Source of the DNA: a virus
Lineage: Duplodnaviria; Caudoviricetes
Length of the DNA stretch: 47,165 nt
Virus record (IMG/VR): IMGVR_UViG_3300038406_000164
Coordinates: 1-47,165 of that record
Direction: 5' to 3' (one strand)
Shown here: positions 1 to 47,165 of the stretch, piece by piece
Layout of the letters: the number at the start of each line of letters is the position of its first letter
How positions within the stretch are numbered: position 1 is the first letter of the stretch
Made by a program: the position numbers and the translations under genes
Notes under the pieces: model-generated
Told to the model about the DNA's origin: nothing
Seen by the model: only the letters and a program-made list of their open reading frames with translations
Database searches by the model: none

Positions 1-127
1 AATGAATGGCCACATGACCAGATATTTCATGGCTGACTATGATCTGGAAACCAAACAGTATACAATCATAAAGCCATCAAGGGAGCAAGACTGGTAATGG
101 CTGAGGACAAGCTAGCAGGGCTGCGCC
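1..127. repeat. Direct terminal repeat, copy 1 (probable circular-assembly overlap)
   Basis: 1-127 is identical to 47039-47165. The length is a common assembler k-mer, and the repeat cuts through genes. Confidence 0.9.
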
Positions 128-1095
128 TGTACGACAACACCCGCATCAGCGACTTCCGTCGCTGCCCCAGGTACTTCTACTTCAGACATGAGCGGAACTG
201 GACTACTCCCGGCGCGTCAGCCCCCTTGATATTCGGCAGTGCCTGGCACGATGCAATGGACTACGTATGGCCTATGATCCATACACATAAGTATGGTGCT
301 CACGACATAGTGGAGAAAGCACACGCCGCCTTCATGCGCCGATGGAAAAAGGACGGGATGCCCACTGACATAGATATTGAACTATCCAAGGAACTGTCTC
401 CACGGCTACCTGCGGTAGCCAAGGAAATGCTCATTAGCTATGTCCATAAGCGCACTGAGTCGATATTGGGCATGGAGCTGATAGAAACTGAAAGGCGCTT
501 CGCCGTCCCTCTGTCACTAAGTGACCCCACCGTATTCTACGTAGGCAGAATAGACAAGGTCGTGAGGCCGGACAATCGTAGCATAAGGGGCATTGAGCAC
601 AAGACCACTACGGCTAGCAAAATTGGCCCGGACAAGGAACCTCGCATCAATGGAAAGTTCCTTGAGACATTCAGCCCTAACAGCCAAGTAGACGGCTATG
701 ACTTTACACTTAACATGCTCTACCCTACGGCTGAGAACATAGACATATGGGTTGACGCCGCCCTCGTGCATGGTCGAGGCGAGGACTTCAAGTTCATCCC
801 CGTTGACAGGACTATGGATCAACTCAATGCGTGGGTATGGGAAACAACTTATTGGATACAGCAGATTGAGTTCAACAGGCAACTTGCGTTGCAGAGCAAC
901 GCAGGGGATCCGTTCATGAGGGCGTTTGCCAAGGACACTGGCCGATGCTTCGACTTCAACACAACGTGTCCATTCTTGCCACTGTGCAAGTCCAGACCTA
1001 ACCCTATGACGTGGGACGATGCTCCACAGCCATATGTGGTTAGAAAGTGGGACCCTCTAGATCACATTGGGGGCACACCTGACGAACTGAAATGA
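97..1095 (+). CDS. Cas4-like/AddB-type PD-(D/E)XK exonuclease
   Basis: N-terminal CPR, GRIDKV and IEHKTT catalytic motifs, and three C-terminal Cys (RCFDFNTTCPFLPLC) forming an Fe-S staple pattern. Confidence 0.8.
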   Translation: MAEDKLAGLRLYDNTRISDFRRCPRYFYFRHERNWTTPGASAPLIFGSAWHDAMDYVWPMIHTHKYGAHDIVEKAHAAFMRRWKKDGMPTDIDIELSKELSPRLPAVAKEMLISYVHKRTESILGMELIETERRFAVPLSLSDPTVFYVGRIDKVVRPDNRSIRGIEHKTTTASKIGPDKEPRINGKFLETFSPNSQVDGYDFTLNMLYPTAENIDIWVDAALVHGRGEDFKFIPVDRTMDQLNAWVWETTYWIQQIEFNRQLALQSNAGDPFMRAFAKDTGRCFDFNTTCPFLPLCKSRPNPMTWDDAPQPYVVRKWDPLDHIGGTPDELK

Positions 1096-1388
1096 AGGAG
1101 ATTGTTATGGCTAAGACTGAACTTCAACGCAAGCATGACTTCGTGGTGACGGTGACTTTACCCATAGCTATGAGTGCAGGTGACGCCAAGAATATCCTCG
1201 GTACAGCTATTGAAATAGATAGGGAGTCAGGTATATCGAGCGTCATAGTGCGTCACGCAGATGCCTATGTGCGTGGCAAGGTTTCACGAGTCACCAGAAA
1301 CTTGAATGCTCTAAGAACTGAATGCAACTTCGCTATAGACACTCTGGAACGTGCATGTGAGAACAGTGGGCGTTACAGCGATGACTAA
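1092..1388 (+). CDS. Hypothetical protein
   Basis: ORF coupled to the upstream stop (ATGA). An AAGGAG RBS precedes an alternative ATG at 1107. Confidence 0.6.
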   Translation: MKEIVMAKTELQRKHDFVVTVTLPIAMSAGDAKNILGTAIEIDRESGISSVIVRHADAYVRGKVSRVTRNLNALRTECNFAIDTLERACENSGRYSDD

Positions 1389-1632
1389 GGTCTTAGTGCC
1401 AAAGGTCGTATGGTTTCCGCAAACTGGAGTGCCTTGGCATCAAAAGGTATCGTGCGAATACGAGGTGCTACTAACACGTAAGGGCATGAACATTCGCACC
1501 TGCTTGCACGTTGCATCAGTAAAGGTAGATGGGCATCCATACTGTGCTCGTCACGCTGGTAGCGTACTAATACAAATACTCATGGAGAAGGAGAACGGGG
1601 GTGAAAGTTCAAAGGGTAATGTACAAAAATAG
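1381..1632 (+). CDS. Small C3H zinc-finger-like protein
   Basis: CEYEV...CLHVA...YCARHA pattern; overlaps the upstream stop. Confidence 0.55.
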   Translation: MTKVLVPKVVWFPQTGVPWHQKVSCEYEVLLTRKGMNIRTCLHVASVKVDGHPYCARHAGSVLIQILMEKENGGESSKGNVQK

Positions 1633-1801
1633 AACTAAGCACATCACATGCGAGATGGTGACTAACTTGGGTATTGGCCTTAACAAGCCCTGCCTAAAGA
1701 CGGCCAACTTCAAGCTGGGAGATGTATTTATGTGTCATACTCATGCTGCATACGTCCTCTTGGAAACTTCAGTAAAAGGAACGGAGGTACTATACATATG
1801 A
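1601..1801 (+). CDS. Small C3H zinc-finger-like protein (paralog of 1381..1632)
   Basis: CEMVT...CLKTA...MCHTHA; GGAG upstream of a GTG start. Confidence 0.55.
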   Translation: MKVQRVMYKNRTKHITCEMVTNLGIGLNKPCLKTANFKLGDVFMCHTHAAYVLLETSVKGTEVLYI

Positions 1802-2079
1802 AACCCGTAACGTTTGATGTAAGCGGGATTAGATACGGTCCTGAAGAGATCAATCAACTACGTAGTGCCTTGGTCAAGAAGGCGGATAATGGGGTAAAGA
1901 GTAATCTGACTGAAAGCATTCTCATATTCCAAGCGGTAGCACTCCTACTACACATGTCAGAGGCCATCTGGCCAGAAACGGAAGTAGAGTATGAAACGCG
2001 TAACATTCAAAGTGACAAGAATTCGTCGGGTTCATCAGAAGGGAAAGTTCGCACTGGAACTCCCGGACTGGTTGAATGA
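1798..2079 (+). CDS. Hypothetical protein
   Basis: GGAGG RBS before ATG 1798; ATGA overlap with the upstream gene. Confidence 0.55.
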   Translation: MKPVTFDVSGIRYGPEEINQLRSALVKKADNGVKSNLTESILIFQAVALLLHMSEAIWPETEVEYETRNIQSDKNSSGSSEGKVRTGTPGLVE

Positions 2080-2332
2080 GCATACTAGTTATGTTCAGGA
2101 GCTTGGCAGAATATGTGCTACTCAGAGCGCTGATGTAGTTTGGGAGGACTCCGATGAACCCACTACGGCTGACTTTCAGGCTAGCATCCTATATACGGAT
2201 GACGTTAGCGCGCCTGTCATACATCAGATCGCGGGCCCTGTTGAACACCCAGGGAGCGAGGATGGAGGCGTACCTGAGAAGGACGAAAAGCCGGTATCTG
2301 GAATACGCAGGATATGGCCCCGAACACACTAG
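1991..2332 (+). CDS. Hypothetical protein
   Basis: ORF within the + strand gene run; overlaps both neighbours. Confidence 0.4.
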   Translation: MKRVTFKVTRIRRVHQKGKFALELPDWLNEHTSYVQELGRICATQSADVVWEDSDEPTTADFQASILYTDDVSAPVIHQIAGPVEHPGSEDGGVPEKDEKPVSGIRRIWPRTH

Positions 2333-2468
2333 CTTCAGTCTCAAGGAGTGGACATGGTTCATAATAATCCAGGTAGCCCAGATGCTACTTTACGCAGCGG
2401 GATACATCCTCCTGGTACTGATCATCGCAGTAATCTGGACGATGGTAGTCCTCTCCATCCCGCACTAG
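2154..2468 (+). CDS. Hypothetical membrane protein
   Basis: Strong GGGAGG RBS; long hydrophobic C-terminus. Confidence 0.5.
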   Translation: MNPLRLTFRLASYIRMTLARLSYIRSRALLNTQGARMEAYLRRTKSRYLEYAGYGPEHTSFSLKEWTWFIIIQVAQMLLYAAGYILLVLIIAVIWTMVVLSIPH

Positions 2469-2470
2469 AC

Positions 2471-2728
2471 ATGGTGGTGGTGTTAGTCAACTGGGTAGAC
2501 TCACACGGCGGGCATGAAAACTGGGACTACCTTGAGGACTGCAAGTTCATTCCTCCCGCAGATGTGTGGACTGTTGGATTTCTCACCAATGAAGATGATA
2601 CATGCATTGAAGTTACCGGCTGTATCAGTAAATGCGGTGACGGAGAACAGCGTATGTACTCCATGACTATTCCTAAGGCGTGCATTAAATATCGACGTGA
2701 CACCTTATGGAAAAAGCTTGACATCTGA
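2471..2728 (+). CDS. Small phage hypothetical protein
   Basis: VNWVDS...TVGFL...TIPKACI resembles a recurring small phage protein; starts just after the upstream stop. Confidence 0.55.
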   Translation: MVVVLVNWVDSHGGHENWDYLEDCKFIPPADVWTVGFLTNEDDTCIEVTGCISKCGDGEQRMYSMTIPKACIKYRRDTLWKKLDI

Positions 2729-2775
2729 TGCATAATATGCCAATGTGCGGTATTCCAAACAAGGGAAACCGGCAC

Positions 2776-3636
2776 ATGAACATTCAACCTACGGAAGCGG
2801 CTGAGCCCAAGTCAGCTGCTTCCGCCGACACTATCCCATGGCAGAGAATTTTGCTGGTGGGACCTACGGGGGCAGGTAAAAGTACACAGATATGGACCCT
2901 ACCAGGCAAGAAATTTGCCTATGTATTCGATCCAAACACTATCCCCGCCATAATCGGCTGTCCTGATCTGTACTATGCAGAATTCCTCCCCGAGTTTACG
3001 GAAATGGACGCCACGCTGAAGGGCTTCAATAAGGGGGCGCGAAGCGACAAGCCGGCCAGCATCAAGGAACCTACGCTATACCTTAGGTGGATCAAGCATC
3101 TAAATGACTTTGTTGCGACTGAAAGATATAAGGCGTATGACTGGCTAATCTTTGACAGCCTGACGTTTCTCGCCAAGGCAGTCATGGATCGCCAACTGTA
3201 CATCAACAATCGCTATGGTGACATTGAAGACCTCGGTGACTATCGCATTGTCGGCAGCAAGATCAGTGACGTATTTGGCAGTATCGCTGGCCTCGACATT
3301 AACATTCTATCGACTGGGCACATAGCCTCCTTTCAGGATGAAAAGACTAAGAAGATCATTACTCAGCTGTTCTTGCCTGGGAAGGCGCGGAACATGCTCC
3401 CCCTAAGCCATACCAACATATGGCTGGCGATGTCTGAAGAGGGAGAGAAAGGCCAGGAGTACAAGATAAGGACAGTCCCCCAAAGCAAGGGACTTCAGGA
3501 GATACGGTCTAGCATACGCGGCTTAAAGCCAGTTGAGGATGTGACTATAAAGGACTTCAACAATGCTGGGCAGTATGGCATAGGAGCATTAATCCAAAGG
3601 AGTACAAAGAATGCCGTTCATAAAAGAAGCGCTTGA
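2776..3636 (+). CDS. AAA/RecA-fold ATPase, Sak4-like recombinase
   Basis: Walker A GPTGAGKS and Walker B LIFDSLT; lies between the exonuclease and SSB. Start placed at ATG 2776 after AAGGG. Confidence 0.75.
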   Translation: MNIQPTEAAEPKSAASADTIPWQRILLVGPTGAGKSTQIWTLPGKKFAYVFDPNTIPAIIGCPDLYYAEFLPEFTEMDATLKGFNKGARSDKPASIKEPTLYLRWIKHLNDFVATERYKAYDWLIFDSLTFLAKAVMDRQLYINNRYGDIEDLGDYRIVGSKISDVFGSIAGLDINILSTGHIASFQDEKTKKIITQLFLPGKARNMLPLSHTNIWLAMSEEGEKGQEYKIRTVPQSKGLQEIRSSIRGLKPVEDVTIKDFNNAGQYGIGALIQRSTKNAVHKRSA

Positions 3637-3994
3637 CGACGTAACAGAGAGCAAGCCCGCGCCTGAGGGCGAGTACGACCTTCGCATTCTGAAGGCTATC
3701 GATAAGCCATCCAAGTCAGGGACTGAGATGATCACTCTGATGCTTGGCTTTGAGGGTGATGTGGACGCCCCTCCGTTCTATCATTACCTGATGAATTGGG
3801 ACGCTGACACTCCTGCGGAACAGATAAGCATGCGAAAGCTTGAGATCAAAAGGTTCTGTGTGGTGTTCGACGTTTCAGAGGACTTTGATGTATCAGACTT
3901 GGAGGGTCTGACAGGAACTTGCTTTGTCGGGCAAGAGGAGGGAAACGATGGCGTTATTCGTAATAGGGCCAAGTTTCCCAAACTAAGAGACTGA
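3611..3994 (+). CDS. Single-stranded DNA-binding protein (DUF669-like)
   Basis: PAPEGEYDLRI...SKSGTEMITL pattern, acidic, follows the Sak4-like ATPase. Confidence 0.65.
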   Translation: MPFIKEALDDVTESKPAPEGEYDLRILKAIDKPSKSGTEMITLMLGFEGDVDAPPFYHYLMNWDADTPAEQISMRKLEIKRFCVVFDVSEDFDVSDLEGLTGTCFVGQEEGNDGVIRNRAKFPKLRD

Positions 3995-4026
3995 CACCAG
4001 CGACGTAACGGCCCGTTGGTGTTAGA

Positions 4027-4065
4027 GGCTGGGCGGAGGTGTTGGTATAGTCCCTCCGTCCAGCC
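4027..4065 (+). other. Intergenic hairpin (processing or termination signal?)
   Basis: GGCTGGGCGGAGG-N13-CCTCCGTCCAGCC; no U-tract. Confidence 0.5.
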
Positions 4066-4082
4066 ACAACAACGAGGATGAG

Positions 4083-4304
4083 ATGAGCGATACTATAGAG
4101 AAGTCACGAGTAACTGTAATCATGAATAGAGATGTGTATGAGCGACTGTATGCAAGCGTACCAAGGGGTTATAGGCAGGACATACTCAACCCGGTGATCG
4201 AGCTGGTCGTCGAAGCCATAGAAGAGCAAGGTAAAGTGGTGATTGGTGCGATCCTGGCCGGAAAATTCAAGCTGGTGCGTGATGAATCTGTGAAAGGTTC
4301 GTAG
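4083..4304 (+). CDS. Possible ribbon-helix-helix DNA-binding protein
   Basis: RVTVIMNRDVYERL gives a beta-strand plus helix pattern; GAGG RBS. Confidence 0.45.
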   Translation: MSDTIEKSRVTVIMNRDVYERLYASVPRGYRQDILNPVIELVVEAIEEQGKVVIGAILAGKFKLVRDESVKGS

Positions 4305-4306
4305 AT

Positions 4307-4327
4307 ATTGGCCCAAAATGGGCCAAT
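4307..4327. promoter_or_regulatory. 21-bp palindrome, copy 1
   Basis: ATTGGCCCA-AAA-TGGGCCAAT. Confidence 0.75.
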
Positions 4328-4348
4328 TTAGTGCAATCGGTGAGTTAG

Positions 4349-4579
4349 ATGGAAGAATCCAAGCTAGATGCGCTCTGGCCGCATATCAAAACAATGACGC
4401 CTGAACAAATCCGGGAGAGAATCCGGGAGATCAGGACTAGTCGTCGCCAGCCAAAGGTAGGAACAAAAAAGAGTGCGCGGGTGGCATCTGACAAGCGCGT
4501 AACTAAGGCGAAGGAGCTAAGTGCTGGGCTAAGTCAAGAGGAAATAAACGAGCTATTGGGGAAGTTCAATGTCAAGTGA
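4349..4579 (+). CDS. Hypothetical basic protein
   Basis: ORF filling the gap before the methyltransferase gene. Confidence 0.6.
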   Translation: MEESKLDALWPHIKTMTPEQIRERIREIRTSRRQPKVGTKKSARVASDKRVTKAKELSAGLSQEEINELLGKFNVK

Positions 4580-5897
4580 TTACAAAGCTGGGTATCGTGT
4601 CGAGTACCTTGGGGAAATATCTGTAAGTCAGATAAAGGTTGGGGTTAGGGCGCGAGAGGATATGGGGAATGAGTCTTCGGCAGATGGGGAATCCCTCAGA
4701 GGGCTGGCTGATAGCATAAAGGAGAAAGGGCAGATACACCCCATTGCAGTTGATGAAAAGATGGGACTGCTAGCTGGGGGACGCAGACTGGCAGCGATCA
4801 AACTGCTCGGATGGTCTACCATTCGGACGGAGAAGTTCCATATCGGGAACGACCCTGACGCCAAGCAAGTAATCGAGGATCATGAGAACTATTGGAGAAA
4901 GCCCCTCCTGTGGAATGAAAAGGCAATGCTCCAAAAGAGGATATTCGACAGGCAAAAGGCCAAGGACCCTAAATGGTCAGAGCGTAAACAAGAAACCTTA
5001 ATGGGCCAGTCGCGTAGTAATATTAACAGAGAACTCAAGCTGGGGGAAATGCTTGAGGTCGCACCTGAGATGGCCAAGGAGTTTCCTGATCAGTCATCAG
5101 CGTGGAAGGCCTACGAGGACTTGGAAGAGCGAACAATGACTATCGCAGCCAAGAAGAATAGACCCGAGGAGGTGGTGAATGCGCCCAAGTGGGCGCATGA
5201 TCACTTCATTGTGGGAGACGCTATTGACGGCATGTCTGGGCGCGAGACAGCCAGCGCTGACTTCGCAGAAGTCGATCCTCCCTACGCAGTGGAGATTGAT
5301 CGTCGGAAGGGAGGTCGAAACATAGACAAGGGGCATATAGGGGACTACAATGAGGTCGATGTTAAGGCTTATCCTCCCATGATGAAGGCTGTGATTGCGC
5401 AAGTACATCGTCTCCTAAAGGAAAATACATTCGCCATATTCTGGCATGGCACACAGTGGCACTGCGATATGCGTTCATGGCTAGAGCAAGCTGGCTTCGC
5501 CGTCAACTCAACTCCAGCCATATGGTACAAGGGGGCGATGGGCCAAACTGCACAACCGGACGTTATGTTAGCCAGCTCATATGAGCCCTTTTTTTTGGCC
5601 AGAAAAGGACAGCCACGTATGCGTAGGCAAGGTCGCAGCAATGTCTTCCATTATAGCCCCCTCGCACCTTCAAAGAAGGTCCATTCGACTGAAAAGCCCT
5701 TGGACCTGATGGTTGACATCTTGGATACGATGTTATTCCCTGGGTGCAACGTACTAGTCCCGTTCCTAGGAAGTGGGGTAACGCTTCGCGCCGCCTACAA
5801 GCTGGGACACACTGGCTTCGGGTTTGACAAATCGGAAGCGCATAAAGAGCGCTTCCTCCAGCGAGTGAGTGAGGAATACACGGAGTTGGTTTCGTGA
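4569..5897 (+). CDS. ParB-like N-terminal domain fused to an N6A/N4C DNA methyltransferase (beta class)
   Basis: ParB motifs SIKEKGQIHPIAV, LLAGGRRLAA and HENYWRK. MTase DPPY precedes HSTEKP and VPFLGSG. Confidence 0.85.
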   Translation: MSSDYKAGYRVEYLGEISVSQIKVGVRAREDMGNESSADGESLRGLADSIKEKGQIHPIAVDEKMGLLAGGRRLAAIKLLGWSTIRTEKFHIGNDPDAKQVIEDHENYWRKPLLWNEKAMLQKRIFDRQKAKDPKWSERKQETLMGQSRSNINRELKLGEMLEVAPEMAKEFPDQSSAWKAYEDLEERTMTIAAKKNRPEEVVNAPKWAHDHFIVGDAIDGMSGRETASADFAEVDPPYAVEIDRRKGGRNIDKGHIGDYNEVDVKAYPPMMKAVIAQVHRLLKENTFAIFWHGTQWHCDMRSWLEQAGFAVNSTPAIWYKGAMGQTAQPDVMLASSYEPFFLARKGQPRMRRQGRSNVFHYSPLAPSKKVHSTEKPLDLMVDILDTMLFPGCNVLVPFLGSGVTLRAAYKLGHTGFGFDKSEAHKERFLQRVSEEYTELVS

Positions 5898-7522
5898 CTA
5901 GTCCATACGAGGAAGGTGATCCTGACAGCAAGCTACTGGTATTGGGCCAGGCTCCGGCTCGTAACGAGATGCGCATGAAGCGTCCCCTCGTCGGTCCTGC
6001 AGGCGACGTGTTCAAGGACTGTCTGCATTCTGCAGGCATCGCTCGTGGCGAATGCTACATACTGAACGTGTGGGAAAGTCCAGTCGTTGAGAAGTCCAGA
6101 GCTTTGTATAGCACTGAGGGAGGGCCTGCCTTATGGACTCCAAAGGGATTTACCGAGTATGGATTGGAGATGGCTGCGCCAACGTTACAGAGGGTAACAA
6201 GCAGTGGTGCGAACTGTATATTGGCGCTTGGTCAGCAAGCACTAGAACTATGTACTGGCAAAGCGGCGGGTATCATGAAGTGGCGCGGGTCGATATTGAA
6301 AGGGGTGGAGCGGATTGGAGAGCGCAAGACGGTAGCTACAATTCATCCAGCGGCAACGATATATGGCACGTATATGTGGCGCTATCTGATCATATATGAC
6401 ATGCAGCGTGCCTTGGCAGAGTCTAAAAGCCATGAACTTGATTTGCCCGTAAGGGATATAGTCATTGAGCCAACTATGGCAGAAGTCAAGAGTTGGTTCA
6501 AGGGATGTATGCACGCCAAGGAAGTCGCTACTGACATCGAGGTTATCAACCATGAAGTGTCGTGCTTCTCTCTAGCCCTTACCCCCAACGATGGAATTTG
6601 TATCCCCCTGACATGCGAAACTGGACACTACTGGACTGAAGACGAGGAGATCGAGATATGGAATATGTATGCTTACTTGATGGACAATCCAACAATCGCT
6701 AAAGTCAACCAGAACCTTATCGGCTTCGACTCCGTATTCCTACGCAGGAAGAACAACATTCGCATCAGGGGATTTCTCGGCGATACGCAGGTGGCGCAGC
6801 GCCTTCTCTATCCCGAGTTCAATCGCGGTCTGGCCTTCATTGCATCCATCCTAACACGTGAGCCATACTGGAAGGATGACGGGAAGATGTGGAAGAATGA
6901 GGGCGGCGATTTCCCGACGTTCTGGCGATACAACGGAAAGGACGCATGTGTGGCGCTGGAGTGTTGGCACAGACAATCTGAGGAATTGACCCAGCGTGAC
7001 ATGTGGGATACCTACAATGACCGGGCAAGCATATACGAGACGCTCCTATTCATGACCATGGACGGTGTGGCTGTTAACCAGGAGGCCCTTGATGAAACTA
7101 AGGTGGAGATCGAGCGCCAGATTGGTGAAAAGATGCGGGAGCTTGAGGGGGCAGCTGACTACATGTTTAATCCTATATCTCCTATGCAATGCGCCAAATA
7201 CTTTTATGGTCACAAGGGCTTGGTGCCATACAAGAATGCATCTGGCGGCGTGACCTCCGATGACAAGGCCATGTCTCGCATATACCGCAAGACCAATATG
7301 CGAGAAGCCAAGCTTGTGCAGGAGATCAGGGGCCTGCGAAAGCTCAAGGGAACGTACCTTGACGTTGTGCCTGATGCGGATGGTAGACTAAGGTGCAGCT
7401 GGGACCCTACAGGCACGTGGACCGGGCGCCTTTCATCTTCACAGACCATTGATGGAACGGGGATGAACTTCCAAAATGTAGACCCTCGATTCAAGAGGTT
7501 CATTGTGGAGGACTTTCCATGA
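5894..7522 (+). CDS. DNA polymerase A, N-terminal part: family-4-like uracil-DNA glycosylase domain, 3'-5' exonuclease, thumb/palm start
   Basis: UDG motifs GQAP, PLVGPAG, YILNV, TIHPAA. Exo I ATDIE, Exo II NLIGFD, Exo III YNGKD. Contains TGRLSSS...NFQN and ends before motif A. Confidence 0.88.
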   Translation: MTSPYEEGDPDSKLLVLGQAPARNEMRMKRPLVGPAGDVFKDCLHSAGIARGECYILNVWESPVVEKSRALYSTEGGPALWTPKGFTEYGLEMAAPTLQRVTSSGANCILALGQQALELCTGKAAGIMKWRGSILKGVERIGERKTVATIHPAATIYGTYMWRYLIIYDMQRALAESKSHELDLPVRDIVIEPTMAEVKSWFKGCMHAKEVATDIEVINHEVSCFSLALTPNDGICIPLTCETGHYWTEDEEIEIWNMYAYLMDNPTIAKVNQNLIGFDSVFLRRKNNIRIRGFLGDTQVAQRLLYPEFNRGLAFIASILTREPYWKDDGKMWKNEGGDFPTFWRYNGKDACVALECWHRQSEELTQRDMWDTYNDRASIYETLLFMTMDGVAVNQEALDETKVEIERQIGEKMRELEGAADYMFNPISPMQCAKYFYGHKGLVPYKNASGGVTSDDKAMSRIYRKTNMREAKLVQEIRGLRKLKGTYLDVVPDADGRLRCSWDPTGTWTGRLSSSQTIDGTGMNFQNVDPRFKRFIVEDFP

Positions 7523-8238
7523 TATATAAGGACTTAATGCCTGTCAGTGAGTACCAGCTAATCCTAAAGTCGCTGGGCATGTACACTGGCAAAGTTGATG
7601 GCATCAAGGGGCCGTTGACGATAGCTGCATTGCGTGGCTTTCAGCGTGTCAACAACCTGAAGGTTGATGCCAAGGTAGGTCCTAAGACAGTCGCGGCCCT
7701 TAAGCCTGGCATATTGCCAGCGAACCAATTAATCCCTATAAGCACATACGTAGAACCCCCAACGGCCAACGTATGGCCAAGGCAGGCAACAGTTGGTAAT
7801 TTTTACGGTCAGATGGGCACTCACCTCACTCTATTGGAACTCCCATTTAAGATGCGCCTTGCGTGGAATAAGAACATCAGCATATCTAAGTTTTCTATCC
7901 ATGAAAAGGTCCATGACAGTGCTCTTAGGTGTTTTAATAGGATACGTGATCATTATTCTATGCCTCAACTTACTGATATGGGGGTTACTCTATATGGCGG
8001 GTGCATAGCCGATCCACCAAGGAAGATGCGCGGTGGCAGCCTATACTCCATGCACTCATACGGCATTGCCATTGACTTTGACCCAGCGCGCAATACTATG
8101 AAGGGAAACCGCACTAATTCTCGATTAGCTAAACCTGACTGTAATGCGTTCTGGGAAATATGGGAGGACGAAGGCTGGATAAGCCTTGGCAGGGCTAGGA
8201 ACTTCGATTGGATGCACGTTCAAGCAGCACGGTTATAG
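7519..8238 (+). CDS. Endolysin: peptidoglycan-binding domain plus M15-family peptidase
   Basis: VDGIKGPLTIAALRGFQ...VDAKVGPKT; SMHSYGIAIDFD; DWMHVQ. Confidence 0.85.
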   Translation: MIYKDLMPVSEYQLILKSLGMYTGKVDGIKGPLTIAALRGFQRVNNLKVDAKVGPKTVAALKPGILPANQLIPISTYVEPPTANVWPRQATVGNFYGQMGTHLTLLELPFKMRLAWNKNISISKFSIHEKVHDSALRCFNRIRDHYSMPQLTDMGVTLYGGCIADPPRKMRGGSLYSMHSYGIAIDFDPARNTMKGNRTNSRLAKPDCNAFWEIWEDEGWISLGRARNFDWMHVQAARL

Positions 8239-8247
8239 GAGAGTATC

Positions 8248-8598
8248 ATGCCACACACTAACGAGTTCAAACCTGACTGGACGTTATCACTTAAGGATAA
8301 CATGGTAGTCAAGCTGACGCTTGCACTGTCGGCGCACCTACCTGACTGGCCCGGCGCGACCGATGAGCAACTTGACGCGATTGCTGAAGACCTGACAGAG
8401 CTTGTTATAGAGGCGGTCAAGCAAGAGCGTGAGGCGAACAAGGCCATCATGTTCGCACACGCTGAGGAAGTCGCCAGGCTTGCTGCTGACCCATCGGGAG
8501 AAAAACAGCCTGGAGTGGCTGAGGTGGCAAAGTCAGTAGCTGATACTGTCAAAAAGGTCACTGCCGCCATAGAGGCCAGGGGGGAGAATGACTCCTAA
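8248..8598 (+). CDS. Hypothetical protein
   Basis: AGGAG RBS. Confidence 0.65.
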   Translation: MPHTNEFKPDWTLSLKDNMVVKLTLALSAHLPDWPGATDEQLDAIAEDLTELVIEAVKQEREANKAIMFAHAEEVARLAADPSGEKQPGVAEVAKSVADTVKKVTAAIEARGENDS

Positions 8599-8834
8599 TG
8601 GGACATCCCCAAGGTGGAGGAAACTATAGGGCTATTTTTGATCAACTCGATGATATCACAGAAGATGCCCTAAATCTGAAAACGGAGAACGAGAAGCTGC
8701 GACTTGAAAACGAGAAGCTTCTAGCCCAGAAGCATGGCCACTTCACCAAAGAGGAGATGGTGCAAGCCAGAAAGATCTTGGCTATGTTCGAGTTTTATAA
8801 CGAAGTGGAACGGGAAAATGATGACCGAGACTGA
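8598..8834 (+). CDS. Hypothetical coiled-coil protein
   Basis: TAATG coupling to the upstream gene; GGGGAG RBS. Confidence 0.6.
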   Translation: MGHPQGGGNYRAIFDQLDDITEDALNLKTENEKLRLENEKLLAQKHGHFTKEEMVQARKILAMFEFYNEVERENDDRD

Positions 8835-8973
8835 GCGTGAGCTTCTGTTGAAACTAGCAGCCGCAGTTATACAGCTGTCTAATGGATTTACAATCCCTTC
8901 AACCATTGTTGAAATAGAAGCTCTTCAACAAGAGCTTCTCAAGACAGATGAGCGTGATGTTACTGGAGTTTGA
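8821..8973 (+). CDS. Small hypothetical protein
   Basis: MTETERELLLKL; bridges 8834 and the polymerase C-terminal gene. Confidence 0.45.
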   Translation: MTETERELLLKLAAAVIQLSNGFTIPSTIVEIEALQQELLKTDERDVTGV

Positions 8974-9814
8974 CCTCTCCGGGGCTGAGTGGGTCGTCGT
9001 GGCATACCTTAGCGGCGACCCAAACATGCTTCGAGTTGTAGAAGGGGGCCTACAGCCACACGTTGAGACTGGCAAGCTCATAAGCCGGGCGCCTGAGGAG
9101 TTGATCTTACAGGAGCACAGCCTGCTGGGCAGCACCACTGACCCTGACGAAATACTGCAGGTCAGGCGCACTAACATTCCAGACCTACTGGACGGGGATT
9201 ACTTTCTTCCGCGTACCATGACTATCCGGCAGGCTGGGAAGAAGGGAAACCATAGCCTAAATTATGACTCTCGCTATAGGGGCTTTGCCCTCACGAACGA
9301 AATGCCAGAGCCCGACGCCAAGGTAATCGTCAATGCGTACAGGAATGACGCTTATCCAGGGCTAGTGACTTGGCATGAGAGCATCAGACAGGAGCTTCGT
9401 GACAACAACAGAACATTGACCAACTTACTGGGAAACAAAGTCCGACTATTAGATCAATCAGGACCAGACCTGTGGAAAGCGGCTTACAGTTACAAGCCTC
9501 AATCGACAGTTGGTGACATTGTACGGCGTGCTATGGTCCTAATGTACGAGGATAATGACAGCGTAGGTAGGCTTGCGAAGCCAAAAGCCAACGTCCACGA
9601 CTCAATCCTGGTCAACTACCCAGTCGACCCGCTTGATAGGCTATTGGAGTTTGTTAATCGGACGGTAGGATACATGAGTCCTGAGCTTCATTGTAACGGA
9701 AGGACGTTCAAGCTCGGCGTTGATGTGAAGATGGGGCATAACTGGGGGACGATGGAGAAGTTTGATGCTCACCGACATGTTCGAGTGGGAGTACCTCAAA
9801 CCAGTCCTTCTTGA
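8948..9814 (+). CDS. DNA polymerase A, C-terminal catalytic part (motifs A, B, C)
   Basis: Motif A FDLSGAEWVVVAYLSGD, motif B RQAGKKGNHSLNY, PQSTVGD, motif C NVHDSI. Confidence 0.88.
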   Translation: MSVMLLEFDLSGAEWVVVAYLSGDPNMLRVVEGGLQPHVETGKLISRAPEELILQEHSLLGSTTDPDEILQVRRTNIPDLLDGDYFLPRTMTIRQAGKKGNHSLNYDSRYRGFALTNEMPEPDAKVIVNAYRNDAYPGLVTWHESIRQELRDNNRTLTNLLGNKVRLLDQSGPDLWKAAYSYKPQSTVGDIVRRAMVLMYEDNDSVGRLAKPKANVHDSILVNYPVDPLDRLLEFVNRTVGYMSPELHCNGRTFKLGVDVKMGHNWGTMEKFDAHRHVRVGVPQTSPS

Positions 9815-9870
9815 TTTGGCTAAAGCGTTGGGATGGCTCATCATTATACTGATAGCCATCCCAATGTTTC

Positions 9871-11175
9871 TTACGCTCCTCCTGTAAAGAAATTGAACCT
9901 TTTAAATAGGTCCTTAAACACTGGTGGAGCAGACGGAGGGGGAGGGATACTCGTCCCTCCTCCCCCAAACGACGCCTGATTAGAGAACAACGCTCCGAAG
10001 GGCTGCCCAAACGTATTATCAAGGCCCGCACTAGTCTGTCCGGTAGATCCTACCAATGCCCCTAACGGTCCCATAGACCCGCTTGAAGCTTGCGGGACAG
10101 GCGCTGTTGAGTGCGTTGGCAGACTACCGCTCTTTCTTCCAGTCAGGTGAGCAGTTGCCTGCTCCCAGATGCCATTATCTATCATAAACTGTTTTGCCTG
10201 CTCTGGGGTTATGCTGTGAATCCACTTGTTAAACTGGTCCAGCTGCCCCATCCACGCATTGACATCAAAGTTGGGATCGCTTGGCAGCTGCATATTACCA
10301 GCTACCTGGCTGCCCAACGCCTGTATTGCCTGACTTCCCCTAGATGCCTGCGTTCCCGACTGGCTAAATTCTAGTGGAAAAGGATTGTGTCTATTAGCCT
10401 CATGAACTCCCACACGGGGATCTTCTGATTGCATCATTCCCTGAATGTCGTCCATACCACCAACTGGAAACGCCGTACTGCGCCTACCAGGGAATGGTGG
10501 CGCCTCAGCTCCACCAGCTATTGAGCTGAATGTGCGTTGATCTCCAGGCGCCTTCGTTGGGAACGGCATGGCGGAGCCTGATGCATTTGCAACTCCACCA
10601 CCCCCACGCCCTATACCGCGCTGAACCCTAGCATTCCACAACCCCGTGAAGTCACCACTCGTTACACTGTCAACACCACCTGCAAACTTTTTCCTTTGGG
10701 CGGCTGGAATGTTTCCCCACACAGCCGCCTTGGCATACTCATCTCCATTCTTAAAGCCCTTAGCTTTCGCTGCCTTATCAGTGTAGTACGGTCTGATGTT
10801 TTTCCATGCAGGCTGATCAGGGTTAGCTACATGCGCAGTGTATCCCGCACGGCCCTGCTGATGCATCATGTAGATGTCAGAAGCCGATGGGTCACGGCCT
10901 ACACGCTTCCTAAAGTATCGAACATCAGATTGCCATTTCTTAGCAGCGGCGCGAGCATTATCTTCCGCATTAAATATATTCCCACCGCCATACTTCTTGA
11001 ACTCCGAATCAGAGAGTTGAAACAGCCCCTTGTATGAATCCTTTCTGACCTTCGGATTAAGCGAGCTCTCGATCTCGGCTATAGCGAAAAAATCCCTAAC
11101 GCCGATGCCAAACTCAGTGGCGACCTGAGCTAGTATGGTCTCTATAGAGTTTCTGCGCTTCTTCTTAGCCATCAC
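9871..11175 (-). CDS. Virion-associated lytic transglycosylase/lysozyme-like ejection protein
   Basis: AIAEIESSLNP...YKGLFQL and YMMHQQG (SLT-like); low-complexity C-terminus. Confidence 0.7.
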   Translation of the reverse strand: MMAKKKRRNSIETILAQVATEFGIGVRDFFAIAEIESSLNPKVRKDSYKGLFQLSDSEFKKYGGGNIFNAEDNARAAAKKWQSDVRYFRKRVGRDPSASDIYMMHQQGRAGYTAHVANPDQPAWKNIRPYYTDKAAKAKGFKNGDEYAKAAVWGNIPAAQRKKFAGGVDSVTSGDFTGLWNARVQRGIGRGGGGVANASGSAMPFPTKAPGDQRTFSSIAGGAEAPPFPGRRSTAFPVGGMDDIQGMMQSEDPRVGVHEANRHNPFPLEFSQSGTQASRGSQAIQALGSQVAGNMQLPSDPNFDVNAWMGQLDQFNKWIHSITPEQAKQFMIDNGIWEQATAHLTGRKSGSLPTHSTAPVPQASSGSMGPLGALVGSTGQTSAGLDNTFGQPFGALFSNQASFGGGGTSIPPPPSAPPVFKDLFKRFNFFTGGA

Positions 11176-13484
11176 TCGTTCCTCTGAGCCTCTATCTTAC
11201 TGGCTTCCATTGACTCTTGAACCCACACACCAAACACCTTGGTCTTCTCAGTGGCTTCTTCCTTAGTCATGTCGCCACTTTCCACGGCAGCGTGTATTCC
11301 ATTGGTCCAGGCCCTAATCACTGCCGCCCTCTTGACTACCAGCGAAGTCGATACGTCCACCACCTCTTTAAATGCGCGGGCACTTCTCGGATTACTTATC
11401 ATACTAAGGTACAGACGACTACCAGCAATCAAGCCTATTCCAGCAACAGTGGCTCCGGCGAAACCCCCTGCTGCTCCACCACCTCCCGTCCCAGCACTAA
11501 CTACCATCCATGGCATAAGAGCTGTGACAACCCCCTTAACGCCACCCATGACACCCCTACGAGCAATGAACGTAGCGACATCAGGAATCTCCGCGCGGCT
11601 GGCTCTGCGTGCTATCTCCACAAAGTCCCCTAACTCAGACATATTCAGACCGCCTGAGTACTTCAGAAGCTTTTCTGTCGTCAAAAACTTGGCACTGCCG
11701 GGATTATCAAGGCCTAACTCTTTTGCAAAGACATCAACATCAAGCTTAGTGACACCCTCAGCTTTATGTACCTGACCCTTTTGCAACGCCTCGTTGAACA
11801 CTGCATTGGCCAACTTCTGCATAGGCTCAGGACCTCTGCGACCTGTTACCTTAGCAAGCTCGTCAATTATCTGAGGACTACCCATTCTAAGCAGTCCCCT
11901 GGCCAGGCTCTCCGGGGCCGAAGTCACCTCCTTGATACTTACACCTGTCTTCCTAGCACTTATGCTAATACCCATCTTCTGAGATGCCGCGTTATCAAAT
12001 AGCCAAGCTATTTGCTGCGCCATGTCATCTTCTTGGTTACGCATATTTCCTACGTACCACTGGGTATCGCTTACTGGTCGATATGCCTGTTCACCAGCCT
12101 CATCTAAGCTATAACCACCCCACTCCCTACCTGGAAGCCTCGGACCCTTTGTCTTAGATGCCCCAATGGCATTCTCTAGCATATCCGCCTGCACGCCACT
12201 CAACAGGCGTTCCATCCGCACCATATTTGCAGGGCTTGGCTTCAATTTCGCCAGATTAACTATACCCTCTTGTATGACCCCAGCTAGCGTATCCGCCTGT
12301 TTCATGGAGAACGTGCGTTGCTCTGCTTTAGGCACTCCCTTAACAGGACCACCCACTATGTCCAATTCATCATACAGTGGTTGGATATTCTTCTTAATGA
12401 ATTCCCTAACAAACTTAGTGTCTCTCTCAACAGGCAGCACCTCCCCCTTCAAGCCTTTGGGAGTCTCTTTGCCTATTTGCTCCAGTATCTCAGTAGCATT
12501 CTTTCTAGTCTTGACGGGGGTTACATGAATCCCCCTCATGGCGGCTCCATTCAGCGCCGAAGTCCACGCCTCCTCAAACTGATCATTGAAGAATCTAGCT
12601 GTCTCCTTAGCTTCTCTGAGTATATCTCCACTAGCCTCATCATATGTAGACATGGGACCTAGACGCGCTGGTATTCCATCAAACATCTTGGAGATGTCAT
12701 CCATGGCCTTTTCGCCACGCTTCCTAAGCCCACCAGATGTCAGGGGGAACCGCCCCATCACGCTGACGACCATTCTGGAAACCTTGCCACCTTCTCCCAC
12801 CATCACAGGTAGCGTAGCGACATTATTTCTGGATGCCACGCCAGCGAGGCGCCTGGACTCCTTAGTCATCCCAGTCGTCCAGGCTGTGAATCCACGACCT
12901 GTCCACCTGGCAGCACTCAGGCCGCCCATCAAGGCTATTTCTGTAAGTGTCTCATTCTCAGCGTAAAGTCTAAGTTCATCATTAGACAACCCAAGACGAT
13001 CTCTAGTTCCTGGAGGAATTACCTTAAACGCCTCAAGAGCTTCCATCGTCAGTTCAGGCGCGACGGCTCCCCCCACAGCAAAGGCTGAGCCGCCTATTAT
13101 AGCGCCACCAGCTTTTACTAGGGGACCTCCAGGCACTTGCGCGCCAAGGACCGTACCACCTATGGCCCCAGTAAGCGTAGTGCCCATCCTAGTCCATGGC
13201 ATAGGATCATCTACATCTCGCCCCAGTAGATGATCCACAACCCTGCCCATCATTCCGTCTACAAAATCAGGCTCCACTGGCGGGCCAGGCTCTACAGCGG
13301 GCTCCGTCAATGTCTGTTCCGGGGTCACAGCTCCAGGCTGCTCTATAGAGCGTTGCCTAAGCGCATCCATATCTTCTGGGGAAAGGCCAGGAGCAGGCGC
13401 AGTTGTGCTGACACCAGGCCATTCATTGCGCCCTTCCATAGACCTCTGTCTTAGAACTTCCAGATCCTGATCATCAAGTGGCAT
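11172..13484 (-). CDS. Large internal virion/DNA ejection protein
   Basis: 770 aa with Gly/Ala-rich membrane-like segments; located at the end of the podoviral structural operon. Confidence 0.55.
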   Translation of the reverse strand: MPLDDQDLEVLRQRSMEGRNEWPGVSTTAPAPGLSPEDMDALRQRSIEQPGAVTPEQTLTEPAVEPGPPVEPDFVDGMMGRVVDHLLGRDVDDPMPWTRMGTTLTGAIGGTVLGAQVPGGPLVKAGGAIIGGSAFAVGGAVAPELTMEALEAFKVIPPGTRDRLGLSNDELRLYAENETLTEIALMGGLSAARWTGRGFTAWTTGMTKESRRLAGVASRNNVATLPVMVGEGGKVSRMVVSVMGRFPLTSGGLRKRGEKAMDDISKMFDGIPARLGPMSTYDEASGDILREAKETARFFNDQFEEAWTSALNGAAMRGIHVTPVKTRKNATEILEQIGKETPKGLKGEVLPVERDTKFVREFIKKNIQPLYDELDIVGGPVKGVPKAEQRTFSMKQADTLAGVIQEGIVNLAKLKPSPANMVRMERLLSGVQADMLENAIGASKTKGPRLPGREWGGYSLDEAGEQAYRPVSDTQWYVGNMRNQEDDMAQQIAWLFDNAASQKMGISISARKTGVSIKEVTSAPESLARGLLRMGSPQIIDELAKVTGRRGPEPMQKLANAVFNEALQKGQVHKAEGVTKLDVDVFAKELGLDNPGSAKFLTTEKLLKYSGGLNMSELGDFVEIARRASRAEIPDVATFIARRGVMGGVKGVVTALMPWMVVSAGTGGGGAAGGFAGATVAGIGLIAGSRLYLSMISNPRSARAFKEVVDVSTSLVVKRAAVIRAWTNGIHAAVESGDMTKEEATEKTKVFGVWVQESMEASKIEAQRNE

Positions 13485-14522
13485 CTACTTCGCCTTCTTA
13501 GCACGCGGCTTGGGCTTGTCAGTGCCCCCGAGCCTCGCCCTATACGCCTCCTTAGAGGCCAGTATGCTATCAACCTCATCCATCAGTTTAACACCAGCGC
13601 CCGATACATTAGGCTTGGAAGCCTTTATCCGTTCAGCAACTACAATCTCCGGAAGGTTCGTTGCACGAGCCAGATCAGTCACCGTCTTCCCTTTGGTCGC
13701 AGCATCTGCAAACTGGGAACTTGTCTGATCCATAAATATCTTACGGCTCTCCTTCCAGCTGGATGGAGCGTCAGCTGGCGCGGTAGTATACTCCTCAAAC
13801 TTGTCAGCCATATCCTTATTGTATCTGGCTTCAAATCCCTTATGTTTCCTGGTCCTAGCCGCCTTCTGTTTCGCGTTATACTTCTTAGCAGCAGTCACCT
13901 TATCAGCTTCCGCAGCCTTCTTATCGTCAGCCCTTTTCTGCAATCCACCCTTTACCTTGGCCACTCCAGCCGGTACGGCAGCGCCTGCCGCGCCCATAGG
14001 ACCAGTGATGGCAGCAGTTCCCAATCCCTCACCAACCCTCTTCCCCGAAAACGATGGCTCCTCTACGGGGCCGGAAGAGAATCCCTGACCAAAGCCTTGT
14101 GCAGCTCCAACTGCACCACCGATCTTAGCAGTGGTGGCTACTTTAGAAGGGCCTCCAAGCACACCTATACCAAGCCCCGTCAGGAATGGTGCGGCCTTCT
14201 CTGCCGCGCTCACAAATGACTGATTATTCTGCTTTAGCATGTCCAGACGATTCTGGTGCTCCTGGCGCATCTGGTCAAACTGAGACTCGTTGATGCGCCC
14301 AGCAGCCAAGTCCACTCCAGCCTGTACCCACGGCATCATACCGCCCAGGATAGTATCTATGAACAGCACGTTAGCCGGATCGTCGTACCTGCTATCGTCC
14401 GGTGAAAGAAGAGACTGCGCCTGCCCCTCGGGGGAAGGAGAAGAACCCAAGGATGGTGAAGCTGGCGCAGCCTCAGTTGGACGACGCTCTGGCATTGGCA
14501 TGTTAGGCGTTGGTTCCATCAC
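13485..14522 (-). CDS. Putative internal virion protein
   Basis: Gly/Ala-rich helices, basic C-terminus, gene context. Confidence 0.5.
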   Translation of the reverse strand: MMEPTPNMPMPERRPTEAAPASPSLGSSPSPEGQAQSLLSPDDSRYDDPANVLFIDTILGGMMPWVQAGVDLAAGRINESQFDQMRQEHQNRLDMLKQNNQSFVSAAEKAAPFLTGLGIGVLGGPSKVATTAKIGGAVGAAQGFGQGFSSGPVEEPSFSGKRVGEGLGTAAITGPMGAAGAAVPAGVAKVKGGLQKRADDKKAAEADKVTAAKKYNAKQKAARTRKHKGFEARYNKDMADKFEEYTTAPADAPSSWKESRKIFMDQTSSQFADAATKGKTVTDLARATNLPEIVVAERIKASKPNVSGAGVKLMDEVDSILASKEAYRARLGGTDKPKPRAKKAK

Positions 14523-14526
14523 CTAA

Positions 14527-14547
14527 ACTGGCCCATTTTGGGCCAGT
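14527..14547. promoter_or_regulatory. 21-bp palindrome, copy 2
   Basis: ACTGGCCCA-TTT-TGGGCCAGT. Confidence 0.75.
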
Positions 14548-14550
14548 CCT

Positions 14551-16332
14551 CTATGAACCTCCCGGACGTGGCGGCGTCCGTTGAGGTGCTGGGGTTATCC
14601 TAAATGCTTCCACGTTCTGAGGTGAGCCTAACCTACCGCCACCGCCACCTGCACTAGCACCACTAAATCCTCTGGCTATCGCATTGCCAAAGGCCCTAAA
14701 TGCAGCACCTATCTTTTCCTGCTGAGCTGCTGCGGCCTTGGCTGCATCTTGCTGCTTCTCATAGTCAAACTTTTCTCTGGCAAGACTCTGGTTCGCCTCC
14801 TGAGATCGGGTCATACGCTCTTCGCGCTCATTCCTCAATTCTTCATTTCTCTCAGCCCGTTCCTCGCCAGCCTCAGCGTGCTCCATCGACATTTCAGTCT
14901 TCTCAAGCTCAAGTTCCTTGCGCTCCATCTCCGCCTTACCGAGCGTCTCAAATTCCTCGTCTATAGGATGGGTTGACTGAAGCTCTTTTCTTGGAACGCC
15001 AGTCTTTCTCTCCTGCCTACGCTGAAGCTCCTCATCGTATATCGCGCCGGATAGGCTGGGCGTAATCAGCCTTGGATTCTTGGCATAGAGAGTCATGGTA
15101 TCGTCGCTCATGCGTCTAGCCAGAATCTTAGTCCCCGACACGCCAATCTGACGCTCCATATTCTGGTCGAACTCCGTGATCAGACCTTGCACCGTATCCT
15201 GCAATACACCAGAGAACTGCTCTGGAGACGATGCCTGACCAATCTGAACCAGGTGCTGATTGATAACCGCATTCGTCAGCCTATTACCTGGAATGCCCCT
15301 AGCAATAGCCATCTTATATGCAAGCCCCAAAACTAGCGACTCAATACGAGCGCTGTCTACAGCTGTTTTATTAAGCCCATGCGAATTTATCAACGCATTA
15401 GTCGTAGTTTCTACCTGCTTTTGAAGCACGGTGTCGCTCAGGTCAACCAAATCTTCAGCGCCAATCATCTTCATAAAGCCCTGAACCTGCCTTCCAGCTG
15501 ACTGTAGTGTTCTAGTAGCATAACCTAGCAATCCCAACGTCTCAGGCTTGCCCGCGAACAGGGAGGTCATGTTAACCGCATCTTCAATAGTAGATACGAT
15601 GCCAGTGGCTCTTGTGTTGATATCAAGTGCTAATTCAGACTGCTGCTTCCGGTCAAGCGGGATAGTAATCCCCTCCCTAAGCAGATCATTTGATCTCATG
15701 GGATCTTTCGTATTAATTCCAAGTGATCTAACAAGTTGCGGATCAGCCTGTTCCTCCCCTGCTGGGATAGTTCTCTGCCCTTCAAATGACCGGACTGGGG
15801 AACCCTCCTGAAACGGCGCGACTGGCTGCGGTTCCTCTTCCTGAACGGCCATCCTATCTTGCATCTTTGGCTGCTGCTGCATAGCCTGCGAATTTCTCAG
15901 CTCAGTGCCCACCTGATTGAACAGCGTGTTGGCGTCAATCTGTCCACTCAGAATAGCCTTCATAGTTTGCTGTATCTCTCCTGGAGATGCATCCTTCATC
16001 TTGCCAGCGAACATAGTTCTCATACCCTGCATAGTATCAGGATCGAGCCCCATTACCATCCGATTTAGGTTCTTGAACTGCTCACCCTTCGGATCAATCC
16101 CCATCCTTTGGGCCGTCTCCCTAAGTAGGAACTCCCGAGCTGGCTTCGGCAAATTAGAGTCGAACACCTTCAACAGTCGATCAGACAGGTCAAGATCTTC
16201 ACCACGCTTCTCAGCCTGCTGACCCTTAACCTGGAGCATCTCAGCATACTGTTTATGCTGGTCCATAAGTTGAGACTGTGTATCTCTGAGACGCTGATAC
16301 TCATCTAGCGCCTGCCCAGGCATCATGACCAT
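14551..16332 (-). CDS. Putative DNA ejection protein
   Basis: Gln/Glu-rich, helical, 593 aa; gene context. Confidence 0.55.
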   Translation of the reverse strand: MVMMPGQALDEYQRLRDTQSQLMDQHKQYAEMLQVKGQQAEKRGEDLDLSDRLLKVFDSNLPKPAREFLLRETAQRMGIDPKGEQFKNLNRMVMGLDPDTMQGMRTMFAGKMKDASPGEIQQTMKAILSGQIDANTLFNQVGTELRNSQAMQQQPKMQDRMAVQEEEPQPVAPFQEGSPVRSFEGQRTIPAGEEQADPQLVRSLGINTKDPMRSNDLLREGITIPLDRKQQSELALDINTRATGIVSTIEDAVNMTSLFAGKPETLGLLGYATRTLQSAGRQVQGFMKMIGAEDLVDLSDTVLQKQVETTTNALINSHGLNKTAVDSARIESLVLGLAYKMAIARGIPGNRLTNAVINQHLVQIGQASSPEQFSGVLQDTVQGLITEFDQNMERQIGVSGTKILARRMSDDTMTLYAKNPRLITPSLSGAIYDEELQRRQERKTGVPRKELQSTHPIDEEFETLGKAEMERKELELEKTEMSMEHAEAGEERAERNEELRNEREERMTRSQEANQSLAREKFDYEKQQDAAKAAAAQQEKIGAAFRAFGNAIARGFSGASAGGGGGRLGSPQNVEAFRITPAPQRTPPRPGGS

Positions 16333-17252
16333 CAGCTTAGATCCCCATACTGCACGGTACGGTAGCCATACCGCTCACCAACCGATCCAGGCAACACCTC
16401 TTGGACGTCACTGGCAAATACGCCAATATACCGTTCCCCTCCCATATCGTACTCATATATGGGAATCAAGAACGGCTCAATCACGCCAATCTGTACAGCA
16501 TCTGACTTCAGCATCTCGTCACTAAACAGTGACCCGACCAAGCCTATTCCCGCTCCAAACATAGCGGCGCTATTCTGTGCATTTGCTATGCTAGCGTTCA
16601 GCTGCATCTGCCTCTGTTGAATAAACGGCTCCTGCGCCTGTCCAAACCCACTTGCCGTCTGCCCAAACGCCCCAGCAAATGTAAGGGGATCGCCAATGCC
16701 AATCTGCCTGAGAATATCCTGCGACGTATGCCTAGAGAACTCATTCTGCTGCTGGCGCGTAACCCCCAACTGCTCGGCCAGAGTCATCTGTCCCGTGCGG
16801 GCGCCCTCGCGCAGTATCTCAGCCGTTGAGAAGTGCTTATCCAGTGCCTCAATGCCAGGCGTTGACGTATCGTAGCCTGATCCGAACTGCTTCCTCAACT
16901 TCTCACGCAGTAGTTCTTCCTGCTGGCCTATTTCCCTCTCGAGACCTGGTGAGACTGGAAGGTTACCTGCCAAGGCATCCAATGAGCGCTGGGTCAGTCC
17001 CAACTCAAGCTCTTCACGCATATCATCAAGTTCACTGGGAATCTTGCTGATACTCGTAATGTTCCCATTCTCGTCAGTCGTAACCTCAAATCCTTCCTGC
17101 GCGGCCAGGAACGGCAACAGTACTGCCTGCTGAGCCCTATTCTGCTCAATAATCTCTCGTTGAAGCGCCAGAAGCTCAGCCTGATTCTTCTGCAGCTCCT
17201 TTTCCTCAGCCGAAGGAGGGGGAACCTTAACTCCACCACCGCCCATCATCAT
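16332..17252 (-). CDS. Putative ejection/pilot protein with a C-terminal S74-like intramolecular chaperone domain
   Basis: N-terminal GGGG..PPP and Gln-rich coil; C-terminal FSDEMLKSD...IYEYD...IGVFASDVQEVLP...TVQYG. Confidence 0.65.
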   Translation of the reverse strand: MMMGGGGVKVPPPSAEEKELQKNQAELLALQREIIEQNRAQQAVLLPFLAAQEGFEVTTDENGNITSISKIPSELDDMREELELGLTQRSLDALAGNLPVSPGLEREIGQQEELLREKLRKQFGSGYDTSTPGIEALDKHFSTAEILREGARTGQMTLAEQLGVTRQQQNEFSRHTSQDILRQIGIGDPLTFAGAFGQTASGFGQAQEPFIQQRQMQLNASIANAQNSAAMFGAGIGLVGSLFSDEMLKSDAVQIGVIEPFLIPIYEYDMGGERYIGVFASDVQEVLPGSVGERYGYRTVQYGDLS

Positions 17253-17253
17253 C

Positions 17254-17649
17254 TTACAGGTTCCTCACGTAGAATAATTTACTGCCGTCACCAGCGTAGG
17301 GCTGCATCTCTTCCACATACTTCTTTAGAGTTTTAAGAAAAAAGGCGCTCTTGCTCGTATCTACACTAAATATAAAACTTCTCACTCCCATATGGCGCAT
17401 TGCGTTCTCATAATACCCAACTAGCCGCATAAATGTCCATGGACGTCGCTTATCCTGGCGCATCACCAGCGGGCCAGCCAGTATCATGTCATCCCTAGGC
17501 GTTGTCGCAACAAACCCTACGAGAGCTTCACTCTCGTCATGCGCCATAACGGTAGGGAATGTTAGCTCACTCTTGTCCCATCCCTCCATCTGCATAAGGG
17601 TATGACATTCTTGATAATCGTCAGGGCTTTCTGCTACCCTATAATTCAT
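17254..17649 (-). CDS. GNAT-fold acetyltransferase-like protein
   Basis: YRVAESPDDY...LVGFV...LVMRQDKR; typical position between nozzle and ejection genes. Confidence 0.55.
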   Translation of the reverse strand: MNYRVAESPDDYQECHTLMQMEGWDKSELTFPTVMAHDESEALVGFVATTPRDDMILAGPLVMRQDKRRPWTFMRLVGYYENAMRHMGVRSFIFSVDTSKSAFFLKTLKKYVEEMQPYAGDGSKLFYVRNL

Positions 17650-17921
17650 CTTTTCCTCAACTCCGGAGGAACATTTTGCAACTCCGAACGCGCCCGCATC
17701 ACGGCTATGTCTTGCCTGATGCTGCTAAGTGCATCGATCATCTTCGTGGTAAGCTCGCTCTGTGTCTTGGTATACTCAACCGACGCAGCTCGGAGCACAA
17801 CCATCTCCTTTTGAATCTGTATCACATCCGACTTAAGAGTATAGTAACCCCCAACCAATCCCAGTGCCACAGTAACAACTGTTACGATCTGACCAAGATC
17901 TATTGTGTTGTTGATTTGCAT
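17646..17921 (-). CDS. Single-TM coiled-coil membrane protein (possible lysis accessory)
   Basis: N-terminal hydrophobic helix followed by a coiled coil. Confidence 0.5.
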   Translation of the reverse strand: MQINNTIDLGQIVTVVTVALGLVGGYYTLKSDVIQIQKEMVVLRAASVEYTKTQSELTTKMIDALSSIRQDIAVMRARSELQNVPPELRKR

Positions 17922-18142
17922 ACCTTATCCTTCCAACCTAAACACTCGCACAAGTAATCCAATTCATTACCCTGTATGCGGTCGCGTAGCGCCCGCGGGA
18001 GCGCCATCATTGCTGCTAACTCCTCCTTATTGAGCACCTGCCTCTCATATCGCTGGCAGAAGTCGCTCGTGGGCGCGGCCCTTTCAGTGCCATCTATCTG
18101 CCCGAAGCATATTATAAAGCAGACCACCCCTTTATCAAACAT
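17900..18142 (-). CDS. Possible o-spanin-like protein
   Basis: Cys-rich with a hydrophobic N-terminus; overlaps the end of the i-spanin candidate. No clear lipobox. Confidence 0.35.
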   Translation of the reverse strand: MFDKGVVCFIICFGQIDGTERAAPTSDFCQRYERQVLNKEELAAMMALPRALRDRIQGNELDYLCECLGWKDKVCKSTTQ

Positions 18143-18359
18143 CGAGCATATCTTCCCAAAGACTCTTGGACTCCTCGTCAGATAGGCCTCTAATCATCTC
18201 CCGCAAATGCTTGCCATGCTTTGTCGCCTCCAGTACACGGACCGACGCCTCAGCTACAGCCTTATCTTGACCTGCAGTCAACAGCTGCCTATTGTTCAAA
18301 TACTCAGTAAACACCAAGATCAGTTTCAGGCCAGACACTAGGACTGACGACCATGACAT
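18135..18359 (-). CDS. Possible i-spanin-like protein
   Basis: N-terminal hydrophobic segment plus a helical tail. Confidence 0.35.
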   Translation of the reverse strand: MSWSSVLVSGLKLILVFTEYLNNRQLLTAGQDKAVAEASVRVLEATKHGKHLREMIRGLSDEESKSLWEDMLDV

Positions 18360-19030
18360 TACGTTAGCTCTACGAAGAAGCTCTGTAGCGTGTTCAAGAG
18401 GCCCTCATCATCCATATCAATGGATACGTTAGCTGGACTTGCATTGTAAATCTTCCATGCAAGCCACGCATCGGATGCGGCAGTAATCTCCGCATCTGCA
18501 GCAGGTGTAAATGTGCGAGGGTCTATCCCCCCAACTGAGTGACTCCCATAACATCCAAATACGATAAGGGGTGCCGCACCAGCTCCAGCCAGAACAGTCT
18601 GAGCTGTTGGATTAGTATTACTTATTTGAGCCCCAGGAGTTGATATGTTCACTGATACAGCTGGATTGTTGCCACGGAATACTGCAAGTTCTTTTCTAAC
18701 TAATGCAAATGCCGCACTCATGCCAGTGAGCGATGTACCCCCCTCATTACCCACGGCTATCTTGTAGCTCGCTATCTGACGTAGTGTATCATCTCCAGAT
18801 GCAAGCCCCGAGTTGATTATGTTAGTAAAGCCGCTTGGCACTACAGCGGTTGGAACTGGTAGTATTCCTGTTCTACACATATCCAGCAACAGCATAAAGT
18901 CGCCCTGCTTAATACCCGCCGGAGCCGTTATGTTCTGCCCCGTACTAAGAGCAGTGTCAAACAATGAGACTGATGTCAGGGGGCCAAATACATTACCTGC
19001 TGAGCGAGACCATCCTGGAAGGAAGTTCAT
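18359..19030 (-). CDS. Putative tail/receptor-binding structural protein
   Basis: Beta-rich, Ala/Gly/Thr-rich (ITAPAGIKQGDFMLL); TAATG coupling. Confidence 0.5.
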   Translation of the reverse strand: MNFLPGWSRSAGNVFGPLTSVSLFDTALSTGQNITAPAGIKQGDFMLLLDMCRTGILPVPTAVVPSGFTNIINSGLASGDDTLRQIASYKIAVGNEGGTSLTGMSAAFALVRKELAVFRGNNPAVSVNISTPGAQISNTNPTAQTVLAGAGAAPLIVFGCYGSHSVGGIDPRTFTPAADAEITAASDAWLAWKIYNASPANVSIDMDDEGLLNTLQSFFVELT

Positions 19031-19731
19031 TAGTACCTCGCAACGCCTGTAATGATCGCAGTAGTTGATGTAAGCCCCACCATAGTAATTAGAGCTCTTG
19101 TATCTGGATCGCTATCAAGATCAGTAATCGTATCGTTTGCCCCTAGATAGTTGGCGTGGAACGACGCTTCTCGAACTGTGCCATCAGTCGTAACAAATAT
19201 GCTTCTGGTTGTTCCAATCTGCACATTGGTCGGAGCACCAAAGGCCCTATTGCCAGCCAGTATTACCTCGGCGTTTATAAAGGTATCCCAATCTATATCA
19301 ATGGTTGCAGCGTCAGTCAAAGTCACTAACGCAGCCGCGCTCTCCAAGTCCTCAGCGCATATCGCTAACGCTCCAGCCGCCGCTGATCTTATCTCAGCGT
19401 CTGTCGCCTTTTCAACGCCCCCTAAAGCATCTTCAGCTGCAGCCTGTACTATGTTTGCAAATGCCGTCGCTGGGACAGCGACATCACTGAGATTATCAGC
19501 AGCTGACAAGGAATCAGTTATTAGACCAGCTCCAGCGCTCCTCAGTGACGCACCACCTGTCCCATTAAACAGAGCCACATGCCCATCAACAACTGGAGGC
19601 GTTGCGCCCTCCATCTTGTCCGCATTAAGGTTGGTCGCGTTGGTTACATGAGTGGTATGATCTGCATTGTATATGGCAGACGTAAGAACAGTCCCAGACG
19701 CCCTGGTTGTATGCCCAATTATAGTGCTCAT
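19030..19731 (-). CDS. Putative tail fibre protein
   Basis: DNLSDV and LTDAATIDIDW...LAGNRAFGAPTN motifs seen in tail fibres. Confidence 0.55.
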   Translation of the reverse strand: MSTIIGHTTRASGTVLTSAIYNADHTTHVTNATNLNADKMEGATPPVVDGHVALFNGTGGASLRSAGAGLITDSLSAADNLSDVAVPATAFANIVQAAAEDALGGVEKATDAEIRSAAAGALAICAEDLESAAALVTLTDAATIDIDWDTFINAEVILAGNRAFGAPTNVQIGTTRSIFVTTDGTVREASFHANYLGANDTITDLDSDPDTRALITMVGLTSTTAIITGVARY

Positions 19732-20096
19732 ATTAGGCCTCCACGACCGAATGCAGCCGTGACGAATCGCGGCTTCTCTCGATGCTCATTTATGATAAGG
19801 AACCTGGAACGAGCTGGTTCATCCATATCTGCAGCCATATACTTCATGTCAGCTTTATGCAATTCATTCATCAGCTTAGTAGATCCGCTGACTATCGGCA
19901 CGCAGTTTCTACATAGGTTGGTTATATGAGACGTGCCATCACTAAAGCGCATCTTCAGCTCTGCATAGAGCTTGTCGTGTATCGTTAAGGTGCCATAAAT
20001 CTGCGTTCCACACACCTTGCAGAACATATTCAGGGTTTGGCCAGTGGCAGCTTTTTCTATGTAATCAGGGCGCTTAAGCATTTCTCTGGCCATCAT
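19728..20096 (-). CDS. Hypothetical zinc-binding protein
   Basis: CKVC...CRNC; start placed at the ATG overlapping the nozzle 3' end. Confidence 0.55.
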   Translation of the reverse strand: MMAREMLKRPDYIEKAATGQTLNMFCKVCGTQIYGTLTIHDKLYAELKMRFSDGTSHITNLCRNCVPIVSGSTKLMNELHKADMKYMAADMDEPARSRFLIINEHREKPRFVTAAFGRGGLI

Positions 20097-21666
20097 CCGC
20101 CGGAGTGTACGATACACGAAACTCAGATATCCGAACTTCCTCATTGAGGCTGTCGTTTCTAACCCTGAGGCGCAGTCGCTTTCCGGACCCCTTCAGTTTT
20201 CGTCTAATAGTAGTAATTCCCGACGCCCCCAGTGCATGAATATCAAGTATAAATGTGTCAAGCCCTATCAGCGCCGTTCCTATATCTACGGATATGCTGT
20301 CAGATTCATACCCATCCCAAAATGGCGTGATCATGATATTGGTATGTGATACTACATCTGCCACAATATGCAGAGCATGTCCATTTTTGTTCACGCCTGC
20401 AAAGTCTGGATTAACGAACCCAAAGTCCATCTCAGACGTCTCAATCTCCATCTCAAACGCAACGCCATCTTTATTCCTGGTCTCCTGGTCCATCAACCAC
20501 ACGAAGCCCTCGTCGTCTCCTAGCGTAGGAATCTGCACTCCAGTAGCGTCCGGGCGCAGCCACAGCGCCGTCCCTATGTCCCTCCGGGATATCAGGTATC
20601 GAAGCCCCAGCTCGGGATCGTTGAAGTCAATCACCATCCTGACATTATTGAGAGTCGATCCAGCCCCAGGGAGCATGTACCACGCCTTGGACTTGACGCC
20701 ATACCATATACCCACTGCCTTTCTAATCTGCCCCAAATTAAGGTTCGTTCTGGCAAATACACTAATATCCACCGTCTTGCTTATGCTCGATGTATTAATA
20801 TCCCCAAGCTGATTAGCCGCTCCAATCAAGTGAAAGTTCCCACCATTGTCAGGGAATATCACATCACCGCTAATCGCAAACATCGAATGGGGGCTTACGC
20901 CCCCAACTGCGTCGGTAAGCTTACTTATGGCCCAGTTGGCAACGTCTGGGTCTCGAGTGTCCACCAGGTATATACCTCGCGGATACTTCCACAGTAGAAG
21001 TACCCCATTAAACGACAGTCCCCCAACAAGCTGCTCCCCTTCACCTGGGTATATCGACAGCTGTCCTGATCCGGTTCCCGTATAGTCTCCGTGATCAGTT
21101 GGGGTGGAGTAATATATCCGATGCGGATCATTGACATTGCCACCTCCCCATATGCGCCCCTCATGTTGCACACCAAAGATAGGAAACGCTGACGCCCAGT
21201 CGGCAGGCGGTACAGCTATGGCAGCCATTGTATTGGCAGTCCCCTCCACCACCTGCACCTGATGCGCCTCACAAAACAGGAACAGCTTTCTTGCCTCGCC
21301 AACTGCCTCGCCACCCCCCAACACAAAGAATGGAGAATACACTGATGGAGTGCCCAGGGAACTCACCAGCGTAGTGCCAAACGTCCCCGCGCCAGCGGCA
21401 TCCTTCTTTACAGTACCATCATCCAGTGACACTACATCGTGATACTCACCTGGCACCGGACTCCAACTTATGCCAGCCTGCACCCCGCCGCTCAACGCTG
21501 AAGCGTTGAGCTTAGTCGCACCGCCCTCCTTAATGAGCGACCCGCCATCCAGATCAAGTCCCTCTGTGAAGCTAAGGTGTCCAGGACCAAGCTTACTGGG
21601 ATTCCTAGATCCATGGAAGCCCTGGAGACCAACCGGAATTGTACTTGTCAAGCCCCTGAAAGCCAT
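20074..21666 (-). CDS. Tail nozzle / packaged-DNA stabilisation protein (P22 gp10 / T7 gp12-like)
   Basis: 530 aa, beta-propeller-like (HEGRIWGGG..PHRIYYS), C-terminal GKRLRLRV; gene context. Confidence 0.65.
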   Translation of the reverse strand: MAFRGLTSTIPVGLQGFHGSRNPSKLGPGHLSFTEGLDLDGGSLIKEGGATKLNASALSGGVQAGISWSPVPGEYHDVVSLDDGTVKKDAAGAGTFGTTLVSSLGTPSVYSPFFVLGGGEAVGEARKLFLFCEAHQVQVVEGTANTMAAIAVPPADWASAFPIFGVQHEGRIWGGGNVNDPHRIYYSTPTDHGDYTGTGSGQLSIYPGEGEQLVGGLSFNGVLLLWKYPRGIYLVDTRDPDVANWAISKLTDAVGGVSPHSMFAISGDVIFPDNGGNFHLIGAANQLGDINTSSISKTVDISVFARTNLNLGQIRKAVGIWYGVKSKAWYMLPGAGSTLNNVRMVIDFNDPELGLRYLISRRDIGTALWLRPDATGVQIPTLGDDEGFVWLMDQETRNKDGVAFEMEIETSEMDFGFVNPDFAGVNKNGHALHIVADVVSHTNIMITPFWDGYESDSISVDIGTALIGLDTFILDIHALGASGITTIRRKLKGSGKRLRLRVRNDSLNEEVRISEFRVSYTPADDGQRNA

Positions 21667-21696
21667 CGTCCCATCACCATCAAAATTCGACGCCTG

Positions 21697-21717
21697 ATTG
21701 GCCCATTTTGGGCCAAT
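21697..21717. promoter_or_regulatory. 21-bp palindrome, copy 3
   Basis: ATTGGCCCA-TTT-TGGGCCAAT. Confidence 0.75.
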
Positions 21718-21732
21718 ATAGTGGCCAACCCA

Positions 21733-22905
21733 TCAACCGATAACCACCCCATAGGAGTGAGATGAGCCACTTGCCATATCTGGCGCACTCACACTGGATG
21801 CTGCAATTATATCATTCGCCAGGAGCACGTGAAGCTGCCCCAATATGAGAGTACCTACCGACGACTCAGCAACTACATCCTCCGCTTGAATATGGTGTAC
21901 ATCCGTAGACAGCACAGGCTCACTAACACTCGATGCAGAAACTACACCCTCGGCTCCCAGTGCGTGCACCTGACCAACATCAGGATCCGACACACTCGAC
22001 GCCGACGCCACATCCTCCGCCAACAAGTTATTCACAGTCGACGGCACATCCGTAACGGCAGGCTCCGTCACGGAGGATGCAGAGGATACGTCATCAGCAC
22101 TCAGAGCATGGGCCTGCGTGAGTGCTGGCACACTCACATTTGATGCACTGACCACGTCATCAGCTGTTAATGCATGAATCTGTGTCAGCGCTGTAGCGCT
22201 GACACTTGATGCACTCGCTACGTCATTGGCTGTTAATGCATGAATCTGCCCAAGCGCTGGCGACGTCACACTGGATGCAGATGCCACATCGTTGGCTAGT
22301 AACTCATCAGCCGATGCCTCAGACTCATTAAGAGTAATTGCCATACAGGCTTTGAATTCACCAGTATGCGTTGCACTCCATGAAGTTTCCGCTGCAATCT
22401 TATAGGCAACTGCGATCCTGGCATCATTGAATGTACTGTTGGATATGACCTCTGTCTGCCCATTATTGGTGGCAGTCGTAGTCGCATCAGTAAATGTGTT
22501 GATAATGCCAACTATAGCGTCCGCAGCAGTTAGACCAGTGACAGAAGTGTTATTAGCGGAACCACTATCAGCAACCGGAGTTGTCTGATCGACACCTGAA
22601 AAGTAAAGCAGCGCCCCATTGACGCCTTCAGTACCGGCAGCATTCCAGTTCCAAGAAAGGGTCCTTGAGCCTGTCAACGGCGCTGCTAAATATGCCAGCG
22701 CACATATATTAACACTGCCGGCAAATAGAGTCATCGCGACTCCGCCGAGCGATATGGTAGGTGTTCCAGAAGCCCATATGTCAGCGCTATTCCAGCCGCC
22801 GCCAACCCACACAACAAAATCACACCCAGCAGGCACGGTCATCGCCTGCGTGCTGTTCTGCGCAGTTGACTGAACGACCTCATGGGAGATGAATGCGATA
22901 GCCAC
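21733..22905 (-). CDS. Structural fibre-like protein with about 8 x 22-aa repeats
   Basis: C-terminal half consists of LxAxDVxSASSVxxPxLxQxHA repeats. Confidence 0.6.
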   Translation of the reverse strand: MAIAFISHEVVQSTAQNSTQAMTVPAGCDFVVWVGGGWNSADIWASGTPTISLGGVAMTLFAGSVNICALAYLAAPLTGSRTLSWNWNAAGTEGVNGALLYFSGVDQTTPVADSGSANNTSVTGLTAADAIVGIINTFTDATTTATNNGQTEVISNSTFNDARIAVAYKIAAETSWSATHTGEFKACMAITLNESEASADELLANDVASASSVTSPALGQIHALTANDVASASSVSATALTQIHALTADDVVSASNVSVPALTQAHALSADDVSSASSVTEPAVTDVPSTVNNLLAEDVASASSVSDPDVGQVHALGAEGVVSASSVSEPVLSTDVHHIQAEDVVAESSVGTLILGQLHVLLANDIIAASSVSAPDMASGSSHSYGVVIG

Positions 22906-22916
22906 CAGGCTAACTC

Positions 22917-23282
22917 CTACGCGGCGTCAGCTATCGTGATTGATATTGCATCTAGCGTGAACGTATTGCCGCTAGTCACACCCTGCGACGCCGACAGAGC
23001 TCCAGTAGCCACCAGAATGGCCGACCCGTCTGACAGTGCCCAGTGCGTCGCGGTGCCCGTCCCAGTCACGTCACCATCCGTAATGGCTGGCACAATAACT
23101 CGCCTACCATTCGTCGCACCGTTCTGCGTAGCTCCAGTGTTCAATCCAGTCTTGTTACCAAGCGTAACAGCGGCGATACCCCCAAATGTGGCTGGCTCCG
23201 CACTGCATATGTCGATCTTGGTTCCATTCGTATCCGCAAAGTCCAAACCCTGATCGAATACCTCGTCACTAATAAAGGCCAT
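22917..23282 (-). CDS. Small structural protein (fibre-associated)
   Basis: GTATHWAL...SQGVTSGNTFTL; GGAG RBS. Confidence 0.6.
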   Translation of the reverse strand: MAFISDEVFDQGLDFADTNGTKIDICSAEPATFGGIAAVTLGNKTGLNTGATQNGATNGRRVIVPAITDGDVTGTGTATHWALSDGSAILVATGALSASQGVTSGNTFTLDAISITIADAA

Positions 23283-23291
23283 GTGAGTCTC

Positions 23292-24761
23292 CTATGGTCT
23301 CGACACAATCAGCGCTATCGTCACTCGCTTGATGTCCGTTGCACTATTCACGTTGAATGTCAGCGTATCGCCTGCCGTAATTGCCTTATCCCACCCCGTT
23401 AGAGCATTGTCCTTACTCTTATCTGCCGCAGTGATCGTTATGGGCGCGGCTCCTACGATGCTATCACCTACATCCGGCGGGAAGTCATCATACGACGTCT
23501 TCCACACGTCAATCTCAATATCGCCAACTTCATTGGCGAGCGCTATCGCTGAGTCAATCGTACAATCGAACCCGATTACAAGATCGCCCTTATCCCCCGA
23601 TACAAGCGCCACCCCGCCTCCATCAATCACGTAGTTGATGACCGTCACGCCAAGCGTAGCAATGCCCGCCGCTAACGCGACGGCTATGGCAACATTCATC
23701 TGTGAAGTTGTGGAGAAATCGACTGGATCGTGGATCGACCACCCGTCCAGGTTGGCAGACCACGCCTGGACCAACGATCCTATGTCGGCAGCAGTCAGAC
23801 CACCAGGGGAGCCACTTGAGTCACTACCAGTTTTGAAACTGCGACTACCGAAAGGGCCATCAAAAAAAAATTTGCCCCTTGTACTTATGTGGCCTATCTC
23901 CCCTCCCATCTTGGTGATTTGTCGTCGATTTTCTTTAAGCATAGCTGCCAGTCCTGTCCTTGCGGACAGGGCCGTAGCGTTACTCCGATCATCGTTCAGC
24001 TCAAGATACAGGTATGTAAGGGCCATATCAGCCAGCAGATGGCGCCACTGGATCGGTATTACTGGGATCGAGTCATCGCTATCCGTCAGCTCATCTACCA
24101 ACTTCCTGTACCGATACTCAACGCGCATGGAGCTTCCATCTGTAAGCCCACCATGCGAGAACCTTACGGTTCTCGAGTCTTCCAGCGCGAACGCCGTCGA
24201 TATGCCCGTACTAAGATCGGGCAACGGATACAGATTGTCCATCCTCTCTGGTGACAATCCAATGATGTTTGTATTGCCCTTGAAGCCAACCATCGGACTA
24301 ATCAGACTGGCCACCTGATCGCTCAGCGTGTAGTGTACTTTCATGAGTGTGTACTTGGCTACCGCATTAGTCAGACCCGTATACGGCGAGTCCAGCACAG
24401 CAGCAGTCGCGCCAGCCGTATGCTCAGCTATCTCAAACTGCTCACCATAACCCTCAATCTTGATGCGGAAGCCCACTACAGACGTAGGCGCGGGCGCGGC
24501 GCTAAACGTGATGTTGTCACTATCTTGTGTGAGAGATACAAGGCCTGTAGTGGCCGGCTCAAGTGTGATAACGTCCGTACCACGCAGCCACCACCAGTCC
24601 TCTACGTATTCAGGAAGAAACTCGGAGGCGCCAGCAGCCAGAGTATTGTAAGATCTGTTAATATAATCAATAACTGCTGCACCAAAGTCTTCAGACGAGG
24701 CAGCCTCGCCGCCACGGCGCAGCACGTCAGTCTTGATCTGTCGGGTAGTGATATATGGCAC
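23292..24761 (-). CDS. Head-tail adaptor with a C-terminal appended domain
   Basis: DYINRSYNTL and PVIPIQWRHLLADMAL are adaptor-like; an extra ~180-aa domain follows a GSDSSGSPGG linker. Confidence 0.6.
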   Translation of the reverse strand: MPYITTRQIKTDVLRRGGEAASSEDFGAAVIDYINRSYNTLAAGASEFLPEYVEDWWWLRGTDVITLEPATTGLVSLTQDSDNITFSAAPAPTSVVGFRIKIEGYGEQFEIAEHTAGATAAVLDSPYTGLTNAVAKYTLMKVHYTLSDQVASLISPMVGFKGNTNIIGLSPERMDNLYPLPDLSTGISTAFALEDSRTVRFSHGGLTDGSSMRVEYRYRKLVDELTDSDDSIPVIPIQWRHLLADMALTYLYLELNDDRSNATALSARTGLAAMLKENRRQITKMGGEIGHISTRGKFFFDGPFGSRSFKTGSDSSGSPGGLTAADIGSLVQAWSANLDGWSIHDPVDFSTTSQMNVAIAVALAAGIATLGVTVINYVIDGGGVALVSGDKGDLVIGFDCTIDSAIALANEVGDIEIDVWKTSYDDFPPDVGDSIVGAAPITITAADKSKDNALTGWDKAITAGDTLTFNVNSATDIKRVTIALIVSRP

Positions 24762-24785
24762 GAGACGCCTCCTGTGGCGCCTCGA

Positions 24786-24977
24786 TCAGCCGAGGCGCGT
24801 GAAACCACGACGCGCAGTCTCATTGGATACCGGCCCAGATTCCACCTTAGTGGACACTACATCAGCATCAGCCCTGACCAGGTGCCCCTTGGGCAACCTG
24901 GTCACGTAGTCTTGATCCTGATTGTACTGGATATGGCGTTGAACCCTATTCGGGTTCTCCATCTCTCGCTCAGGCAT
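24786..24977 (-). CDS. Small hypothetical protein
   Basis: Coupled ORF within the operon. Confidence 0.5.
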   Translation of the reverse strand: MPEREMENPNRVQRHIQYNQDQDYVTRLPKGHLVRADADVVSTKVESGPVSNETARRGFTRLG

Positions 24978-25359
24978 CTTGTACCTTCACATCAGCAACA
25001 GCTGGGGCAGACCCGAATCTCTTCGCCGTCTCCTTCTTGGACAGGGCAGCCGGAACGGGCTTGGCGTCTTCCTTGAAGTTCTCCGCGCGCTTCAGTCGTT
25101 GATCCGCATCTACGACAAAGCCTAAAGAGATCCGGGTCTTCTCGGGAAGGGCCGCAACGGCGTCATGTGCCCACTCGGGCACTTTCTCTTCATCAATAGG
25201 GTTTCCCCCAGCGCCGAAGAACTCGCCGTCTTGGGCCACAACAGTCCCTTCATTCATCTTCGTGAAGCGGGCATATGGCTTGACGTTGTAGCCAACTTGC
25301 GTGCCACCCTTCACCTTAATGACCGTATGGGTCATGAAGTCTGCTTTGCGCCTAGCCAT
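24970..25359 (-). CDS. Hypothetical protein
   Basis: GGAGG RBS; in operon. Confidence 0.6.
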   Translation of the reverse strand: MARRKADFMTHTVIKVKGGTQVGYNVKPYARFTKMNEGTVVAQDGEFFGAGGNPIDEEKVPEWAHDAVAALPEKTRISLGFVVDADQRLKRAENFKEDAKPVPAALSKKETAKRFGSAPAVADVKVQDA

Positions 25360-25360
25360 C

Positions 25361-25789
25361 TTACGTCAACGCCTCCGTCATGACGGGGAAGTTAGCTGGT
25401 TGCTCCCAGTGCCTTTCTAGGTACACTGTAACGGCCACAGCACCAGTACTCGTGGCATCGCCATCAGTCTCGATGACAATCGCCTCGCCGGGATCAACCC
25501 GAAGGTCCAGACCATCCCTGTAGAAGACGTCACCGACAGATGCTGCCAGCGGGATAGTCATAATTGCATGATTGACCCTACCACTAGCAGATCCTGCGGT
25601 TGGCTGAAAGTCCAGTTCCACGCTAGCTGGCGCGGTTCCGACCACCTCAGTCACAACAGCGGCGATAGCCCTAACCGTAAACCCAACATAGCCTGCAACC
25701 AACCTTCCCAGGTCAGCCGCTGTAGCCAGGTCGGCGGCAGTCCCGGCAACAACCTGCACCTCTTCATAGATGCGCATTTGCGAGCCCAT
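25361..25789 (-). CDS. Putative capsid decoration/cement protein
   Basis: Beta-rich, 142 aa, directly after the MCP; GGAGG RBS. Confidence 0.55.
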   Translation of the reverse strand: MGSQMRIYEEVQVVAGTAADLATAADLGRLVAGYVGFTVRAIAAVVTEVVGTAPASVELDFQPTAGSASGRVNHAIMTIPLAASVGDVFYRDGLDLRVDPGEAIVIETDGDATSTGAVAVTVYLERHWEQPANFPVMTEALT

Positions 25790-25799
25790 GCTAACCTCC

Positions 25800-26747
25800 T
25801 TAAGCGTCGCTGGTCACATGCACGATCTTGGCCTCACCGACATTGCCGGTTTCCCAGATCGGCTGGAAATCAAGAATACCGTACCACGCGACAGCCTTCG
25901 AACGACCGAAGTCCTGCGGGATAGCAGCACGAAGCTCAGGGGTCATGGCCTCAGCGAGTGCCACGGAGTCGTCTCCGAACACCACACCTTCGCCAAGCAC
26001 ATCACTAGTGCCGGTCTTACCTAGCGCCCTGGCATGGTTGGTCTCCATGAAGCGCACACCCTCAATGCGACCAACTTCACCGTTGAATTTGGCCTGAGGG
26101 TCCGTATACTTATGCCACTCTTCCCAGTCATCATCCCGCTTGATGCCACGAAGGCCAAGCGTGCGGAAGATGCCCAGATAGTCCCCACCTTCGAGCGGCG
26201 GGACCAACAGCGTATCGAACATATAGTCGCGAATCTCTTCCACATGGAAGATGTTCATATTCGACGCTGCCGTATCTCCAGGGATACCATCAGCCGTAAT
26301 CAGGTTGGTACTGGCCGTGAGCGGGATGTACTTGATCTGCGTGGCCTTGAAGGCAGTCGCTGCCTTTGTATCCAGCACAAGTCGCATCTGGTCCCGCAGC
26401 TTTCGCTGGATCGGGTTCTCCAGATCGAACATGCTCAGGTCAAGTGCCAGGCTGGTGTACGGAACAGACCGACCAAGTTCCTTGACTGTGATCTGGCGAG
26501 TAGACAGCTCGAATTCATCTTCAGGAATCCGAATCGTCTCCTCCAGGTCCGCACTCTCTGGCTCTTCGATGTTCCGAATCCGGGTAAGCGTAACGCTCTC
26601 ACCCTTCTTCTTTCCGAAGCCTGGAATGGTCGATGCATGTTCTACGAACACACTCATCTCGACCGCGGCTTCCCACATCTTAGTGCTCATGTGGTGATTC
26701 TTGTATGTCCCAGTAGGGGCATCAAAAGTCCATGTGTGGGTAGGCAT
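25800..26747 (-). CDS. Major capsid protein
   Basis: 315 aa following the scaffold; GKKKGESVTL, GEVGRIEGVRFMETN and DFGRSKAVAWYG resemble N4-gp56/P22-type coat proteins. Confidence 0.8.
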   Translation of the reverse strand: MPTHTWTFDAPTGTYKNHHMSTKMWEAAVEMSVFVEHASTIPGFGKKKGESVTLTRIRNIEEPESADLEETIRIPEDEFELSTRQITVKELGRSVPYTSLALDLSMFDLENPIQRKLRDQMRLVLDTKAATAFKATQIKYIPLTASTNLITADGIPGDTAASNMNIFHVEEIRDYMFDTLLVPPLEGGDYLGIFRTLGLRGIKRDDDWEEWHKYTDPQAKFNGEVGRIEGVRFMETNHARALGKTGTSDVLGEGVVFGDDSVALAEAMTPELRAAIPQDFGRSKAVAWYGILDFQPIWETGNVGEAKIVHVTSDA

Positions 26748-26757
26748 CTCACTTACC

Positions 26758-27465
26758 TTATGCTGCGGTTAAGCCCTTACGCTTGTTAGCCCTGCGCTGC
26801 TTGATAAAGTCCGAAATCGAACTTACCGATGCTTCGTCCTGCTTGGCAGGCGCCGCGCGCCTGGAAGGTGGGCCACCACCCTCAGCAATCGCCTTTTTAC
26901 GGGGGCGTTTCCCAGATAATTGCATAATCCTTTGGCGTGTCAAGTCGGCCAATTTATCCATCGCATCTGCCGACCGCATGTTGGCCAAATTCACCATATT
27001 CCTACCCAAAACCATCTCCACCATATCTTCATGCGCCCGAAGATCGCCATGACTTGAGTAGAACTGCTCCCAGAACTTGTTGCGGTTCTGCTCCTGCTGG
27101 TACTCGGCCTTCAGCCTTTGCGTAACCCTCTTTTCAATCATTTCCCCATGCAACTGCAAGGTCTTCTCCGGGTCAGCATACAACATAGTGCCCCAGTCCA
27201 CAGGCTCCGGCTCCGGCGCGGCCTGCCTCGGCTGAACAGGCGGGATGCTCCGCCTCAGGTCCTCATTCTCCTGCTCCAGCCGTCTCAATCGCGCCTCAAC
27301 AGGACTCTCCGTAGGTTGATCCTCGAAGTCCTCAGCCTCTTCCTCGTCTTCCGAATCTTCCTCAAGCTCGTCGTCGTCATCTTCGTCGTCATCAGGCCCT
27401 ATGCCCCCAAAGTCCCCACCGCCCATCACGTCAGGGTGAAACCTAGTCTTCCTTGCCATTGCCAT
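26758..27465 (-). CDS. Scaffolding protein
   Basis: Highly acidic N-terminus, coiled coil, basic C-terminus; directly upstream of the MCP. Confidence 0.65.
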   Translation of the reverse strand: MAMARKTRFHPDVMGGGDFGGIGPDDDEDDDDELEEDSEDEEEAEDFEDQPTESPVEARLRRLEQENEDLRRSIPPVQPRQAAPEPEPVDWGTMLYADPEKTLQLHGEMIEKRVTQRLKAEYQQEQNRNKFWEQFYSSHGDLRAHEDMVEMVLGRNMVNLANMRSADAMDKLADLTRQRIMQLSGKRPRKKAIAEGGGPPSRRAAPAKQDEASVSSISDFIKQRRANKRKGLTAA

Positions 27466-27718
27466 ACTCCCTTTTCATCGCGCTAATGCCTAAACGTTGC
27501 ACCGTATCCAGGCTGGACATGAGGCCCATCAGAGCCTTCATTTCAGCCACCTTCCCAACCAACATATCGTGGCTAGTATTCCCTGCCCTATATTCATTGA
27601 CCATCATAGTCATTGCATTCTTCAACTGCTCATCAATGAACGGCTTTACAATGGATTGCACAAGGGCCGCGTTGCGGCCCTCCTCCATGTCAATCTGATT
27701 ATCTTCAGACGTAGTCAT
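27443..27718 (-). CDS. Hypothetical protein
   Basis: Coupled ORF between portal and scaffold. Confidence 0.6.
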   Translation of the reverse strand: MTTSEDNQIDMEEGRNAALVQSIVKPFIDEQLKNAMTMMVNEYRAGNTSHDMLVGKVAEMKALMGLMSSLDTVQRLGISAMKREYGNGKED

Positions 27719-27999
27719 CCGAACTTCCGCCCTTCATTGGACATCATTCCAGACGGCAGGTACAGCAGCTTCGAGCCTGTCTTCTCCCTGATGCGTTGCA
27801 AGAGCAACGCATCAATTTCTAACAGGGTCCACATCGCCTTCTCCATGAAGTCCAACCTTTTGGCCAGATTATCCATCGGAATGCGATCCTTATTCATGTG
27901 AAACCACAACCCCAGATCAGCTAACCGCCTCTCAAGGATTTGATTCCCACTGTTGTTAGCATTGTGCGTCAGTTCGTCTATGAGGGCGTCCTTGCTCAT
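27715..27999 (-). CDS. Hypothetical protein
   Basis: ATGA-coupled ORF. Confidence 0.6.
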   Translation of the reverse strand: MSKDALIDELTHNANNSGNQILERRLADLGLWFHMNKDRIPMDNLAKRLDFMEKAMWTLLEIDALLLQRIREKTGSKLLYLPSGMMSNEGRKFG

Positions 28000-28229
28000 C
28001 GATTGGCGCTCTGCTCAGTTGACGACTGGCCCATTTCCTCATTAGTCCACTGACCCATGCTATTAGTCGCATGTGGCCCCGTGTCCTTCCCATCAGTAGT
28101 ATCCTTCGGCGCGCCCGTCTTGGGCGCCTTCCCCATATTTACCCGCGCATTAGGATGCGTCACCCGATCAACTCCATTGTGGGCGCGAGCCGTATCAACC
28201 ATCCTCTTGTACCCAATTCCCTTAGGCAT
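27996..28229 (-). CDS. Hypothetical protein
   Basis: AGGAG RBS. Confidence 0.55.
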   Translation of the reverse strand: MPKGIGYKRMVDTARAHNGVDRVTHPNARVNMGKAPKTGAPKDTTDGKDTGPHATNSMGQWTNEEMGQSSTEQSANR

Positions 28230-28298
28230 CAGTATCTCCTACTACGCTTGACATTCTTCTTCTTCGTCATCTTTTCCTTCTTGACCTTCTTCGATCCC

Positions 28299-30272
28299 TT
28301 AGCCATTTGGTGCCATCCCTGACATTGGATTTGCCGCTTGCTGTATCCCCGCAGTCTCGGGGGACCCACCGGTTCCCTGCCCAGCCGCCACGCCTGCAGG
28401 TCCACCCTCAGCCGACTGTGGACCCTGACCAAGCATCTGAGCCGCGCCCATCGTCCTTTGCATCTCAGCGTCCGCCTGCTCAAGCTCTTCCGGCGTCTTT
28501 TCCAGCTTTTCAGGACTAATGTTCAGCGTGACCATCATCTGATCAAGTGTCCTATCAGGGCTGAACCGCCTCAAGAATGCCTGGAACAGCATAGGATTGA
28601 CCGTCACAGCCTGCAGCATGGCCATAATCTTCTGAAAGTCAAGTGCTCTGGTGAGCGTCCCACTCAATCCAAAGACCTTCATCTTGCATTTGCCAGCAAA
28701 CAGTGCGAAGCGCTCCTCCGGGCTGGCCTGCATCAGCAACATGGCCACCCTCCGATCAGCCATAGTAGGAAACGCCTCTTTAGGTATGTCGTCCGCATTC
28801 TGAAGGATGTTCAACCATGACTTCCTGAGTGTGTCACTGATCAGCACTTCAAGATCAGCGATGATCCCATCCAACATCAGATTCTGTGACTGACTACTTT
28901 GAAGCACTTCCGTGGCAAGCACCTGCTTAGGAGGCAAAGCCCCCACGTTCAACTCGTTGCTCATGACAGCAGTGTGATACTCCTTGTTCAGGAAGTCGAA
29001 CACTGCCATCGCATCCCTGGGCACATCCCCCTCAGATACGGTCTCCAGCACCTTCGCATTATTAGGAAGCGTTTGCTTGACAGCTAGCGTCTGGCCCTGC
29101 CTAATCCCCGCCTCAACCTGCCTCGGGTCCTCCAGGTCCTCAATCCGCAACTGCTTGATGCCCCACACAGCAGCCATGCCACCGTCTAGCATCAAATTGA
29201 ACAGTTCATTGATTGCCAAATTCAGGTCCGACCCATGATCGTACAGTGCTTTGTGCCACACTGAATGCGGCACCCTAATCAGCGGCCTGACCACAAAGGG
29301 GCTTTCCTGGTGCCAGAACGGATTCGGCTCCGGAGGCCTAATGAGGAACTTCTCATTTGCTATAGTCGCAACTACATTCCTGTGCGCAACCTCCCCATTG
29401 TCATCCAGCAGTGTTCCCCAGAACTCATCAATCAGCACCTTCTTCCTAAACGAAGGCTTAACCGAGATGTCATGGCCCCTGTCTTCCTCAGACAGCTCCT
29501 CATCTTCCGGCCTCTCGTGGGAGGACCCAATCAGTTGATTGACAGCCGTCTTGTCGTATACCCCAACTTCAGCCATCTCCAACACTTCATGCAGGTCCCT
29601 CTCACACCGATGGATCTCATACAGGTCCATGCCTGACGGGTCCGGGTAATAGTCTTCGAATCGTAGCAAGTCAATTCTAAGTTTCCACTGGTCCTCCTCT
29701 TCCATTATTAGTGGAGAGGAGTTAGCAGCTTCCTCCATGCCCAACTCGGCAGAGCCTTTCTCAAACCTAAAGGTCCGCCTTTTGTAGTTTCCGCCATGCA
29801 CTTTCAAGATAATCAGGCTCTTGAGAAGTGCCTGCTTCACGCCATCGCTAATCACCAGTGGAAAGGTGTTGGACGTATTGTTCGGCCCCCACAAGTCTTC
29901 CAGGAAGCACTTCAGCAGCGTTCTAATCTGTGAACCGCTAATCAGCTGCTGTATATCGCTGTCTACCGAAACGCTAAAATAGTCCCCAAACTGGATCAGC
30001 CCGCGCTTGATCAGCGCGCCCATTTGCTCCACACTTACAGGAACTTTCGGAAGAAACTCCTTGGACTGGCCCTCTTGCTTGTGCCTCCAATCCTGCCTAC
30101 CCATATACACGTCCCAGTTCATATCGTTTCGAGTCAGCCGACTGAGGCGCGCCTGCTCACTCTCCTGCCTGCACTGCATGATAGCCGATATGACGCCCGT
30201 CCCATTCGGTATTTGCTCATCGAACTGCGGGCGCGGGCCACCACCACTAGCTATCGGATTGTCTATTGCCAT
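28299..30272 (-). CDS. Portal protein
   Basis: 657 aa after TerL; SKEFLPKV, DYYPDP and NPFWHQESPFV resemble podoviral portals; Gln/Gly tail. Confidence 0.8.
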   Translation of the reverse strand: MAIDNPIASGGGPRPQFDEQIPNGTGVISAIMQCRQESEQARLSRLTRNDMNWDVYMGRQDWRHKQEGQSKEFLPKVPVSVEQMGALIKRGLIQFGDYFSVSVDSDIQQLISGSQIRTLLKCFLEDLWGPNNTSNTFPLVISDGVKQALLKSLIILKVHGGNYKRRTFRFEKGSAELGMEEAANSSPLIMEEEDQWKLRIDLLRFEDYYPDPSGMDLYEIHRCERDLHEVLEMAEVGVYDKTAVNQLIGSSHERPEDEELSEEDRGHDISVKPSFRKKVLIDEFWGTLLDDNGEVAHRNVVATIANEKFLIRPPEPNPFWHQESPFVVRPLIRVPHSVWHKALYDHGSDLNLAINELFNLMLDGGMAAVWGIKQLRIEDLEDPRQVEAGIRQGQTLAVKQTLPNNAKVLETVSEGDVPRDAMAVFDFLNKEYHTAVMSNELNVGALPPKQVLATEVLQSSQSQNLMLDGIIADLEVLISDTLRKSWLNILQNADDIPKEAFPTMADRRVAMLLMQASPEERFALFAGKCKMKVFGLSGTLTRALDFQKIMAMLQAVTVNPMLFQAFLRRFSPDRTLDQMMVTLNISPEKLEKTPEELEQADAEMQRTMGAAQMLGQGPQSAEGGPAGVAAGQGTGGSPETAGIQQAANPMSGMAPNG

Positions 30273-30432
30273 ATCTCGGACTCGGTATGGTTACAGCCGT
30301 AAACCTGGCCTCGTACAGGCACCTAACATGGATGCCCAGGCGCTCTTCCGTCTTACTAAACAGACCTATAGCGCATATTCGGCACAATTTTACGTCACGA
30401 CGTTTCTCTGTCAATCCCCCCTCATCGGCCAT
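30247..30432 (-). CDS. Small zinc-binding protein
   Basis: CRIC...HVRC; fills the TerL-portal gap. Confidence 0.45.
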   Translation of the reverse strand: MADEGGLTEKRRDVKLCRICAIGLFSKTEERLGIHVRCLYEARFTAVTIPSPRYGNRQSDS

Positions 30433-31951
30433 AACTTGGTCCCATCAGTGACTTCGGCACATACCCCGACCTCCCCGTATTCACCCTAACCGGCTCCTCA
30501 TAAGCCAGCATATAGCCAGCCCCATCACTAAGGTGCGTCCTATTAAAGTATGGGTCCTTAGGGTTCCTCACCTTCAGTATGCCCTGCTTCTGATCCCTCA
30601 GCACAGACTCAAAGTCAGTGGCCATTTCCCTACACGATGGATCGAGCTGAACGCGTACGCGTCCGTCTTCGTCCCTCAAGATTCGATTGACAGCATTCAC
30701 CCTATCAGGAATCTTAGGATTTTCCTCCGGCACTCTCAGCTCAACCGGAACTCCATACTGTTTCATCTCATTCAGAATAGTCCAATAATCCGACCGCCCG
30801 GTTTGCCCCGTCCTACCCTTCCCCGTGGCATCCCCATATATATAGAGAGCGGCTCCGTGTTCCGGTATGTTATGGTAAAAAAGCTGGCACATCTCAGTGA
30901 TATTGCCTTCCTCTAACCACAACTCCCTATGACAGTTGTACACGCCTCCATGCCTTTGCCACACCGATGAAGTCATCGGCTGAACATTGAAGTCCCATGC
31001 CCACATAAGCGGATAACGGAAGGCAATCTCCAGTGGATTCCTCGCCACATGCACCAGTCGATCAAAGGCGGGGTATGCCCTCGCACCGCCAATCCCCGGT
31101 AGCCACTCGCCCTCCAGCCGGATTCTCCGGCTCGGTGATCCCTCCGGGTAGATCGCCTCCAGTCGCGCAATCTCGCTTCTGGGTATCCCCGGATTGTCGT
31201 ATATTGAGGCGCCAAACAGTCCCATATGCGGCAGGCGCCCTTCCTTCCACGGCTGTATAATCTGTGGGAAGACCCAAGAAACAGTATTGGCCTTGGCCCC
31301 CTCTGGAGGCAATATCGTACATGTACAGAAGAATATAAGGGGCTTCTGCCCCACCCTGATCACAGATTCCTCGTAGATTTCCCATGGATGCTCCTCGTCC
31401 ATGTGAAACCAGTCCCGTTCCGATCCCTGATACTTTTTCCGCCCACTTTCTGCCGACTTAAAGCCAATAATTGATCCGTTCTTCAGTTTCAGGACTTGAG
31501 CGTCAGTTGACCAATGCTCAATTTCATGATCTGGTATAAAAGGGCCTCTTTCGGTCCTTGCGCCAAACCCATTGTCGAAATACTTAGGTTGAATGACATC
31601 TCTAGAAGTCGGAAAATCAAGTGCACTGACCCATCCCGACGTAGCTCTATCGCGTACAGCAACGCCCCCGCTGGGATTTGATGACGTGTCCCAAGTTCCT
31701 CCATCTTGTCTGCCAAATCGTGCCAGCGTTGCTCCAATGTAGGCTCCTGCATCACTTTTTCCACTCCGATTTGCCGCAATAAACCAGTTTTCTGGCTTCT
31801 CCCGCCTCAAAACACTGTTCACGAACACTCTTTGCTTGTCATGCAGTGGAAAGCTTTTGACTGGATCGTGGGCGCGACGTTCCAGCAGCGCCTCAGCCAG
31901 CAAAAGCACCTCCTCGGACGCAACACGATCCGTCATGGCGCGCCCCGCCAT
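30422..31951 (-). CDS. terL: Terminase large subunit
   Basis: Walker A AANRSGKS, Walker B FHMDEE, nuclease WDFN, YGDATG and HLSDGAGY. The start may be 31936. Confidence 0.9.
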   Translation of the reverse strand: MAGRAMTDRVASEEVLLLAEALLERRAHDPVKSFPLHDKQRVFVNSVLRREKPENWFIAANRSGKSDAGAYIGATLARFGRQDGGTWDTSSNPSGGVAVRDRATSGWVSALDFPTSRDVIQPKYFDNGFGARTERGPFIPDHEIEHWSTDAQVLKLKNGSIIGFKSAESGRKKYQGSERDWFHMDEEHPWEIYEESVIRVGQKPLIFFCTCTILPPEGAKANTVSWVFPQIIQPWKEGRLPHMGLFGASIYDNPGIPRSEIARLEAIYPEGSPSRRIRLEGEWLPGIGGARAYPAFDRLVHVARNPLEIAFRYPLMWAWDFNVQPMTSSVWQRHGGVYNCHRELWLEEGNITEMCQLFYHNIPEHGAALYIYGDATGKGRTGQTGRSDYWTILNEMKQYGVPVELRVPEENPKIPDRVNAVNRILRDEDGRVRVQLDPSCREMATDFESVLRDQKQGILKVRNPKDPYFNRTHLSDGAGYMLAYEEPVRVNTGRSGYVPKSLMGPSYGR

Positions 31952-31983
31952 TGATTTTTTGTCAATTTTGCGTGTAAAATCAA
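31951..31983. promoter_or_regulatory. Candidate sigma70 promoter for the RNR gene, inside an inverted repeat
   Basis: TTGATT-N18-TAAAAT on +; TTGATTTT...AAAATCAA symmetry. Confidence 0.45.
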
Positions 31984-32018
31984 CGTCTTACCCCAAAAAC
32001 ACACCACGGGAGCCTACA

Positions 32019-33728
32019 ATGCAAGAACATGCCCCGGACGGCACGCATCGTCAAGACATCGGCCCTCAGACCGAAGTCGGAAAGGCCATCTTTAGGCAAA
32101 AATACGCTATGCAAGGAGAGTCCTTCAGGGACGTTTGCAACCGCGTAGCCTCCGGCCTATCCGATAATCACGATCATTACCACGCCTTCCGAGAAATTCT
32201 CCTAACACAGCGCTTTCTCCCAGGTGGGCGCATCTACGCCTCCATCGGCACCTCCAAAAACGTGTGCTCTCACAACTGTTTCGTCTCCGGCACTATTTCA
32301 GACTCCTTTGTAGATGGCCCCGACTCTATTATGGACCGCGCCAAAGAGGCTGCGGCAACGATGCGTATGGGAGGCGGCATAGGCTATGACTTCTCCACCT
32401 TGCGCCCTCGGGGCGCCCTAATTAAACGGTTGCAATCTAACGCAACCGGCCCCATATCTTTCATGCACATCTTCGACTCCATTGGCCTCGCCACTTGCTC
32501 TAGCGGACACAGGCGCGGCGCACAGATGGGTATCCTCCGAGTAGATCACCCGGACATCGAGGAGTTTGTACATGCCAAGAACAATAGCGGCGCTCTTACA
32601 GGATTCAACATATCTGTCGCTATTACAGACGACTTCATGCGAGCAGTGGAATCAGGCGCAACGGAATTTCCCTTGGTATTTGACGGACAAGTACATAGTA
32701 CAATCAATCCTCAACAGCTCTGGGAACTTATCATGCGCTCCGCATGGGACTGGGCCGAGCCAGGAGTCGTCTTCATCGACAAGATGAATGCTGAGAACAA
32801 TCTATGGTATCGTGAGTTAATCGCAGCCACCAACCCCTGCTCAGAACAGCCCCTTCCCCCTTACGGCGCGTGTCTCCTGGGGTCCTTCAACCTTCCTAAG
32901 TACATACAAGAGAACAGGCTATTCGACTACACACAGCTGGAAGATGACATCCCGCACGTTGTGAGAGCTATGGACAATGTCAACGGCGTAGCCAAGTACC
33001 CGTTGCCAGAGCAGCGAGTGGAGGCACTTAATAAGCGCCGTATGGGCTTGGGCGTCACTGGCCTGGCCAACGCCATCGAAGCCATGGGACACCCCTATGG
33101 TTCGGACAAGTTCCTTAGTCACATGCATACCATCTTAGTGACCTTAAAGGAGGGTGCGTATGCGGCATCTGCCATGCTAGCCAAGGAAAAGGGGCCATTC
33201 CCCCTGTTTGACCTTCCACTCTACATGGAGTCCCCATTCATACAGCGCCTATCCGCTGAGATCAAGGGGATGATTGAGGACTATGGCATCCGTAACTCAC
33301 ATCTCATCAGCATGGCCCCCACTGGCACCATCAGCCTCACGGCTGACAATGTCTCCTCATCCATCGAACCTACATTTGCCCTGGTCAGTGAAGTGCTGAT
33401 CCACACTCCCGAGGACGGCGCCAAGACCGTTACGATGCAGGACTACGGGAACCGTGTCTTTGGTACGACACCGAAGGTGTCAAAGGACGTCACTAGCCAT
33501 GAGCATCTAAATGTCTTGTGTGCAGCTCAGCTGCACACGGACTCAGCCGTGTCCAAGACGTGTAATGTCCCACCCACTATGCCATGGGACGAGTTTAAGG
33601 AGTTGTATCATAGGGCGTGGAGGCGCGGCGCCAAGTCATGTGCCGTCTACAACACAGGCGGTAAGAGGGGTGCAGCCCTGACTGCTGCTGTAGGCGACAC
33701 TTGTTTAACCGGCACGTGTGACATTTGA
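32019..33728 (+). CDS. nrdJ: Ribonucleotide reductase, class II (adenosylcobalamin-dependent)
   Basis: FLPGGR, NCFV, RRGAQM, TNPCSEQ, APTGTIS and C-terminal CLTGTC; no beta-subunit gene seen. GGGAG RBS before ATG 32019. Confidence 0.8.
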   Translation: MQEHAPDGTHRQDIGPQTEVGKAIFRQKYAMQGESFRDVCNRVASGLSDNHDHYHAFREILLTQRFLPGGRIYASIGTSKNVCSHNCFVSGTISDSFVDGPDSIMDRAKEAAATMRMGGGIGYDFSTLRPRGALIKRLQSNATGPISFMHIFDSIGLATCSSGHRRGAQMGILRVDHPDIEEFVHAKNNSGALTGFNISVAITDDFMRAVESGATEFPLVFDGQVHSTINPQQLWELIMRSAWDWAEPGVVFIDKMNAENNLWYRELIAATNPCSEQPLPPYGACLLGSFNLPKYIQENRLFDYTQLEDDIPHVVRAMDNVNGVAKYPLPEQRVEALNKRRMGLGVTGLANAIEAMGHPYGSDKFLSHMHTILVTLKEGAYAASAMLAKEKGPFPLFDLPLYMESPFIQRLSAEIKGMIEDYGIRNSHLISMAPTGTISLTADNVSSSIEPTFALVSEVLIHTPEDGAKTVTMQDYGNRVFGTTPKVSKDVTSHEHLNVLCAAQLHTDSAVSKTCNVPPTMPWDEFKELYHRAWRRGAKSCAVYNTGGKRGAALTAAVGDTCLTGTCDI

Positions 33729-33742
33729 GCCACACCATATGG

Positions 33743-33771
33743 TTGCATTGCGCCCGTGCGCATATTATAAT
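33743..33771 (+). promoter_or_regulatory. Sigma70-type promoter
   Basis: TTGCAT-N17-TATAAT. Confidence 0.65.
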
Positions 33772-33812
33772 GATCAATGGTTAGCAAGAGCTAACCTAAG
33801 GGAGTAGATCAA

Positions 33813-34061
33813 ATGCCACTAAGTGACGCTGAAGGTTCAAAACCCTGGTACGCCAGTAATACTATATGGGCTAACATCTTGCTCACGGCTACTACCCTGG
33901 CGCGAGCAGTTGGCCTTATCGATGATGACGCGGCTACGGCCATTGTCCTTGAGGTCCCCGACTACATCACAAGCGTAGTGATCGCTGTATTGGGCATCTA
34001 TGGAATATATGGGCGGTGGTCAGCCACTAAGGAAGTGAAATCAGGAGTCTTGGTCAAATAG
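33813..34061 (+). CDS. Putative holin
   Basis: SKPWYASNTIWAN, two TM segments, IYGRWSAT. Confidence 0.6.
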   Translation: MPLSDAEGSKPWYASNTIWANILLTATTLARAVGLIDDDAATAIVLEVPDYITSVVIAVLGIYGIYGRWSATKEVKSGVLVK

Positions 34062-34086
34062 CGCCAAGCACGATGAGGGATTTAAG

Positions 34087-34866
34087 ATGAAAAGACTTGC
34101 TATTGCGGCGATAGCCGCAGCACTATGTGTAACCATGCTCCCAGGCGCGGCAGGTGCCGCAGACATCGAGGATGCATTTCCAGATGTGCAGAACGAGCCT
34201 GAGCGCCCGTACATCAGTTGGACGGCCCTGTACGTAGGCGTAGGTGTAGGCTATGGCAATGCCAACCATGACCTTTCGGTCAACGATGAATTTCAGGACG
34301 TGGGATTGGCCAAGATAGGTGGTGAATTCTCTGCTGGGCTTGACGGCTTGAACAGTCAGGGAGTTATTGGGCGCGGCAAGATCGGTGCTGACTACCAGAT
34401 TGGTGGCGGTCGCTTTGTCGTGGGCATCTTTGGCCTGTACGACTTCACGGACATGGATACAGACGGATTCATCAGCTTTGGTCCTGGAACTGGCGGAAGT
34501 TTTCTTCTGGAGAAAGATGATGAGTGGGCTGCCGGTATTCGTGGTGGCATCCTTATCAATCCTGAGACGCTGTTTTATCTGTCGGTAGCATACGCCGAAA
34601 CTGGCTATGACCTGACAGTCAATAACGGTGTGGGAGGGGTTATTCCCGAGCTATCAGGCGGGTTCGATGCCGAAGGCATTGCACCTGGCATTGGCATTGA
34701 GACGCTTATTCTGCGGAACGTGTCGCTCAATATTGACTATACGCACACATTCTACGATACGGAGACGCTTACGGCGTTTCGTGGGATCAACGTCCAAGAC
34801 GATCTGGACGAAGATAAGGTGATGCTTGAGCTTAAGCTGAAGTTGAACCAGGGCCTGTTTCGGTGA
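34087..34866 (+). CDS. Outer-membrane beta-barrel protein, Omp25/RopB-like
   Basis: Signal peptide ending AGA-AD; SWTALYVGVGVGYG, IGADYQ, RGGILINPETLFY, GIGIE; alternating beta strands. Confidence 0.8.
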   Translation: MKRLAIAAIAAALCVTMLPGAAGAADIEDAFPDVQNEPERPYISWTALYVGVGVGYGNANHDLSVNDEFQDVGLAKIGGEFSAGLDGLNSQGVIGRGKIGADYQIGGGRFVVGIFGLYDFTDMDTDGFISFGPGTGGSFLLEKDDEWAAGIRGGILINPETLFYLSVAYAETGYDLTVNNGVGGVIPELSGGFDAEGIAPGIGIETLILRNVSLNIDYTHTFYDTETLTAFRGINVQDDLDEDKVMLELKLKLNQGLFR

Positions 34867-34891
34867 TCGCATAGCGATCACTGGTCGGGGG

Positions 34892-34928
34892 AGGGGGCTC
34901 GTGTGCTTTGCACACGGCCCCCTTTTTT
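34892..34928 (+). terminator. Rho-independent terminator
   Basis: GGGGGCTCGTGTGC-TTT-GCACACGGCCCCC followed by T6. Confidence 0.8.
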
Positions 34929-34957
34929 GCGGGCTGCGCCCGCATGGAGTGCAAGGA

Positions 34958-35302
34958 ATGAAGTTCTTTTTTAATGGCGCCGAGACGGACCTTGAGTACA
35001 AGATCGAGGACATCGAGGTCGCGCCCTCAAGTCATGGATGGGCCAAGGTTACCTTAAAGCTGACTGATGTGCATGGAGTGTACCCAGAGAAGTCAGTGAC
35101 TATGACCATCGCCGAGATGGACATTGACTTTATTCAGCACCATCTTATGATGTACCGCAATGCTCGGGATGCATCCAGGCGCGAGCCTACGGCTCGTGGG
35201 CATTGTGGTACTTGCGGTGTCGCTCTTGGGCAGGACGACGATGGACCAGATTGCCCAGTGTGTGTAGAATGGTGGATTCAAAACCCGCCACCCGCTAACT
35301 AA
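34958..35302 (+). CDS. Hypothetical protein with a C-terminal CxxC..CxxC
   Basis: CGTC...CPVC; GGAG upstream. Confidence 0.55.
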   Translation: MKFFFNGAETDLEYKIEDIEVAPSSHGWAKVTLKLTDVHGVYPEKSVTMTIAEMDIDFIQHHLMMYRNARDASRREPTARGHCGTCGVALGQDDDGPDCPVCVEWWIQNPPPAN

Positions 35303-35315
35303 AAGGGAACATACA

Positions 35316-35636
35316 ATGAAGTTTCAACCAAGTGGAAAGAAGGCTGTTAAGGATGGAGTAAATCCCTTCGGCGCGATGTTGACTGGCAATACGCAGCCGG
35401 CTGGTCCGGGCACTGGCGTCCCCCGGGCACGCCCGGGGATTGGAAAACCAGAGGCCGTTGGCAAGCGCGTGCGGCCGTTTGCACAGGCGCTCGGCGACAC
35501 GCCGGAGAGGGACGGACCTTTTGCTGCATCTGCGAAGCAGGTGGCCATTGCGATGCCACCGAAGGGGCGTGTTCATCAGTCCAGGCGCAAGACCGCAGGT
35601 CTTGATCCGTCTAGGAATAATGGAGGTGGACGGTGA
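35316..35636 (+). CDS. Basic Pro/Gly-rich hypothetical protein
   Basis: AAGGG RBS. Confidence 0.5.
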   Translation: MKFQPSGKKAVKDGVNPFGAMLTGNTQPAGPGTGVPRARPGIGKPEAVGKRVRPFAQALGDTPERDGPFAASAKQVAIAMPPKGRVHQSRRKTAGLDPSRNNGGGR

Positions 35637-35672
35637 GCGGGCACATTGCGCCCGATATGTGGAGATGTGAAG

Positions 35673-35900
35673 ATGACAATTAAGGACCTGGGTACGAAGA
35701 ACTCTGGATGCGAAGCATCCGGGCGCGAGCTACGCTCGGTGGAAGATACCGAGGAGATGATTGATATGCAATGCAAGCTAATTGTGGCACAGGCGCACCT
35801 GATTAAGGATCAGCAGGCGGTGATTGACGCACTTCATGCTGTGAACCTGAATGCATCCAGGCGCGGCGGAAGCGCCGAGGAGTCAGAAAAGCATGACTGA
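35673..35900 (+). CDS. Hypothetical protein
   Basis: GGAG RBS. Confidence 0.5.
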   Translation: MTIKDLGTKNSGCEASGRELRSVEDTEEMIDMQCKLIVAQAHLIKDQQAVIDALHAVNLNASRRGGSAEESEKHD

Positions 35901-36054
35901 ACACCTTAGGATGAAAGCCCGGAGAGCGGAGAGAAAGATGCGCAACGATTATGGAGATGACCCCGGCGGCGCCGGGATGGGGATTGTGCTGTTAGTGGCG
36001 TTTGGCGTGATTGCGGTAGCAATCATAGCCATAGGGGCGTGGATCTTCTCATGA
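35893..36054 (+). CDS. Small membrane protein
   Basis: GAGGAG RBS; C-terminal TM helix. Confidence 0.5.
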   Translation: MTEHLRMKARRAERKMRNDYGDDPGGAGMGIVLLVAFGVIAVAIIAIGAWIFS

Positions 36055-36387
36055 CCGAAGGTCATGAGGGCGAAGTCCACAGAAATGTGCGCACCTAATT
36101 CGCTTTAGAAAGTTCCACCTTACCTATGGCTCAACTGCACCGTGCAGCCGGGATGCCACCCCCTTCGTGTGCCCCAAGGGGCACACGTTGCACAGGGGCT
36201 ACATGCTGCAACGCACTATGTAACACATATACTACATGTGCATTGCACTATGTAGCAATATTACTACACATTGCATTGCAATATAGATGTGTTGCATTGC
36301 ACCATGTTGCATATGGGCTACAATGTAGCCCAACCATCACACATTTACGCAACCATTGGTTGGTTTTACGCATAAAGCCTCAACTAA

Positions 36388-36408
36388 ACTGGCCCAAAAT
36401 GGGCCAAT
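36388..36408. promoter_or_regulatory. 21-bp palindrome, copy 4
   Basis: ACTGGCCCA-AAA-TGGGCCAAT. Confidence 0.7.
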
Positions 36409-36542
36409 GTAGTGGTAAATCGGTCAACATACGTGATATTTGTGCATTGTAGGACGCTTGTAGTACTGTATTTCTTAATGCTGCACTGCGGCATGGTACA
36501 TTTATACTACACACACGCTTCGCCATGTGCTGCGCACATGTC

Positions 36543-36576
36543 AACGAAATAACCGGGCAATTGCTTGCCCGGTTAT
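36543..36576 (-). terminator. Terminator for 36591..37130
   Basis: 12-bp stem ATAACCGGGCAA/TTGCCCGGTTAT with a GCAA tetraloop on the - strand, running into TTATTTCGTT. Confidence 0.7.
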
Positions 36577-36590
36577 CCCACATGCACGTG

Positions 36591-37130
36591 TTACTTCCCA
36601 ACACCATTTGAATTGATGTGTGTACGCATCAATTCAATCAATTGCTCCTCATTCACACCGGCCGCGACCATTGCTTTGCGCAATTCCGAACGTGGGCCAG
36701 CAATACGCGGCGCGCGTTGCGTGTGCATCAATGATGCCACATCAACCACACCGCTCCACATTGCAGCATCCAATTGTTCGTTCGGCGACGCCGAACGAAA
36801 TACTTTTTGCTGCAAAATGATCGCGGATGACATCGCTAACGCTTTCATGTCCGCGTCATCAACATTCGAAAAATCGAATGTTTGCTTCAATTGGAAACGC
36901 CTACCGTCATTTTCCGACGGTTTGACCGAATACCATGCAAGCACGGTATGCGCTCCGGTGTATTCCAATTTGCGTATTGCTTTGACGCCATCGGCAATTG
37001 GTTCCAACATCGCGGTTGGTTGCTCAGCAATCGTAGGTTTCAATACCTTTTTGGGTTTCTCAACCTTCGATTGTGTTTTCGTGTCGGGGGAATTGACGGT
37101 GCTGATATTTTCAACGTTTGACATTAGCAT
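36591..37130 (-). CDS. Hypothetical protein in the AG/CT-poor island
   Basis: 179-aa ORF followed by a terminator. Confidence 0.65.
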   Translation of the reverse strand: MLMSNVENISTVNSPDTKTQSKVEKPKKVLKPTIAEQPTAMLEPIADGVKAIRKLEYTGAHTVLAWYSVKPSENDGRRFQLKQTFDFSNVDDADMKALAMSSAIILQQKVFRSASPNEQLDAAMWSGVVDVASLMHTQRAPRIAGPRSELRKAMVAAGVNEEQLIELMRTHINSNGVGK

Positions 37131-37189
37131 GTTTCCATTTTGCTATGTCCAACATTTGGGCGCGTCATGACGCACCATGCGTATTTGAT

Positions 37190-37465
37190 TTATGTGTTCC
37201 GGTGTATTTCGGCGATTAGCATCGAACGCCAATATTCGGCGCGCGATGCGCATTGATCGCCCGCACGTTGCCATGCGGCGGCGTCAATCACGTATGGGTG
37301 CAACGCCATACGGTAATCAAAATGTGCTTGGTTGCTCCACCATATAACCGCGTCGCGATATGAACGCGCCCGATGTGCGCGATCATTCAACAACGTATTA
37401 AATTCGCTCGGCAATACCGGTGCGAGCATTCCCGTGCTGCGCACGGGTGTATTTTGTGCGTTCAT
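37190..37465 (-). CDS. Hypothetical protein in the AG/CT-poor island
   Basis: Start context GGGAAAAGCACATG is shared with other early genes. Confidence 0.6.
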   Translation of the reverse strand: MNAQNTPVRSTGMLAPVLPSEFNTLLNDRAHRARSYRDAVIWWSNQAHFDYRMALHPYVIDAAAWQRAGDQCASRAEYWRSMLIAEIHRNT

Positions 37466-37834
37466 GTGCTTTTCCCATGTGTTGACACACGGCGCGCCAT
37501 GAAACGCCCAAACGTTGAACGGTTAACAATGTCAATGAGCGGCGTCCGTTGGACGCCAGCAGCAACATGCCGCCACAAACATATTACCACGAATATGCGT
37601 CAACGCATAATTTATTTTACATTGCACATCACATATTCGTGATGTGCGTAAGCACATCAACTAGCATGTAACGTATCAGCGGTTGGTTGTATGTGTTGCT
37701 GCGCAACACACGCCTGGCGTGCATGGCCTAATCGGTTGGCTCCACCAACCGTAAAAAAATAAAAAGACGTTCCGTGGAAAATTCTGGTGCTCCGCACCAC
37801 ATTTCCTGTTGCTTCGCAACAGAGTCACCGGGTG

Positions 37835-38344
37835 CTACGCACCCGATTCACTATTTTCATTCTCAGCACCATGCCGACTCGCTTCGCTCGTAGGCTCAGC
37901 CACGACATCAATCACGCCTGGCATCTTAGGCATTGGAAGGCCAAGCCTACCCGTGACTTCCCTCAATTTATCCTCAATTTGCGAATCGCTCATCTTGCTA
38001 ATAGCTACATTTACATTCACCTCGGTCTCAGTCTTCTCCGTGAATCCAGCTACTCTGGCAATTTGCACAAGCGACGCGATGTACTTATCCGGTGCACGTT
38101 CCGCAAATGCGCTGATTGCATCAGCGCTTGGCATACACTCAAGCCATCCCGCAAGCAGTTCGATAAAAGGCATTCTATCGTATTGCTTCAGCCGGGCGCG
38201 AACTTCCTCAGCCGAGAAGCCAAGGAATTCAGGCCTTGCGCTATCTCTGTGCGTCACTTCCTTGCCATAAGGTGAGCGTGTTTTGCGTTGGCGCACCGTC
38301 TTCTGTGCAGCTACAGCAGCCACAGCAGGGTCATTCGGGTCCAT
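37835..38344 (-). CDS. Putative terminase small subunit
   Basis: C-terminal EVNVNVAISKMSDSQIEDKL...VIDV is typical of TerS-like proteins. Start uncertain (the ORF extends to 38437). Confidence 0.55.
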   Translation of the reverse strand: MDPNDPAVAAVAAQKTVRQRKTRSPYGKEVTHRDSARPEFLGFSAEEVRARLKQYDRMPFIELLAGWLECMPSADAISAFAERAPDKYIASLVQIARVAGFTEKTETEVNVNVAISKMSDSQIEDKLREVTGRLGLPMPKMPGVIDVVAEPTSEASRHGAENENSESGA

Positions 38345-38924
38345 CTTCTGATTGACGAGATGCGGATCGTTCGCGTCGGACCACTGCGTTGCCCGAGTAC
38401 GGAACCTTCGGCTCTTTCCTGCCATGCGCCAACCCAACTCCCCGCGCGGCCTTGAGGGCCGCGCTCTGTTGCTGTTTCAGAAACTTGTTGTGATCAATTT
38501 GCCTTTGCAATCGTTCCATGGCCATCTCAGCACGCACATTTATGACGCGCGACTGAGTTAGGTTATCATTGGCCACTTCAGCGGCCAAGAATATCCATTG
38601 ATCGATGGCAGTCATCGACGTCATCAAGTACCCATCGGGCCTCTTAATCACGGGAAGACCATACAACTCAACCCATCTCCACAGCGTCACAATCGAACCA
38701 ATGCCCAGATAGTGACAAATGCTCTCACCACCAATCAACAGATTCTGATTTGGATCAATGTATAGGCGTGCTGCATGGCTGGCACCTGGCGTGTCACCTA
38801 CCGAATGCTTTGCATTCGGGACTGTGCCCACATGTGTCGCGCCCCATGGCTTAGATGTGCCACGTAAATCAGGGTGGACTTTGAAGCCATCATGATTACC
38901 CATGGCGGTCCTTTGGACCGCCAC
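38331..38924 (-). CDS. HTH DNA-binding protein
   Basis: GGESICHYLGIGSIVTLWRWVELYGLPV (MerR/excisionase-like HTH). Confidence 0.6.
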   Translation of the reverse strand: MAVQRTAMGNHDGFKVHPDLRGTSKPWGATHVGTVPNAKHSVGDTPGASHAARLYIDPNQNLLIGGESICHYLGIGSIVTLWRWVELYGLPVIKRPDGYLMTSMTAIDQWIFLAAEVANDNLTQSRVINVRAEMAMERLQRQIDHNKFLKQQQSAALKAARGVGLAHGRKEPKVPYSGNAVVRRERSASRQSEDGPE

Positions 38925-39084
38925 GCGTGTTGAGGATCATTTGCTCAATGTACGCCCATTGCTTCTTCACATCATCGCTCAGATCACGCTTCATCTGCTC
39001 GATGTATGCGCATTCGGGCGCAATGCGTTCGGGCGCGGCCTGCGGCCATGAGGTGAAAATATTTTGGGGCCGGACGGGTTTCAT
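38896..39084 (-). CDS. Small hypothetical protein
   Basis: Coupled ORF with an internal AYIEQM duplication. Confidence 0.35.
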   Translation of the reverse strand: MKPVRPQNIFTSWPQAAPERIAPECAYIEQMKRDLSDDVKKQWAYIEQMILNTRGGPKDRHG

Positions 39085-39269
39085 GCACTAAAGGGTACTA
39101 GAAAATGGCGCGGCAAGCAACCCACGGCCCCCAAATGCACAAATGCAAAACCATATATTATCGGACGCTATACGTCCCCGTGTAAAATAACATGAAATAT
39201 GTATCTCCTAATAGCATTATCTTAGTAGGGAACAAATCATGAACAATAAAAAGAGGAAATGTGATTCAT

Positions 39270-39298
39270 TTGCTTTCCCGTGGCGTGTGTCCGATAAT
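39270..39298 (+). promoter_or_regulatory. Sigma70-type promoter for the helicase gene
   Basis: TTGCTT-N17-GATAAT in an AT-rich intergenic region. Confidence 0.5.
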
Positions 39299-39357
39299 AT
39301 ATGGATATGCATTTATACACACCGCCCAAAGCACCCTTAAAAAAATGAGGAAAATCA

Positions 39358-40878
39358 ATGAGTTCGGACGAGCAAACTCCTAATCCTGAAAAAGATGAGA
39401 AAATTGTTAAGATAACCGACTACGGCAATATGGAGGAAATGTTTTCCATAAAAACCCCAGACCACATTATGGGCACGTCAGACGACTCACTAGCAGTGCT
39501 TTTCGCAGATAAATTTCATAAAAACGTGCGATATGTAGGCCAATGGGGCAAGTGGATGGTATGGGAAGGTACTAAATGGGAAATAGATCATATGCTCAGA
39601 GCCTATGAGCAAACACGAGAGTTCATGCGAACTGTTGTTGAGGGCTTACAGAACAAGATATACAAATCCAATCTCAAGGATCTGATTTCTCCTAAATGCA
39701 CAACAACTGAGCGTGCTCGTGGTCGGATGGAGGCTCTCAGAGACTCTCGTGCGAAGGTTAAGCCCCTGTTATCATTTCGCACAATCAACTCTGTGTCAGC
39801 CATGGCGCGAGCAGATAGGCGTATCGCTACAAGCGTGGACACATGGGACAGTAATCCTTATCTATTGAACACGCCTGATGGCACCATTGATCTACGCACT
39901 GGTCATATGCTTAACCATGACCCCCTGGATTACATAACCAGAACTACAATGATTGCGCCTTTGTCACGAAAGCCAAGACGATGGCTCGACTTTCTTAAAA
40001 CTATTATGCATGGCGATGAGGAGATGGTTCGCTATCTACAAAAGATATTTGGCTATTGTCTCGTCGGTGAAACCAAAGAGCACCAAATGTACTTCGCCTA
40101 CGGCACAGGCGCAAACGGCAAAGGCGTCACCCTCAATACAATGCGAAACCTTCTGGGCGATTACGGCGTTGAAGCCAATATTGAGACGTTCATCATAACA
40201 GGATACGAGCGCCATCCAACTGAGCTAGCTGACCTCCGCGGAGCGCGCCTCGTAACATGCGGAGAAACTGACGAGGGCCAACGCTGGGCTGAGGCACGTA
40301 TTAAAACTCTAACGGGCGGTGATCCCGTGAAGGCGCGTTTTATGCGTCAGGACTTCTTCCAATACCAGCCACAATTCAAACTATTTCTGGCTGGCAATCA
40401 CAAGCCGCGCCTGAGTAATGTAGATGAAGCATTGCAGCGACGTTTTAGGCTCATACCCTTTACATACACAGTCCCCCGTGATGAGCGCGACCTTGACCTG
40501 GCAGAGAAAATGAAAGTTGATTGGCCCGGCATCCTTGATTGGGCTATCGAAGGATGCATCATGTGGCAAGCTGAGGGATTGGAGCCACCAGCAGTTGTTG
40601 CGGAAGCTACCAAATCATATCTATCACAGGAAGATGCTATCACCTCATGGTATGGTGACTGCTGCGTTCCAGATGACAAGGCATTCACCTACATCAAAGA
40701 CCTATTTGCATCATGGGCCAAGTGGGCGCAAGACAGCGGTGAGCATCCTGGAACAAAGCGCGTACTCATGGGCCACCTTGAGGAGCGTGGACCACTACTC
40801 AAAATCTTGAAAGGTCGGCGTTCCGAAGGTCTCGGCTTCCACGGAATAGCTCTGGTGGGTCCCGCTGAGTTGAAATGA
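39358..40878 (+). CDS. P4/D5-type SF3 helicase (D5_N plus P-loop); no recognisable primase domain
   Basis: KWMVWEGTKW, LLNTPDGTIDL, Walker A GTGANGKG, IKTLTGGD, GNHKP, RRFRLIPF. Confidence 0.85.
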   Translation: MSSDEQTPNPEKDEKIVKITDYGNMEEMFSIKTPDHIMGTSDDSLAVLFADKFHKNVRYVGQWGKWMVWEGTKWEIDHMLRAYEQTREFMRTVVEGLQNKIYKSNLKDLISPKCTTTERARGRMEALRDSRAKVKPLLSFRTINSVSAMARADRRIATSVDTWDSNPYLLNTPDGTIDLRTGHMLNHDPLDYITRTTMIAPLSRKPRRWLDFLKTIMHGDEEMVRYLQKIFGYCLVGETKEHQMYFAYGTGANGKGVTLNTMRNLLGDYGVEANIETFIITGYERHPTELADLRGARLVTCGETDEGQRWAEARIKTLTGGDPVKARFMRQDFFQYQPQFKLFLAGNHKPRLSNVDEALQRRFRLIPFTYTVPRDERDLDLAEKMKVDWPGILDWAIEGCIMWQAEGLEPPAVVAEATKSYLSQEDAITSWYGDCCVPDDKAFTYIKDLFASWAKWAQDSGEHPGTKRVLMGHLEERGPLLKILKGRRSEGLGFHGIALVGPAELK

Positions 40879-40882
40879 ACGC

Positions 40883-40910
40883 TTGCATCTTACATGCATT
40901 GTGTTATAAT
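40883..40910 (+). promoter_or_regulatory. Sigma70 early promoter
   Basis: TTGCAT-N16-TATAAT with an extended -10 TG. Confidence 0.7.
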
Positions 40911-40957
40911 GCACATTCCGACGCCCCGCGTCGGGCTCGAAACCATAGGGGAAGCAA

Positions 40958-41164
40958 ATGCCACACATCATAGTTACACGTATAACTCACGACATGATCA
41001 GGGCGCGTTCGATTGGCAACTTCCGGGATAACTCAACAAAGTTGCATAATGGCAACATCCAGATATATGTCGATAACGATGTGCTCGACTATATCAATGA
41101 GCAGCGCATCGGCGCCGAAACTGACAATGATGTAGTTCAGCGGATCGTATCCACAAAGCAGTAA
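40958..41164 (+). CDS. Small protein with an RHH-like C-terminus
   Basis: IQIYVDNDVLDYI...ETDNDVVQRIV; RBS GGGGAAGCAAATG. Confidence 0.6.
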   Translation: MPHIIVTRITHDMIRARSIGNFRDNSTKLHNGNIQIYVDNDVLDYINEQRIGAETDNDVVQRIVSTKQ

Positions 41165-41168
41165 CGCA

Positions 41169-41196
41169 TTGGCGTGTGGCTCAGGCCACACGCCAA
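41169..41196. other. Perfect 12-bp intergenic hairpin
   Basis: TTGGCGTGTGGC-TCAG-GCCACACGCCAA. Confidence 0.65.
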
Positions 41197-41212
41197 CACA
41201 AGGGGAAGCGTC

Positions 41213-41443
41213 ATGACTAAAATCCCAAGCATAGACTTTCTGACTGATTGGTATCAGCGCTGGTGCGTTGAACAGGGGCTGCCGTCCATGTCCGCACAGG
41301 AACTCCTCAATGAGGACGGTCTAACTTGGCGCCAGCAGAACATAATCAGCCATTTCCTGGCGCTATGGGATAACCTGGACGCACAACGAGGCGAAGCCGA
41401 GACGGCAGGTTCCGGAACGCCACGTGGCGGCTATGCACCATGA
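41213..41443 (+). CDS. Hypothetical early protein
   Basis: RBS GGGGAAGCGTCATG. Confidence 0.6.
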   Translation: MTKIPSIDFLTDWYQRWCVEQGLPSMSAQELLNEDGLTWRQQNIISHFLALWDNLDAQRGEAETAGSGTPRGGYAP

Positions 41444-41712
41444 GACCTACCATCGAACAACTCCGTGATCCCAAGTTCCACCGCGATCAGTGTCAGTGCA
41501 TGTTCGTCACCCTCGCAACCTGGAAATGGCTTGAGGCCGGTTACGAATTTGACAGTCCTTTTTGGATATCCAAGTTCCCAATTGGTCCCGTCCCTCCTGG
41601 ACACATCGAAATAGCCATGCATGAAGATATGTTCATAGACCTTCGCCGCCGACAGTTCTGTGGCGAAAGCGACAATGATACGATTCGTAGGATCGTATCG
41701 GCATTCATCTGA
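41440..41712 (+). CDS. Small protein with an RHH-like C-terminus (paralog of 40958..41164)
   Basis: IEIAMHEDMFIDL...GESDNDTIRRIVS. Confidence 0.6.
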   Translation: MRPTIEQLRDPKFHRDQCQCMFVTLATWKWLEAGYEFDSPFWISKFPIGPVPPGHIEIAMHEDMFIDLRRRQFCGESDNDTIRRIVSAFI

Positions 41713-41732
41713 TTGGCCCAAAATGGGCCAAT
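41712..41732. promoter_or_regulatory. 21-bp palindrome, copy 5
   Basis: ATTGGCCCA-AAA-TGGGCCAAT. Confidence 0.75.
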
Positions 41733-41764
41733 ATAGTTGTCAATCCAACACGTAGGGGAAGCAA

Positions 41765-41986
41765 ATGACCTCCATCAAAAAAGCCCTAGATGCTGGCATC
41801 ATCGACCTTGATGCCATCGTTCAGGCAACAGAAGCCCAGATGTTTGGCCTGGAAAACCCTGGCTTCTGCATCGCCTGTGGCAATGAGCAAGACGGCTGCG
41901 AGCCTGACGCCCGTGAGTACCGTTGTGATTCTTGTGGCGAACACCAGGTATACGGTGCCGCCGAAATCCTGATACACATTGCATAG
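41765..41986 (+). CDS. Small zinc-ribbon protein
   Basis: GFCIACG..CEPDA..CDSCG; RBS GGGGAAGCAAATG. Confidence 0.7.
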   Translation: MTSIKKALDAGIIDLDAIVQATEAQMFGLENPGFCIACGNEQDGCEPDAREYRCDSCGEHQVYGAAEILIHIA

Positions 41987-41997
41987 GGAGAAAGCAC

Positions 41998-42255
41998 ATG
42001 AAGGTCAAAGAACTGATAGCTCAGCTGTCTGAATACAATGGCGAGTCTGAGGCCCGTATCGCAACTGGTACGTTTGTAGAGAATGACGGTCCCACCTCAT
42101 ACTTCGATGACATGGAATCTTTCCCCGTCCACGAAGTCACGGAGGGTCCATGGTTGGCGACCGAAAAATTCCAGTCGGTAGCCATCTTCTTCGTGGACAC
42201 ATCTTATCGCAGCGACAGCGATACGGCCATAGAACTACGCGACGACGACGTTTAA
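41998..42255 (+). CDS. Acidic hypothetical early protein
   Basis: MKVKELIAQL; RBS GGGAGAAAGCACATG. Confidence 0.65.
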   Translation: MKVKELIAQLSEYNGESEARIATGTFVENDGPTSYFDDMESFPVHEVTEGPWLATEKFQSVAIFFVDTSYRSDSDTAIELRDDDV

Positions 42256-42275
42256 CCAAAGGAAGGAGAACTAGC

Positions 42276-42848
42276 ATGTTGAAAGACCCTAAATGGGAAG
42301 AGACTCCAAAGGAGCCCAAGTACCCACTCCGCCAGCCGTGGATCGACACCATGAAGTCTGGCGAGCACCAGCAGATCAGTGGCAGCTTTGGGCATCCTGG
42401 TCGTGGCTTCTGCGCCATCGGATTAGCACACTGGCTTATTGCTTGTTATGTGCAGCCCGATAACCCTAAAGATTACTACTTGGAAGGGCCACTGGATACC
42501 GACTTATCGAAATTTATAGGTTTTCGCAGTAACAGTGGTTCCTTCCGGCACGAAGTCCCTGGGTTTGGCGGCAGCTTCATGGCAGCCAACGACGCCAGTG
42601 GATGCTCGTTCAAGCAAATGGCAGCCCTTGCCGAGGCGCAACCTGACATTTGCTTCCTGGCGGATAATGAGAAGCTCATCTACAATGACGTCCTCGATGA
42701 ATATCAAGTAATCGTCGATGATGGTCAGGGGCCCTACATACCTCAGACCATGACATATGACGAGAAATGCACACAGGCGGCTAAATACGCGGCTGAGTGC
42801 AATGCACAGATCGATGCCATCGTCGCTGATACGGTAGATGCCATCTAA
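42276..42848 (+). CDS. Hypothetical early protein
   Basis: AAGGAG RBS; WIDTMKSGEHQQ..FCAIG..ANDA motif. Confidence 0.65.
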   Translation: MLKDPKWEETPKEPKYPLRQPWIDTMKSGEHQQISGSFGHPGRGFCAIGLAHWLIACYVQPDNPKDYYLEGPLDTDLSKFIGFRSNSGSFRHEVPGFGGSFMAANDASGCSFKQMAALAEAQPDICFLADNEKLIYNDVLDEYQVIVDDGQGPYIPQTMTYDEKCTQAAKYAAECNAQIDAIVADTVDAI

Positions 42849-42849
42849 T

Positions 42850-42962
42850 TCCGCACGTGCACCCTCGCTAACGTGCGGATAGTCACGCGCCCCGGCGCGT
42901 GACGGGTCCCCGGCCTCCCCCATGCTTCCCCGCACCCGTGGAGGCTGGGGGCCTACATTTTT
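42850..42962 (+). ncRNA. Candidate three-hairpin sRNA with anti-RBS loops
   Basis: Stems at 42850-42879, 42883-42903 and 42905-42953, then a T-run. Loop TGCTTCCCC is antisense to GGGGAAGCA. Confidence 0.55.
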
Positions 42963-42980
42963 AGTACAAGGAGTTGCAGA

Positions 42981-43454
42981 ATGGGATACGGTGGGCTGAC
43001 TGCGTTCTGTGAATTTAAAAACCTAGACAATCCCGAGGATTTAGCGAAGCGCAAAACGCACGAGTGGCGGAAACTGTCGCACGACGACATGGAGCTTGAG
43101 CTTGTCGATCTGTTCACGCGGATCAAGGAACTGCTGGACGAGAGGGCCGCAAAAGACGCCCGCATATCGGAGCTTACCGAAGCGCTGAAACCGTTTGGCG
43201 ATATTTCATGCCCTGCTACTGAGAGAGATTTCTCCGATGACGAACCGATAGTTGTGAAGTTCGGAAGCGATGTGAATTACACCGTCTCGACGTATCGGAC
43301 ATTCGGTGATCTGCGCCGTGCTCGTTTCGCTTTGTGTCAGGCCCCCTCCTCCGACGAGGCCCCGCATCAGCGCGCCGAAGGCGCTTTTCAATCTGGCGCC
43401 GAGTGGAAGCCGCGGATTAAGGAACTGTTGGATGGGCAAGATGCAACATCATGA
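42981..43454 (+). CDS. Hypothetical protein
   Basis: AAGGAG RBS. Confidence 0.6.
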   Translation: MGYGGLTAFCEFKNLDNPEDLAKRKTHEWRKLSHDDMELELVDLFTRIKELLDERAAKDARISELTEALKPFGDISCPATERDFSDDEPIVVKFGSDVNYTVSTYRTFGDLRRARFALCQAPSSDEAPHQRAEGAFQSGAEWKPRIKELLDGQDATS

Positions 43455-43668
43455 CATTGACAACTACGGCTTCTGTCGAAACTGCGGGCGCCTCCTGCCA
43501 TCATCCAGCTGGTGTCAAGGACAAAGGAGTGACCATTCCGTGTGGTACGTTATGCTAGCTCTGGCTGTCTTAATGGTCATTGTCCTGCTGACTGTGAGGC
43601 ACAATCAGCCTTATGAGCCATCAGGCTACGGTGTTGGTGCAAACTCTGAAGGGAGGGTAGTATGGTGA
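43441..43668 (+). CDS. Small Cys-containing membrane protein
   Basis: CRNCG plus a TM helix. Confidence 0.45.
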   Translation: MQHHDIDNYGFCRNCGRLLPSSSWCQGQRSDHSVWYVMLALAVLMVIVLLTVRHNQPYEPSGYGVGANSEGRVVW

Positions 43669-43985
43669 TAGGTAAACTTATATTGGCTGGCCTCGTCGGT
43701 TCAGCCTTATTGGCCACCGAAGTTCGTAGCCAGAAAGGTGATAGCGTCCCTATGTACGATCCCCATGCATACTGTGGGGATGTACGAAAGCCCAGCCAGA
43801 CAGTATATGAGCAATGCATGAATGAGGAGGCGAAAGCCTACATAATTGTCAGGCTGAGGTGGGAAAACATTCCTAAGGTCATTCGTAATCACTGCACCGA
43901 GATGACCTCCTTTGGCCCAGGAACATATTGGGGCCTCCTCGGGTGCATTCAGGCTGAACTAGAAGCACAAAAGGAGCAGATGTAA
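43662..43985 (+). CDS. Secreted/periplasmic Cys-containing protein
   Basis: Signal-peptide-like N-terminus, 4 Cys; GGGAGG RBS. Confidence 0.6.
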   Translation: MVIGKLILAGLVGSALLATEVRSQKGDSVPMYDPHAYCGDVRKPSQTVYEQCMNEEAKAYIIVRLRWENIPKVIRNHCTEMTSFGPGTYWGLLGCIQAELEAQKEQM

Positions 43986-44581
43986 TGAAAAACAGACATA
44001 AAAAAGTTGGGACGACTTCATCAACAGGCCGTTCAAGGGTGGTCAAGTCCGCCCTCGAACGCTACTGGAAGGACATGCCAGTCGTTGAGTCTAAAACGGC
44101 CATCATCTTGGCGGTAAACGAAGCTGACGTTAAGGGCGCGATCCCACGCGATCCCACTTGCTGTGCATTTTCACGCGCCTGCGCCCGGCAGTTCGGCTCA
44201 ACAGCCGTCCTGTTCCTCAAGGAGGTGGCGTACATGGATGTGTTGGACTCTGACAATGTTAGGCGTGTCTATAGGTTCATTGTATCTGCAGCGACGCGCC
44301 GCGCCATTGAGCGGTTCGACAAGGATGGAACAATGCCCATAGGCGTGTCATTTCGCCTAAGGGCCGTGCCCAAGAGCGAGTCGCTGGAATACAATCGCGT
44401 TCTGAACAGGCACAACAAGTACCCGCGTGGCCCAGGAACTAGGAATCGTGTCAAGCCTGGAATCAACTCTCAAGAGCCTTTTGAAGTCAGAAATGGTCAA
44501 GGCCAAGTCCACTTCGTGCATGAGCAGGATAAGCCCAGCGAATATCAAAAGCCTCGCATCGTTAAGAGTGATGTGTCATGA
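43985..44581 (+). CDS. Hypothetical basic protein
   Basis: AAGGAG RBS; TAATG coupling. Confidence 0.65.
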   Translation: MKNRHKKVGTTSSTGRSRVVKSALERYWKDMPVVESKTAIILAVNEADVKGAIPRDPTCCAFSRACARQFGSTAVLFLKEVAYMDVLDSDNVRRVYRFIVSAATRRAIERFDKDGTMPIGVSFRLRAVPKSESLEYNRVLNRHNKYPRGPGTRNRVKPGINSQEPFEVRNGQGQVHFVHEQDKPSEYQKPRIVKSDVS

Positions 44582-44853
44582 CTACTAGGGAACCCGTCTT
44601 TGAATTTACGGTCAGGGTGCGCCTGGGCAAACTATCGCATCAAACGGAACCTGATGATGACAGGTCTACTGAACCTATGACCAGGGGCGCAGTGGCTGAA
44701 GAGCTGAAGGCTCATATCGCAGATGCTGTGGAGGCCTGGGGTGGTCAGTTGTGGCCGGGGCATGTATTGCATTCTAGCAACTTCCATATCGTAACCGTGT
44801 CTAAGGTGTACAAACGAAACGGCGCGCCTCCAGCGGAGCGAGGCGCCCTGTAG
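44578..44853 (+). CDS. Hypothetical protein
   Basis: ATGA coupling. Confidence 0.6.
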   Translation: MTTREPVFEFTVRVRLGKLSHQTEPDDDRSTEPMTRGAVAEELKAHIADAVEAWGGQLWPGHVLHSSNFHIVTVSKVYKRNGAPPAERGAL

Positions 44854-44882
44854 CGCGGTGGGTCCCCGCCCGGGCCGCGCGG

Positions 44883-44924
44883 TGGGGTGCAGTTCTCTTA
44901 CCCTCGATCTGCACCCCATTTTTT
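44883..44924 (+). terminator. Terminator-like hairpin with a large pyrimidine-rich loop
   Basis: TGGGGTGCAG-N16-CTGCACCCCA followed by T6. Confidence 0.65.
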
Positions 44925-44941
44925 AACAAGGATAAAAGCAC

Positions 44942-45193
44942 ATGAAACTGTGGTTACTAAAACAGTTCGAAAGCAACGGCTACGATACGTATGACAGTAT
45001 GGTAGTAGCCGCCGAGACGGAGGATGATGCGCGCCTCATTCATCCATCTATTGGATGGCAAAATAAGACCGGATGGCCCACTGTGTATGACGACTGGGCC
45101 AAAACTCCTGATCAAGTAAAGGTCACGCTGATTGGGGAGGCGGTGGATGGGACAGAACCTGGCGCTATCCTTAGGAGTTTTAATGCTGGCTAA
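44942..45193 (+). CDS. Small phage hypothetical protein
   Basis: GYDTYDSMVVAAETEDDAR...ILRSFNAG; start context AAAGCACATG. Confidence 0.7.
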   Translation: MKLWLLKQFESNGYDTYDSMVVAAETEDDARLIHPSIGWQNKTGWPTVYDDWAKTPDQVKVTLIGEAVDGTEPGAILRSFNAG

Positions 45194-45473
45194 AGTGGCA
45201 TGACCGAGGCAGAGCATAAGGTGACAGGCGGCATCTTACCCATTTCCTAGCTGATTCCATGGTGGGGCAAGGACGTTCGGATCGGTCGCAACTTCATTCC
45301 GTCAAACGCGCCACCCGCCTGCTTAAAATCGTCACCAAGCCGGGCAAAATCGTTGAATTTTGCCGGGCTGGGGCGGCGTAACAAAATTTTTCGGATGGTG
45401 GTGGGCGCGATCCGGCGCGACCGTCACAGGGCAAATTTGGGCGTCGAAAATTTACCATAACCAGGAGGCTACT

Positions 45474-45833
45474 ATGACAATATCGTCAGAGGAAGAGAAA
45501 TACCTAGCTAGCATGGAAGCTCAGATGGATCAGATGATAGCTGAAGCGGCAGACGATCCACTTATGGAATTTGCATATCAGATGGGAAAGGCTACTGTCA
45601 TTCCATTTATCAGACATCTATTGTCAGCTAATGACAAGGAATTCACTAAGGGAGAAACATCAGTTGCTGTGGCGTCAACCCTAAGCTCAATGCTTGAACT
45701 TTACCTGATTTCAGGTAGGCATGAACATGCAAAAAAGGACGCGTTTGACATACTACAGTCAATGATGAATAGGGTGTTTGCAGACGGTACGTATGGAGAC
45801 CCTGGCAAAGTTAGAAAAGGCACCGTTCAGTGA
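45474..45833 (+). CDS. Hypothetical protein
   Basis: AGGAGG RBS before ATG 45474. Confidence 0.65.
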   Translation: MTISSEEEKYLASMEAQMDQMIAEAADDPLMEFAYQMGKATVIPFIRHLLSANDKEFTKGETSVAVASTLSSMLELYLISGRHEHAKKDAFDILQSMMNRVFADGTYGDPGKVRKGTVQ

Positions 45834-46075
45834 ACCTATTTAAATATTATGGTGAGGATACAGGCTACTATCGAGTTTACTACAAGAGAAAGTCCGACAT
45901 AGGTAAGAAAGTACATACATATTGTATCCAGAACGACGGATCATGGGGCAATGATGCATACAAATTCTATAGCTGCTCTAAGGATGGAGAACCTGAGATC
46001 GAGATACGATTCCCTTCAGAGGATAGATTTGATAAACTTATCTATCCAGCTAGCATTGAGAAAGCATCCAAATGA
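45830..46075 (+). CDS. Hypothetical protein
   Basis: GTGA coupling. Confidence 0.55.
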   Translation: MNLFKYYGEDTGYYRVYYKRKSDIGKKVHTYCIQNDGSWGNDAYKFYSCSKDGEPEIEIRFPSEDRFDKLIYPASIEKASK

Positions 46076-46269
46076 ACCTCATACTGGAAGCAAAGCGTCC
46101 TGGCTACGCTGACTGGCAATGCCGGTCAAGGCTGACTGACATCAACTATGAGCTTCGTGACGGAAAGATTAGCCTTGAAAGGGCATTTGAGAAAATAATT
46201 GCCATGCGGGTGGCCTGGATGGGAATTGAGCCGCACACGGAATTTCGCGTAACGACCACCCCTAAATAA
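46072..46269 (+). CDS. Hypothetical protein
   Basis: ATGA coupling. Confidence 0.5.
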   Translation: MNLILEAKRPGYADWQCRSRLTDINYELRDGKISLERAFEKIIAMRVAWMGIEPHTEFRVTTTPK

Positions 46270-46358
46270 AATATGTTGCGCTCTCGTTTTTCCCGTGATA
46301 CAAATTTGGTATGTGCAATCGCACATAATCAAAATAAATTTCAATCACGGGTGAAAAT

Positions 46359-46727
46359 ATGGCTACGGAAGAAGTCGTCGCAAAAACTAAGGAAGGGGCC
46401 GTCGTCACGTTCAATTACGACTTTGGCGCTACTCTCGATGAGATGGTTGATCGCTTCACTTTGGAAATCTGCACTGCACACACCAAGCGCAGCTTGGTGG
46501 TGGCAGCTCAGGGGCACGCTCGCAACCTCATGAGGGCTGGAAAGAGCCCACAGGAGATCAAAGCGGCTATGGATTCGTGGAAGCCCGGCGCGCCACGTGT
46601 CTCCAAGTCGAAGGTCGATCGCCTGAACGAATTGATTGCTCAGATGAGCCCAACCGAGCGCGAGGAGTACATCAGGGAACTGGCTGGCAACCGCCCTGCG
46701 TCGCCGAAGAAGGGTGCCGCTGCATAA
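46359..46727 (+). CDS. Hypothetical protein, possibly nucleic-acid binding
   Basis: 122-aa ORF after a candidate promoter TTGCGC-N17-TACAAA (46276-46304). Confidence 0.65.
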   Translation: MATEEVVAKTKEGAVVTFNYDFGATLDEMVDRFTLEICTAHTKRSLVVAAQGHARNLMRAGKSPQEIKAAMDSWKPGAPRVSKSKVDRLNELIAQMSPTEREEYIRELAGNRPASPKKGAAA

Positions 46728-46730
46728 GTT

Positions 46731-46880
46731 AATGGTGGGCGGCCGGAGGTTAAGGTAGCCACATCTAGTCCGTCCGGGGATTCCGTGTGGACCCACCATT
46801 TAAACTAGCCTCCCAGTTCATGTGCTTTCTGGGACGGCGCGAGGGGTCAGCGTTGGGAGTTCGCTGGCCCCTCTGCATTT
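46731..46880 (+). ncRNA. Candidate structured sRNA with an anti-start-codon loop
   Basis: Closing stem 46731-46800; hairpin 46808-46838 with loop TTCATGTGCTTT; hairpin 46841-46873, then a T-run. Confidence 0.6.
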
Positions 46881-46898
46881 TAGGGGTATGGAAAAACT

Positions 46899-47135
46899 AT
46901 GAGCAGTATAACTGAATATATCAAGATCAGACGCCCAATTGTAGTGGGAATTGACCAATGGATCATTACAAACAGAACTGGCAGCAGGGCCTTCTATTAT
47001 GATCAGGACCTTCAACTGCCTATGAAGGTCTTGGCCCTAATGAATGGCCACATGACCAGATATTTCATGGCTGACTATGATCTGGAAACCAAACAGTATA
47101 CAATCATAAAGCCATCAAGGGAGCAAGACTGGTAA
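46899..47135 (+). CDS. Hypothetical protein
   Basis: ORF TAATG-coupled to the exonuclease gene across the circular junction. Confidence 0.55.
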   Translation: MSSITEYIKIRRPIVVGIDQWIITNRTGSRAFYYDQDLQLPMKVLALMNGHMTRYFMADYDLETKQYTIIKPSREQDW

Positions 47136-47165
47136 TGGCTGAGGACAAGCTAGCAGGGCTGCGCC
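47039..47165. repeat. Direct terminal repeat, copy 2
   Basis: Identical to 1-127. Confidence 0.9.

Follow-up and report, generated by a model that had tools for sequence, protein, structure and literature searches.

The 3' end of a predicted early operon in an uncultured phage carries three predicted hairpins at 42.9 kb, and the loop of the last one is antisense to the ribosome-binding sites (RBS) of three small genes located upstream. On sequence evidence, we consider it rather likely that this 42.9-kb element is an anti-RBS RNA formed at the 3' end of its own operon, on which it would exert delayed feedback. The comparison with related phages indicates that the element probably belongs to a family-wide system of anti-RBS hairpins.

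The window, meaning the whole stretch of DNA analyzed (47,165 nt), is a 47-kb record of a complete circular phage whose termini overlap by 127 nt. Among its gene products are a major head protein, a portal-like protein, a large terminase, a ribonucleotide reductase, a primase, an exonuclease, and a Sak4-like protein; neither an integrase nor a repressor was found in 35 scanned proteins of ~71. The closest GenBank phages share only ~30% capsid identity and there is no close cultured relative. The family itself is large and uncultured, with genomes of 45–48 kb, 460 exonuclease relatives, and capsids that are 55–78% identical. The DNA polymerase is divided over two genes (5894–7522 and 8948–9814), which correspond to the middle and C-terminal parts of phrog_17 and have an endolysin and two small genes between them. 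A plus-strand gene at 34087–34866 specifies 259 aa that begin like a signal peptide and weakly match an outer-membrane beta-barrel (E 0.0022, below the cut-off); its product presumably resembles alphaproteobacterial porins of the Omp25/RopB type, which we take as a hint at the host. Imperfect, non-coding 34-nt repeats between divergent gene blocks (36180–36520) mark a possible origin or genome-end region.

Downstream of the primase gene (39358–40878), small and mostly unannotated plus-strand genes fill the stretch up to the exonuclease, a block that we take as early genes from its position and gene size. The likely start of the transcription unit is a promoter-like site, TTGCAT..TGtTATAAT, at 40883–40911 on the plus strand; the consensus scan does not list this site, and a regular-expression match to such a post-primase site is also present in 8 of 13 relatives. 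The three predicted target genes, all on the plus strand, are 40958 (40958–41164; 68 aa, no family, with an Atlas lead below 0.9 only), 41213 (41213–41443; 76 aa, phrog_9962 of unknown function), and 41765 (41765–41986; 73 aa with CxxC pairs, a widespread viral protein of unknown function). Gene 42276 (42276–42848, plus strand; 190 aa) is the final one ahead of the hairpins. Genes 40958 and 41440 resemble each other over 43 nt at their ends (72%; 41109–41151 and 41657–41699), which suggests paralogous C-termini.

Hairpin element and predicted target starts

The element (42850–42962) begins 2 nt past the stop of gene 42276, and its predicted fold (MFE -69.9 kcal/mol; z -6.96; none of 200 shuffles equally stable) agrees with the three adjoining hairpins proposed in the original prediction. 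Hairpin 1 (42850–42879, plus strand) has the loop region CACCCTCG, with no target found and no own-start excess; hairpin 2 (42882–42903, plus strand) has 9 bp and a 4-nt loop; and hairpin 3 (42904–42954, plus strand) is the seed carrier. The 14-bp stem of hairpin 3 (42905–42918/42940–42953) contains two G-U pairs as described, and the predicted energy of the hairpin is -35.1 kcal/mol on the plus strand vs. -29.9 kcal/mol on the minus strand. The seed ATGCTTCCCC occupies 42922–42931 on the plus strand. The loop word TGCTTCCCC had been correctly positioned at 42923–42931, but only TTCCCC (42926–42931) is predicted to be open, as a hexaloop, and the TGC of the seed is closed in a 3-bp inner helix with a predicted opening cost of 4.5 kcal/mol. 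Similarly, the T-run said to close the element is present as five T (42958–42962, plus strand), but these stand behind a 3-nt gap after the strong stem and form a weak terminator-like tail; a terminator scan at the element returned a 5-bp sub-hairpin only. With regard to release by RNase E, the TAATT preceding hairpin 1 fits RN-WUU save for the first position. Contigs from two other runs (42814–43564 and 42411–42957) are identical to the record, so the element is not an assembly artifact. Judged by its modeled fold, the 42.9-kb element is a real structured element.

A genome-wide count of the shared word, proposed earlier as a check, disclosed four copies of GGGGAAGC: at 40948, 41202, and 41755 on the plus strand, before genes 40958, 41213, and 41765, respectively, and at 42924–42931 on the minus strand, antisense in hairpin 3. 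The RBS word was thus confirmed at all three positions claimed for it. Four or more copies were reached in 9 of 100 shuffles; the copy number alone is unremarkable, and it is the placement that is special. To rank the 70 starts for the loop of hairpin 3, pairing energies were taken net of opening costs. The RBS of gene 40958 carries the target word GGGGAAGCA (40948–40956, plus strand) and ranked 1/70 with a predicted net energy of -8.8 kcal/mol. It is followed by the RBS of gene 41213 with GGGGAAGCGT (41202–41211, plus strand; rank 2/70, net -8.0), where the match described as G-U-tolerant extends up to 10 bp with one G-U, and by the RBS of gene 41765, again with GGGGAAGCA (41755–41763, plus strand; rank 3/70, tied with the late gene 27459 at -6.7). 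The methylase gene 4569 showed a weaker predicted pairing (-5.6). Two minor observations concern these words. The loop edge GTGTTGG of a plus-strand hairpin at 4027–4065 is antisense to CCAACAC, which lies immediately 5' of the GGGGAAGC word in the leaders of 41213 and 41765 (z 1.8, weak). On the opposite strand upstream of the primase, the one-mismatch variant GGGAAAGCAAATG (39279–39267, minus strand) opens a 10-codon frame.

In loop shuffles, one 8-mer common to at least 3 of 71 starts appeared with P 0.006–0.012. An 8-mer in at least three own starts was found for 2 of the 11 intergenic hairpins of the phage (the 42.9- and 46.8-kb elements) vs. 17 of 10,332 cross pairs, a rate computed over 42 genomes or loci. 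The chance of such a match for the element is about 0.2–1% per hairpin and about 2–11% over the 11 hairpins of the genome. The own-genome score of the 42.9-kb loop exceeds those in all 28 other loci. A hairpin at 1396, within an open frame, obtained the same z of 3.6 as the 42.9-kb element and is probably spurious.

Homologues of the 42.9-kb element were searched for by blastn in 50,697 phage records, by exact 21-mer matching in viral contigs, and by word-7 blastn in 300 loci of relatives (best E 0.064), and none were found. Rfam gave no matches at gathering over the window, and the best weak overlap with the element, Pseudomon-1 (E 4.6), was rejected. Near-identical strains had no variants in loop or RBS and were hence uninformative. 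As for the target genes, relatives' loci hold four distinct homologues of 41765 alone (L001, L002, L003, and L019), none of the four preceded by GGGGAAG, and homologues of genes 40958, 41213, and 42276 are absent from the 300 loci. Alignments of a terminase-small-like gene and of gene 46359 were tried as seeds for further loci and proved too divergent.

Loop and start matches across the family

Since the 42.9-kb element has no homologue from which its own covariation could be read, the element class was tested across the family. Loci of relatives were taken around the exonuclease and dereplicated, and 29 of 43 representatives were kept after exclusion of loci with <6.8 kb upstream of the exonuclease and of those with neither anchor gene present; G026, a duplicate of G018, and starts <45 nt from the tested hairpin were also excluded. 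Genes were called with a codon-plus-SD model, which matched the manual reading of the window block except for two minus-strand frames that it missed. The definition of an intergenic hairpin took no account of targets, and loops were scored one by one against the starts of their own and of every other genome. An earlier gene caller, which missed elements and was replaced, had given z > 3 in 8 of 161 hairpins including the window (1.5 expected). Raw energies for duplexes between loops and permissive lists of starts mainly reflected GC content and were dropped.

Among the 159 hairpins in the 28 relatives' loci, 8 reached z > 3, against 1.5 expected, and 5 matched perfectly over at least 11 nt (0.46 expected). 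At z > 3, the controls gave 1 (sense), 3 (reversed), 0 (complemented), and 2 and 3 hairpins (two sets of coding windows); at 11 nt or more, the numbers were 0, 1, 0, 0, and 0 in this order. Whole records of 23 relatives (150 hairpins) yielded z > 3 in 9 (2.1 expected) and matches of at least 11 nt in 7 of 150 (1.0–1.2 expected; controls 0, 0, 1), with some looser controls slightly elevated (13 vs. 6.1 for sense at z > 2, and 5 vs. 2.0 for complement at z > 3); this set shares ten genomes with the loci set, and the two are not independent. In 13 newly fetched, mostly more distant records, z > 3 was obtained for 4 of 59 hairpins, of which one loop is self-complementary and one was already counted; omitting G011 leaves 2 of 52 and no convincing signal. 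When at least three starts are required, a single one of the 241 hairpins of relatives passes (0.4 expected), and at the two-start level 8 of 241 do (2.5 expected; controls 3, 0, 2). Most family hairpins have no own-start match. A T-rich tail closes just 9 of 26 family hairpin clusters, so termination alone does not explain the hairpin class. These sequence comparisons support the conclusion that own-start loop matches exceed the cross-genome expectation and are antisense- and start-specific, far above the controls.

The words differ between lineages and are often rare, such as TAGGTGAC in G004 and ACGCGAGA in G002. G011 has GAAAGGC at 8 starts, and the six copies of GAGGACT in G005 include 4 starts and 1 loop; most of the G011 targets and one G002 target lie in DNA that was fetched after the loop was seen. 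G004 and G005 possess two loops each, with two different words each, and in both genomes a matched start is on the opposite strand, beyond the reach of cis pairing.

A positional test compared the first gene after the post-primase promoter with a downstream own loop (at least 9 bp) in 12 relatives with a primase match. Three of the 12 match, namely L028 over 12 nt, L069 over 10 bp with one G-U, and L071 over 9 nt with another word, and nine fail; cross pairs matched in 2 of 132 cases, each of which joins the sister phages L028 and L069 (permutation p 0.003). The start used for L071 is orthologous to the other ones and was placed by hand after the match had been seen. GGAGGGAC is located at two post-primase starts in L028 and three in L069. 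It is absent at starts in L075 and L030, which have another loop in the orthologous stem; L030 has kept the Sak4 start of L075 and lost one loop pair. Stems in the clade of L028, L069, L075, and L030 display compensatory and G-U-type changes, with 6 of 14 and 2 of 13 pairs altered on both sides; two rows are poorly placed in the first of these two alignments.

Proposed mechanism and alternative explanations

Transcription would proceed from about 40.9 kb through the early operon, and the three hairpins would constitute the stable 3' end of its RNA. Partial termination or nuclease trimming could release a hairpin-protected 3' fragment of ~110 nt, and an intact 3' end is also possible; read-through with processing is plausible in view of the weak tail and of the T-rich ends in 9 of 26 family clusters. 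The open UUCCCC loop would nucleate on GGGGAA, and the duplex would grow to 9–10 bp as the 3-bp inner helix melts, so as to occlude the 30S site at about -11 to -2 of the three genes. Accumulating RNA would then block translation of 40958, 41213, and 41765, and this brake would be delayed because the loop is made 1.2–2.0 kb after the targets. The original prediction had an RNA downstream of its targets that gives delayed feedback; the targets are indeed upstream within the predicted transcription unit, and the feedback is what we infer from this layout. Action in trans appears somewhat more likely than long-range cis pairing, given that sister loops in G004 and G005 match opposite-strand starts.

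The phage would have at least two independent word/loop pairs, the 42.9-kb pair among them. At the family level, the words differ by lineage, and the two loops with two words in each of G004 and G005 fit the two channels suggested earlier. A broader scheme is conceivable and held here only tentatively: a multi-channel RNA address code in which groups of early genes carry private RBS/start words, each read by one 3'-end hairpin loop, with word and loop rewritten together by lineage to give a protein-free staged shut-off. The 42.9-kb element would then be the channel for the first genes of the main early promoter. For phages without a known shut-off protein, such a system, if true, would be an RNA-only timer that turns down early genes and is made from the message's own 3' end. 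The natural word/loop pairs (two in the window, one in G011, two each in G004 and G005, and those of G002, L028/L069, L071, and L050) would then provide a ready specificity matrix, testable by reporter assays without culturing the phage, and possibly orthogonal translation repressors.

The hairpins could instead be ordinary terminator, RNA-stabilizing, or RNase III-type structures; the leaders would then stem from the duplication of a gene-start cassette, and the match of a C-rich loop to a G-rich RBS would be due to chance. This reading seems unlikely to us, but several observations speak for it: the leaders of the target genes stay similar outside the seed (76% over 34 nt for 40937 against 41744), as duplication would give, the shuffle P is about 0.01 per hairpin, the stem is strong and followed by a T-tail, and family hairpins mostly have no target of their own. 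It is opposed by the 0.16% cross-genome rate of the pattern, by the second and much stronger pair in the same genome (z 8.1), by the excess in relatives, which is specific for orientation and starts, and by the T-rich ends in just 9 of 26 clusters. Another possibility, which we regard as improbable, is that the CUUCCCC loop is functional with a main partner shared by the family, be it a host mRNA, the starts of related phages in competition, or a protein that binds C-rich RNA, the three starts being secondary or coincidental. Nine of 29 genomes in fact have CTTCCC in loops (1.2 expected) and five have GCTTCCC (0.3 expected), for the most part lacking own targets. Loops of this kind without an own start match in the sequence covered include L028 7499–7533, L030 7824–7868, L069 8578–8614, L075 8365–8409, L095 8792–8829, and L085 7165–7217. 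Of the 8 relatives with CTTCCC loops, 2 have a GGGAAG start in the sequence covered, the complete record of G001 contains none, and CCCGCA recurs in family loops too. Five of the nine genomes, however, form one close clade, so that the recurrence is partly inheritance; moreover, G002 has a CTTCCCC loop together with one GGGGAAGC start, and in the phage considered here the only starts with the word are three in the upstream operon.

The remaining explanation strikes us as very improbable: the word would act as a site in double-stranded DNA or would signal the start of a gene on the minus strand. A 139-codon frame with an ATG (42923–42504) is open on that strand, but the distance from GGGGA to the ATG is 3 nt vs. 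5–6 in real genes, there is no PHROG match for this frame, and its codon score is 0.3 vs. 16.3 for the overlapped plus-strand gene, a score that the likely real gene 41440 shares (0.3). For a DNA site, which would be free of orientation, sense-orientation loop matches of at least 11 nt should also be in excess; they are not, with 0 of 159 and 0 of 150 in relatives.

Known regulatory RNAs and sister elements

The proposed anti-RBS RNA has its closest counterparts in two groups. OppZ and CarZ of Vibrio cholerae are autoregulatory 3'UTR-derived sRNAs: the RNA originates at the 3' end of an operon and targets a translation start of that operon by pairing, and this suboperonic negative feedback alters kinetics (PMC7398697). 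Defining features of OppZ are RNase E release of a stable RNA and Hfq-dependent repression, demonstrated by compensatory mutation, and RNAs of this type end in an intrinsic terminator. Like these RNAs, the 42.9-kb element is at the 3' end of its target operon by layout (promoter-like site, genes 40958–42848, element) and has predicted complementarity to own-operon starts (9–10 bp, ranks 1–3 of 70). Unlike them, it is phage-encoded, has one private word at three starts, carries its seed in a hairpin loop and not at a single-stranded 5' end, and is accompanied by several word/loop pairs per genome. The c4 antisense RNA of P1/P7 (PMC5320573, PMC12197685) and the CI RNA of P4 (PMC4825925) are processed from a longer phage transcript, and their loops pair with short sites at or near the RBS; between P1 and P7, a few base changes in c4 lead to lineage-private specificity (PMC5320573, PMC12197685). 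Hairpin 3 resembles c4 in its predicted antisense loop and in lineage-private recognition. However, c4 has a three-stem fold closed by its P1 stem with an RNase P cut and acts on an antirepressor operon of a temperate phage, whereas here the hairpins are side by side with no closing stem and the predicted targets are several small genes. The C4 Rfam model had no match at E up to 5 in 38000–47165.

Cuckoo RNAs of alphaproteobacteria comprise 2–4 adjoining hairpins downstream of a small gene, with C-rich loops of anti-SD type (PMC4615179). The 42.9-kb element likewise has three adjoining hairpins behind a gene and a C-rich loop, but the invariant CCUCCUCCC is missing from all three loops, there is no Rfam match, and its loops differ from one another and between lineages. 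Membership in either the C4 or the cuckoo family was therefore rejected (no Rfam match, no closing stem, no CCUCCUCCC). By analogy, the element is, with reasonable though not strong confidence, OppZ/CarZ-like in origin and feedback and c4-like in loop recognition, and a member of neither family. Phage T4 shuts off early mRNAs through a ribosome-binding word with its RegB endoribonuclease (PMC1702504); in contrast to that protein nuclease acting on GGAG, the 42.9-kb element is predicted to read a private word with an RNA loop. We found no report of a multi-target phage system of such kind in the open-licence PMC and bioRxiv literature.

The sister element at 46808–46838 (plus strand) has an open loop antisense, over 12–13 nt, to the starts of 41998 and 44942 (z 7.8–9.2), as well as to Sak4 (2776; 9 nt) and to the start of a minus-strand frame, 37465, with a negative coding score. 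Three hairpins are located here behind gene 46359 (46735–46876, plus strand), with the middle loop predicted to be fully open, and 29 of the 32 genomes that have gene 46359 keep a hairpin cluster in this place. At the orthologous position, z is at most 2 in 21 of 28 and above 3 in 5 vs. 0.39 expected, with a rank test p of 0.24 and a reversed control of 2 vs. 0.22 at z > 3. The 46.8-kb element would be the stronger channel, and the 42.9-kb element the weaker of the two. On the 3' side of the inner region of hairpin 3, 8 nt (42933–42940) are complementary to part of the leader (46348–46355) of gene 46359, a conserved gene without the usual SD; the predicted net pairing is just -3.1 kcal/mol.

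Two adjoining hairpins with a 6-T tail are also present at 44853–44920 (plus strand; z -4.3). Their loop has ACCCTCG in common with hairpin 1 and no own-start excess, a 7-nt match to the RBS of gene 43662 does not exceed background, and homology between the 42.9- and 44.9-kb elements was not significant (P 0.11). A perfect palindrome, TGGCCCA-AAA-TGGGCCA, occurs in five copies (4309, 14529, 21699, 36390, and 41714), mostly directly after stop codons, and is likely an operator or phage promoter element; the copy at 41714 sits in the predicted operon, ahead of gene 41765.

Follow-up and report, generated by a model that had tools for sequence, protein, structure and literature searches.

Why should the loop of one small hairpin in a phage genome be the exact complement of a 12-nt sequence that lies across the start codons of several dissimilar genes? 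The question is raised by IMGVR_UViG_3300038406_000164, a phage record of 47,165 bp, complete and with direct terminal repeats, which we analysed at its full length and refer to as the window. The sequence-only reading of this DNA had taken the hairpin for part of a stand-alone antisense RNA of 73 nt that would shut off a set of genes in trans, their start regions having been standardised for that purpose. Our own answer keeps the antisense RNA and places it differently: judging from sequence, we put at about two-thirds the probability that an RNA from the folded stretch 3' of a 122-aa gene works in trans as an antisense, pairing with three or four mRNAs of the phage itself and so keeping them from being translated.

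Hairpin 2 and the start codons that match its loop

The phage encodes a capsid, portal, terminase, split DNA polymerase, primase, ribonucleotide reductase, exonuclease and Sak4-like ATPase, and a PHROG scan of its 73 proteins gave neither an antirepressor nor an integrase among the hits. Its nearest capsid match in GenBank phages is at about 30%; a close cultured relative was not found there, nor were direct DNA relatives found among those phages. The exact hairpin had no match in the viral contigs searched. A genome-collection search returned five matches, including two on phage-sized contigs. The DNA polymerase is divided between two genes (5894-7522 and 8948-9814) with the endolysin and small genes in between, a split that also occurs in several relatives, and an AT-rich gap upstream of the primase (39180-39330), with repeated ATATTATCGGAC words, is a possible replication origin. 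The hairpin itself sits in a 171-nt gap, at the end of a series of small plus-strand genes, between a 78-aa gene and the 122-aa gene (46359-46727, plus strand) of unknown family that we call the anchor.

Re-reading the sequence and scanning both strands bore out the coordinates previously given for hairpin, loop and 12-mer. Hairpin 2 (46808-46838, plus strand) has a 9-bp stem with one bulge, in which GCCTCCCAG (46808-46816) pairs with CTGGGA-C-GGC (46829-46838), and it presents the closed 12-nt seed loop TTCATGTGCTTT (46817-46828), which is exposed rather than buried in the predicted fold, unpaired at 0.95-0.98 in six folding windows. The whole of 46728-46898 folds at -73 kcal/mol (z -3.09, equalled by 0 of 200 shuffles), with a fold frequency of 0.72 for 46806-46885. 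Also predicted are a branched hairpin 1 (46731-46800, plus strand), for which a search for targets gave no convincing one, and hairpin 3 (46839-46881, plus strand), whose 14-bp GC-rich stem with one G-U carries the loop TTGGGAGTT and is followed by ATTTT. Hairpin 3 is likely a 3' stabilising hairpin or a weak terminator; it is not among the 18 terminator-like sites called in the window, and it departs from the pattern of an intrinsic terminator (GC-rich stem plus at least five T in 8 nt) in that ATTTTAGG comes next. Two further ideas were rejected: a conformational switch, suggested earlier, in which loop 3 would pair with stem 2 (the forced fold reaches -24.6 against -41.6 kcal/mol, and is thus 17 kcal/mol less stable), and an antisense mini-gene beginning in the loop, which would have 18 codons and no Shine-Dalgarno (SD) sequence. 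Rfam 15, with 4227 families, gave no match at gathering score in the whole window.

The exact 12-mer, AAAGCACATGAA, has four copies in the window and none elsewhere in it. Three are in sense orientation and span the ATGs at 37465 (37461-37472, minus strand), 41998 (41991-42002, plus strand) and 44942 (44935-44946, plus strand), while the sole antisense copy (46817-46828, minus strand) is exactly the hairpin loop. By a Markov expectation such a 12-mer should occur 0.006-0.010 times per genome; allowing at most one mismatch, five matches are observed against a mean of 0.32, a number reached in 0 of 100 shuffles, and GCAC directly followed by ATGAA is found at 3 of 71 called starts in the window and at 1 of 2241 in relatives. 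The claim that all sense copies sit on starts holds for the exact 12-mers but not beyond them, since a one-mismatch copy at 39265-39276 starts just a 10-codon ORF and a 10-nt match in another register falls inside the exonuclease gene at 314.

The best-ranked target is an 85-aa gene (41998-42255, plus strand), where the tag over the ATG (41991-42002) is part of a 14-nt complement (duplex -19.0, net -16.0 kcal/mol) and where the start, with the SD sequence GGGAG, was found by our own gene caller. The tag at 44935-44946 covers the ATG of an 83-aa phrog_5444 gene (44942-45193, plus strand; net -12.6 kcal/mol), a start backed by a family profile that matches from residue 1. The third tag (37461-37472, minus strand) lies in a structured site over the ATG of a 91-aa ORF (37190-37465) on a leftward transcript (net -10.4 kcal/mol), and this is the weakest start, missed by the gene caller and with no homologue in the set searched; by synteny, the relatives G001-G003 have a gene of 89-94 aa at the equivalent position. 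A partial tag of 10 nt, GCACATGAAC (2772-2781, plus strand), is a sequence match over the likely ATG of the Sak4-like ATPase (duplex -18.3, net -8.6 kcal/mol), and the earlier choice of that start at 2776 is supported, in that it gives an N-terminus equal in length to those of homologues; an alternative ATG at 2728 is overlapped by a promoter-like TTGACA-17-CAATGT. Ranked by duplex plus opening energy, the three 12-mer targets come first to third of 74 starts, with the Sak4 start in fifth place. Apart from the 12 nt, all that the three have in common is an SD-like purine run, and the four genes code for the ATPase and three small proteins of unknown function.

Other repeated elements deserve mention in their own right. 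A second shared start motif, GGGGAAGCAAATG, occurs with its variants at 40945-40960, 41752-41767, 41200-41215 and 39265-39279 (minus strand), placing it at the starts 40958 and 41765, and an antisense loop for it was not seen; the 40958 and 41440 proteins have a common C-terminal look-alike stretch, which suggests duplication. Palindromes with GTG(C)...(G)CAC arms lie near early promoters at 34902, 36526, 37434, 37478, 37643, 40900 and 46310; some enclose TTGACA or TATAAT, and the arm has GCACA(T) in common with the start tag. In addition, the palindromic element TGGCCCAAAATGGGCCA has five dispersed intergenic copies in both orientations (4307, 14529, 21697, 36390 and 41712) and could be an operator, a late promoter or a processing site.

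The region behind the anchor gene in related phages

The anchor protein tells us little by itself: it has no PHROG match and only short, weak matches in Pfam, and its AF2 model, with a pLDDT of 87, has no fold match at E<=0.001 (the best VIA Z is 4.3), an absence that is not evidence of a new fold. Since the protein alone as query found no viral locus, the capsid and exonuclease proteins served as queries for relatives, each search giving 80 loci. Of the related records, 13 of 23 and 25 of 26 had an anchor homologue, and 39 relative records were fetched entire or in large part, their genes, and hence their starts, being called by our own simple script. Altogether 69 sources had an anchor, 68 of them with a gap of at least 50 nt behind it; these 68 gaps formed 50 clusters at 65% protein identity, and after eight small clusters were dropped we kept 42 representatives (the window and 41 others), each with at least 14 called genes.

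A structured region follows the anchor's stop codon in nearly all relatives, with one to four long hairpins in 40 of the 42 gaps, and these gaps fold more stably per base than other gaps (-0.415 against -0.314); among four close relatives, 6 of 21 stem pairs show compensatory changes. C-rich anti-SD loops are present in 18 of 41 relatives as against 79 of 782 other gaps (Fisher p=9e-8) and 24 of 185 strongly folded ones. A distant named relative, Desulfofustis phage MD01, described as metagenome-assembled with a host predicted from CRISPR (bioRxiv 10.1101/2023.02.06.527410), has the anchor, a promoter-like site and a C-rich anti-SD loop. Both the 122-aa anchor and its structured 3' region are conserved in a large family of uncultured phages.

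Do loops and starts change together within this family? Accessible k-mers from the first 135 nt behind each anchor were compared with start windows from -22 to +12, the anchor and the next gene being left out, and exact complements were counted in a phage's own genome against the other 40, with the window excluded (n=41). The thresholds were chosen after the window, G004 and G007 had been inspected, so that G004 and G007 were known before the design of the test and G024, G025 and G026 were not. At 9 nt, 21 of 2154 own start windows had a match against 5.8 expected (permutation p=2e-4, 10 genomes); at 10 nt there were 11 own-genome matches against 1.2 (p=1e-4, six genomes), and at 11 nt 5 against 0.2 (p=5e-4). 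Coding windows gave 1 and 0 at 9 and 10 nt, sense k-mers 6 and 2 (4.2 and 0.9 expected), and complements without reversal 5 and 0, while the 782 other intergenic gaps gave 109 against 95.5 and 33 against 22.7. Compared with randomly drawn other gaps, the anchor gap stands out at p<1e-4, or at p=0.0013 and 0.0057 without G004; when G024 is removed as well, the counts are 13 against 4.8 at 9 nt (p=0.005) and 4 against 1.5 at 10 nt (p=0.06). The expected covariation in related phages is thus found, different loops at the equivalent position matching their own start regions, although a perfect own-genome 9-nt match is absent in 31 of the 41 relatives, including the three closest by capsid (G001-G003); in G001, one of these three, two early genes have a match of 7 nt.

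In the clearest cases loop and tag words differ between phages, and some of the tags are not Shine-Dalgarno-like. For example, the word GAAAGGC(AAT) stands at eight called starts in G004, where a second segment adds a 15-nt match, ATAGGTGACA at three starts on both strands in G024, GAGGACTCA at two starts in G007, and AACCAA(G) at five starts in G026, upstream of the SD, in the spacer, or at codons 2-3. Matched targets of at most 150 aa make up 19 of 24, compared with 1454 of 2288 genes, a modest lean towards small, rare accessory genes. A further candidate was the leftward early gene at 36591-37130 (minus strand), 60 nt downstream of the 37465 ORF, which is a distant paralogue of the anchor (HMM E 4e-12 to 9e-5, seven family members); the paralogue's start ranks high as a loop match in some genomes (1 of 88 in G007, 2 of 51 in G024, 4 of 66 in G006, 4 of 28 in G044), but as a single family-wide conserved target it was rejected, with matches of at most 6 nt in most of the 31 homologues listed.

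Standardised starts do not of themselves imply silencing. The relative G005 (L111), which has two anchor-like genes, carries the tag GGAGAAAGAT at nine starts in early genes at about 11400-18460, and an antisense loop for it was not found; common tags alone therefore prove nothing. A search for antisense loops elsewhere that would match recurrent tags, covering six genomes, found none. In G004 (L110, L109), 30-34 nt of the anchor trailer recur twice elsewhere in the genome, at about 35090-35270.

Could such matches arise with no pairing in the cell at all? The tags might be by-products of the duplication of early-gene cassettes, with the hairpin a terminator or stabiliser and its loop derived from an inverted start copy. 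The G005 tag and GGGGAAGCAAATG at 40958 and 41765 are just such motifs with no antisense copy, the hairpins do occupy terminator positions (a U tract in 18 of 42), and CACAT/ATGTG is dense at 36001-40000 (31 against 0-17 per 4 kb). Stem k-mers, too, are in cognate excess, to a smaller extent, at 8 to 9 nt as well as ahead of the starts, with 63 against 31.9 for 8-mers at starts and 6 against 1.7 for 10-mers at -56 to -22, and this excess is left unaccounted for by the antisense-loop model. We nevertheless judge the by-product account unlikely: in the window sequence identity does not run past the edges of the loop, in G004, G024 and G026 it hardly does, and the excess is antisense only, restricted to start windows, and specific to the anchor gap when set against 782 others, 185 strongly folded ones included.

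Strand, transcript and mode of action

If the hairpins belong to an RNA, from where is it transcribed? Upstream of the anchor (46276-46327, plus strand), reading by eye picked out a weak sigma-70-like TTGCGC-17-TACAAA, and the palindrome list gave TATGTGC-AATC-GCACATA at 46310-46327; from its sequence, this region is likely the promoter of the anchor transcript together with a 5' hairpin or operator. Promoter and terminator are both weak in the window itself, and scanning upstream of the anchor gave no promoter site of at least 9/12, the best reaching 8/12 in a second scan. Across the family the signals are clearer, with promoter-like sites upstream of 15 of 42 anchors (window included) as against 119 of 2237 other genes, or 13 of 42 against 77 of 782 genes in a free-gap comparison. 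A stem plus U tract follows the anchor in 18 of 42 cases on the sense strand and in 5 on the antisense strand, and inside the shared helices of anchor gaps there are 33 G-U against 4 A-C, whereas other regions have 171 against 94. Because of this U-tract and G-U bias the RNA is most likely on the anchor strand, where it would form the 3' portion of the anchor transcript. What stands of the proposed 73-nt RNA is that it would be antisense to its targets; we think it more probable that the element forms a structured 3' end on the transcript from the 122-aa gene than that it is a stand-alone gene.

The mechanism that we favour would run as follows. The stable 3' end of the anchor's short transcript, either whole or released by processing, would serve as the regulatory RNA and would accumulate during infection, its 12-nt loop pairing in trans over the start codons of three or four phage mRNAs and so blocking translation initiation at the AUG or SD. 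The result would be a delayed negative feedback that dampens small accessory or early genes. In relatives with C-rich loops the RNA would use a generic anti-SD seed, and a subset would have private seed/tag pairs. Covariation and strand bias speak for a multi-target antisense RNA acting in trans, as had been suggested, but the target set of the window is small, at three or four genes.

An RNA that pairs with the tags might also activate or protect its targets, by opening leaders or shielding them from nucleases, or might work mainly as an anti-SD RNA on host mRNAs. Two of the window's targets are structured, with an opening cost of about 9.8 kcal/mol, generic C-rich loops occur in 18 of 41 relatives with no private phage target, and RNAIII is described as both activating and repressing (PMC12612679). 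The duplex, however, covers the AUG itself in the window and the SD region in G004 and G024, and since such pairing is hardly compatible with initiation, repression is likelier and we regard this second account as decidedly improbable. That the tag is instead a protein site, bound either by an RNA-binding translational repressor with a minus-strand decoy loop or by an orientation-independent DNA-binding protein, strikes us as very unlikely indeed. In its favour, the minus strand folds into a mirror hairpin (predicted at -36.1 kcal/mol, z -5.54), a minus-strand promoter-like site lies at 46924-46896 (13 such sites were found, with 14.6 expected from chance alone), many palindromes near promoters also have GCACA(T) as their arm, and the anchor protein is of unknown function. 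Against it, the G-U and U-tract bias places the RNA on the plus strand, 8 of 42 anchor gaps have an antisense promoter-like site compared with 87 of 782 other gaps, the sense-orientation test is null where a DNA site would be expected in both orientations, and a conserved protein would need wholly changed specificity from phage to phage.

Known regulatory RNAs and the meaning for the phage family

Does the antisense RNA that we propose resemble anything familiar? The small RNAs of the AbcR, 6C and RNAIII type offer one description, with a seed exposed in a single-stranded loop (here in the predicted fold), complementarity to several distant initiation regions (here 12-14 nt at three and 10 nt at a fourth), and seed and targets that change together between genomes (here carried by 10 of 41 relatives). 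AbcR has a few adjacent hairpins with loop seeds, and the analogy drawn with it earlier is a mechanistic one only. As described in PMC6486639, the 6C sRNA binds many mRNAs through C-rich loops without chaperones in bacterial gene regulation, and cuckoo RNAs, as defined in PMC4615179, have two to four adjacent hairpins with CCUCCUCCC in every loop. The window and its relatives are like these in having a few adjacent hairpins and loop seeds, and the C-rich loops of 18 of 41 relatives are similar; 6C and cuckoo RNAs keep a fixed loop motif, however, whereas the loop in the window belongs to this phage alone, covers the AUG and is not rich in C, and all three of its hairpins are without CCUCCUCCC, which places it outside the cuckoo RNAs as so defined.

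RNAIII of Staphylococcus aureus is reported in PMC12612679 as a quorum-controlled RNA of 514 nt that encodes a 26-aa peptide and whose 3' stem-loops pair with the RBSs of early-expressed genes, apparently without Hfq. The anchor RNA would share with it the order of a coding sequence first and then, towards the 3' end, stem-loops for pairing with RBSs, but RNAIII is bacterial, while here a phage gene of 122 aa precedes a trailer of about 70-170 nt whose seed varies between relatives. The ORF is larger than the size given there for dual-function RNAs of the RNAIII/SgrS type (below about 70 aa), although by analogy the anchor RNA may work like one.

Among phage RNAs, c4 of P1 and P7 pairs around the RBS of the phage's own mRNA, likely through loop-exposed sequences, and phage-specific pairing underlies P1/P7 heteroimmunity (as set out in PMC12197685). 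Hairpin 2 would be like c4 as a phage-encoded RNA with likely loop pairing near the RBS of an own mRNA; on that account, c4 controls a single antirepressor (ant) mRNA of a temperate phage, whereas the targets in the window are several unrelated, dispersed genes on both strands, and we do not count hairpin 2 as a c4 RNA. The same source describes PreS of lambda and VpdS of VP882 as Hfq-bound phage sRNAs that act mainly on host genes or host sRNAs; the RNA proposed here would likewise be a phage-encoded small regulatory RNA acting after transcription, but against a set of tagged starts in the phage itself. In the literature that we covered, mostly the main texts of open-access papers, no phage RNA targeting such a set was found. 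The sequences point to an RNA that a phage likely makes against several of its own genes, an antisense RNA whose seed is a hairpin loop; in part of the family, seed and tags match in a genome-specific way.

A more ambitious proposal is that the 122-aa protein and the hairpin scaffold are kept as a unit throughout the family, a re-programmable silencing cassette in which the protein would bind the 3' hairpins of its own mRNA while each phage rewrites the loop and the tags of its accessory genes. We offer this as speculation and think it improbable as a whole. If true, the phage would make its own RNA-guided repressor of translation, one that works without Hfq and sets the timing of the phage's early programme, and its generic anti-SD loops would perhaps act on host mRNAs. 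Transcription or protein repressors are the usual explanation for the turning down of first-expressed accessory genes in lytic phages. If our reading is true, a widespread family of uncultured phages would be using an RNA whose seed evolves together with short tags placed at the start codons of the same phage, so that the seed/tag pairing would identify the regulon from sequence alone, and the natural seed/tag pairs of the window, G004, G024 and G026 could be compact orthogonal translation switches.
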